Shown here: piece by piece, positions 1 to 64,000 of the stretch | How positions within the stretch are numbered: position 1 is the stretch's first letter | Layout: each line of letters begins with the position of its first letter | Source of the DNA: Stegostoma tigrinum | Lineage: Eukaryota | Assembly (NCBI RefSeq): GCF_030684315.1 | Contig: NC_081356.1 | Span: forward strand, 110,001,723 to 110,065,722 | Direction: 5' to 3' | DNA length: 64,000 nucleotides | The notes under the pieces: model-generated | Databases searched by the model: none | Seen by the model: only the letters and a program-made list of their open reading frames with translations | What the model was told of the DNA's origin: nothing | Position numbers and translations under genes: made by a program

Positions 1-2731
1 AGTGGAGCACATAACAGAACAGCAACAGGAATTATCTGAAACACAAGTTCATTTTTCATTGGAAGTCTAGTCATATACACTTATTAGTTTCATCATAAAT
101 CACATTTATGTAAACAATACTATTTCTCCTAGCATGCTGACGTATGGTGAAATGATTTTTTTTTGAAAAAGTTATGCATTACACATGCAAATTGAACCAA
201 AAATTGCATGTGTATGCAAATCGTCTTTTTTTTCTTCATTTACTAATAAGTCATTTTAGGTTAACATTAGCTTAAATGTTTGATCCACAGAACCATTAAA
301 CAAACATTAAATTTCACTTGAGATAACAAGGCGTAGAGCTAGATGAACACAGCAGGGTGCGCAGAAAAGCTGATATTTCAGATCTGGACCCTTTTTCTGA
401 AGGGCCCAGGCCGAAAATGTCAACTTTTCTGCTTGGCCTGCTGTGTTCATCCAGCCCTATGCCTTGCTACCTCAGATTCTTCAGCATCAGCAGTTCCTAC
501 TATCTCTTAAATTTCACTTGATTGTCTTTTAACAGGGTTAGATTCACATTCTGAGACAATTCAAGTTGCATAGTTATGGAAGTCCGCATTAAGTTGAGAC
601 ATGCAGATTTCAATAGTTATATACTTCATGGTAAAGCACTTTTTAAAAAGTTTCATATAGGGTTAACTACAAAGTGTTCATTTATGAAACCAATTATGTT
701 TTTCCTGCAATCACTAATTTATTTTACTCCCCACCCCAACTCACAACGCTCCTGTTTAAATGCATAAATTCTCTCAATCTCGTTCAGTGGTGCAGCAGCA
801 AGGTTAGCATGACCTAATTTTGTAACTGCAGTCTATATTACCCTGTAGCTAGACAATCCAAATGTGCTTTGTAAGTGGCAAATAACTTACTAGTAAACAA
901 AATTTTCACTGTAAAGTTGGAAGAAAAATGAGGTACACTCTAGCTCCTCAAACTACAATAGCAAAACTTACAAGCTGAGTTACAGCATTGACAATTCATG
1001 ATTTTGTTTAATTCGGAAGGGTAGTGTTTCACGCAATCCGTGCTATTGAGCCACATTATGCAGCTAAATATTTATCTGTGTCTGTGGGGGTATTTTGGTT
1101 TTTTTTTCCTGAAGTCTGAAAACATACACCTAGTTACAAAACACTTGAGCTTTTGAGTTGTGTGAAACAATAAACTATATTAATGAAACAAGTTCTAAGA
1201 TAAAGAATTTTAACATCAACTGTTATTTTCCACTAGCATGGCTACCATAAGTTCTGTTGCAGGTTTACAATTATATCCTTTACAAATCATGATTTTCTTT
1301 TCTATAATTGAGGTACTAAACAAAGGGCTAAGGCCCATGAGTACAGGGCAATGGCAAAACTGAAAACAAAGATGAGGAAAATTAGAAAACAGCAATTAGA
1401 TCATCATCAGTTTGGGTTTCAAAAGCCTGAAAATTGTAGGAAGGATTGAATCAGAGGAAGATGAATTGCTCCAGTTTTTAAACCTACTGCAAGGTAGCAT
1501 TACAGACACTAAAAATATTAACTCTTGGCCTGGCTATAGGTGTTTGACACCTTTTCAAACATTTTTAGTGTTTCCTGGATACGTTGTAATAAAAAGGTTA
1601 CACTGACTAAAAAGAAACATAGCTAAAATGTACTTTTGAAATAGCTGAAAAATCATTGCCGTTTAATGAAGAATCTCTGAAACAAGTTTGAAATTTTTGT
1701 TTAATTCTTGGCTCATTACAGCCAAATATGCTACTCAGGTTGCATTAATGAAGACTCAAAATGCATCAGTTTGTGCTCCCTCCCCTTCCAACTTTAGAAG
1801 TTGCATTCACAGGCGGCTTTGGTGTTTTAAAAACACCTAACAGAAGATTTATAACAACTGACAACACTTTTACAGGCAACAAAACAAAGCTTATATCGTG
1901 GGTATGTTTTTCTTTGAAAATATACAATATGCAGCCCTGCATAGCAATATCTGGAAAAACACATCAGCTTTAAAACAGGAAAACAAAAAAAAACACAAAA
2001 TCCGGTATGTTAGGCTGATACCATTTTTCTTGATTGACTCTCCCAGAGTGTCATAATCCTTACATATTATATACAATGATTCTACATACTGTGTGCCATT
2101 TTTTATTGAAGTCTTTTTCTCCAGGTTTTAACAGGTTTATAAAGCAGGCTGAAATGCCTGAACTCTACAAATCTGGCACTTTGTTACGGTGATCCAATTC
2201 CTTCACCTATCAAACAAAGCATTCCCTTTCTCATCTTAATTCTGGTAGATTTCCAAAGTGCCAGTTTGCTTTACTTAAAGTCCTCATTTACTTGTCAAAC
2301 CAGTCATTCCTTTTTGATACATTTCCTCAGTTCGGATCTAAGAAACACATCTCCAAAAGATACAATTAACATTTCAATGTTCCTTCTTCAGGTTTCTTTT
2401 GTAATATCCCTGGGGTGTGCAGTATCCAACATTCCAGCTGGTAAATCATCATCTTGAAGAACGTAAACAAGCACCAATAAAAATAGGCCCCAACATCCCC
2501 AACAAGGAGATGGTTTTGCCATTATCAATTAACTTGTGCTTTCTTAAAAAGCACTTCAGGATTTTACATTCGCAGCTCCACACGTTTACTTCTCCCAGTT
2601 AAATCTGTGGAAAGCTCAAATTCACTTTGCATACTGTCTTCTGAATAGGAGTCAAACTGAATCAGAGCAAAGGAGTATGAGCCTTTTCAATGACGTCAAG
2701 TCCAGAAATCAAAAACCAAGGTGTTTAGCTC
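1..2731 (-). other. PIK3R1: PIK3R1 3'UTR / downstream region (true end not determinable)
   Basis: Follows the TGA at 2732-2734; AT-rich; minus-strand AATAAA candidates at 2102-2107 and 718-723; mammalian PIK3R1 has a multi-kb 3'UTR. Confidence 0.6.
321..506. mobile_element. Penelope-derived fold-back mini-element
   Basis: Inverted arms (gatgaacacagcagg...cctgctgtgttcatc) plus gattct(t)cagcatc.gcagttcctactatctc tail; TTAAATTTCACTTGA duplicated at 307-321 and 507-521. Confidence 0.8.
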
Positions 2732-2992
<261 letters not shown>

Positions 2993-3399
2993 TTAAGGCA
3001 AGGTACAAATATTTCCAATTTTTTAAAAACAGAAAATAACATTTCTTAGCTTAGGCAGCAACGCAGACTATTACAGTATTTTCCTTTTATACAATGGTGC
3101 ACTAAAAAGATGAGAAATATTCTCCAACAAGGGAAGCTGTGATATTGCTTTGAGAAAGGATGCAACTTCAGATTAAACAATTGACCACAGACGAAAAAGT
3201 TGCTTGAAAGTCTAATTTCTTTTATGCGAACACATTGAGGTAATGGTAAAAATCTGGGAGGAGACAGAGTCAGGCACAGGTTTTAGGGAAAGAATAAAAA
3301 CAAGGTATTGGACTTATAATGATGGTCAGAAATTGTCATCACAGGGAATTTGGTCAAATCATTGGTCAAAAATTGCCATCTTGGGTCAATTGGTAGAAT

Positions 3400-3680
3400 T
3401 CTATTCCCCATCAATACCTTCTAAACCAGTGACTTCTACCACCCGCGAAGGACAACAGCATAGATACATGGGAACACCAATACCTGCAAGTTCTGTTCAA
3501 AGGCCTGGGCAATCGCTGTTCCTTCCCTGCAGCTGGGTCATAACCCTGGAAGTTCTTTCCTAACAAGATGGAGGGTGTACTTACACACCAATTGCATTGG
3601 TTGAAGGAAATGGCTCATCATCTTCAAGGACAATTATGGATGGGCATTAACTGCTGGCTCAGCCACATCCATGAAGAAAT
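3400..3680 (+). mobile_element. Old LINE 3'-end fragment (L2/CR1 superclade, family uncertain)
   Basis: Shares the gggcaataaatgctggc...cccacatcc-type tail with copies near 5955-6090 (-), 32920-33330, 46440-46840 and 47370-48770. Confidence 0.55.
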
Positions 3681-4005
3681 AAGAAAAACAAAGTTGTGGT
3701 TTCAAGCCATACCCCCAGGACATAACATTGGTTGTGACACTGCTGAAAGATGGCTAAGCTGAATGTTAAATTGAAGCCCATGCCATCTACTACTTAAACC
3801 ATGATTTTATTTAAAAAAATTGTAATCTTGATATGTGCAAAATGGTTGCATGCTCACTTATGAATGAATCTAAAAAACATACTACAAAAAAGTAATACGA
3901 GAAACATTTTGTTTTATATGAATTTGAATGTTTAGTTGCTTTATACATGTGAAGATTGAGCTTTAAATTTCTAGCATATCTGTTGCAAAAGGTAAGTATA
4001 CATAC

Positions 4006-4176
4006 ACGACTGAGCAAGCATAACAGCCTGGTTTGCTGCTCTCTCTAACTAGGAATGTTCCATCCCGTTTTCCTCTCAATAAGCTCTCTGCCCGAATCCT
4101 GTTGATATTTCCTACATTCCACGTTCGTTCATCGTGATGGGGTAGATCTTCATCATCATCTACCATAGAGTATTGG
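4006..4176 (-). CDS. PIK3R1: PIK3R1 exon, cSH2 N-half ([19 protein letters not shown]...[16 protein letters not shown])
   Basis: 171 bp, AG/GT flanks, FLVRES SH2 signature. Confidence 0.98.
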
Positions 4177-4258
4177 CTAAAAGAAATTTAAATGTTTTCA
4201 ATAATAAAGGTGACAAAACATGAAATGTTACACTATTAGAAATAAGTTGTTCACTTAC

Positions 4259-4333
4259 TCTTCAGCATTCTCATTCTTAATTCCAAGCCACTCATTGATC
4301 TTCTTTTGCCGAACACCCTTCTGTGTCAACCAC
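4259..4333 (-). CDS. PIK3R1: PIK3R1 exon, end of iSH2 (WLTQKGVRQKKINEWLGIKNENAE)
   Basis: 75 bp, AG acceptor at 4334-4335, GTAAGT donor; in frame with neighbours. Confidence 0.97.
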
Positions 4334-4932
4334 CTTCAAAAAATTTGAAAAATGATGTTACTGGGAGTTTGATTGAACTTAAGTGCACTTTCTGGGACTT
4401 GGAAGACTGTTCTGAATCTCCATTCTAACTTTAGGAGTCTTATTTCTTTGCCCAAATAAGTTATGACTGTACATGTCTCCATCAATCAAAAAAAATCCAT
4501 GCATTTAAGAAATCTTATCTAGAATTAGCTTAGTCTTCATTTGTACAGATAAAGAACAGAATGCAATAGTGATGGATTTAATTTCTAGACTAAGTGATGC
4601 AGTTGAGCCATGAGGAGCTCAAAAATTGATGCTAAGATTTTTATCTAAACATTACGAACAAGAATCATTTTCTTGTCTTATTTGAAATACTATCACAATC
4701 TTGTTTTATTGATTGTCATAAATACTGGCTTAAAAGTCAAATACAAAACACTGCAAATGCTTTAATTCTGAAATCAAAACCAAACAAAAAAGATCTTGAG
4801 ATACTCAGTATGTCAGACAGTAACATTGGAAAGAGAAGTAGAATCAATATTTAAGTTTCTCTTTCCAGAAGTGATGCCTGACCAGACGACCACCGAGTGT
4901 TTAATGCTCTTTAAAAAAAGTACTTTGCTTAC

Positions 4933-5109
4933 GAAAGGTACTGGTCTCTTGTCTTTCTTAATTGAATCAGGTCAGGTTTAATGCTGTTCATTCTTTTGTC
5001 AGTTTCTCGATAAACAGCTGCTTGTTTCTTCAATTCTTCTTCTAATCTTCGCTTGCTGTCAACAATCTCACTGATGCGGGACTTCAGTTTTTCATAATTT
5101 ACCATAATT
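4933..5109 (-). CDS. PIK3R1: PIK3R1 exon, iSH2 ([18 protein letters not shown]...[21 protein letters not shown])
   Basis: 177 bp, canonical splice sites, matches the p85alpha iSH2 coiled coil. Confidence 0.98.
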
Positions 5110-5249
5110 CTAGACAGAAGTCAAACATTAGCAATGAAGAAGTTTGAAAAACACATTTTGAAACTAAACTGGAAAATATTAATTAAGATAATATGCAACC
5201 TCAATAACCATGAAAAGACCAATTCCCCACCCCGGATACACGCTAAAAT

Positions 5250-7270
5250 CTATTCCACTAAAAATGAGCAAATTAGCCATAAAGAGATGAGAATTAAAAA
5301 AGAAGACTAAATCCAAACAAAAAGAGCCATGCACAAAGTCTATAATCAGGAAGAGAAGCTAACTAGGGAATATGAAAAGATTTATAGAAAAACAAATAGA
5401 AAACAAAGAAAATGCAAAATGAAAGCACAAAAGCATGAAAAGAAACTTGTGTACACAAGAACGAAAACAAAATGACAACAGTAAGAGGAATATTACAAAG
5501 GAGAAGATAGAATAAGAGCGATATTAGATAAATGAACCAAGCTTAACAGCAAAATTCCATATCTCGGAGGATATCAGATCAGTGGCCGATCAAAAATCTA
5601 AAGAGGTGGCTGGACAGCATCCACGTACAAAGGTTCAAGTAGTAAAGGATGTCTGGCATACAAAAATATAACTTATCTTCAAAAATGTTACAGAATTAAT
5701 CCAGGAACCTAAAACAGACCAGCAGTAGTCTGAATGACACTAGAGAATGGCTGAAAGATCAAATAATAAAAGATAAAAAAAGTAGTCAATACAGATTTCT
5801 ACAAGAGTTGTGTTTAACAAGCCTTGTTCAATTCTAAAAAATGATAAAAAGAGGGAAAAAAAAGAGCTGATAGTGGGTGCAGTGCACTCCTGATAGCAAA
5901 AACCTTCAAAATGTTGATGTTAAAGTTGGTGTGTCAAAATCCTGTATTTGTCTCCCTCAGGGCATTGTGGGTCAACCTAGTACATGAATTGCTGGATTCA
6001 AGAAGGCAGTTCACTACCACCATACCATAGGCAACCAGGCATAGACAAAAAAATGCTAGCCAGTCAGCCATGCCCACATAAATATAAAAATAATGCACAG
6101 AGACACTTGTGATCAACAGTCACGAACAAGTTAGCAGAACAGGTTCGAGGCTGAAAGGGCGGAAGTTAAGGAAGGTCTCTCAGACTGGTAGAAATGGAAG
6201 GTCTATGTCCCACAATGATTCATGTTAGTATAATATTTATGTGCACTGTAAATAACATATGAATTCAGACTATTGACTTGTGTTGGCAAGGGGAATTGTC
6301 AGTTAATAATGCTGAAGACAGCAGCAAAATATAGGATGCCAAATAATAAATGGTTTGACTAATTGTTGGCTAAGTGGAAAATAGCATTCCATGTAGTGAA
6401 ATATGAAGGAAATTCTTATCATTGATGGAATAAGGAATTCACATACTCCTTGGAAAGTCTGCAAACTACATGAAATATGGGCATACAGACAAACGAATCA
6501 AAAGTAGCCACACACAAACTGATTACCCACAAAAGCCTGCACAGTAAATACACGCATTCACTGCTACAGTAACAGCATACAAAAGCTGTAACATAACATT
6601 AAATTTATGTAGAACCTAGTATGTGCAATTTTTGTTTCCATGCTCCAGAAAAGATAGTGAAGCACTGCAGAAGAGGATTTGTGTACACTAAAAGAATTCA
6701 AAGAACACAACTATAAATAAAAGTGGCAATGAAAGAGAAACAACTTTGGAAAAAGAAGTGGTTCAATAGGGTGAATACGGAGAAACATTTTCCAAATGTG
6801 GGCACATCCAGAACAAGGGATATAAATCACAGAAGAAGTGATCACTGCAGAAGGAAGCTACTCAGTCCATTATGCCAGCACCAGCTCGTTAAATGAGCAT
6901 CGTTAGCTAGCAACAATATCCTGGTTTTTCTTCCCCCTCCCCATAACCCTGAACAATATTTTTAATCAAAATAATTATCTAGTGCCCTCTGAATACCTCA
7001 ATTGAAGCTACTTCTACCATGCTTCTAAGTAATGCATTCCACAACCTAAATACTCGCTGATAGACTTTCACACTTTCCTCTTGTCTTGGTCCTTTTATAA
7101 ACTGGAAGGTTCTCTGTATGTGCTTTACCTAGCCTGCTCATGACTTTGAAGACCACTATCAGATCTTTTAGTCTTCTCCTCTCCAAGCAGAACAGTCACA
7201 ACTTCTTCAATCCATCTTCTAACTGAAGTTCTGCATCCAAAACTATTCCTGTAAACTGCCTTTGCAGTCA
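5250..7270. mobile_element. Heavily decayed CR1-like LINE fragments (+ then -)
   Basis: Degenerate similarity to the better-preserved CR1 copies in the window; no intact ORF. Confidence 0.45.
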
Positions 7271-7932
7271 ACAAGCATTATTGTAGGAAACAGCACACAG
7301 CAAACCAGTTTATCCTGTCATTTATGCTTTACTTAAGGCTTCTCCCAAATTTCATCCAAGTTCACCATGGCAAGGTGGTGGTATAATGATAATGTTACTG
7401 GCTTAGTAATCCAGAGGTCCAGCAAAGATCAGCAACTGATAGATTTTCACATCAATTAATCAAACTGGAATTAAAATCTGCTCTTTGTAATGGGGGATCG
7501 CAAAAGCATAAATGACTGCTGTAAAAACCTCAGATTCACTAATATTTTATAGGGAAGGAAATCTGTTATCCTTCCCAGGTCTGGCCTACATAACTCCAGA
7601 CCAACAGTGATGTGGTCAACTCAAATGCCTTCTTGACTGAGCAAGCTACTCAAGTATTTCAAACCCCTCAGCACGCCCACATCAGTATATCCTCCTACAT
7701 CAAGTATCCACAGTCCTCTTAAATGCATCAATACCATGTATCATGGAGTGATCATGGCAACAAGTTCCATATTCTCACTATTCTCTCATTAAAAAGGTTT
7801 CTTCTGAATCTTTTTCACAAAATACAGCAAATTAACTGCCAAATAAAACATAACACTACTTCTGGAAACTAGACCTTTATGAACTTCTAAAATATCTAAA
7901 CTGAAGATGTTAAATCAAGACAAAATACAAAC

Positions 7933-8075
7933 CTCTGAATCTCCTTCTCATTCCCTTCTCGTCTGAATTTTTCAATATACTCCTTGCTGTACCTTTCCTG
8001 TGTTTGACACTGTTCTTCAAATATTTTGATTGTCTCATTAAATGCTTCAATAGCTGTCCTTTTCATTTGAATTTC
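7933..8075 (-). CDS. PIK3R1: PIK3R1 exon, iSH2 ([48 protein letters not shown])
   Basis: 143 bp, AG/GT flanks, nearly identical to p85alpha. Confidence 0.98.
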
Positions 8076-8275
8076 CTAATTGAAAAAAAATAAATTACTA
8101 TGTGCAAAACATTATGTATCAGAAGTGGAAAATCTTGATTTCTTAATAAGAGTTTTAATTATTTTCCTTAGAAGTAATTAGTTTATCCAGTCACCCAAAT
8201 ATTTCATCATGATATGCACTACAGAATTCAGTCCAATAAAAATAACTTGTAATAGAAGCAACTTGGTTGGTGTCA

Positions 8276-8413
<138 letters not shown>

Positions 8414-8518
8414 CTAAAGAAAACGGGAGATGACATGACATAAAACTACAAATACTATGCAATAGTTAAAAGCTGGCTGCTCCCGAAGAACATCTCAAAT
8501 AGTATTACTGATAGAATC

Positions 8519-8623
8519 AGAGATAATGGGAACTGCAGATGCTGGAGATTCCAAGACAATAAAATGTGAGGCTGGATGAACGCTTGGCCTGCTGTGTTCA
8601 TCCAGCCTCACATTTTATTATCT
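8519..8623. mobile_element. Penelope-derived fold-back mini-element with central deletion
   Basis: aataaaatgtgaggctggatgaac / gttcatccagcctcacattttatt inverted arms; tcaaatagtattactg duplicated at 8495-8510 and 8624-8639. Confidence 0.8.
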
Positions 8624-8774
8624 TCAAATAGTATTACTGTCTAGATTTGAACATTATAACACTTAAAGTATAAAGGAAGCACAGTAAAATATAGCACACC
8701 AGGTTCATTACAATTTAAAAGAATAGGACACCCTTCAAAGTATGAAGAAGTTCAGAAATTGGACTTCTCAACTA

Positions 8775-9038
<264 letters not shown>

Positions 9039-9133
9039 TCACATTTCACAGTTTCAAGTGATAAGTTGTGTGATAACATCTATCAAGATGCTTTAAAGAA
9101 TGAATATTTGACAGCAAATGTTTAGAAAATTTA

Positions 9134-9307
<174 letters not shown>

Positions 9308-10477
9308 CTAAATTAGACCATCATGCTCTAAAGCTTTTAATTCTGCATGAATTCTAATAAGATCACCACTTCTTCTGGAATTCTCTGATGATATTTTGCA
9401 AAGTCATTACGAACTACTGAGGTTTATTTTAGACAGAGGAGATAGGCCCCAATTTCACATCAGCCAGAATAGAAATATGTTGTTGATATTATCTGATCCT
9501 TGGATTAGCCATCTTGCCAACGGCACCTGGCAAGGTACGGGCTAGGAATTTAGTTAGCCAGAACAATTAATTTAGAAGAATTTTCAAAGTCCTGCTGGAG
9601 AATGGAATAGCAAATACGAAGTTGTCACTTTGAGAATTAGCTTTTTCTTCTTTAGAAGGCGATCTATATTTCAGGGAAACTTTTATGCACACTACATAGA
9701 TGATGTGTACGTACAGTTTAGAAATGGATTATTCAGCAAACTAGCTCATACTGACACTTGTGCTCCACTCAAAACTGTCTCCCACCTTTCCTCACCTAAA
9801 AAAATCATAAGCCTCCATTTCCTTATCTCTCAAATGCTAGTCTATCCTTACCTTAAAATGCATAATAGCTACCTCCTTCAACCATGTCCTGTGGTAGCGA
9901 GTTCCACATTCACCTAATCGCTTAAAGGAAATTACTTCTAAATTCCCGATCAGATTTTCTGGTGACCCTATTGTTGGTGTTGAGTAATGCTCGTCCCACA
10001 AATAGCAACATTCTCGCTGTATCTACTTGTGTCAACACCTTTTAAATACATCTATTAGGTCACCTTTACACTGCCTTTTTTCTAACAGAAAAGAAACAGT
10101 CTATAAATCTACTCGTGAAACGTATGTTCGCGAATTAATCCAGTTCAGTTTTAATCTGAATTGAGGGGCACGAAAGAAATCTTTTCATCAAGATATTCTT
10201 GACTTCTGAACACCCGAATTAAATCATATTCTTCTGTTCTATCCTTGTTGACAATTAGAAAACCTCTACTCTCACTATATATAAATAATTAAAAACTTTC
10301 CGGTTTGTTGCTATCCAGCTTTAAGTAATCTTCTGCCTGGCAACCTCCTACTATTTATGTTTGGATCAAATGAAAACAAGTAAAAAATGTATTTTCCTGA
10401 TCACCTGTCTCAGGTAAACTATCATGTTCAGTTTCATTCCAATTTGGGAGTAGAGAATACCAAAGTTATAGGCTTAC

Positions 10478-10580
10478 CTTGAAATGTCTCCCCAGTACCA
10501 TTCAGCATCCTGCAGAGACATGTTACTGTTTATACCGTTATTAGTTACAGGTGTGGGCTTTGGTGGTTTTGGAGGTAAAG
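10478..10580 (-). CDS. PIK3R1: PIK3R1 first common exon ([34 protein letters not shown])
   Basis: 103 bp, phase-1 acceptor shared by p85 and p55 isoforms; proline-rich motif 2 plus start of nSH2. Confidence 0.98.
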
Positions 10581-10759
10581 CTGCATAAAATAAAAATAAA
10601 GTACAATTTCATAAAATGCCCTTAACTTTTTTTGACACAAATCTGCCGTATAACGCGAAAGTATGGCATGGCAAAATACTCCAAGTAAAGCATTAAATAG
10701 AAGGGGATCAAAAAGCTCCACAATTAACCAAAGGAACCCAAAACCCCACGGTTTAATTT

Positions 10760-10996
10760 AAAAGCAAAATAATGCAGATACTGAGAATCTGAAACTAAAA
10801 TAAAACGCTACAGAAACTCAGCAAGTCTGCCAGCATTTGTGGAGAGAGGAACAGAGAGAGTTAATGTTTCAAGCCCCAATATGCTTCTTGTTCAAAGCCC
10901 ATTAGATTATGAAGTCATATTGGCCTTTAAACTGTGAGCTATGTTTCTCTCTCCACAGATGCTACCAGAACAAAGTTTCTTCAGCATTTTCTGTGC
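10760..10996. mobile_element. Older Penelope-like fold-back element (second family)
   Basis: cagcatttgtggagagag...ttaatgtttc versus tttctctctccacagatgct inverted arms; relatives at about 4740-4910, 31100-31230, 55064-55305, 57130-57300 and 58095-58180. Confidence 0.6.
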
Positions 10997-11513
10997 CTGT
11001 AACATCACATATTACTTCAACTTGATGCTCTCAAAATTGTTCAATTGCGCGCACAGTTAAAAGTAACCATGTACTAATTTAAGTTGCAGTTGTTCTGGTT
11101 AAAATCAGATTCTGTTCAACTCCTACCTTACTGAAGCATTTTAACATGTGTAAATCAACCTGCTTGGATGTGTTATGACATACCTCCCTCACCTGGACTT
11201 TCTGATCCAGAGGTATTGAGATGCAGTGGCAGTGTCTCTATCCTAAATGAAACGTTTCACACCAACGACACGCAACATATTTTAACAGCAAGCTAGAAAC
11301 CTGGTTTCTGAAATTAATAGGTTGACTAAAATATGTAAATGCAGTAGTGGTGGTGGTCATCCTTGCTGTAAGGATTCAATATGGAGAATATTCCATATCT
11401 AATGAGGTCAACCATACTCCTCCCTTCATTCAGTTCTGAAGAAAGCTTTTGCTTTCCAAAATCTCGAACACTGATATGTATAAATCAAAAAACCCTCCAA
11501 TTTCTTACAAATT

Positions 11514-12418
11514 TAGGGTCATGCAGCACAAACAGATCCTTCCGTTCAACCACTCCCTGCTGACCGTGGTCCCAAACCAAACCAGTCCCACTGCCAGTGT
11601 TTGACCCATTTTCCTCTAAACCTCTCCTTTTCATGTATTTATCCAAATGTCTTTTAAATGTTGTAACTGTAAATGCATCATTCCACATATGAACCATGTG
11701 GAAACTGCCCCTCCTGTCCTTTTTAAATCTTTTTCCTCACTTTTTAGAAACATGCTACCTAGTTTTGAATTCCTCCACCCTAAGAAAAAGCCTTTGCTAA
11801 TCACCTTTTCTATGCCCTGATGATTTTATAAACCACTATAAAAGGTCACCCCTCAACATTCTATGCTCCAGTGGGAATATTCGCAGCCTCTGTTTATAAC
11901 TCAAACCCGCCATTCCCAACATCCTGGCAAATCCTATTTTCTGAATCTTCTCCACTTTAGTAATATCCTTTCTATAGCAGGATAACCAGAACAATACACA
12001 GTACTTCCGAAGAGACCTCACCAACTTCTTGTGTAACTTCAATTTGACATCCTAATTTCTATACTCAAAGGTTGAGTAATGATGGTAAGCATGCTAAAAT
12101 GCCTTTTTCACCACTGTCTACAGGTGACACAAATTTCAAAGAATTACGTTCCTGAATCCCTAGGTCTCTGTCCTACAACATACCCAGGATCCTACCATTA
12201 ACGGCCTAAGTTCTGTTCTTGTTCGTTTTACCAAACTACAATACCTCTCATTTATCCAAATTAAACTTCCCCTGCCATTCCTCAGCCCACTGCCCCAACT
12301 GATCAAGACCTCTTTGTAATGTTAGATAATCTTCATAGTCATCCATACCACCAATTTGGTGTCATTCGCAAACTTACTAACTATGCCTCAAATTTACATC
12401 CAAGTCATTTATGTAAAT
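11514..12418 (-). mobile_element. CR1 (HER1-like) LINE 3' fragment
   Basis: ORF 11836-12042 (LVRSLRKYCVLFW...LRGDL) is the CR1 ORF2 C-terminus; 3' tail near 11514. Confidence 0.85.
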
Positions 12419-13994
12419 ATGGTTTTAAAATATGGCACTCAGACTGAAAATCAACTCTGCAGAGTTGGAATCCAAGCATTAGTCTGACTTCATACTGAAA
12501 TAATCTGGGTGATTTTCCAGGTGACAAAGTACAATTCTATATATTACTAATCTAAAAAACATTTTCAGGTGATTATACAAACTAAATCAAATCACGAGCA
12601 TCTCATTTGGTTTTAAAATTAAACACAGAAGGACATATTAACGTAACCACTAACTGGTATTAGACGATCAGCAAGAAATTATGTAAATGAGGAGATTTGT
12701 TAATTAGACATTCAATTTACTGCTTTAATCAATAGCAATCAATTCACATCTGACAGATAAATAATGGATACTAAAATCTGAAATTTAAGCACGATCCCAA
12801 CCTGTTTCAAATATTCTCCATCCTCAAGAAACTACTTCACATTTCAAATTTATGGATATAGTTTACAAAAAGCTGCTTCAAAAAATTTCTACACCAATTA
12901 AGTGTAATTTTCTTCCAACAGCTAAAGTAATGAACGGGTTAAGGGATTGTACTGAAACCTTGCTTACAAAAGGTTTTGAAATGAACCATACAGAAAGATT
13001 CAGCAGCCAATAAAAACAATACTGCAGGATTTTTTCAGCTTCAGTGGATATTAAACCTTCAAAAGATTGGTCATTATTATAGACACAACACTAAGCATAG
13101 CCTAGTTCTTTGTAAAATTTATATGAACCTTAAATACGGTCACTAGGACATCTCACACTAACTACAGTACTGTCATTAATAATATATTTTAAAAAATGGT
13201 GATTTCAGCTAATACTGTTGCGTGCTTTTAAAAAGATTAGAAGTTTTCATAAATCAATTACTTATTCATATCAATTGTGTGAAATCCTGATTAAAATGGT
13301 AGATAACATTCTTACCAAATGCTAAATACTCAAAAGCCAGCTTTTTATAAATTTATATTAAAACCTTTCCTAAAAAGCTGTTCTTTCACACAAAACTAAT
13401 TTCATAACACACTGCTCCAGCAATGAATTTAATCTTAAATTTGTCAATAAAATAGCTCTATGATGCTGCATCTAATAAAAGGTTTTTTTTAAAAATCTGA
13501 GCCGTCCCAGTTGCTTCATTAACACCACTGTTGACTCATTAAAGACATCTTTGATAAATGCATAATTTTTACATTGCCACTTCAGTTTCAAGAACGTTCA
13601 TTGTTTTTTCCTTCCTGAATATCAGCCACACACTACTAACCCTATGGCAGGATAAAAATGTTAAATACTTCACTATATAGAATTTTAGTCTTTTGGCTTT
13701 AATGCAGATTTCCTGTATTTAACGTACTTGAAAAGGATAAAGGTAGTCCTATCCACCATTCAATGGAGTTACAAGCAGTGATTGAAGTACCCCCCTACAG
13801 CACTAAAGTTAACGTATCTAGTACAAGAGGAAGGAAAACGTGCATCAGCAGCAACAAATATGCTTTGTTGAGGCTGAAAAATTTTAAACATTTAACATCC
13901 AGTAATTACTAAAAAAAACAACTCTGCTTTGTCACAGACTGTACACAAATACCTACATTAAACCAGTGCTGTTTTGGTTTTACTGTAGAATTAC

Positions 13995-14100
13995 CTGGTG
14001 GATCCATCTCTATGTAAAACATCAAATCTGTGGCACAGTGAATTTCTGTTCTACGATAATCTAATTCTAGTTCTTCCATATTCCAAACTGTCTTGTACAT
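13995..14100 (-). CDS. PIK3R1: p55alpha alternative first coding exon (MYKTVWNMEELELDYRRTEIHCATDLMFYIEMDPP)
   Basis: Matches the p55alpha N-terminus (MYNTVWNMEDLDLEYAKTDINCGTDLMFYIEMDPP); phase-1 CAG|GTAA donor joins the 10580 acceptor, predicting 456 aa. Confidence 0.97.
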
Positions 14101-14219
14101 TAAGATTCAAACATTGCTGTTCAGGGTCAATCATAAGAAGAAATGCTGTCTTTTTACAATGGTGTCTTGGAATTCATTTTAAAACCTATGAAGGGCTGCA
14201 CTGTAACCTCTTACATCAT

Positions 14220-14520
14220 ACACTACAGCCAATCCAATCAAGATAATGTCACCAGACCACTCCTGTTCATTTCCTATATCCAGTGACTTTCAGTACAATA
14301 CAAGTATCAACTCCCAAATTCAGTAAATGTAAAACATTTTACAATAAAATTAGTTAACAGACTAAAATCCTGCACAGTAAGTTAACACTAATAATTTTCT
14401 ATTTTCTAACACTTCCTGCTTGGTGCATCCCACTTTGGCAATCTGACAAAACCTTAACTGCAGCACGTAGGCTCGTCAATGCATCTGACAGTACACAAAG
14501 ATAGCCCGTTCTAAGAAGTT
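14220..14520 (-). promoter_or_regulatory. Putative p55alpha internal promoter / 5'UTR
   Basis: Tandem CCAAT (14229-14238), CACGT and CGTCA cores (about 14464-14478) and perfect GAS site TTCTAAGAA (14509-14517) upstream of the p55alpha ATG. Confidence 0.4.
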
Positions 14521-17500
14521 GCAATCTTTTAAATAAAAAAAATACACATTATTTCAAGTGTATGCGACCTTTGGTGGCCAATGAGAACAAAAAAGAGAGC
14601 ATGGTTAAACAAACAATTGTTCAAAAAAATGATAAATTCCAGTTGTACTAACAAAGATAGAAATAAACGATGTTTTAGAATATACATCCAAAATACTGAA
14701 AGCTGACAGTGTGTCATTTAGGAACAAAATTAAACAAGAGTCTGAACAACGTAATGTCTAACGGTAAAAATAAAACTGAGCTGCTGGCAGAAATTCACAG
14801 TTGTCCCAACCAGTGGAAAGCCCTGTACAAAAAAATGTTTTCCTGTATGCAGCATTTTAATACTTAGATATTCCAAAGGCTGTGCTGTGTGGGTTGAAGC
14901 ATCAGCATTTGTAAAACTATAAATTTCATAAGATTTTAGGTGATCCAAATCAATGTGAAGTTTAAGTAAAGAAAGAGGTCTCCATTTAATTCACCTCAGA
15001 AGTTGGATCAGAGATTCAAATGCAATATACTACATTACAGCAAATCACTACATCATCAGCCCAATATACTAAGGACTCTGATGCAAAACCCAAGCATAAC
15101 CAAACATACTAATCAGTGATAAGTCTTGTATAGCAATTAGCAATTCAAGAGGCTTTGTAAATGATAAAATTTAAAATTTAATTTACAAAAAATTCAGTCA
15201 CTATCATCTGTTTTCATCAGTAAACAGAACTCTTACTTCCCACACCACACAAAAACAGCAATTCCAGAAAGTGGCTCAGCACTACTTTTCAATGGCAGTA
15301 AGAAATGCCTTTGCCTGCAACACCCAGATCTCTTGGGCAAATAAGAACAATCATTGGAATTTTTTTCCCAAACGTGTCCATACAAACAACAGAATGAAAA
15401 CATTTTATTTGAAAATTTAAAATTAAAAGAGAGACAAAATCTAAACTGAACTGTATTGCAAGCTAGCTATTCTGAAAGATACATTGTGATAAAGTACTAC
15501 TTACAAAACAAGTGCCTTCTTTAATTTTTCACTTCTATTGTAAAAAGCTGTGTTTAGAAAACTAGAAACTAAAGAAAAAAAACAGGAGATCTGCAATTAG
15601 GGCAGTAAATTTTTAATCCCTTCAGGGCTTTACCAAAAGAGCCAAACCCTGGATGCACAGACTTGTATAATCAGGTTAATGCTCAACTCAAACCAGTCTA
15701 GCTTGCTGCAACACCATATGCTAAGCTAGCATTGACAGTACAAGTGACAGACAAGTTATTTTCCACTGCTACATTATCTGGCATTTGGCCAGACATCTAC
15801 TAAACTAGGTACGGGGGACAAGGTTTGGGATGAGGTTGGGGGTGGGAGAGAAAGATGAGTGACAGAAAAATCCAAACCCCATCCTAGCTAAAAGTCATAA
15901 CCCTCAAGGAGCAATTTTTCATCAGATTTTTTAAAACTAAATATTCACAGATAAGGTTGCATATTGTACTACACAATGAGTGTTTTCTACTTCGTTAGGC
16001 ATCTTGACAATTTACTGTATTAAGCAGTTTCCTTGTATTAGCTTGTGTTAAATTGGATATGTCTGAATCACTTGATGGAACAACTGTGAGGCAATAACTT
16101 TTGCCTTCAGCAAGTGGTTTCAAGGTACAGTTTAAAGCTGCAGAAGCACCATACCATCAGCAGGGAAAACATCAGACCCAGCATCTGAACATCAAGTTCA
16201 TGCAATTTAAACAAATGAACTCTTTGGAGTAGTGTGCAGATACCTGTGCAGAGCACAAAGTTAATAATTAAAAAATGAACCCAAGTTCTGTACTTGCAGC
16301 ACATCAATGGTCTGCATTCAACTAATGATAAAAATCTCTCTTTAAACATTAACCAAGGCAAGTTCAAATATTTGCTGAGTTAGGGATTTCTATCTTTGGC
16401 AAGGTAGGGTGGGGGAAAACAGATGGAGGACTAGGAGGAAGGACACGAGAAGGAGGTAGATTAGAAATTTAGGTAACTTTCATGAACAAAAATCCAACTT
16501 GCTGTTAACAGGGAATTTCTAATACTGAACATTAGAGAGCTTGTTTAAGAGGACCTACAAATGTCCTATAATGATCGTTGTATTCGAATATTACATTATG
16601 GAAAGCAAACCTCTTCAGACTGCCAAGTGTAGGAAGCAGCAAAACTGTTCAGCGAAAATAAAATCAAAGCTTTCCTCAAGTTGCTTTCATTCACTAGCAA
16701 TACAACTCAGAATCTGACTTAGGTCAGACAACAGGTGTAGAACAAAGAGGACACTGCATTACTCTAGACCGCTCATACTTCAATAATAAAAAATGACCAC
16801 ATTGTAGGCAAAATACACAGACTGAAATATACAAGAACCAAGAATTTAAACAGAACAAGGCTTTTATTAAAAAAAATTGCCACACAAGGAGGTTCTTTTA
16901 ACATTATAGCTTACAGTACAAAACTTCATAATTCATTTTAAAGACCAGAAATAAATATGCTGACCATTTCATTCCCAACCAATATTAGTTTCAATACCAG
17001 GGACTCAAAAGTTCAACCAGAACTCAATTGGCATCAAGTTGGAGGATTAAATTTGAATTTCTCAGGCCAGATGACCGTAAGCTCATTAGCTTTAGCAAAG
17101 TTTAAGAACAAAGTAGTGTTTGTTAAAAATTTAAATCTAGACTACCAAAAATTACCAAAATAAAACTTGTGGGCTCAAATCAATATGCACTTTTTAAAAA
17201 TTAGATTCAACTTTAGCTGAATAAATGAATATTCAACATATATTACCAAAAATACGATCTTTAATTCCACTCATCTTTGCTAATTTATTTTAAAATACTA
17301 CAGCTTTTCAAAATAATAGATGCCCAGAGTGGCACAAATTTAGTTTTATTATGGTGAGTTCATGACTTCAAAATGCAGGCAAAAAGTTAATTCTTTATTT
17401 AGATCAATAATGAGCGCACTGGATTATTCCAGGTACCAGTAATTTAGTTATGAGAACGAACAAAAAATTGGTCCTATTCTCCTCAGAAAATCATAACATA

Positions 17501-18934
17501 CTGAAGTGACTACTTGAAAATTTGAGACTGGTGAACTTCATTACAAATTAAAAAAAAACTCCAAAAGCTAAACAAGGAAGATTTAATGATATACAATTGA
17601 AACTACCGAAATATCAGTTCAGCTTCTTGGAAAGCAGTTGAAGGAATGGAAGTAAAATTCAAAATATTGAATTAAATGAGCGTAACAGAGGTAATTGCAT
17701 CTCAAGGGCTAAGAACAAATCTCAGCTATACACTTCAGAAATTTGTGGAGAAGGAAATTCAAATGTTTCAATGCGATAATTTAGAAGTGCTTCACCCCAA
17801 AAATGTAGCTTATGCCCTACAGAGTTCAAAATTAATTTGTATTTAAAGTATTTTTTTCTGCAATGCACTAACTTCCTTATTGGATACAGCACCAGAGGGC
17901 ACCTTTAGTAACTTGCCAAAATTACCAGCTCTCACTCCAGATGTTATGGCATATGCCAGCGTGCTTGCACAACAGCCAGAGTCTGCACTTGCTCAAGACG
18001 TTTCAAAGACATACTCCTGACAAGAAATCACATACTGTATCAGGAGTAGACACTCTAGCAAAATTTTCCTTCCTTAAATTGGAATGGTGTGGTGAGTTTC
18101 AACTTCACTAGAAATCAGTTAACTTAGTACAGACCAGATATAAAACTTCCTGGACTGTCTTGGTTTATATGGCTCAGGCATCAACATAATCTCACAGCTA
18201 TGTAGAAACCGTAAAGGCATTGTAATCTGTTCAACTATTTTGCTGCTATATCATTTAAAACAAACAGCATATGCAGCTGTAACATACAAAGGTTCACAAT
18301 TATCCTATCAAAAATGCAACTGAATTTGATTTTAAAATTTCATGGGATGGAAATGGAAAAAAAACCACATGTGCATATTGAAGTCAGCACATTTTTCAGC
18401 TTTAATATTTAGAGCCCTCTTCAGGATAAATATAAAATTTCATGCAAAATAAAACAAGGTTCAAACTTAAATTGCATTCACACATGTTGCCTGACCAACA
18501 TTTTCCTATTACTTTAGATTTTGTTCCAGTACAGGTCCATAAGTTTAGTTTAAAACTAAAGCTAAAGGCCAGTATTTAACTTTTTTTTTGCATTACTGCT
18601 GAATATCTCTGCCATTTTCATAACTTTAGTTGCAAGTGCCATGTTAGTCATTATTTTTATTCTCTACTTCCTTCCATGTATTTTGTGGCATTTTATAAAG
18701 ATACTAAACTTGAGGAAAGAAATACACATTTAGAGTTATGTAGCTTCTCAAAAAATTGAAATTCTTAGACGCTCTAAAACAGATTCTGCCAGTTATCATA
18801 CCCAGGCTCTACGCACATCAGGAAATTATATACAACTTGCTACATTTACAATTTTTTTTACCATCATGTTGTTATGCTGATACAAGTAGGACATCCATCA
18901 GGATTTCAGCATAGCCTAAAAAGGTTGAAATTGT

Positions 18935-19345
18935 GCTTGAGAGTTTAGAAGAATGAGAGATGATGAGATAACAAAGTATAGAGCTGGATGAACTCAGCAG
19001 GCCAAGCAGCAGAGAAGCAGGAAGGCTGTTGTTTCGGGCCTAGACCCTGCTTCAGAAATGAGAGAGGATGTTTCTTCTCTTAAGAATGTTGCAGAATAAA
19101 GTGAGGAATTCCCACCCCCCGCCCTCAGAGTTCTCTCTCTCTTTGGAACTCCTTGCCTCAGACAGCTGTGGGGAAAGAATTCTTGTGCATATATAAGGCT
19201 GAAATAAATTCTTGATCAGTAGGAGAATCAAGGGTTATGAGGATAATACAGGAAAATAGAATGTCAGTTCAGCCATAATCCTATTGAATGGTGTAGCAGG
19301 CTCAATGGCTTGAAAGCCTACTCCAGTTCCTAATTCTTATGGTTT
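18935..19345 (+). mobile_element. CR1 3' end interrupted by a Penelope mini-insert (about 18966-19056)
   Basis: gagtttagaagaatgaga...cctactcc...tcttatgg CR1 tail; insert flanked by aatgagaga(t/g)gatg duplication. Confidence 0.75.
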
Positions 19346-21659
19346 TATATAAAAGTATCGACAGTTTCTTACAAAAAAAAATTGGATTTCTAAACCAAAT
19401 ATTGTTATATATCCTTTAGAATTCAAACAAAAACACATCAGATGAATACTGATTCTCTGCTAAACCTGTTCAGAGTTAGTATATACTTCTAGGGCAGGTC
19501 AGAATTGATACTGGCCCAGAGGTAGGGACAGTTCACCAGAAGAGACCCTCAAGCCAACATATTAAGAGTATGCCTACTGAGCTTTCTATAATGTTGAATA
19601 CCCTTGGAAACGTCCTTTTTCCAAATTCCACAAGGACGTGATTTACAAATGCACCATATCACTAGTACACCAAGTGCTTTACAACCAATGGATTATTTTT
19701 TTAAATGCATCCACAAACACAGCAAAAAAGTTAAATATGGATTCATGCAGTGTTTTAATTAATGGGAACCAAAATCAGGCCAAATCTGTATATTAAATGA
19801 CCAAATACTCAACCACTTGGCTTTGGCAAAGAGTTGATAAAGTGGCTCAAAATTCTATGTCCTATTGAGGTCAACTAGATGGTTAACAAAGTTTGATCTT
19901 CATAACAGACAGACTATAACAAGAGTAAAGCCACAGAAAGTAATTCACAGATGTAAGAAAAAAAATGATGCTTCGGTATCATTCTGATGAATTTAATGCT
20001 GGTTTTTAATTCAACCGTAGAAAATCTCTTTTCCTGCATTTCGTCAAGAAAGGTTCCCATGCAAGACAAAAATTAAACTGTCAAAATGAATGATCTCTAA
20101 TTATTTAGCATTTACTGCTGTGTTTTTATTTAATGTTCTATACTAACCATCATCACAAGTTCACAACATAAAAACGTTATGACAAAGGACATCCAATGGT
20201 CAACTGATTGCCTATGGAACGGATTTAATCGCGTTATTCTGTTTTAATCCAGAAACCCATCAATTTTTCAAACCAAGAAGAGTATTACAGACAAAAGCAG
20301 AAGAAATATCTGTTAGAAAACAACTGGTTATAAACAGGTGGCTGTGGTTTTGGGCTTTGGAAAATAAGAATGGATGAGATTATTATTTTTAAAAAGCGAA
20401 AATGACAAGCAAACCTTTCCTTGTTTAGGACTCCACAACAGTTACTAAATTTAGTAAACAGGAATTCCAAACAACTATTAACAAATGTTTTAAGGAACCA
20501 TTGGTTTTTGGACCTGCACAAATACATGTTATGTCACAGACTCCAACAGGAACTGAATAGTATAGCATGTACTGTACATTTTCAGCTTTCAACAGGAAAA
20601 TGTTTAGAAGTCCAATTTGACATTCCCATAAAATTGTACAACTACCACTGAAAAGATAAGTTCATCATCATCTACAGTAACTTGATGAATTTTGTTTTTT
20701 CTAACTTTTAAAAATAATTTATTCTTTGGATATAGCAGTCACCCATGTCACTGGCATATACTGTACATACTTGGTGGTTTACAGAAACTGACACAAGTGG
20801 TTGGCTCGGCTAGGGCATGAACAGAAGGCAATTAGGAATCTATGTTGCCATAGGCTAGGGTTTCAAAAGGACTGGGGGTCAAGTAAATTGACAGATTTCC
20901 ATGATAATCCAACAACTCCAGACAGTGGACACTCATGACAACCACTTGTTTAAATTCCAGGTTTATTCCTCAAATCATCATAATGCTACTGGATTCCGCT
21001 TGGATTATTCTCCAGGATTCTGGATCATTAGTTCAGTAACATATTATTATATCATTATACTGTTTTTCCTCTGAAAGCCCCTACAAAGGAAAACTCTCAC
21101 TAAAATATCATTTCTGTAACTCACTAACTCTATTTTGTTTTAAAACTGTATATCAATTCTTCAACGACTCAAAATCTTGTCCAAGATGATATTGACAAAA
21201 CACTGCAAACGCAAATGAAACTTAACACTACCATTACAACAGTACTTCCACATCAACACAAGGTGATTTCAAGTGTGTGAGAATGGAAAAGTGACAGTAC
21301 AGGTTAGTACAGTACAGCAAGAGATGTAACCATCTTGAGAAGGTAACGTCACACTGCTTGAACTTTGCACAGGAAAGAGAGACAGAAGACCCTTGATTCA
21401 ACTGTTTGATTTCCAATTTAATTTCCAATAAAGATTTTGGTTAATTAAAACCTATAGATACTATGCAACCCACCATAGCTCATTCATTCAGAAATACTTC
21501 AGCATGCCATTATAATATCCAAGTGAACTTATAAAAGTTGAAATAAGTTAGGAATCAATATCAAATCACATATTGGTCTTTAAAATGCAGAGAACCATGC
21601 ACAGAAGATACACAAAATAAGTGATGCAATTCACTAAGGCCTCCGAGTTTGTTTTATCA

Positions 21660-23225
21660 TTGTATTATTTTATTGCGGCTGATCCAATTGTGGCTGTCTT
21701 CATGGAAGATAATATAGAAAATCTCCAAGAAATACTAGGGAACTAAGGGACTTGTGAAAACAAGAAACTGAAGTAAATTTGGAGGCAGTACTCAAAAAAA
21801 ATTAACTGCATAAGGCTGATAAATCCCCAAAATGCTCCATATCGCACAGTGCTGAATGTAGTGGCTAAGAGGCAATAGAATCATTGGTGGCCATCTTTCA
21901 AATTTCTATAGATTCTCGAGAGGATCCTGCAGACTGGAAAACAGACGATATAATCTCCCTATTTAAGAAAGGGAGAGACGAAAAAAAATGGGGAATTACA
22001 CATGTGTTATCTTTTTCTCTCCTGTCTTCAAGTTAACTAGGCACTTGTGGAGGAGTCAACATGGATTTATGAAAGGGAAATCCTCTTTGATGGAGCTTTT
22101 GGAGTTTTAGAAGAATGTTACTGGCAGCACAGATCCAATGTATTAGGATTTTCAGAAGGTTTTTGAGAAGGTCTCACATGAGATCAGCAAACCCAATTAC
22201 AGCGCATGGAATTGGGGATAATGCACTTGCATGGATTGAGAATTAGTTAACAGGCCAGAAAACAGTAGAAATAATAGAGTCATTCTCAGGTTGGCAGGCT
22301 TTTACTATTAGGATTCTGGACGAAGCAGCGCAGGGGCCAAAGTTGTTCAAAGTCCCCTTAACAAGCCATTTATGTAGATTAAGTGCAATATTTCCAAATT
22401 TTGTGATGACATAAATCTAAGTGAACATTCATATTGCGGTGAATGCAATGAAGCTTCAAGGAAACTGATAGGATAAAACTGTGCAATTACACAGCAGACA
22501 GAATATAAAATTTGAATAATTGAGTGTTATTCACACTGGTGGAAAAAACAGAAAGACAATATTTCTTAATGGTGAGGGGTTAGGAAATGTTGATGTCCAA
22601 AGGGAACTGAGTGGTCTTATCACAGAAGTTAGCTGGCAAGTAATCAGGAATAGTAAACTGGCCTTCAGTATACAACACAAATGATGCCTTGCTATGACTG
22701 CACACAACCTTGCTGAGATCATATTTGTTGTATACTCAGCACAGTTTTTGCTTCCTTATCTAAAGGAGAGATGCACTTCCTCTTTGGCAAGTATAAGACT
22801 AATCCCTGCAAGAGGATTCACACTGGACTCGAAGTGTTCTCTCTACTTCTCTCGCCGCAGATACTGCCAGGCTGCAGTTTCTTCAGCACTGTGTTTCATC
22901 CTTGGGATTAAGTATAAAAAGGAGAGATTGAGGAAAATGGGCTTTTATTTGTTAGAGTTTTGAAGAACAAGAGGAAATCCCATTTAAACTTTTAATAACA
23001 TTTGACAAGAGTTGATACAGATGGTTCCTTTGTCTAGTGAGCTTGAGTAGGCCAAAGGCTGAGATCAGGAGGGATTTCTTCATTCAGGTTGGTAAATGTT
23101 TGGAATTCACTGCCCCAACAGCCATGCTGGCAGAATCACAAGCACATTGAAGACAGACATTAATGGATTTACTACCATTTGGGGGCAAGTGCAGGAAAGT
23201 GGTCTTGAAATAATCAGCCATAGGC
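21660..23225 (+). mobile_element. Decayed CR1 LINE ORF2 (RT) and 3' tail
   Basis: Recognisable degenerate RT blocks (gattttcagaagg.ttttga = DFQK.F; gatgac = DD) with many frameshifts. Confidence 0.8.
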
Positions 23226-23640
23226 CAATTAATTAGCAGAGCAGGCTTGACAGGCTGGATAGCTCACTCCTATGCTCCTGTCTGCTTCCAATAACTATGG
23301 ACTCTCTTGTAGATTAAAATGTGGGCTATTTCATACCATATCTACAAGTCTATGGTCCTGATCCCTTAACAGAACAAAAAGTTAAGTACTTTGTTCATAC
23401 TCTTTCTAGTTAAATTCAGAAGGTCTAAGTTACCTGACTGTAATCAACTGGTTACGTGACTCTAATTTCAACACCCTGACATGTTTCAGAAGAGAGACTT
23501 CCAAAAATTTTAAAAAAATACAAAGAATGCAATTTCCATATTTTTCACGTTACTTTTTCTTTAAAAAAGCTGCATGATACATTTCACTGTTAAGTTTAAT
23601 ATGCAATCCAATAATTGATCAGCAGGCAAACCAAAAGGAA

Positions 23641-23662
23641 AAAGAAAGAAAGAAAGAAAGAA
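23641..23662. repeat. (AAAG)n microsatellite
   Basis: aaagaaagaaagaaagaaagaa. Confidence 0.8.
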
Positions 23663-24262
23663 AAATGCTCTGCAGGACTAGCTACTTTATATTCAAGACA
23701 GAACTAAAAGGGAAAGATAGGAGATCCAATTTTGGCAAGTCTTACTGACTAGGTTCACATTAAAATCCTAGTACAAAGAATACATTAAAAATGCAGGGGC
23801 ACTTAAAAACTGAGATGGCATGTAGTTCAAAGACAAATATCAGGCTAAACAGCATACTGTCATTACATACATTTTGACTACTCCAACAAAACTAGCACAT
23901 CTAGACAATTTCGTATCAATTCTGTGAACTTCCTTCCATTTTACAAGCTATACTTAAAAACCTCAAAAGCTCTTACATACGCGTCATGATGAAATATATA
24001 ACTGCAACTTTAAGAGTGGAAAAACACTTTACTAGAACAAATTAAAATAATTCTAAGGAAAACCAAATTTATAAGATGGAAAACTATTGCAGATTACGTG
24101 AACAATCTAATTTAATTCAGAATTCACCAAAAATTTTAAAAAATACTTGCAGATTTTGAGAGAAGTAATCCAAAAAAAATCCAACAAGAGAAAACCACTA
24201 TTTTACGTAAGCTGCAAGAGAGTTAATATCGAATTAAAGCGTATTATTAGATCTGATCTTAC

Positions 24263-24357
24263 CTGGTGCTGGTGTATGTGTAGCCTGTGTTTCTTGGCAT
24301 TCACTGGCTATAAGTACTTCTATTATTTTAATGTGGTATTCAGGATTCGTATCTGAG
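24263..24357 (-). CDS. PIK3R1: PIK3R1 exon, end of BH domain (SDTNPEYHIKIIEVLIASECQETQATHTPAP)
   Basis: 95 bp, TAG acceptor, CAG|GTAAG donor, phase 2 to 1; aligns with human IKVIEILISTEW...PAP. Confidence 0.93.
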
Positions 24358-24492
24358 CTAGATAATCAAAGATAAAGACAAATGTTAAGTGTTATTTACA
24401 TTATTTTTAGCATTTGTATTGTACGTTTCTCAACGTTTAATAAAATATAAAAGTACACCCAAGGAAACCGACTTTATTGGTCACGTACATAC

Positions 24493-24694
24493 CTCGCTGC
24501 CTGTTGTCTGAAAAGCAAAGGATTGAAGATTTCAGCCAATGTTCTTGCATTTAGATTGTTCTTCCCAGAGCTTTGGCAAAGTTTACAGAAATGCTTGATC
24601 AAATAATGAAGTGTAAGCCAATACTGTTGAGGCACATTATGGGACCGGATAGCTCTCCTTAGCAACTGTGCACACTCCTCTGTGTTGAGTACTT
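24493..24694 (-). CDS. PIK3R1: PIK3R1 exon, BH domain ([35 protein letters not shown]...[15 protein letters not shown])
   Basis: 202 bp, canonical sites, QYWLTL.YL.KHF motif. Confidence 0.97.
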
Positions 24695-25957
24695 CTGCAT
24701 TTGGGGAAATTAAAAATCATCGCTGTCAACAGTAGGGCACAGAACCACCAACATTCAGGATTCTTGTCCAATATCCAGTATAGCTTAACATGTTATTTCT
24801 AAATAAACAGTCAGATAACTGGCAGTTACCAATCTGTGTTTGGTACAAGAAAACCTTTAAAAAGATAGTGAACAGTCAGTGGAAAACTATACATCTTGTG
24901 ATGTCAACCACAAATAGTACCACTATAGGTCTGCTTTTCTTGTGATGCAGATGATTGGGCAATTTATAGATACAACAGATAAGGACAACAACCACATCCT
25001 TTGCTGCATTATGCATTTGTAGAAAGGTCTTCACTTTGTGCACTCTAACAGCCCTATAGACTCTGCAACAAGTCTTTCCATTTTTGATCTTTGTAACCTA
25101 AACACACCCAAAATTTATAAACCACATAGTACAATTCGTGGTTAGGTCTCAGTACTTTGTGTCGCATCAAGATCACATTGTAAGTTTGCACTGATATCTG
25201 AGCACAGTTGATTTTTGTTAATTAATGTAATGACGTCTACAAATAACCTATTATCATCAAGAACTAGAACATTTAACCGTGCAAATGAGGATCAATGATT
25301 TAAAATGTTTGTGAGCAAGGAGGGGCGAATCCAAGTTCAATACATATTACAAAAACTACATACTTAACACAATGAGCGATGTCACCTGGGGTCACTATTT
25401 AAACATTTATCCAGAGGGGTGACCTTAAAAGCGGTTTATGAAGCAAAATGATTGACATGATCTAGGTAGATGGAAGGGTTTGAGAGTGTACAGGGAGTAC
25501 AGAAAAGAAAGTCACTTTATTTAATCAAGAATATAGCACCAGAAAATAAGATTATTTGGCATTACATCCTTTTACATAAACACTAGTGAGAATCCTTAAA
25601 AATCAGCACTTTTCTGAAACTACCCTAAAATTTCAAGCCAGTTAATAAATACATGTATAATTTTTTGGAGAATATCTGCTTAAATTTTTGAAAATTGAAT
25701 ATTAATAATACATGTTAGTTTGAGAAATTCAGCTGTGCCCATACAAAAGCAAGCTTGAACATGCTACAGATTAAAACTATACAAACTTTATCTTTTTAGC
25801 AAATCTGACCAGGATTTTCCATCTAGTTAGCTCAGTAATCGTATTCCCTTTAAATCAGAAGGTCCAACTCCATCCAGGGGTTGAGCAGACAATCCCAGAT
25901 GATGTCAAAGTGCGATATTTATCTCTGAATTATAAGGACTAAACTGTTAAATTAGTT

Positions 25958-26173
25958 GAGGTAACAAGGTGCAGAGCTGGATGAAAACAGCAGGATAGCT
26001 GACGTTTCAGTCCTAGACCCTTCTTCAGAAAATGAAGCAGCTCATTTTCTGAAAAGGGTCTAGGCCAGAAACATCAGCTATCCTGCTCCTCTGATGCTGC
26101 TTGGCCTGCTGTGTTCATCCATCTCTGCACCTTGTTATCTCAGATTCTCCAGCATCTGCAGTTCCTACTATCT
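25958..26173. mobile_element. Penelope-derived fold-back mini-element with hammerhead-like cores on both strands
   Basis: Long inverted repeat; ctgttaaatt(a/g)gtt duplicated at 25944-25957 and 26174-26187. Confidence 0.85.
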
Positions 26174-26444
26174 CTGTTAAATTGGTTATTTAACTTATTG
26201 TTCCTGGGATCTTACTCCACACAAACTGGCTTTAGAGTTTCCCTACATTATAAACAGAACATACTTAAGAGTCAGAGTTATACAACACTGCAACAGGCCA
26301 ACTTGTCCATGCTGACCAGGTTTCCTAAATTAAACTGGTCTCATTTGCCTACCATATACCTGTCCAATTTAAACATTTTCTTAGCTTTGTTTTGTACTGG
26401 GGTTACAGAAGATGCTTCATAAATTAATATTTTCTCTTCCTTAC

Positions 26445-26576
26445 CTTGAGCGGTAAAAACCATATCACTGTAGACGGATGCTGGAATGACAGGATTTGGT
26501 AGTTCCTGAAGATATTGCTTTAAAGCATCAGTTAGTGACTGCAGATCAAATTGCTCCATGTCCACTGAACTTGCAT
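26445..26576 (-). CDS. PIK3R1: PIK3R1 exon, BH domain (ASSVDMEQFDLQSLTDALKQYLQELPNPVIPASVYSDMVFTAQ)
   Basis: 132 bp, CAG acceptor, GTAAG donor, RhoGAP-like LK.YL.ELP.P.IP motif. Confidence 0.97.
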
Positions 26577-27729
26577 CTGGTAAATTAAGAAATGCACATG
26601 ACTACTGAAATGTTTACAAAACAAACTGGCTGTTGAGAGATTTACTTGACTAGTCTTTGGGAGTGTACTGAGTTACAAATATGCAGAAATCTGTTCACAA
26701 AAGGCTATGCCATTGCTATCAGTTATACTTTGCAAAGAACTTGTGTTATACAGATTTTCACGGCTCTAAGAAGCACATTTCAAGAAATAAAATCTACTGA
26801 TCGGGGCTTTCTAATGATGAGGCTACTTGGAACAGTATTGCATCCTACTAACTGGTAATAACTCCAGTTCTAGCCCTCACCCTCTTGAGGTAACCAATCT
26901 CAGCAAAGCAGTATTAATAGGACTATTAATAATATAATCCTGCCTAATTGTAGGGGACAGAAATATCTAGGCATTCCAATGCACTTTAAGATGCACTTTT
27001 GCAGAACTTAAGTGAAGTCCCAGCAAGGTTAAGTCCTGATAGTCCAACTGTATATCAGCACGCAGGTTTACCAATGTCAAGGTCACGATAGATTGATCAG
27101 TTCAGCTCTGAACACAAAGCATAGATGATACGACAGCAACACAAGCACTTTCTGAAAAGGTGCAGAAAAAGAAGAGTTTGCAAAATCTAGCTCCATAGGA
27201 ATCCTTTCCATCACACTATGAACAGAGATGGTATTTTTTCCCCCCAAAAAATCGCCGAGATTATGATTTGAAGGATTAATCTTATCTTCATTGGAATGTA
27301 CAAATGTACACCACATGGCACATATGTACAGAGGATTCATAAGGATCAAATTAATTTACAACACAACAGGCACAATTACCTACAGAGACCTATTATTCGG
27401 CTGGTCCACCCACACTATTTGCATGATCTTTTGATCTCTCTACCCATAACTTCTGAGAGATTCACTCTCATTTCACCTGAAGGAGCAATGCTCTGAAAGT
27501 TTAAGATTTAAAATAAACCTGTTGCACTATAATCTGGTGTCATCTGGTTTCTGACCTTGTCCACCCCAGTCCAACACTAGCACCTTCCCATCTGGAGGCA
27601 ATTAAAACTAGGTGCAATAAACAATTAGGGGAGAATACAATGCATTTCCAAAAAGATGTATTAGCTGTCCAAAAATCAGCTTATTTCAACACTTGCAGTT
27701 TTTAATACCACAATCAACACAATATTAAA

Positions 27730-27746
27730 GCAGCCCCCTAGTGGTA
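27730..27746 (-). promoter_or_regulatory. CTCF-like motif CCACTAGGGGGCTGC
   Basis: Close match to the CTCF core CCASYAGRKGGCRS. Confidence 0.55.
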
Positions 27747-28065
27747 GTGCGGCATTCATAAAAAAGTTCAGCTTTGAAAAAATGCATGGGGCTACCTGGA
27801 TCAATTTGGTTTAGAAACGTCATTCTGAAAGTATGTAGAAACTGGGAATTTACAACCAACATGCATGCGCCCCCCACCCCCCCACCCCAACATCCAAAGG
27901 CAAGAAAATACTACTGCAACATTAAAAATTAAGTGACAGCTATAAACACAAAAGGGTGTAAACGTTTATTACAGTGGCAGTGCAATTAAGCCACAAACAG
28001 AAAAAGACCATTTATATATTTGTACAAAACAACTTGGAAAACATCTAAATGTGCTGCATATTTAC

Positions 28066-28137
28066 CATAATCCAACAACTGTTTCAATTCAGCACCACAT
28101 GAACCAGATGTTCGGTATAAATTGGCACACTCTAAAC
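28066..28137 (-). CDS. PIK3R1: PIK3R1 exon, BH domain (LECANLYRTSGSCGAELKQLLDY)
   Basis: 72 bp phase 1-1 exon; LYRT motif as in human GLECSTLYRT. Confidence 0.95.
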
Positions 28138-28922
28138 CTGTAAAATACAAATGCATTCATTGGGTAAGTTACAATGCTTTAGTCATACAGGAACACTTAA
28201 ACATGAAGGAGTCTAGACAAGTTAACAAGCAACACCATTAAGTAACTAGTGTTGAACAATTCATTTGCAGCAATTCTGGCTAAATGCAGTTTAAGAAGTA
28301 GTGGCTTCCACATTAAATCCTGACATGAAACCTTTTATTCTGACTATAAAGAAAACTGAAGACTGACAATGTTTTGCAAACAAATCAGCACTGTTGAAAC
28401 AACATAACTAAAAGCTCACAACTGTAAAGTTACATGAAACATTATTTTAAAAACAAAATCTAGAAAGCCTTCTACATGTGCTTTCTTGATAAAATAGATG
28501 AGACAAAAAATGTAAAACTGTGGTTGTTCATCACATTACCAGCAACACTTACATTGAACGTTCAAATACACAAATATTTGAAACAAAAAAAAACTGAAAA
28601 CATGTTCCGAAAATTTTCCATGCGATAGTACCCGGCACCAGTTACATCGATAGCCATGGAGTGTTCACAATTAAGAGGATCTATTTGACCAAATATTCCA
28701 GTACAAATTAATGTTTACCACCTCCAGACCAGAGTTACATCAACATTGGTTTACATTACCTATTCATACTTTTACAAAAAAACCCACAAGCCTAGCAGTT
28801 TTCCCCTTATAGTGTTTGTAGTTGCTTCTGCAATCTTATCAAGAAACTCTCCTTTGAACAGATAACAGGACTAAAAACACCATTGTGAAAGCCAGCATAT
28901 GAATTCAGATTGTAAGCTTTAC

Positions 28923-29015
28923 CTGTTTTTTCAATGGCTTCTACTAATTTCACTAGGATTGCCGGTGCAACGTCTGGGAGTGAGAACTGCTCCGTTAAAT
29001 CTGGTAGAATAGAAG
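28923..29015 (-). CDS. PIK3R1: PIK3R1 exon, start of BH domain ([30 protein letters not shown]); most 5' canonical exon in the window
   Basis: 93 bp, strong polypyrimidine-CAG acceptor; matches [28 protein letters not shown]. Confidence 0.97.
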
Positions 29016-29526
29016 CTGCAGAAATATAAAAAAAAAATTAGTTAATGTTCTAGCAATCTAAAAAAAATGCATGACTGTTTAATTTTTAAATCCTAAATAA
29101 ATGTTCTTATTGACTCTGTCAATATTGCAGGCACATCCTCTCCATAAGTCTGGCACACTCAAACAGATTGTACTCTCAAACTATGTTTATTCCGATTACC
29201 CAAAGATCACGAGAAACTTGCTGGCTTAATGTTTGACTTTTCTAAAAGATATGGGACTTGAAGTAATTTATTACCATATTTAACAAAGATCTTCAAAGAC
29301 TGTTCTAATTTGTTCAGTTGGTTCACTTCTCCCAATTTCTACTTTAAAGAATTCCCAGCTTAAAATTTTTTTGGAAAACCAAAAGATTCAGTTCTTAGAG
29401 AAGTTCTTTGGGGTTTAATTGGAAATACCATATATCAGTACGACTGTATGGATTTTTACACCCAACTTGTTTATGTAGATTTGAATATACAAAAGAAATT
29501 TTAAGACTTGGTTGGGTTTGAAATTG

Positions 29527-29538
29527 TGCGCATGCGCA
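29527..29538. promoter_or_regulatory. Perfect NRF1-type palindrome TGCGCATGCGCA
   Basis: Exact consensus with two intact CpGs in CpG-poor DNA. Confidence 0.45.
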
Positions 29539-29595
29539 TGTGATCTGAGAGCGAGGAAAACCTGGGGGAAGAAAACTCACTAAAAAGATTTAAAT

Positions 29596-29723
29596 AACAA
29601 GGTGAAAAACTTTTCTGAAGGGTCTAGGCCGAAACGCCAGCTTTCCTGCTCAGGCTGCTGTGTTCATCCAGCTCTACACCTTGTTATCTCAGTAGGAACT
29701 GCAGATGCTGGAGAATCAATCTC
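29596..29723. mobile_element. Penelope-derived mini-element, rearranged
   Basis: ctgaagggtctaggccgaaacgccag core and inverted tail; aaaaagatttaaat duplicated at 29582-29595 and 29724-29737. Confidence 0.8.
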
Positions 29724-30224
29724 AAAAAGATTTAAATGCTCGATTTCTCCATTGCCTTTGAATTTCAATGACAAGTTTGCTAACATTTCCAAAACTTTTA
29801 GGTTGTGCTACTTGTTTGTTACCAAACGAGGGCACTGCTGTTATACTTCCGTTCTCAGAACTACACTGTAGCACTGAATATAAGTTTTCCCACTTTAATT
29901 TTAACTGTCGTCATTTTCAGACAGAGTTCAACATTCAAGGAATCAGAATTCACAGTTCTCATGTCCTAATATTAAACATTTTGACACATTAGAAAAATAC
30001 AGGTCAGGAGACATGTAAGTCCATGTGTCAAGTTCCAAAAATATAAGGCCATAGGTGCTTATTTCATAGAATCCCCTTAGTGTGGAAGCAGGTTTTTTGA
30101 CTCAGTCTGCACTAACTCTCCAAAGAGCACCCCACCCAGATTGACCCTTCACCCCTCTTCAGTTCATTTCAGTTTCAGGAAGAAAATTCTGGTGTTTGAA
30201 CTAAAGCAGTGTGAAGGCGGAGGG

Positions 30225-30540
30225 GTCCAAGCTCCACTTCAGATTTGAACGTGAAACTGAAATGTAGTACTTCGGACGTATTGTTAGATGTTGCTGTTTG
30301 CTGAGATTAAACCAGGGCCCTGTCTTGGCTTCCTGAGTTGATGTAATATTATGTTACATTGTTTGAACGGGGATTCTCCTGTTTTCTAGGCAATACCTGT
30401 TTTACAACCACAAAAAAAATTCATTGCGGTGTGCACACTGGTTAGTGCACTTTCTTGGATTCATAGTGATTACAATGCAAAATGTGCCTAAGTGGTTGTG
30501 ATACACTCTGGAATGACCATAACTTGTGAATATGCCACTA
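30225..30540 (+). mobile_element. Decayed DeuSINE-like (SacSINE1/AmnSINE1-type) element
   Basis: gagattaaaccagggccctgtct...ggggattctcctg...ggcaata resembles the Deu-domain consensus (from recall). Confidence 0.5.
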
Positions 30541-31719
30541 ACAATTAGGCTGCAGGTAGCAGATGCGTGTGAGCACCATCATCTGGAAGTTGTAAGCTAC
30601 CCCACACCTACTTGATGTGAAACTATCTTGGCATTCCTGTACTGTTAAACTAACAGCTTGTGGGAGAATTTACACTACAGGGACAAACCATTATCATCCA
30701 GGGTAATTACGATGGACGGTAAATGTTGGATTGGTCTGCACCTCTAGCATTTCGTGAGTGAGTACGTTATATTTAAGAACAAATAAATACACTTTCTTGG
30801 TTTCAAATATTCTATTAAATGCTAGCATTCAACTTGTCCTCAAAGACAAATGTTTGTTATTATTAACATTTTGACATTTTTTGTAGTATGAAATAGTAGA
30901 ATACTTCTAATTATCTCTTAAAACTAACATAAGCTTGCAGCATTCAACTCTCTGGATTTTTCCAGATGGAAGACACAAACGAACCACTTAACATTCACGT
31001 TTAAATTATTCAACATAGGCAGCATGAAATCCATAATAAAATTAGTTCAGGTTTGAGCTTTAAACGAGTCCCTGAAAGAAACTTAATTGTAGAGAGGATC
31101 AAAATATTGCAGATGCTAGAAATCTGCAATAAAAACAGAAAACATTGGGAAAATTCAGCAAATCTTGCAGTACCTGTTGTAAGTGAAAAAAGTTAATAGT
31201 TTTTGAGTTGGTTATAACTCTTCTTCAGAAAAGGGTGATAGTGTACTGGTGCATTAAGTGAGTACAGACAATTGAAAAATGTTAAAATGTCCAATTCAAT
31301 GACAGAGCAAAATGATTTGCTGTTGAGATGATTCTGAAAGTATAAGTGCCAAATCAGATCCAGGCTGGCTATTTCTTAATTGTAAGGATCCCGAAGTGAT
31401 CCGAAATGATTTCAGTGAATGCTTTATGTCAGATGCAGAAGACAATGAATTCAGTAGTTTTAAAGTTTATTGAGCACGTTTGAAGGTTGCACAATTATTT
31501 AATTCAATAAACAGTGTCACATTAATCCAGTACGAATTCCTTGTGATTTTGTTTCCACATTTTAAAATGGTGACTACCACACTAGTGGTTCACTTGGTGT
31601 AAAGTCCCTGTTTATGGAAGGATTTTGAAGGCTTTGAGGAGTTGACTTTATGCCTACATCTGCAGTAGTTCCAAGCTGTCAGTACTGACTATATTCTAAA
31701 TGTTGTGCCTTTATTTGAG

Positions 31720-32915
31720 GGCTCTAAAGAGAAGCATGGGAACTAAAGACTGGTGAATCGGATATCAGCGGTGAGTAAATTGTTGGACAGGAAATCAAGA
31801 TAGGATTTACACGTATTGGGAGAGGCAAGGAATGATTAGAGAGAGTCAGAATGGTTTTATGCATGGGAAATCGTGCCTCACAAACGTGATTTTTTTTTGA
31901 GGACACAACCAAAAAGATTGAGGAGGGCACAGCAGTAGCCATCATCCACACGGACTTCAGTAAAGCCTTGACCATGTGAAACCTTGTCAATTGACTAATT
32001 AGAAAAATTAGATCACAGGATTGGATACAAAAATTGGTTCGATGATAAGAGACAAAGGGTGATGGAGGAGGGTTTTTTTAAAGATTGAAGGCCCGTGACC
32101 AGCAGTTTCCAGAGGGATCAATGCTGAGTCCAATTCTGATGAGAATTTATGAGGCACAGTTAGTAAGTGGTGGATGAACCAAAATTAGTGGTATAGTCAG
32201 TGAAGAAAGTTATCAAGATCTTGGTCAATTCGGCCAATGAACTGAGGACCGGCAGGTGAAGTTTAATTTGGACAAATATGAGATTGTATTTTGGCAAGAC
32301 CTTGGGCAGTAGTTATACAGTTAATGTATAGCCCTGGGTAGTTTTGTTGAACAAAGAGCTAGGGGTTCAGGTACGTAGCTCTTCTGAAGTTGTGTCACAA
32401 GTAGATAGGCCAGTTAATGTGTTTAGCATGCTTGCCTTCATTGCTCAGACCACGGAATATGAGAGTTAGGATGTCATACAGACATTGAACCGGAGGTTGG
32501 TGAGGTCACTTTTGGAGGACTCCACATAGTTCTGGTCACAGAGTTATAGCAAAGGTATTAAATTGGAGGGGGCTCAAAAAATTACCAGGATGTTGCTGGG
32601 GCTGAACAGTTGAATTATAAAGATGATGCTGGATAAGCTAGGGCTTTTCTCATTGGAGTGTAGGACGTTTAGGGGTGACCCTATAGATGTTTATAAAGTC
32701 ATGACAGGCATTGATAACACGAATAGCAAAGGTCTTTTCCCATGGTAGGGGCTAGTGTTCAAAACTACGGGACATATTTTTAAGGCGAGAGGAGGAAGAT
32801 TTTAAGAAAAAGGGACCTGAGGGGCACCTTTTCCACATACAGGATGATTTGTAAGTGGAACAAGCTGCCACAGGAATTGGTACATACGGATACAGTTACA
32901 ACTTAAAAGACATTT
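31720..32915 (+). mobile_element. Decayed CR1 LINE ORF2 3' part
   Basis: GF.HGKSCLTN and DFSKALD blocks; CR1 tail. Confidence 0.85.
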
Positions 32916-34426
32916 GTCTAGCTCCAACAACACTTGAAGTTTGACACCATCCAGGGCAAATTTGATTGGCACCACATCCACAAACATTCACCATCACTCA
33001 GTAGCATCAAGGTGCACCAACTCCAAGATGCATTCCAGAAAGTCACCAAAAAGTTGCTTAAATAGCACCTTCCAAAGCCAGGATCATCCAGAAGGACAAG
33101 GGCCACAGATATATAGGAACAGTGCCACATGCAGGTTGCCCTCCAAGTCACTCACCATTTTGATTTGGCAGCAGAATGCTGTTCCTTCAGTATCAAGGGG
33201 TCAAAATTCTGGAACACCATTCCTAATGGCATCGAGTCTACCTACACCAAATGGACTGCAAAACTCGGTGCAATTAGAGATGGGTAATACATGCTAGCCT
33301 AGCTAGAGTCACCCACTTCCAATGACTAAAAAAAATGTTGTCTACAAACTTTTTTTTGATAATTTGGAGAAAATAGCAATCCTTCAAAAATATGAATACA
33401 ATATTGATTTTTCTCTTGGCAACCTACTTAAAAATGCAATTATGTAATACTAAACAACTGTGATTTGATAGTAATGGTTCCATGAGTCAACATCCATTTG
33501 AGCAGAGAAAAAGACTATTAGAGGCTGCTTCTAACATGCTTAACTGCAACAAACAATACAAGGATATCCTAGTTAAATCAATTGGTGTATAGTATGCATA
33601 CTTCCTTTCAAATGTTCAAACTTTTTTCAATAAATACAATGACAATTGAAGTTTGTTTTAATGTCTTTCAATTTATGACCTCAAATATACAGACCTAAAA
33701 TAGTCTGACAGATCCAATTCTGTAATCTGCATTTCAATAGTGTCATGCAAACAAAACTGAAAAATCTATTAGTGCAAACTACAATCAAGTATGAAGTACA
33801 TCCAAGTGAACTTTGCGGAATTAATTTTTTTAAAAAATATGACAAATTGAAGCAACTAAAATTTGAAGATGGTCCATGACTCCATCTTGGTCATTTCTCA
33901 CAGCTACCTTCAAAATGACAGAATACTAAAGAAAAGGCACTAAAGTGATAAGAATTGGTATTATAAACAATATTACGCATTGCACTGATATAATCCCAAG
34001 GAGCTTGCAATTTCTACATAATTTTATAACTACAAATAATGTTAATGTAATCTTTTCTCAGCACGTGAATCCAACAACCTATATAAAATTGAACATCTTT
34101 AAGTAAAACCAAGGTATTGAAAGAATATTTTAAAATAAGACAATGAGTTTCACAATATTCCAGTCATAGACTAATTGAACTTTGTGCTCTCTCACCTAGC
34201 AGACCAAGGACCTTTCTTTGATTTCTTCTTGGCCAGGTTTTCAAGTTATGCATGATTAAAAGATTCTCTCAAAGCAATGCTCACAAGTACATAATTTACC
34301 ATTGCAGATAGCATCCGAAACATTACTTCAAAATAGGCTTTCCTAGTTCTGCTTACAGAATAGATGTACTGCAGTCAGCATTAAGCAGATTGAAATTAAG
34401 ACAATTACACCATGTTATCACTTGGT

Positions 34427-36400
34427 AGACTGAGTTGGAGGAACACAGCAGGCCAGGCAGCACTAGGAGCAGGAAAGTTGACGTATCGGGTCAGGACCCT
34501 TCTTCAGGGATGGAGAGGGGGAGGGGAGTTGGGAAATAAATAAAGATAGGAGGGGTGGTGCTGGGGAGGGTAGGTGGGATGGTGATAGGTGAGGGCAGGT
34601 AGGGAGTGGTGGGAATTGGTCAGTGGGATGGGACGCATGGATAGGTGGGCGAGAATATGGACAGATTGTGTCAGGTCAAGGTGGTGGGATGAGAGGACGG
34701 CATCGACATGGGATGAGACCGGGGTAGGGAGATTTTAAAGCTGGTGAATTTCATGTTTACGCCATCGGGCTGTAGGCTCCCAAGGCAGAATATGCGGTGT
34801 TGCTTCTCCAGTTTATGGATGGTGTCACTGTGACATTGGAGGCGGCCCAGGATGCACAAGTCATTTATTTTTGTTGGGGGGAGGCAATGTGGGGGCAAAA
34901 GTGTGGGACATGAAAGAGATGTCATTAAGGGCTTTTACAATCACAGGGTGGGTAGTTAGGGTCGTTGAAATAGGACATCTGGGATGTTCTGCTCCCTACA
35001 GATGAATGGGGTGGCCACAAGCAGCCGCATAGGCCCAAGCTATGCCTGCCTCTTCGTAGGATTCGTGTTCCCCTTCCGCTGTTATGCTGGCACTATCCCC
35101 CACCCTCTTTCTCTGCTACACTGACGACTGTATTGGCAATGCCTCGTGCTCTCGTGAGTTGAGCAGTTCATCAACTTTACTAACAGCTTTCAGCCCAACC
35201 TCTAATTCACCTGGACCATCTCCAATACATCCTGGACCCCTCTGTCTCCATCTCTGGTGACTGGCTCAAAACTGACATCTATTTCAAGTCCACCACCTCC
35301 CACAGTTACCTGGACTACACATCCTATCACCCAGCTTTCTGCAGGAAAGTTCCACTCCCGACATCCAAGATGTCCTCTAACTTCAAGAACCATAACATCC
35401 TCCCTTTGGTGATTGAAAATGCCTTCACTGGCGTTTCTTGCATTTCCCACACTCCTGCCCTCACATTCCCTCCCCCAATAAAATTAACAACAGAATCCCC
35501 CTTGTCCTCACATCACCCCACCAACGTCTGCATCCAACATATAATTCTTTGGCTAACCCTATCGCCACCTACAATCCGACCCCGCAAGCAAAGAGATATT
35601 TCCCTCTGCACAATCTGATTTTCATAGGGGCCACGCTCTCACTAACTCCCTTGCCCGTTCCACATTCCCCACTAACCTACCACCTCTGGCACCTTTCACT
35701 GCAGCTGCCGGAGGTGCTACACCTGCCCTTACCACTCCCCCCTCACCTCCATATAAGGCACAAAACAAACCTTCTGTATCAGGCAGGAGATCACTTGCAC
35801 ATCTGTCAACTGTATCCACTGCTCCAGACACCTCTGCATCAGTGAGGCCATCACAGACTGTTTTGTAGAGCATCCGTGCTGTGAGAGAGAGACTAAATGG
35901 CAACACCTTCTGCTCGCCAACCACTTTAACTCCCCCCTCCCACTCCCCAGGTGACGTGTCTATCCTGGGCCTCCTCCAGTGTCACAATGACACCACCCAC
36001 AAACTGGAGGAGCAACATGTCATTCTGCCTCAGAAGTCTACAGTTCAATGGCCTAAACATGGAACTGACCAGTTTTAAAATCTCCCACCACCGGTCTCAT
36101 CCAATGTCCAAGCCTCCTGCTCATCCCTGCCTCCTTGACCTGACACAGCCTGTCCATTTTCTCTCCACCTACCCACCCCTCCCATCCCACTGAACAATCT
36201 CCACCACTCCCTACCTGCACTCACCTATCATCATTCCATCTGCCTTCCCCAGCCCCACTGCTCCACATCTCCATTTCTGAAGAAGGGTCCCAGCCTGAGA
36301 CATCATCTTTCTTGCTCCTCTAATGCTGCCTGGCCTGCTGTGTTCCTCCAACTCCATACTGTGTTATCTCAGACTCCAACAGTTTCAGTTCTTGCTACCT
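34427..36400 (+). mobile_element. Penelope-like element: inverted partial pLTR (about 34427-34860) plus RT/GIY-YIG remnant and 3' pLTR
   Basis: GVATSSRIGPSYACLFVG and YTDD (RT motifs) near 35000-35130; KLEEQH.IF/L endonuclease tail present in both orientations. Confidence 0.85.
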
Positions 36401-37056
36401 GAGTGAATCTACCACGTGAACATCAACTGTATCTTCTCTGGTGCAGCCTTTTCTACTTCCTGCTCCAATGCCATTTCCAAGCATAAAAAGGGAACAGGCC
36501 TCGAGAACTTGAGCACTTTCTGTAATTTTATTGCCATAGGTGAAGTACAAAAACACATACAAATTAAAAAACTTGCTCCAACTTGTTTACTCACAGTAGT
36601 GAATTCCTAACAGGGTTTCCTCATCACTGAGCTAAGAATACTTGTAGTCAGTGCTTTTGCTGCAATCTGCTCAGACTGAAGTCTGAGGATTCAAATGCAA
36701 TCTCAGAATACTTCAGTGACATGAAAGTGCAGTTATCAATGGTGTGTATTTCAGGTAAGAGTTTATACTTGCCTGTTCAGGCGTGTGCAAAACCTTCTCG
36801 TGGCAGTACTCAAGGAAGAACAGACAACTTTCCTGGTATCACATTCAACGCTGATTCCAAATGCACCATGTGGTCCTCTATTTTCCCACAGCACTCACCA
36901 CTATTGCAAGTAATGTATATATTTAACCACTGCCTGTAATTTCTGGAAACTCTTGATTCTGGCAAAACGTTTCACATCATTTGGTTTTAATGACCACTAG
37001 TTCTAAGGAAACAATGCATCTCAATATTCTTCTGGGTTCTAAACCAAAACTCCTCA

Positions 37057-38178
37057 GTGAGCAAGGTGAGGGCCAATGGTGTTCGAGGTGAGCTACTGGC
37101 TTGGATTGAGGATTGGCTGTCTGACAGAAGGCACAGAGTTGGGATAAAAGGCTCTTTCTTGGAATGGCAACCGGTGACGAGTGGTGTCCCACAGGGTTCA
37201 GTGTTGGGGCCGCAGCTGTTCACCTTATACATTAATGACTTGGATGAAGGGACTGGGGGCATTCTGGTGAAGTTTGCCCATGATCAAAGATAGGTGGACA
37301 GGCAGGTAGTACTGAAGAGGTGGGGAAGCTGCAGAAAGATTTAGACAGTTTAGGAGAGTGGTCCAGGAAATAGCTGATGAAATTCAATGTGAGTAAATGT
37401 GAGGTTTTGCACTTTGGAAAAAAGAATAGGCATGGGCTATTTTCTAAATGGTGAGAAAAGTCACAAAGCAGAAGTACAAAGGGATCTGGGAGTGTTGGTC
37501 CAGGATTCTCGAAAGGTTAACTTGCAGGTAGAGTCCATAATTAAAGAAAGCAAATGTAACGTTGTCGTTTATCTCCAGAGGGTTGGAATATAAAAGCAGC
37601 AATGTGCTTCTGAGGCTTTACAAAGCTCTAGTTAGGCCCCATTTAGAATACTGTGTCCAATTTTGGGCCCCACACCTCAGAAAGGACATACTAGCCCTGG
37701 AGCGTGTCCAGTGGAGATTCACACGGATGATCCCTGGAATGGTAGGTTTAACATATGATGAACAGCTAAGGATCCTGGGATTGTACTCAGAGTTTAGAAG
37801 GTTCAGGGGAGAACTAATACAAACTTACAAGATAGTGTATGGTTTAGACGGGGTGGACGCTAGGAAGTTGTTTCCGTTAGGCGGGGAGACTAGGACCCGT
37901 GGGCACAGCCCTAAAATTAGAGGGGGTAAATTTAAAACTGAAATGAGGCGACATTTCTTCAGCCAGAGTGTGGTGGGCTTGTGGAATTCATTGCCACAGA
38001 GTGCAGTGGAGGCCGGGGCGTTGGATGCCTTCAAGGCAGAGATCGACAAATTCTTGATCTCAGAAAGAATCAAGGGCTATGGGGAGAGTGCGGGGAAGTG
38101 GACTTGAAATACCCAGTCATGATTTAAATGGCGGAGTGGACTTGATGGGCCGAAAGGCCTTACTTCCACTCTTATGGT
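37057..38178 (+). mobile_element. CR1 LINE, 5'-truncated, relatively young
   Basis: [14 protein letters not shown] and LYKALVRPHLEYCVQFWAP motifs; 3' tail. Confidence 0.95.
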
Positions 38179-40489
38179 GAAGGGATTGTTCTAACACACT
38201 GAAGCCCTTAAGCTCTGCAATGACCCTGTAATTTTGCCCATTTTTTCCAACCTCTAGTCAATAAATACTGGTTCCATAACAACAGAAGACCATGTCTTAG
38301 CTGTACCCGAAATCCATTTTCCTTATTTGACAAGGTTCATAGATTGCACTGATTGGCATTTAAATTATCCTAGCATCCAAAGCCTAACAGGGAAGGAAAT
38401 TCCAGTTTTTCATAATCTACCTTTTCACAGTAGGTAAATATTGAAAGAAATTAGGCCATATAGGAATGAAACATCAAAGTCCCTTTGCTCTGGAATCATC
38501 CATAAGAAATTCCTTTGAGTCTACTCGATGAAATCACAATTACGTTAAAGACTTAATTGGACCACTCCTCAGCTTTCTAAACAGTGGCATATCTTATTTT
38601 GACCACCTTCTGTGGTCAATATAAAACTAGCTACTACTTACTAATTAAATCACACTGAATGGTGTATACAGCAGCTCATTTACTACTTGACAGCATAAAA
38701 TCAACTGGCCATAGTCTTTACACAATTATTTCAGGTCATTAAAATTTACTTCAAAAAGAATCAATTGTTGCGGTGAGATTCTCTAAATTTTCTGGGTAGG
38801 ATGAAATCATGAAACCTCTGCACCAATTCAAACTTTTTTCCTCTCTACTCAACCCAACCAGAAGACAAACATGAAAAGACAAAAATACATTGCCTGTGTA
38901 GAGTTTCAAAAAAAAAAGAATGCATGCAAGCTATGCCTATACAGCTATGTTCATAAGCACAACAGTGGATTAAAAAAAAAATCAGCCAGAAGTGAGAATA
39001 CAAAAGAGCTGCTAAACCTTTCAGCAGTACTCCTCAAACAAAGGAGTTGGTGAAAAATACAAGTGGTTGTAATAATTGCTCAGATTATTAGCAAATTATT
39101 AACAGAATTTGAATAATCACATTCACATGTCTGACATATTACAAGTCAGTCAGTGACAACAACTATATTCAGTTAAGAATGGTTTGCTGGTCACATAAAT
39201 CTATTATGGTAACTTAGGACTCCGGGTGGTAACATACTGCCAAGTTGCGTTTTGGGGCAAAAATTATCTTTATTTTCACCATTTTGACGAATATCAAACA
39301 AACATTCTCAACAACAAGCAAAGAGGTATAAATCACACAATTTAAGCTGTCAAATTTAGTAAACTATGCCTTACACCATAGCTTGCTTAGAATAAAACAG
39401 TTGCTTTAATCAACATATCAATGAAGTACAAGGATTACAGGGATGAATTTGCTATTCAAAATCTCCATAAATTTGTAGATTCACTTACTGCTTTTTTCAG
39501 TCATCTTCTCACTTAAATTCATTATTTTTGTTGAATGGAAACAGAATAGACCAACTTACAAATTGGCTAAAAAATGGGCTCAGCTTGAAAAGGAATAGGT
39601 AGACGAATTGAATCGAGTACACATTTAAAAGCCATTCAACTGGCTGCACTCGATCATAAAAAACATTTGCTATGGATTTGATCCAGTCTGGTTTGTTGGA
39701 GACTTCAGCTGATGTATCACCATGATCAGATTCCATACATTCTAATTTTTTACTCGGCCAAGCATCAATCATACAAATGTAACTCCAGGAAACTTTGCAA
39801 TTGAGGCCACAGTCCTTGGCAAAAAAAAACGGTGATCCAAACAGAAACAGATAACACTGCCTGGACTGACACTACTTTCATAAACAGCAACAATTTTCAA
39901 ATTGAATTTCAATGGGAGTTTGTTTTGTTTTAAATTTTGCATTACGGGTTAGTAAACTAACCTTCACAATACCGTACTGTTGGGACAGGGTGAAGAAAAT
40001 TGTATGATGTATGGCTCCTCTGTGAAGTCCAATATGGATTACTGTTGATATATTTCAACTATAGTATTTAGTTCCCACACACAAAAAAAAAATTGAACCT
40101 GGAATAACGCATTATTCTACCAAACATATCTCAACATGATTCTTTGACCAGGAAGGATTTGAATAATTTCAGTTTAATTATATTATAGAATGGCTATTAT
40201 TTCAGTAATATTTGAACAGACAAACACAGAAAACGTGTCAAGGATTTCTATAGCTCTTAATATTCACAGTATAATTTTCAGGATTTTTGTAACTTTTCCC
40301 TGGCTGGTCTGAACATACATGGTGCCTTTCTGCGATTTCTTTTAACCTTGCTTTAGTCAGATTTCAAGCTTGATAACCAACTCAATTCAGAAGATCACAT
40401 TAAAATCTTCCGAAACAAGACTGGTCATAGCAGCTGGCAAACACTTTCTTTCACCCAGTTTTCCATCCTCCCAACCCCCAAAAGTGACC

Positions 40490-40855
40490 ACATTTTATTC
40501 CCAGATTATTTATCCAAATTGTAATAAATAGTTTTCATTTACTGCAATGTTATAAATCATATTCACCTCCATCACTTTCTCTGGTAGCTTGTTCCATTAA
40601 CACTTCACCCCTAAGGTCCCTTTTAAATCTTTCTCCTCTCACCTTAAACCTATGCCCTCTAGTTTTGGACTCCCCTATCCTGGGAAAAAGAACTTGGCTA
40701 TCCTCCCTATCCATACACCTTATGATTTTATGAATCCCCAAATAAAGGGCCATCCCTCAGCCTCTGATATGCCAGGGAAGAAAAGCCCTAGCCTATTCAG
40801 CCTCTCCTTAGCTCAGAACCTCCAATCCCAACAACATCCTTGTAAATATTTTCGG
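40490..40855 (-). mobile_element. CR1 3' fragment
   Basis: SKTRGHRFKVRGERFKRDLRG motif. Confidence 0.85.
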
Positions 40856-43519
40856 AATTAGTTTTGCCACCCTCCACTGAAGCCAGAGATATCTGGATTA
40901 CAATTACCTGTTGTAACACTTGTTACAGTTGTCAGGGGGTCTTGTTAGGAAAGGAGAGAATTGCATTCACTCGCCAGAGTGGGGAGTGGGAATTGGACCC
41001 GATATTAAAGACAGGCTGGAAGGCCATTAAACGCAGGAAGTTTGGTAAGATATAGTGAGAAAACATGCCTCACAGCAAGAATCAATTCTTCGCACACAAC
41101 ACAATTAGCTCTTGGTAAAGAACACTAAGATTCAGTCTTTGGTATGTTCTTTTTCACAAATTATGTGATTCCATTGCATAGCATACCCACAAGAGCACAA
41201 TGCCCTTTTATCTGTTCCTGTTTTACTATGCACCCACACATTCCATAAGGTTGGGGAGGAGACAGAGCTACGAAAGCTGTATATTTCGACACAACTGGCC
41301 TACTGCAAATCTGCAGATTTCTCAGGACAGCAACGTCTTCACGATACCAAAAGCATTTGACTGTAATGATCATTTTACTTTTTCCCCCCCAAGCGATACC
41401 AGAACTTGAAATGCCCTTAAATGTAAATTCCCCATGTAGAATTCAAGGCAGTTGGGATCAAAAACAGTAAATCAAACAACGCACCGGGGACTGAAAGAAA
41501 CTGCCACCTTATTCTAGGATTTCAGAAACAGAATTAGAAATGACATCCAATATAAACCATTTCTAAATAGTTGCAAGTAGTGTCGTAATCTTCTGGAGAG
41601 CCATAGATGCTTCTGCAGAAATATGCAACAAATGTAGCTAAGGTACAGACATCCTGTTTCAGTTGTTGACTTATGTTAATAGTAGTGTTACCCAAAATCC
41701 AGAAGAAAAAAAAGTCATTCCCACCAATGGGTGACCATACACAAACAAATCATTTTAAGCAATAGGTTTCACCTTACAGAAGGGGCAGGTAACTGGTCAC
41801 AACAATACACACCTCCAGGTATGCAGAATTTGGAATTTCCTCATCTAGGTTTAACTATATGGAAAGATAAACTAGAAGAATCTGTTTTGAGAAACAAAAA
41901 ACTTACTATACGAGGGTATGATTCCCAAAAGTCAGTTAAACCACAAACTTTAAACAAAAGTGATCACCTAGCTGAACTTCAAAGTGAAATGGAAATTCTG
42001 GGGGTTGATGGGCTAATGAGGCATCAGTTATCTAATTCCCATAAACATATTCTAGGAAAAGTATGCTATAAATAATGACAGATGGTTTTTGAGAGATCTG
42101 TTAGCACAGCAGCTCCCTATTGCAGTTTAAAGGTTCATTACTATGAAAGAATTCGGTTTTCCTCAACAACCACTTTTATACCTCCTTGAACTATACATTC
42201 ACCCATGTCCTAAATTCAGTAAAATCGAGTTTGGGCCATGTTTAAAAAAAATGTACGAGCAGTACGAAAATCAAAAGATAATCATTGCTTTTGATTTGTT
42301 TAAGACAGATGGTTCCAAAAACTTGGTCTTTCCCATTTAAAAAGCAGACAACTGCAGGCACAAATGCATTGGTTAATGTTTTCATGACGGGAAGAGAATT
42401 CATTGAGCATTTTTCATATTTTAAGAGAGTGACGTTTAAAGCTGGGGACAACTTGGTTAACCCACTTCCTTCTGCACAGCTAAAATGCAGCTTAACAGAC
42501 TGAGTTGCCTACAAACAGAATCCTCACCACCAGAAGCATTTGGCACACGTTAGCTTGCACAAATTTAACAATTTTAAATCCTTTCCACATAAAAATACAT
42601 CCAAATTACAGGACACAAACAAGCCTCCCAGTTCAAAGCATCTATATGTTTTTCACTCCATACAATTCTCCTTCTACTTTACTTTATTGTATCCTCTAAA
42701 CATAGCCTTCAAGAATTTATTCTGGCTTCCCATTAAACACAATGAAAGAATTCACTATGAATACACCACATTTCCTTTTGAAAGATGAAAAATTTCTTTA
42801 AGTAACCTATACAGGATAGGTTACTAAAAATCAGTTTACACGTTGAACATACTGAAACAGTAAGATACTTAGGTTTTCTAAATAACACTGTGTTCAAATA
42901 AATAAGTCAATTGTTTCACAACATGAAGAGCATATTTAGTTAATAAAACCGAGAGAGACACATAAGTCGCGCTGGAGCGACTTAATTCTTTCTGCTTTTC
43001 TAAATAAAAAAATGGGATGTGGGCATTATTGGCAAAGCCATCATTTGTTCCCAACTCCGATATGCTCCCAAGATGGTGGTGAACTGCCTCTTGAAATGAA
43101 GTCCATCCATTGCTATTATAGGAGATGGGTTCCAAGGACTTGATACAGTGAGTGAAGCAAAATTACAAGTTTAAGGTTACAATCAGTACGATGTGGGGGT
43201 TGGACGGCAGCTTGCAGGTTGTTGTGCATCAGTCCTGCACTGCTGCTTGTATACACTGTTATCATTCTGAGTTGATGGCAGAAGAATGAATATTTGATGT
43301 TGTGGGCAGAATGCCAATAAGGCAGCCTGCTTTATCTTGGATGATGTTGAGCTTAGAATATTGTTGGAGCTACACGGACAGGCAAGTGGGGTTAATACCA
43401 GTACACTCACTCCTTATGCCTTGTAGATGGTGGACAGGTGGCGGAGTTCGGTGCAGAGTTGGGAGCCAAGCTAATGGCCACAGATTTCCAACCTCTGGTC
43501 AACACTTAAGCCAGGGTAT

Positions 43520-45060
43520 TTAACAAATGAGATAGCAGATCCCCCAAGAGATGTTATAACATGTTAGAATTTGGATCATAAGCAACTGTGCTAAGGTTAT
43601 ATCAGGGTAATTAGAACATAATGAAGGCACAGCACAAATTAAATTTTGAAAAAAATCTCGCTAAGTGGACTGGGAAAGGAGTTTAGCAGCAAGGACCATT
43701 CAGGGACAACGTCAGACATTTAAGCGATTAGTCACGGACTCTCAGCAAAGATATTCTAGTGAGGAAGGAGGATTCTGGGAAGGGGATAAGCCATAGATTC
43801 CCAGGGAAGGATAAAGAAAAGAAACATACAAAGTGGCAATGGTAAGTAGAAGATTGGAAAAAGATTTAAAAACCAAAGATGACCAAAGTAGTGATGAAGA
43901 AGGAGAAAATGAACTTGAAAGGTAAACTTGCAGGTAATACCAAGGGGGACAGCAAGAGCTTCTTTAAATATGAAAAAGAGGGAGAAGCCAAAGTGAATGT
44001 AGGCCTCAAATGACAAGGCTAGGGAAATAACAATAGCGAACAAAGAAATCGTAGAGGATTTGAATAAATATTTTGCATTAGTCTTCACGGTGGGAGATAG
44101 TGATTGTATACACAAATAAATATCTAAGGGTAAAAAAGACTGGCAATCAGTACCATTACTATCACTAGGGAAATTAATGGGGTTAAAGACCAATGGATCT
44201 CTAGGTCCTGACGGGATACATCCTGGTTTATTAAAAGGAAATGGCTAGATACTGGATGCACTAGTGACAATCTTCTAGGAGGGTCCGGGAGGTTTGTGAA
44301 ACTGCCAACAAAAACACCTTTTCTAAATAAAGGGAAAAGGAGTCAATAAAGGAAACAATACAAAGAAATAATAGCAGGGCATTTAGAAGTGCATAATTAA
44401 GCGAAGCCAGCGTGGCTTTAAGAAGGGGAAATAATGCCCAACAATTTTACTGCAAGTCTTTGTGGTAGAAACAGGCAGCATAGATAAGGGAGAGCAACAA
44501 ATGTAATATATTTAGAAGTTCAGAAGGCGTTTGATAATGTACCACACATTAGGCTACTTGAGACAAGAGCCCATGCTGTTGGAGGGTACATATTAGAAGA
44601 GTTATAGGATTGGCTAACTAATAGAAGGCATGGGAGATTATGAGAGCATTGCAGTGGGAGAGAGATGCCCTGAGATTTGTCCAGAGGGTAACTTCTTCAG
44701 AGTAGGCATCCTTAGAAGAGGCTTCGCATGGGGGTTAAAATTGTTTCAGAAATAATAGGAACTGCAGATGCTGGAGAATCCGATGAAGGGTCTAGGCCTG
44801 AAACGTTAGCTTTCCTGCTCGGCCTGCTGTGTTCATCCAGCTCTACACCTCGTTATCTCAGATTCTCTAGCATCTGAAGTCCCTACTATCTACAGTAGAA
44901 GGCATAGTTGGGATATGGGGTACATTCACAAAATGGTGCTCTATAACTAGTGGTGATATGTGCCACAATTATTTACAACATAGATCAATAACTTGGATGA
45001 AGAAAGTGAAGGTCCTATAACCGGGTTTGGAGGCGACAGAAACGGGGAGGGTCATTGATT
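43520..45060 (+). mobile_element. Decayed CR1 ORF2, interrupted by a Penelope mini-element (about 44685-44892)
   Basis: LNKYFALVFT, SLGPDGIHP and QRGFKKGK motifs; insert carries gatgaagggtctaggcctgaaacgttag. Confidence 0.8.
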
Positions 45061-45482
45061 CTTCTGCCACTTGAGTATAAGGGGACATGAGGAAAAAAAA
45101 GCTTATAAGCAGAGGGCAGTGGGTGCCTGGAATTTGCCGCCCGAGTTGGCGGTGGCGGCAGAGACCCTAAACTCTTTCAAAAACCACCGGGATCTGTACC
45201 TTTTGTGTTGCAAAATGCAGAGCTAAAAAGGACAGTGTGCATGAAGATTGGAATGGAAAGCATATCTGGAAGTCTTTGAGGCAACATGGACAAAGTGGTT
45301 CTAATGGTTCTATAGTTGGGAAAGCAAGTTATGAAAATGACAATGACAATCTGTAGAGGGATCGTAGACAAGGGCTGGTTAAGCAAATGCTCAAAATCTT
45401 GGCAGTTTTTAAAACTCAATGGATGAGGGTGTTGCTGGCTAGACAGCCTTTATTGCCCATAAGGCAGTTAAGAGTCAACCAT

Positions 45483-45978
45483 GATAATAAAATGTGAGGC
45501 TGGATGAACACAGCAGGCCAAGCAGCATCTCAGGAGCACAAAAGCTGACGTTTCGGGCCTAGACCCTTCATCAGAGAGGGGGATGGGGGGAGGGAACTGG
45601 AATAAATAGGGAGAGAGGGGGAGGCGGACCGAAGATGGAGAGTAAAGAAGATAGGTGGAGAGGGTGTAGGTGGGGAGGTAGGGAGGGGATAGGTCAGTCC
45701 AGGGAAGACGGACAGGTCAAGGAGGTGGGATGAGGTTAGTAGGTAGCTGGGGGTGCGGCTTGGGGTGGGAGGAAGAGATGGGTGAGAGGAAGAACCGGTT
45801 AGGGAGGCAGAGACAGGTTGGACTGGTTTTGGGATGCAGTGGGTGGGGGGGAAGAGCTGGGCTGGTTGTGTGGTGCAGTGGGGGGAGGGGATGAACTGGG
45901 CTGGTTTAGGGATGCAGTGGGGGAAGGGGAGATTTTGAAACTGGTGAAGTCCACATTGATACCATATGGCTGCAGGGT
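45483..45978 (-). mobile_element. Young 5'-truncated Penelope 3' end (pLTR) inserted in an older SINE
   Basis: Closely similar to 63281-63780; contains three tandem ~38 bp units (45821-45930). Confidence 0.9.
45545..45574 (-). ncRNA. Minimal hammerhead ribozyme motif (PLE-type)
   Basis: Minus strand reads CTGATGA-A-GGGTCTAGGCCC-GAAAC-GTC-AG: both catalytic boxes, stem II hairpin, palindromic ACGT in place of stem III. Confidence 0.7.
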
Positions 45979-47369
45979 TTACCATATTGCTGTGGGTCTA
46001 GAGCCATCAGTATGCCAACAAAGAATGGCAGCTTTCCTTCCCTAAAAAGATATTGGTAAACCAGATGGGGTTTTCTAACAATCAACAATGGATTCACCGT
46101 CATCATTAGATTTTTAATTCCAGACTCTTTCTAGTAGAATTTGAATTCAATGTTTGCCGTGGTGGGATTCTGGGCTTCCAGAACATTATCTGGATCTCTG
46201 GATTAACAGCCCAGCAATAATACCACAAGGTCAATAGCTCCCACCTCCCCCAAGATGGAACATATTTGGTGAAAATGTGAGATTTTATATTCTTCTGCCA
46301 AAGAATATAAAAGAGTTGATTATTTTTTAAATGCAGAAGGCAGCATCATTTTCCCCTTTCAACTTTATCAACGTACTGCTGTTTCATTGATAACCAAGAA
46401 ATTTCATGACATCAAGTAAAAAAAAAAGTAAGTTGCTAGGTAGGCACCATATTCACATTCACTCCCTCCACCAATGTTGCTAATGTGCATCAGTACGTGC
46501 CATCTACAGGATGAAGAATTGTAGAAATTTACCAAGGCTTGTAGGCCATCCCCACCAAACCCAATGACCACTATCATTTAGGAAGGCACTGTAGCAGATG
46601 GAACACTACCATATCCAAGCTCCTCTCCAAAGCACTCACCATCCTAACGTGGCAATATATCGCATTTTCTTCATTAACACTGGATCAAAATCATGGAACT
46701 CCCTCCCACAAAACACTGTTGTAGGTGCATCTACGCCAAAGGAAAGCAGCAGTTCAAGAAGGCACCTCATCACCGCCTTCTCAAAGGCAATTAAGGATGA
46801 GCAAATTACTTAGTCAGCAAAGCCAATGTCATTCGGTGAAGAAAAAATAGTAAAACGTAGTTGATCCAACAGTTAGCTTCTCTTATAAGTTCTAATTTTT
46901 TGCAATACATTTTTCTCACTGCTAGGTGGCATTATGTAGCAACATAAAATTCACTCCAATGGTTTTCACAAGAGCACTAAAGTGGCCAGAATAAATGAAA
47001 AGCACCACAAATATCACATTCATAACTTGAAAAGCATGCTCAAAATGCACAATAGATCTGTCAGCACCTGAGAATAAAACTATTACATATGTAAATATAA
47101 ACATCTTTCCTTGTTTCATATACTGACATATAACTATGTTTTCCAGTAATTTTAAATATCACCAGGCAAGAATCAGGCACTGCAGGAATCGTTAGCGTGT
47201 TAATAATTAAACAAATCTTCTGCTCACAAATAGTAAAACATAAAATGGAACTTAATACATTCTTGAAATTTTAAATGTTACTTTTAAAGTTAACATCTTA
47301 TTGACAATGAATAAAGTAATGAGAATCAAATTTCACACCATTTCAAATCTTTTTCGGGAAACTTTTCCT

Positions 47370-48770
47370 CTTTATTCACTTGTTGGATGTGGATGATGTT
47401 AGTTGGCCTAGTATTATTAATTACCCACCCCTAGTTGCCTTTGAGAGGGTGGTGATGAGCTGCCTTCTTGAACTGTTGCAGTCCACCTGCTACAGGTAGA
47501 CTCAATGTCCTTTGAGTTTGGCCCAGTGACAGGAAGAAGTGGTGATATATTTCCAAATTAGGATGCTGTATGGCTTGGAGGGGAACTTGTAGGTGATGCT
47601 GCTCCCATGTAGCTGTTGCCTTTGTCCTTCCAAATGGAAGTGGTCATGGGATTGGAAGATGCAGTCCAAGGATTTCTTAGAATCCCTACAGTGTGAAAAC
47701 AGGCCCTTCGGCCCAACAAGTCCACAACATTCCTCAAAGCATCCCACCCAGACCCATCCCCCTCTAGCCCACCTAATCTACACATCCCTGAACACCACAG
47801 GCAATTTAGCACAGCCAATCCACCTAACCTGGGCATCTTTGGACTGTGGGAGGCAACCAGAGCACCCAGAGGAAATCCACGCAGACATGGGAAGAACGTG
47901 CAAACTCCACACAGTGTTCCGAGGGTGGAATTGAACCCAGGCCCTTGGTGCTGTGAGGCAGCAGTGCTAATCACTGAGCCACCATGCCACCCTAAGGATC
48001 TTCTGAATTTCTGCAGTACATCCTCCATACAGGACACACTACTGCTTTCAAGCTTTGGTGGAGGAGGAATAGATGCTTGTGAATGTGATGCTAATCAATT
48101 GGGCTGACTTGACCTGGGTGACATTCAGCTGAGTGTTGTTGGAGTTGCACTCATCCGAGTAATTAAGAATAGTCCATTACACTCCTAACTTGTGCCTCTG
48201 ACAGGTTGACAGGCTTTGGGGAGTCAGGGAAAGTTATAGCCACAGTACTCAGAGCCTGAGCTGTTCTTGTAGTCACCATATTTACATGTTGAGTCCAGTT
48301 GATTTTTTGGCCAAAGGTAACTCCCAAGCTGTCAATAGTCGGGGAACTAAGTGATGGCAACACCATTGAATGTCAAGGGGTTGCAGTAGTCAGATTGGCT
48401 TTTATTGGAGACAACCTCTATCCGCCTCCCCCTCTCTGCCTATTTACTTCAGAACCCTCTCTCCACCTCTCCCACCCCACCGTTTCTGATGAAACAGTCT
48501 AGGCCCGAAACGTTAGCTTTCCTGCTCCTAAGATGCTGCTTGGCCTGTGTTCATCCAACTCTACACCTTATCTAAGCTTTTATTGGAGATGGTCATTGTC
48601 TGGCATTTGTGTGGTGAAAATGTTACTTGCCACTTGTCAGTCTAAGCATCGACAGTGTCCGCATTTCATTGCACTTAAATATGCTTCAGAGTGGTGAATG
48701 TGCAATGTTCAGCACCAATCGGTGAACATCCCCACATCTGACCTTATGGAGGAAAGTCATTGATGAGCAA
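47370..48770 (-). mobile_element. LINE (L2/CR1 superclade) 3' fragment hosting an HE1 SINE and a Penelope insert
   Basis: LGVTFGQKINWTQHVN and AQVRSVMDYS motifs (48163-48366); insert at 48412-48575 with gcttttattggaga duplication. Confidence 0.75.
47679..47991 (-). mobile_element. HE1-type tRNA-derived SINE
   Basis: Minus strand gggtggcatggtggctcagtg (A box)...gggttcaattcc (B box); CR1-like tail gggccgaagggcctgtt. Confidence 0.85.
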
Positions 48771-49080
48771 TTGCCAATTATGTAGGTTTGGAAGGGTTTA
48801 ACACAAAACCATTCTTTACATCAAATAATTATTGATCAAAAGGATATAAAAGCACCCATACAAAAAAGAAATTATTTCTCAAACAAGTATTAACATGGGT
48901 TACTTTGGCCCAAAGTAAGGCAATTTTACAATCTGGACAGAGTTCAATTTGATAAAAGTTTGAAGGCTGGTGAAGGAGAAGTCGGACAGATTAGATTGAT
49001 CAGTGTTCTACAAATTTCAATTACTAATTTTAATACCACTTTTGCCAGGATAAGTTTTCCAAACACACTGGTAATGCTAG

Positions 49081-49156
49081 ATAACAAATTGTGGAGCTGG
49101 ATGAGCACAGCAGGCTAAGAGGCGTCTTAGGAGCACAGAAGCTGACGTTTCAGGCC
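49081..49156 (-). mobile_element. Penelope pLTR mini-insert
   Basis: Single arm ending at the hammerhead core; tggtaatgctag duplicated at 49069-49080 and 49159-49170. Confidence 0.8.
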
Positions 49157-49859
49157 TCGACCGTTCATCAGAAAACAATGGTAATGCTAGCCAGTCTGCA
49201 GGAATATTTAAAACAAAGATTTCATATATCCATTTCCAGATTATAAAGTACCTCAGAACTAAGTTTTAAAAATTCATCTTTGTATTCATTACATTTCAAA
49301 GGGTGAATAATTACAATATTGAATTGCAACTCTGCAACCCATGCCAACCAGCCTTGATGGATTCATTCTATAAGCATCACCTCAGGACCAATGGTTAAAG
49401 AAAATATAGGTCAAGCTTAATTTGAAATTTTAGTTTTTTCCTCCCCTCCCCCCACCCCACAATTAAAAACAGCTATGGGTTCTGGAAGACAAACTTGTAC
49501 TTCCCCATTCAGGAAAGCAAAACATTAGATTTACTGTTATTGTGTTAATAAATTAAAACTAACATTTAGGAATAGGGTTTCAAGACCAATCTTTTCATTT
49601 TATCCAAACAAATATGAAGTCTCCTCCACAAAGGAAACTCAAAATATGCAAAAGGAGGAAACAAAAACCATATAGTTTAAAAGAACTATCTTGTCAGAGT
49701 CAGAAATAACAGCGACTTTGCTGCATGTGCTGTAACAATTCAAAAGGAGCTTACAATCACCTTCTCAAGGGAAAGAACTAAGACAGGCAATAGAAGCAAA
49801 CAAAGCTTACGTCCAAGAAAGAAGAAAGAATTCAAGTAATTATTATATAAACAAAGGAG

Positions 49860-50207
49860 ATGTGGTGACCTAGTGGTATTAATCATTGGACTGTTCATCC
49901 AGAGGCCCAGGTAGAATTCTGGGGAGCCAAGTTTGAATCCTGCCACAGCAGATGGTAGATTTTGATTTCAATAAAATCTGGACTTCTGACTCTAACAATG
50001 ACCATTAATCCATTGTCAATTGTCAGAAATACCTACAATGTCCTTTAGGGAAAGAAACTGCCATCCTTACCTGGCCTGGCCTAAATGTGACTTTAGACCC
50101 ACAATAGTCTGGTTGACTTCTACTTGCTCTCTAGGCAATTAGAAAAAGGCAATAAGGGAAGGGCAATAAATGCTGGTCTATCCAGTGATGCCCATACCCA
50201 TAAATGA
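49860..50207 (+). mobile_element. tRNA-derived SINE sharing its 3' tail with the L2-like LINE
   Basis: A box tgacctagtgg, B box gtttgaatcc, tail gggcaataaatgctgg; relatives at 7372-7680, 20720-21060 (-) and 45420-46250 (-). Confidence 0.65.
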
Positions 50208-50633
50208 ATTTTTAAAAATTGTAACTTTAACTCTGGGAAGATTTGTCTCCCATTCTGAATCTTCCTGGCTCATGCAACAGCACATACACTGCTGTGAACC
50301 AATTGCCATACAGTCTAGAAATGACGCAGTCTCCAATTTTCGATATTTAGGGTAAACGCTCATGGTTGTAACATCTCAGTCTATACCCAACAATAACTTG
50401 CTTTTTAAGGTTTCCAGTAACAGGCTTCAGGTGATGTTCAAGAAAGTTAAACACAGCTACATAATTTACAACATGTAAAACGGTCAAAATAAATGGTTAG
50501 TTTAAAATAGAGGCATATGGGCAAAATGGTTAGTGTTCAATTTCCACCTGCTTTGGAGGTGCATCATAAAATGTGCAAACAGGTTGATTATAGATGATTA
50601 CTCATAACTGTACAACTTTATACTCAACTAAGA

Positions 50634-50914
50634 GCGGCTCAGTGGTTAGCCCTGCAGCCTCTCAGCGCCAGGGACCCGGGTTCGATTCCAGCTTCGGATG
50701 ACTGTCTGTGTGGAGTTTGCATTCTCCCCATGTCTGCGTGGGTTTCCTCCGGGTATTCCGGTTTCCTCCCACAGTCCAAAGATGTGCAGGCTAGGTGGAT
50801 CGGCCATGCTAAATTGCTTGTAGTGTTCAGGGGTGTGGGTGATAGGGGCATGGGTCTGGGTGGGATGCTTCAAGTGGTGGTGTAGACTTGTTGGGCCGAA
50901 GGGAATCTAATCTA
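50634..50914 (+). mobile_element. HE1-type tRNA-derived SINE
   Basis: ggctcagtggttagc A box, ggttcgattcc B box, (aatct)n tail. Confidence 0.88.
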
Positions 50915-51994
50915 AGCAGCATTAAAAAAATGCAGTGAAAAAAAATCCATTTACCTAGGTTCATCTTTGCCCTAGATGAATCTTAAAGATCCAAAGCTTG
51001 AAGGATTTCTTTTTTAAGGAGAGAGAAGCTACATTGAAATAAATCTCAAAACACCTAAGGGACCAGTAGTGAAAAGCCAATTTAGTTAGCCATTCTCAAT
51101 AAAACAAATTGAAGAAAGCAACTGAAAAATACAATAGGGATAGAGACCATGAAATATGCGGTTTAGGTAGAAATGAAAGATTAAGTGGTACAGGAACTAA
51201 CCTCAAACTCAAAATGTTTCACAGAGGACAAATCCTACTCAATATTCCATGATTAATTAAGTAACACATCAGAATTTTAACCAGGAATCAGTGGAGAAGA
51301 ACGGTACAAGCAGGAAAAGAGGTGCCACAAAACGTTGAAGACAGAGGTTATAAAAATTATTAAACCGCAAGCTCAGTCCATCTGGTGTGACCCTAAGTGG
51401 ATTGTAAAACATTAAAAAATAAAATTTGGCAGGGAGGAGGCTTCCAAAAATTCAGTGAAGAAAACGTGATGGGATTAGTTATAAGAACAAAGATACAACC
51501 ATAGAACAAGAGGAGGCCACTCAGTCCTTTGAACTTGCTGCACCGTTCAAAATGATCCTGACTGATATGATTATAGCCTCAACTCTACACTCCAGCTTAG
51601 CCCTGATAGTCAAGGATCAAATCTCGATTTAAAAATATGTAGAGATTCTGCATCGATCAGGAATTCCAAAGCCTTAACCCACAATTCTTTCCCGCTCACC
51701 TTAATCTTAAATGAGCAACCCCTTATTTTTTAACCGTAATCCCTAGTCCTAGAATCTTCCACCAGAGGAAACATCCTTTCCACATCCACCTGTGCCCTCT
51801 CAGGATCTTGTTTCAATTAAGTCACCTCTGACTCTTCCGAACTGCAGAGGATATAATCCTGGATTTTCCTCAACACAATCTGCTCATTCCGGGTATGTGT
51901 ATAGTAAACATTTTTTTAAACTGCTTCTAACATATTAGCATCCTTCCTTAAACACGATGACCAGCATTGTAAATAGTACTCCAGATTAAGTCTT

Positions 51995-53012
51995 ACCTCA
52001 TGCCTTGCACAACCAAAACAGAATCCCCCCTCGTCCTCACGTACCACCCCACCAACATCCAGATCCAACGCTTCATCCTCCGACGTTTCCGCCATCTACA
52101 ATCTGACCCCACTACCAAAGACATTTTTCCTTCCCCACCCTTATCGGCCTTCCGGAGGGACCACTCTCTCCATGACTCCCTTGTCTGCTCCACACTCCCC
52201 TCCAGACCCACCACCCCTGCAACCAAAGCGCGCGCTACAACTGTCCCTACACCTCTCCCCTCACCCCCATCCCAGGCCCTAAGAAGACCTTCCACATCAA
52301 ACAGATGTTCACCTGCGCATCTGCTGATGTGGTATACTGTATCCACTGTTCCCATTGTGGCCTCCTCTACAATCGAGGAAACCAAGCAGAGGCTTGGGGA
52401 CCACTTTGCAGAACACCTACCTCAGTTCACAACAAACAACTCCACCTCCCAGTCGCCAACTAATTCAACTCCCCCTCCCACTCCTTGGATGACATGTCCA
52501 TCCTGGGCCTCCTGCACTGCCACAATGACACCATGCAAAAACTGCAGGAACAGCATCTTATATTCCGCTTGGGAAGCCTGCAACCCAAGGGTATCAATGT
52601 GGACTTCACAAGCTTTAAAATCTCCCCTCCCCTGACTGCATCCCAAAACCAGCCCAGCTAATACCCACCTCCCTAACCATTTCTCCCACCTCAAGCCCCA
52701 CCCCATCTCCTATCCACCAACCTCATCCCACCTCCTTGGCCTGTCTGTCCTCCCCAGACTGACCTATCCCCTCCCTAACTCCCCACCTACATTCACTACT
52801 GGCTCCAACCCCACCTCTTTGACCGGTCTGTCTCCTCTCCACCTATCTTCTCCTCTATCCATCTTCTATCCGCCTCCCCTTCTTTCCCTATTTATTTCAG
52901 AATCCCCTTCCCTTCCCCCATTTCTGAAGAAAGGTCTCAGCCTGAAACATCGGCTTTCCTGCTCCTGTGATGCTGCTTGGCCTGCTGTGTTCGTCCAGCT
53001 CTATACCATTCT
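51995..53012 (+). mobile_element. Penelope-like element 3' part (GIY-YIG endonuclease remnant plus pLTR) nested in a minus-strand CR1 (51498-53120)
   Basis: PLVLTYHP, FRRDHSLHDSLV and ETKQRLGDHFAEHL motifs; terminal ctgaagaaaggtctcagcctgaaacatc core. Confidence 0.9.
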
Positions 53013-54102
53013 ATACTAGCTTCCCTGATTACGTGCTGGACCTGCAAACTCAGATTTGTGCATTAGGCCAGCCAATCTCCACTGCAACCTCTCACCATTT
53101 AGATAATGCACATTTTCTATTGCAAAGTTGAGTAGAGTTTTTGTGGGCTAGGAAGCAGGACATTAAAATTTGGTGTTTGTAAAATGCTAGGTTGGGTGGA
53201 TCTGGGGGTGGGGGAGAACAGTAGTGCATAGTAGAGATTCAAAAAGGATGCCTGTGGGCAGCAGCTCGTGGGTTTGCAAGCACATAGCACACCTGAATTG
53301 AAACATCTGTATCCAAAGTCTATGCAGTTAGCAGACCAAACAGCAGTTGTTATCAAGACCATGTTTTGAATTTAGCCAGTTTGAACAAAGCACCTAGTTA
53401 CCAAAAGAACCAAGTAGGTTTAAATTTGATGGCTTTGATAACATAAGAACAATCCTATTGTAAGAAATATTTATAAGTCATCAAAGGCACAACAAAAAGG
53501 AGCAGTCGGTCAAAGACAACAGGCCAAACTGCCATCTGCAAGAGTTAACAGCTCTTGGATCGCAAGACAGAATTGCTAACTCGGTCTAAGTTTTAGGGAA
53601 AGCAACACCTTTGCCCACTCAAAACTATTTATATCCTTCTAATCTTCTAATGTCCTCTTTACAACACATTTTCATAATGGCAAAACTGGTATCATACCTT
53701 CATTCAAATTATTTATATAAAAATTGCTTTTAAAAAAAGTTGAAGTCTTAGCGTAAATCCCTGCAGCACACGACTCACGAAATCCCTGCCAGCCTGAAAA
53801 AGATTTATTTGTTCCTACTCTACTTCCTGTTAGCTAGCCAAATTTCCATCCATGCCAATGTTACTTCCTAAACCATTAACTTTTTCCACGCTCTACAATA
53901 ACCTTTAATAGTGGCACCTTACCATAAATACCGTCTTGAAAACTAAGTATAATACACCCACTGGTTCTACATCAGCTACAACATTTATAGACTTGGACTA
54001 TAAATTTGAAAAAAAAAAGGACGAGGTTTCAACAGTCTCTAATTTCCTGGTTTGCTGTCTGAGAGAATACTTCAATGTAAATCAGTTTACCCTGCTACAC
54101 AA

Positions 54103-54225
54103 GATAACAAGGTGTGGAGCTGGATGAACACAGCAGGCCAAGCAGCATCTCTTGGCCTGCTGTGTTCACCCAGCTCGACACCTTGTTATCGCGGATTCGC
54201 CAGCATCTGCACTTCCTATTATCTC
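54103..54225. mobile_element. Penelope-derived fold-back mini-element lacking the ribozyme core
   Basis: gataacaaggtgt...acaccttgttatc arms; ttaccctgcta(c/t)acaa duplicated at 54087-54102 and 54226-54241. Confidence 0.85.
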
Positions 54226-55063
54226 TTACCCTGCTATACAAATCGCTGCCTGGAAACAGACTTAGGAGGTAGATTCAAACATCAGTGCAACTTCAAATGT
54301 CTGCACCAAATACAGAGGGCTTTCAGTAGAACTAAAGGTTATAAAATACAAGGTAACATTTGAATACATATAATCAGTTAGTTTCAGAAGAGTCACTCCT
54401 CTTATAAGGGAAGAAGCGCTGAAAGTACTAGAGAGTTGGTATGACCGTCACTGTTTCCAATTTACCATGACCTTGACACAAACCCAAACTGACATACAAC
54501 AATAGGCAATGAAATCAGAAGAGGCAAACGTAAATTAGAAAATAACCTGGTCAAAATATGTATGATGCCAAAAATTAGCAGGTAATAATTAGTATTAGTG
54601 TAAAGTAGGTAGGGATTATATCGTTAATAGTATTAAACATTTAAAAGTCTTAGTTTGAGATTGAACGTTCAATATGCCATTAAAAAAAAGGGTCCAAAAG
54701 AGGTTTCAGTTACATAAACAACATTGCAGAATATGGAACAGAAAAGTCATTAACTGGATAGAATGCTGTTCAGGAACATCTAGAATTCAATGCCCAGTGC
54801 AGGTAATAAAGACGCAAGAATGGTATTCATAGCCTACAAAGTGAAACAAGGTTGATTTCTAATCTTTGAACTCTGTACAAGTTAATGTGGAGAATCAGCA
54901 GCTCTTCGGTACATTGGTCCTGTGACAAGATGTGCCTTTGAGAGGGATTTGTTCCACCAATTGGCAAGGAAGGGCTGTGAACTAGGTAACATCAATTAAC
55001 ACGACTGGTGAAAGAACTAACTATGGTGCCTTTGTTTATATATAGGCAATAGTTTACAGATAG

Positions 55064-55305
55064 AAACCGAAAGAACTGCAGGTGCTGTAAATCAGGAACA
55101 AAATCAGAAGTTGCTGGAAAAGCTTGGTGGGTCTGGCAGCATCTGGGAATAAAAAAAAATCAGTTAATGTTTTGGGTCCGGTTCTAAGGAAGGGTAACCA
55201 TACTGAAACGTTAACAATATTTCACCACGCCCAACAGATGCTGCCAGACCCATTGAGCTTTTCCAGCTATTTCTGATTTTGTTTGATTTACAGTTCTTTC
55301 GGTTT
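55064..55305. mobile_element. Second-family Penelope-like fold-back element
   Basis: aaaccgaaagaactg / cagttctttcggttt termini, gggtctggcagcatctg / cagatgctgccagaccc arms, gaaacgtt core. Confidence 0.75.
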
Positions 55306-56812
55306 TTAAGATCAAGTGCAGACTGGGTGACTGCTTTGTGAAACAGTTCAGTTTTGTCCATTAGAACAACTCCAACCCTCCAGTTGCTACTCATTTCAAT
55401 TCAACACATTGCTCTCACGTGAACACTTCTGATCTAGGTTTGCTTCAGTGTTCAAATGAAGTTCAACACTAGCTAGCTAGACAAACAGCACTTCATTTCA
55501 TGCTTTAGTAATTTACAGCCTCAGGAGTCAATGCTGAGTTTGACAAGTCAGAGCACGAATACTGTCCCCTACTTTAGTTACCACCCCTTGTTCTGCTCTG
55601 TACTTCCTCCTCCTCCCATCATCATTTCCGGAATCACAAGTATTTTTGTCTACAATTCACACTTAACATTAAGACCTATCTTGCAGCTGTATCTTTATTT
55701 TCATCAGCATTCCCTTTGGTCGTTTTCTCTGGGTCCCCTCACCATTCCATCTATTTGCTCCTCCCTCTGTCAACAGCATATAAAAAATTATTTCCCACCT
55801 TTAGTTGTGAGGTTGTCAATTAACTTGAAACATTAACTGTTACTCTCCAGACATTGATTTTCTCAAGCACTTTCTGCAGAATTTCACATCAACCACAATT
55901 AAAAAGTACACAGGAAAATAATATCCTTAACAAAAGTTAAATGAGCTTAAAGTGTACATAGCTTTAAAAAAATGCTTTTTAGAAAGGAGATAAAGGAGGC
56001 AAATATCTTTTGCGTTAGTGAAAAGCCCAAAAGATGATCCACAGTAAAGGAGTCATAGTCCTACCACATTATAGGGGTGCACTCAAACAAGAGAGACAAC
56101 TGTGGTTTAACTTGACAGTTGCCAACTCTCAGTTGAGAAGGAGTGTCCTTCGTGGTAACCTCAGTTAATGCAGTAATTGAGCCCTTGCTATTGGAATCAC
56201 TTTACATTACAAAACCAGTTATCTGGCCAACTTAGCTAACCAGTCCCTAATGTACAATCGTAAGAAACTATGGGATACCAGTGATAAATAAACAATGAGC
56301 AGACACTTCTTAATTCTAACAGGTAATTTAGTGCTGTGCCATCTAGAGCCTCTAAAAAAACACTCCATATCTGAAGTAGTAGTAATATTTTAACATGCTG
56401 GCATTTTATTTAGAAGACTGTCAACATAAAAGGAAGAGATACACAAACAGTGCTCGAAAGTTACTGCAATCATACATCAGAAATAATTCTTAGTCACATC
56501 TGCACTGACTTATTCAAAGTGCCCAATGATAATCTTATCCATGAAATGTAAAGCTTTTCCAAGGAAAAAATAACCAGAACTTTCTTTCTGCCACACATGG
56601 TGATTTTCTCTGGCATGCAATTAATCCCGCCAGAAGGCAAACTATGCTTCCACAAACTATCCTTGCCAATTTAAACAAAAGGTTCAAGCATAGGAACACA
56701 CATGTACGTACATGCAAGCAAAAGCTGGAGAAATGCAGCCGACAAAGTTTCCAAATTAACTAGAAAACCTAACAAAGTACAATTAAGGAGAAAAAAAAAT
56801 CTGCTTTAAACT

Positions 56813-57039
56813 AAGTGTAGAGCTGGATGAACACAGCAGGCCAAGCAGCATCTTAAGAGCACAAAATCTGATGTTTCGGGCCTAGACCCTTCATCAGAAA
56901 AAACTGTTTTATCTGATGAAGGGTCTAGGCCCGAAACATCAGCTTTTGTGCTCTTAAGATGCTGCTTGGCCTGCTGTGTTCATCCAGCTCCACACTTTGT
57001 TATCTCAGATTCTCCAGCATCTGCAGTTCCCATTATCTC
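56813..57039. mobile_element. Near-perfect Penelope-derived hairpin (about 85 bp arms) with hammerhead motifs on both strands
   Basis: 56813-56898 inverts 56912-56997; cores at 56868-56897 (-) and 56913-56942 (+); tttaaact flanks both sides. Confidence 0.9.
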
Positions 57040-58197
57040 TATTTTAAACTGCCAGCTCTTCAGAGCTAACTTAACAGCAATTAGGAACTGCCCCTCTAAG
57101 CTTTTATAGATTAATAAAGCCACCGTTTGTTCAATAAAAACAATGCTGGAGAAACTCAGCAGATTTGCTATCATTTACGGAGCAAAACGAAGTTAATGTT
57201 TTCAACACTTGATATGATGGCTTTTCTGGCACAATATGTTAACTTTGCACCCGTCAACAGATGCTGTTAAAGCTAAATATTTTTCAGCACCTGCAATATT
57301 GTACTTTACTACCAGGAGGAGTTAAAAGCACAAATGGCATCATTGTGTTCTAACAACTTGTGACTATAACTACTGGTATATGTACAATAAATAACTGTCA
57401 GAATTGGGTTGAGTATAACAATGGTAATCCAATGCAAGTAGGGCTAAAACTTGGTGGCACCATGTCTTGCCAGGGGACAAAGGGAACATTATTATTTTTT
57501 GTACAACAGCACACTCGGGAATCTTATTACTTTCAAATACTGCACGTAGATTATTGTCCCCCTACAACAGTGTTCGTGTAAATTTCAGAGTTTAGCTGGT
57601 TACATGTCATACAAATGAAACATTTTTTCCTGGGTTTAAAACAAAGCAAAGACCAAATGTTCATGTAATCTGGGCCAAAAGATAAGTTACTTTTCTATCT
57701 CCTAGGAGATAGGAGTCTAGAACTAACATTAGTACATCTGAATGCTTAGTGGAACCTTGAGTGCGCTGCAATGCTATCTAATACATTAAATCACTAACAT
57801 CATGTGACCCAAAAAATTTAGCATGAGCAGTAATAACATTTCACCAAACGCATGTACTTGCATTCTAACATTTTAGTATGTTGGTTGCCAACACTGTAGG
57901 ATAAAGAGCAGAGAGCAAGTTTGAAATTAGCGCTTGCCTCCTTTGAATGTTAAGTAAGTACATGTAAATTTAACTATATTCTATGAGCATATGGAAAATA
58001 TTTACTGCCAAAATTAATATGTGACTAAAATTATGCTGCTATAGAAACACCTCTGGCTAGTTAGTGATTTCTTTTGGACAACAGTGGCACAAGGGTCACT
58101 CGACAAGAAATGTTAACTCTCATATCTCTCCACCAATGCTGCCATACTTGAACTTTTCCAGCAATTTCTGTTTCTGCTACTGACATTATGGTTCACT

Positions 58198-59546
58198 TAG
58201 AACATAGAAAAGTACAGCACAGTACAGGCCCTTCAGCCCACGATGTTGTGCCGTGGAATAATCCAAATCCAAAAATAAAATAACCTAACCTACATTCCCC
58301 TCAATTCACTGCTGTCCATGTGCATGTCCAGCAGTCGCTTAAATGTCACTAATTACTCTGCTTCCACCATTACCACTGCTAAACTATTCCATGCACTCTC
58401 AACTCTCTGGGTGAAGAACCTCCCTCTGATGTCTCCTCTATACCTTCCTCCTAACACCTTAAAACTATGACCCCTCAAGGCAGTCAATCCTGCCCTGGGG
58501 AAAAGTCTCTGACTATCGACTCTATCCATGCCTCTCATTACCTTGTACAGCTCGATCAGGTCACCTCTCTTCCTCCTCCTCTCCAGAGAGAAAAGTCCGA
58601 GCTCAGTCAACCTCTCCTCGTAAGACAAGCCCTCCAGTCCAGGCAGCATCTTGGTAAGCCTCCTTTGCACCCTCTCCAAAGCCTCCACATCTTTCCTATA
58701 ACAGGGTGACCAGAACTGGGCACAATATTCCAAGTGTGGTCTCACCAGGGTTTTGTAAAGCTGCAGCATAACCTCACAGCTCTTAAACTCGATCCGCCTG
58801 TTAATGAAAGCCAAAACACCATGTGCTTTCTTAACAACCTTATCCACCTGGGAGGCAACTTTGAGGGAGCTATGCACTTGAACACCAAGATCCCGCTGTT
58901 CCTCCACAGTGCTGAGATTCCTATATTCAGCATTTAAGTTCGACCTTCCAAAATGCATCACTTCGCATTTATCCAGGTTGAACTCCATCTGCCATTTCTC
59001 AGCCCAGCACTGCATTCTGTCAATGTCTCGCTGAAGCCTGCAATAGCCCTTGATACTATCAACAGCACCTCCAACCTTTGTGTCATCAGCAAACATACTA
59101 ACCCACTCCTCAATCTCCTCATCCAAGTCATTTATAAAAACTACAAAGAGCTGAGGCCCAAGAACAGAGCCCTGCGGGACACCACTCAGCATTGACCTCC
59201 AGGCAGAATACTTACCATCTACAACCACACTCTGCTTCCTGTCAGTCAACTAATTCTGAATCCAGACAGCCAAATCATCCTGTATCCCACACCTCCTGAC
59301 TTTATGAATGAGCCTGCCGGGGGGACCTTATCAAATGCCTTGCTGAAGTCCATGTACACCACATCCACTGCTTGACCCTCGTCAACTTGTCTCGTGACTT
59401 CCTCAAAGAACTCAGTAAGATTTGTAAGGCATGACCTGCCCCTCACAAAGCCATGCTGATTCCCTTTAATCATGCTATGCTTTTCCAAATAGTCATAAAT
59501 CCTATCCCTCAGAATTCTTTCCAAAACCTTGCTGACCACAGACGCA
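58198..59546 (-). mobile_element. CR1 LINE RT region, young, 5'-truncated
   Basis: 298-aa ORF with [14 protein letters not shown] and LVRPHLEYC; upstream QHGFVRGRSCLTNL and DFSKAFD; 3' tail. Confidence 0.96.
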
Positions 59547-61166
59547 AGACATTTCACATTGCTGCTATATTGGCATCCCCAAATCCTCAATTATAGCCTT
59601 CAGTAATGTGCAAGTGTTGACACATTACCTTGCTTGAGTTTGAATATTAACGCACTTGTATAAATGAAAAGTATTAAAATCTGAAATAAGAGTAAAAAGT
59701 GCTGCAAATGCAAATCACTTAGTATCTCAGAAAATCAGGTCAATGTCTGATATGCATCCTTCACCAGACTGAAAAATAAATTATGGAGAGTATAGAAAAG
59801 GAGAGAAGTGCTTCTCTGATACAGGGAATTAATGAGTTGAATAAATCAAATTATTTTGAAAAGAGAGACATGATAAATATTACACTCCCTAAAAGCAAGG
59901 GAGATATATTCAAAGAATGCACAATTTCCTATGACAATTTTTTCATACTTTAGTTGCACAGTTGTAAAACTGAATGCTGGGGGAGAAGGCAGTAAGAGCA
60001 GAGAAACAAACAGAAATTGCCCATTCATCACCACTCCTAGCTGAAATCAACCTTATCAGCGGGATTTGCAGGACATTCTCATTATGGTCATATATTCTCA
60101 AATCCAGTGATAGCAATGAAAGGATGTTTTAAAATGATTTTTTTTGACATTTCTTGGCTAAAATTGGCCTTTTATAGATTAATGCGTATTTACTTCACTA
60201 CAGAAGAAAAACAGTCCATTTTGCTTCCAAATAAAATTGACAAACTTGAAGACAGTTAACTCTTCCTTACTAAGCATAATAAATAGCAAGAATTACTTTT
60301 TATAATAAGTATTGTTCCATAAAAATTGGAGACAAAGCATTGTCTCACTATTCCATCTGCCTTTTATAAGAATTTGTGGTACATAAGGTCAAATGGCCAT
60401 ATGTCAAAAGCAAGTGGGCTTTCACCAACTTCTTGGTACCATCTATATTAAAATACATGGCAGATCAAATCCTTCGAGTTAGGAGTTTCATTAGTGCACA
60501 ACGATATTTTGAAGGCTAACAAAAGAAATTACAGTGCGCCAAAGATCCTCCAACATAGAAGGAATTTCTCATTTCTTAATTCAACTGCACTGCATATTTC
60601 ATAAATTCCTTGCTAAGTAAATCAGGGAATGGACAACAGAATCTTATTTAATGGCTGCATGCCATTTTGCTTTCTTTGATTTCCAGAGCCATTAGTTTGG
60701 CACCAAGTATTCCTCTACTCCAGCCAACAGCTTCCTCTGTCCAAAATCAGTCACAAAATAAAGTAAATTAAAGAAAATTGAAATACGTAACATATCAAAA
60801 TTGCAATTATCATCACCCAGGACTTCAGCAGCACTTCCACATAAATGTTAAATATTTTATGAAGTACACAGTATAGTACACATGTAAACCTTTAAAATAC
60901 ATAAATTTTTTTTTAAAAAATCAACTTGTTTGGACATGACAAGTCTCACTTCCAGGACAGAACATCTTCTGACCAGTGGTTTGGACTGTTAAGACTATAA
61001 CGATAATGGGGTTCTTAACTGCAAATTTGAACTGAATATGTTACCAAATAGAAGCAAAACATTTGCAACACAAGGTGGCCCATTTCACCTGACCCTATCA
61101 GTACTAGATGTCTTCACTTCAACAGTGTAGCTTTGGGTATGTTGCTTCTTTGTAATTTTTTTCTTG

Positions 61167-62377
61167 GAATATAAAATTGCACAGCACTGTACAGGCCCAC
61201 TGTCCCATGATGTTGGGCCGAATTTTTGCCCTAAATCTAAAGGTCAATCTAACCTCCAACCCTACTTTATACCATCGTCCATATGCCTATCTAATAGCCG
61301 CTTAAAATGCCCCTACTGAGGCCGACTCCACTGCCCTCTCCAGCAATGCATTCCACGTCCCTACCACCCGAGTAAAGAACCTACCTCTGACGTCTCCCCT
61401 ATATCTACCTCCACTCACTTTAAAACTATGCCACCTCGTAACAGCTACCTCCACCCGAGGAAAAAGTCTCTTGCTATCCACTCTACCTATACCTCTGATC
61501 GTTTTGTACGCATCTAGCAAGTCATCTGTCACCCTTTGTCGTTCCAAAGAGAAAAGCCTTCGCTCTCTTTCTCAACTTTTCCTCATAAGACCTTCTCTCC
61601 ATTCCAGGCAACATCCTGGTAAATCTTCTCTGCACCTTTTCCAACGCTTCCACATCTTTCCCGTAATGTGACCAGAACCAGATAGACAATACTCCAGATG
61701 TGGCGAAACCAGGCTTTTCTATAGCTGGAGCACAACTTCACTGCTTCTGAACTCAATCCTCCATTAAAGAAAGAGAATGCACCATCCTTAACAACTCTAT
61801 CCACTTGGGTGGCAGCTTTCAGGGAACTGCAGACATGAACCCAGAGATTCCACTGCTCCTCCAGACTGCCAAGAATCTGTTAACCCTATGTTCTGCTTTC
61901 AAGTTTGTCCTTCCAAAAACAATTACCTCACTTGTCAGGGTTAAACTCCATCTGCCAGTTCTCAGCCCAGCTCTGCATCCTATCAACGTCCCTTTGCAAC
62001 CTAGAACAGTCCTCCGCACTATCCACAACTCGACCCACCTTCACATCGTCCGCGAACTTGCTAATCCACCCTTCCACTCCTACATCCAAATCATTTACAA
62101 AAATCACAACAGAAGCGGATCCAGAACAGATCCTTCTGGTACACCATTCGTATCTGAGCACCATGTTCAATATTTTCTGTCCACTACCACCTTTTGTCTA
62201 AGGGTCAGCCAATTCTGAATCCAATCTGCCACATTTCCCCCATCCCATGATTCCTTACCTTCTGCGTGAGCCTACCTTATCAAATGCCTTACTTAAATCC
62301 ATATATACCACATCCACTGCTCTACCCTCATCCATGTGTTTGGTCACCTCCTCAGAGGATTCAATAAGGTCGGTAAG
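61167..62377 (-). mobile_element. CR1 LINE fragment
   Basis: ISKFADD...WQMEFNPDK; similar to 58198-59546. Confidence 0.92.
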
Positions 62378-62929
62378 ATTTCTTCTTCAAACAAATTATC
62401 CAAGTACCTTTTAAATGAGAAGAAGCTTTGCCAATGTACAAAGAAAAAAATTACCTCAAATCTCAAAATTTTGTCAGCAAATACTAATCAATGATGTATA
62501 AAAAGGTGTTTGCTACAGTTGAGGAATTCTAAGTTTAAGAATTCCTACACCAAAGTGGCGACATGGGCCGTTAAGTCTGTACCTTTCAAACAGCAATCCT
62601 GTTAGCCTCACACATCCTATTCTTTCCTGAACCACTGATAAAATATTACAAGGTTGTATAATATTCATAGCTCAACAGTCAGTCACACCACACCATTCAG
62701 GCCACCTAATTCTTCTGAAGCCACTGAGCTGAGTTGTATACATCACTTTGATGTCAATAACTTTTTCCTATTGTTATAATGTAGGAAGACAGTCAGCTCT
62801 AGTTCTGTGCATTTTGCATTAATGTCAATCTCCTGCCTTTCTCCATAACCCTACGCATTTTTTTTAAAAAAAATCATCTGATGTCCTTTTGACTGTTTCA
62901 CTTTCCATACGCCTGCTGCCTTTGTTCTT

Positions 62930-63170
62930 CTATGCAGTTGGGCTTTCTGGTTTGTAAGGTGCACAACACCATCATCGTACTCACTGCTACAAGTATGTTC
63001 AGAAACAAAAAGTCAAGGCAGATGAATCTGTGGCTGGAAACATGGGGCAGGAAGGACGGCTTTAGGATTACTGGGATAGACTATAGGAGAGACCGCATCT
63101 TTGCAAGCTGGGTAAGCTGCCTCTGATAGAGTTCCTTGCATAGCGTTTTGCTAGCACTAGAGGGTTTAAA
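62930..63170 (+). mobile_element. CR1 ORF1 (esterase-like) remnant
   Basis: RQMNLWLETWGRKDGFR resembles the CR1 ORF1 N.WL..WC..EGF motif. Confidence 0.5.
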
Positions 63171-63280
63171 GTAAATCAGGAGTGAGAATTAGGAGAGAAC
63201 ATCAGAAAGTAACAGCAGGGTGTACAAATGCTGAGACACACAAACCACTAAAAACAGACAGCAGTAAATGATCAGGTCCA

Positions 63281-64000
63281 GATAATGAAATGTGAGGCTG
63301 GATGAACACAGCAGGCCCAGCAGCATCTCAGGAGCACAAAAGCTGACGTTTCAGGCCTAGACCCTTCATCAGAGAGGGGGATGGGGAGAGGGTTCTGGAA
63401 TAAATTGGGGGGGGGGGTGGCGGACCTAAGATGGAGAGAAAAGATGATAGGTGGAGAGGAGAGTATAGGTGGGGAGGTAGGGAGGGGATAGGTCAGTCCA
63501 GGGATGATGGATAGGTCAAGGGAGGTGGGATGAGGTTAGTAGGTAGGAGTTGGAGGTGCGGCTTGGGGTGGGAGGAAGGGATGGGTGAGAGGAAGAACAG
63601 GTTAGGGAGGCAGAGACAGGTTGGACTGGTTTTGGGATGCAGTGGGTGGAGGGGAAAAGCTGGGCTGGCTGTGTGGTGCAGTGAGTGGAGGGGACGAACT
63701 GGGCTGGTTTTGGGATGCGGTGGGGGAAGGGGAGATTTTGAAGCTGGTGAAGTCCACATCGATACCATTGGGCTGCAGGGTTCCCAAGCGGAATATGAGT
63801 TGCTGTTCCTGCAACCTTCGGGTAGCATCATTGTGGCCCTGCAGGAGGCCCATGATGGACATGTCATCTAAAGAATGGGAGGGGGAGTGGAAATGGTTTG
63901 AGGCTTGGGGACCACTTTGCAGAACACCTCCGCTCAGTGCGCAATAAACAACTGCACCTCCCAGTCGCAAACCATTTCCACTCCCCCTCCCATTCTTTAG
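63281..64000 (-). mobile_element. Penelope inverted pLTR structure running off the window end
   Basis: Minus arm 63281-63900 (RRLQEQQLIFRLGTLQPNGI; hammerhead core 63343-63372) flips to plus strand at about 63901; 63868-63900 inverts 63968-64000. Confidence 0.9.

Follow-up and report, generated by a model that had tools for sequence, protein, structure and literature searches.

Minimal hammerhead ribozymes of Penelope-like elements (PLEs) were described in 2014 (Cervera and de la Pena 2014; PMC4209133, accessible portion), and thus the class of motif analysed here is already known; it is in scale that the family of the shark Stegostoma tigrinum is unusual. As in the PLEs of that report, the shark motif is of type I, lacks loop 3, has a palindrome at 15.2/16.2, an extra nucleotide between 9 and 10.1 and a G10.1-C11.1 pair, occupies both pseudo-LTRs (pLTRs) of its element, and occurs in masses of solo truncated copies and in close opposite-strand pairs. 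It departs from them in a stem II of 4-5 bp, in a stem I that has 2 bp in the young family and 4 bp in the older family B, and in number: 90,316 copies are identical here, while Xenopus has about 9,000 motifs and coelacanth about 4,000; no shark is named in the main text of that paper as far as it is accessible. The same portion reports a 2-bp helix I from D. virilis and a low level of in vitro cleavage by dimers of minimal hammerheads, and dimer cleavage by Lunse et al. 2016 is cited in the accessible part of a review (PMC6765202). Up to 120,000 hammerheads are given for axolotl (PMC7229834, accessible portion). In a search of titles and the starts of abstracts, we found nothing on shark PLE hammerheads or cut-site junctions; the species tables of the 2014 paper and the tables of the preprint bioRxiv 2026.07.22.740005 could contain a shark family.

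The Poseidon element PAc of Anolis carolinensis (Frangieh et al. 2024; PMC11167929) shares with the shark element a hammerhead in the pLTR, two classes of 3' end 35-40 nt apart and AT-rich junctions. The tail of PAc is defined by two reverse-transcription start sites, and its hammerhead cleaves only with the element's protein and is dispensable for insertion. In contrast to PAc, the shark element carries a C-x4-C-x2-C linker of the Neptune/Nematis type, and its long frame begins after the tail and not in stem II. The ultraconserved intronic hammerheads of amniotes, RECK and others (PMC6155905, accessible portion), are likewise of type I and on the sense strand of an intron, but these are canonical, single-copy and conserved, whereas the shark motif is minimal and present in about 90,000 identical recent insertions which decay neutrally. 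The minimal form, the recent insertion and the neutral decay speak against a domesticated intronic hammerhead of the RECK type, which has canonical stems I-III and a conserved single copy. Non-LTR retrozymes are also short non-coding hammerhead repeats related to PLE pLTRs; according to the accessible portions of PMC7229834 and bioRxiv 2026.07.22.740005, however, these form head-to-tail tandems with canonical hammerheads, while the short shark copies are solo or head-to-head. For the question of what role PLE hammerheads play in vivo the shark family is a strong natural test bed, and its copy number of at least 90,316 permits genome-scale tests of strand bias, decay and junction position.

Our main reading, to which we give a probability of roughly 0.8, is that the motif is a minimal hammerhead in the pLTR of a very young and abundant PLE, and that its copies in the PIK3R1 intron are inert passengers decaying neutrally. 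It is built on the motif, the insertion with its target duplication, the structure of the parent element, the copy numbers, the missing strand bias and the symmetric CpG decay, all observed directly. The main features of the locus, in coordinates of the window (the whole stretch of 64,000 nucleotides that was analysed, at C3:110001723-110065722), are as follows.

45545-45574, minus strand: minimal type I hammerhead motif with CUGAUGA, an extra A, stem II and GAAAC-GUC
45483-45980, minus strand: young 5'-truncated Penelope-like insertion of 498 bp
45478-45482, minus strand: 3' copy of the target-site duplication ATGGT, the 5' copy being at 45981-45985
29038-64000, minus strand: part of the PIK3R1 intron of about 56 kb, boundary approximate

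On the minus strand, C3 of the motif is at 45574, the extra A at 45567, G12 at 45554 and C17 at 45547; stem II (45566-45555) has 4 bp around a CUAG loop, stem III is replaced by the palindrome ACGU (45551-45548), stem I has 2 bp, and the cut is predicted between 45547 and 45546. The original prediction had proposed a minus-strand hammerhead with both boxes, a stem II, a GUC triplet, this cut, a stem III reduced to ACGU and a stem I of about 2 bp, and the sequence reads exactly so. The CUGANGA and GAAA boxes, the G10.1-C11.1 pair in stem II, the NUH triplet, the palindromic stem III and the extra nucleotide after A9, by which PLE minimal hammerheads are recognised, are all present; helix I, for which 4-5 bp are typical of the class, has 2 bp in the focal family and 4 bp in family B. 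A covariance-model search, which had been proposed as a check, gave no hammerhead among 14 Rfam matches at E<=10, and the minimal form fits no hammerhead model there.

The insertion comprises an ORF end (45979-45799, the GIY-YIG C-terminus), a pyrimidine-rich 3' UTR (45798-45575), the hammerhead, which lies in the pLTR 62 nt from the 3' end, and a tail (45544-45483). It interrupts an older repeat which elsewhere runs on unbroken, and the 40 copies that were scored, out of 655 candidates, are 98-100% identical to it, one of them 100% over 493 nt. Of four copies traced upstream, one (L036) is full-length and unbroken, and the other three are truncated or broken. In L036 an inverted truncated copy is followed by a hammerhead-bearing pLTR, an unbroken frame of 1108 aa and, 3,681 nt on from the first, a second pLTR that also bears a hammerhead; a single ORF with reverse transcriptase (RT) and C-terminal GIY-YIG, direct pLTRs, the inverted truncated copy and the tail are the marks of an endonuclease-bearing PLE. 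This structure supports the earlier identification of the motif as a Penelope-type minimal hammerhead. The L036 protein matches RVT_1 (E 3e-6) and GIY-YIG (E 0.004), both under the Pfam cut-offs, and contains YIDD, a C-x4-C-x2-C linker and a CCHH pattern. The linker has the CX2-5CxxC form that is found between RT and endonuclease in Neptune and is common to Nematis, being a mark of one or the other (PMC8557442, accessible portion), and vertebrate PLE reports name Neptune and Poseidon only (bioRxiv 2026.07.22.740005, accessible portion); the linker is thus of Neptune type, and the element may belong to the Neptune clade. Upstream of the RT, at residues ~255-315 of the L036 ORF, is a variable tandem repeat of TADGTPP type. 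We also noticed a 27-codon upstream frame in the tail (L036:4303-4390, minus; window 44700-44780), which ends at an in-frame TGA before the long ORF, as seen in both of the two checkable copies, with an ATG 12 codons later.

The host gene was identified as PIK3R1 on the minus strand, as the original prediction had it, from an iSH2 exon scoring 94.9 bits to p85alpha vs 65.3 to p85beta and from RhoGAP exons at 26344-26601 and 24477-24716 (minus strand); SH2 pieces are encoded too. The motif is on the sense strand of an intron of about 56 kb, between the SH3-coding exon, which is outside the window, and the first BH-domain exon (frame 28810-29037). To judge by its characteristic motifs, the SH3 exon lies about 21 kb past the window end, and the intron presumably belongs to p85alpha transcripts only, the shorter mammalian isoforms starting downstream. 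A second p85/p55 gene, a paralogue encoding an iSH2 region, is on contig C10 (66500340-66504005, plus strand). One contig, from a related organism and a run presumed to be RNA, bridges the intron that holds the decayed copy at 25999 and so connects two PIK3R1 exons; as evidence it is too weak to use.

The exact 30-mer of the motif occurs 90,316 times genome-wide (45,079 and 45,237 on the two strands), while the reversed control occurs 0 times. A sample of 761 kb, made up of PIK3R1, 78 kb upstream of it and 20 dynein heavy-chain regions of 30 kb, contained 264 profile matches, of which 53 are intact, and 0 in reversed decoys. Extrapolation from this non-random genic sample gives about 1.1 million motifs in total and about 220,000 intact ones, with a density of one intact copy per ~29 kb per strand. 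In the window itself, the core pattern CTGANGAN{8,30}GAAA has 13 matches where 5.5±2.2 are expected, a total of 13 being attained in 0 of 100 shuffles, 15 relatives (8 minus, 7 plus) come from an ungapped scan, and a profile search of 2701-64000 finds 23 matches, among which only 45545-45574 and 63343-63372 pass a strict test of intactness (both boxes, stem II of >=4 bp, pairable 15.2/16.2, and UH). The other copies are as follows.

63343-63372, minus strand: second intact sense hammerhead by the strict test, with a G10.1-U11.1 wobble; the truncated copy that holds it is longer and extends from 63281 as far as the end of the window
56805-57005, both strands: head-to-head pair of short hammerhead+tail copies (56868-56897 minus, 56913-56942 plus)
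25959-26178, both strands: head-to-head pair of decayed short copies (25999-26028 minus, 26048-26077 plus)
49080-49175, minus strand: decayed sense copy from the ungapped scan, core 49142-49171, G10.1 altered
34432-34511, minus strand: decayed sense copy with a broken GAAA box, from the window scan
18966-19060, minus strand: decayed sense copy with A9 and stem III altered, from the window scan
44630-44900, both strands: older copy from the window scan, a plus-strand hammerhead+tail (44780-44896) joined head-to-head to a minus-strand piece
55108-55272, both strands: decayed head-to-head pair of the older family B from the profile search, with N7=G, a GUU triplet and a 4-bp stem I

All further sense and antisense cores that had been predicted exist, but the one placed at 49122-49151 is really at 49142-49171. 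Only two of the seven listed sense copies, 17.8 kb apart, keep an intact core, and the other five are broken in the core or a stem. Both arms of the pair at 56805-57005 carry G16.2A, which breaks the stem III palindrome, and the minus-strand piece in 44630-44900 holds a tail end and the 5' region of the ORF. Further copies are at 370-399 (minus), 394-423 (plus), 36277 (plus) and ~29616 (plus), besides older-family ones. Small palindromic pairs that are tail-only or decayed were seen at 320-473, 8551-8622 and 54099-54194, the first and last of which have weak Rfam microRNA matches far below the gathering score because both are hairpins. The same PLE group has also left older, frameshifted remnants, among them parts coding for GIY-YIG, at 35184-36130, 51973-53019 and 34549-34867, and the open frames at 36994-38107, 58353-59590 and 61306-62377 resemble reverse transcriptase ends of the CR1/L2 type of LINE.

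Across 167 full-coverage copies (129 classed A and 38 classed B, a few of them misassigned), both families keep C3, U4, G5, A6, G8, A9, A13, A14 and A15.1. At N7 family A has U or A and family B has G or A, at H17 A has C whereas B has U, and loop II and stem I differ between the families, stem I having 2 bp in young A and 4 bp in B. Pair 2.2-1.2 is U-A in 30, U-G in 21 and C-G in 13 of 76 distinct rows (80 of the 167 copies). Formally, covariation is weak: the score of the whole structure was reached by 14 of 500 shuffles and is inflated by the kinship of the rows, and the stem I cells pair in 63.5%. A fixed core with varying N7, H17 and stem I fits selection on active lineages but is no proof of catalysis. 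The predicted folds bear out the earlier caveat of an inactive hairpin, which reaches -11.4 kcal/mol vs -3.6 for stems I+II, with a probability of about 1e-4 for the 2.1-1.1 pair; the best predicted dimer is a non-catalytic duplex at -38.0 vs -13.3 kcal/mol for stems II+III.

The 3' ends of the copies fall mainly at +61..68 (32 of 89) and +97..104 (38 of 89) relative to the cut site. On the 5' side, the UTR is absent in 78 of 132 copies with an intact first box, similarity upstream is at background by -33, and 25 of 89 alignments start at -34..-27, which partly reflects subfamily divergence upstream. Pairs are head-to-head in 50 cases (100 of the 264 matches) vs 5 tail-to-tail, and by hand count 54 of the 100 head-to-head arms end at -33..-27, such an arm occurs in 37 of the 50 pairs, and an end at 0/+1 is seen for 2 arms, at a resolution of about 3 nt and with the profile edge at -35. 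We found no spike of 5' ends at the cut site: none of the 89 alignments starts at 1.1, and 3 start at -2/-1. Genome-wide step counts of 185,031, 179,596 and 171,331, which include substitutions, correspond to a loss of 4.6% across the cut and 2.9% just after it. As the short copies mostly start 0-5 nt upstream of the core, away from the cut site, they point to uncleaved templates.

From these ends a life cycle may be proposed. Transcription would start about 4 nt upstream of C3, to judge by the copy ends, and position -32 presumably fits initiator-like sequences in all three subfamilies. Penelope pLTRs contain an internal promoter (PMC2377424, accessible portion). Reverse transcription would likely start at two tail sites, about 65 and 100 nt past the cut site, and the copying of mostly uncleaved RNA would yield long 5'-truncated copies of the focal type and many short hammerhead+tail copies, often head-to-head; self-priming on an antisense template has been proposed for the PLE head-to-head palindromes already known (PMC3846280, accessible portion). 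If most templates were copied uncleaved up to a start shortly before the core, the limit of 4 bp on stem I would be accounted for too. The ribozyme would be retained by selection on the active lineages of the element and its cutting confined to RNA of the element itself, where it would dimerise by way of ACGU and the protein of the element would probably assist, whereas in naked or intronic RNA it would mostly be trapped in the inactive hairpin.

Perfect head-to-head palindromes number 709 genome-wide at the predicted cut; the two control sites, ACGU and a downstream GGCC, have 39 and 23. Among six inspected copies without the two bases before the cut, five start at 1.1, and four of these are palindromes or nearly so centred on AGCU; among five control copies one step later, two are truncations at +1/+2. 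In one copy (L110, contig C1:1272354) just the two bases that precede the predicted cut, U16.1 and C17, are missing. The first 20 palindromes on contig C1 (L120-L139, e.g., C1:654391) have distinct flanks, seven of them with duplications of 13-21 bp, and their arms share subfamily variants, one arm with and the other without the 35-40 nt tail; they are therefore independent insertions. AGCT-centred palindromes were absent from the unselected DNA sampled, as their rarity predicts. We offer only tentatively, as a doubtful reading, that the genome holds a fossil record of the cut in vivo, with 709 junctions at the cleavage site and a main short class whose ends lie at a transcription start 4 nt before the core. 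In that case the hammerhead would make up the initial 32 nt of the element RNA, and the cut would strip the capped end from a minority of templates. Were this true, it would be the first genomic evidence of PLE minimal hammerheads acting in the germline, and a junction excess due to cleavage would be in vivo evidence of a kind not given in the literature consulted here. Several points count against cleavage, however. A junction at the cut equals a blunt join at +2, exactly where the reverse transcriptase meets the inactive hairpin, and the excess possibly comes from pausing of the enzyme; the other two perfect palindromes seen (-32, -30) are also centred on AG\|CT, a preference that lies outside the ACGU and GGCC controls; and deletion from longer palindromes could yield the same junction form.

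The original prediction went further and proposed that two sense copies in one intron dimerise and cut the nascent PIK3R1 transcript. In its fullest form, the intact copies at 45545 and 63343 would pair by ACGU into a dimer during transcription, and the resulting cleavage of the pre-mRNA would reduce the output of p85alpha. Both copies are indeed intact by the strict test, in the sense strand of one intron, and dimers cleave at a low level in vitro (PMC4209133, accessible portion), but the other five of the seven sense copies are broken, these two are 17.8 kb apart, and the inactive hairpin and the non-catalytic duplex dominate the predictions. Strand bias is missing as well: genic matches in 683 kb (PIK3R1 and 20 dynein heavy-chain regions) are 108 sense and 105 antisense (n=213, 84 of them in opposite-strand pairs), or 91 vs 89 after removal of four of the 20 dynein regions with weak orientation support. 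PIK3R1 alone has 12 sense vs 13 antisense, and solo copies overall 65 vs 64. Intact genic copies are 22 sense and 18 antisense (n=40; intact vs broken by strand p=0.71), a test of modest power (95% CI of the sense share 0.38-0.71) on genes that are mostly dyneins with probably restricted expression. The single CpG of the motif spans C11.1 and G12, and its decay is nearly symmetric, with C11.1T in 8,084 vs G12A in 7,779 copies genome-wide, the tolerated change being 4% in excess (p=0.016); after C11.1T a G-U pair remains, while G12A removes the general base (PMC6155905, accessible portion). Inserted copies are therefore neither protected nor purged through G12. Further, with an intact copy every ~29 kb on each strand, the same effect would be expected in most large genes, and given its 100% identity to another locus over 493 nt the focal insertion is too recent for a conserved regulator. 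We consider such cutting of the host transcript very improbable, and as a regulator of PIK3R1 the motif is probably of no importance.

The missing bias fails to prove missing cutting because hammerhead-cut introns can still splice (PMC2995048, accessible portion), and occasional cleavage of intronic copies is compatible with the data. That intronic copies are cut now and then, for example with the germline protein of the element, and that exon tethering rescues splicing with no fitness effect, would accord with the protein-assisted cleavage of the anole element (PMC11167929), with slow hammerheads in introns that permit splicing (PMC2995048) and with the 709 insertions centred on the cut site, which hint at some RNAs ending there. 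Most copy ends are upstream of the core, however, and none of the anole reads began or ended at the site (PMC11167929), so we hold this to be improbable. Against the passenger reading itself counts the depletion of canonical retrozymes from Xenopus introns (bioRxiv 2026.07.22.740005, accessible portion). The motif of the young family may even be non-catalytic altogether because its stem I has only 2 bp, and it could now serve as a promoter, a protein-binding or a reverse-transcriptase pause element whose hammerhead-like sequence is kept by descent. The short stem I, the stable alternative hairpin, the unaffected in vitro insertion of hammerhead mutants of the anole element (PMC11167929) and the Naiad elements that thrive without hammerheads (PMC8557442, accessible portion) agree with this. 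The catalytic positions are nevertheless all held across diverged families, the variation at N7 and H17 stays among the permitted bases and there is compensation in stem I, and we regard a non-ribozyme role as unlikely; it would in any case be compatible with the reading of intronic copies as passengers.

Family B, seen at 55108-55272 and in many dynein introns, consists of older hammerhead+tail units of ~100-130 bp, in which the upstream UTR is absent in 30 of 30 core-covering copies, and its ATG is directly preceded by a polypyrimidine tract and CAG, resembling a splice acceptor.
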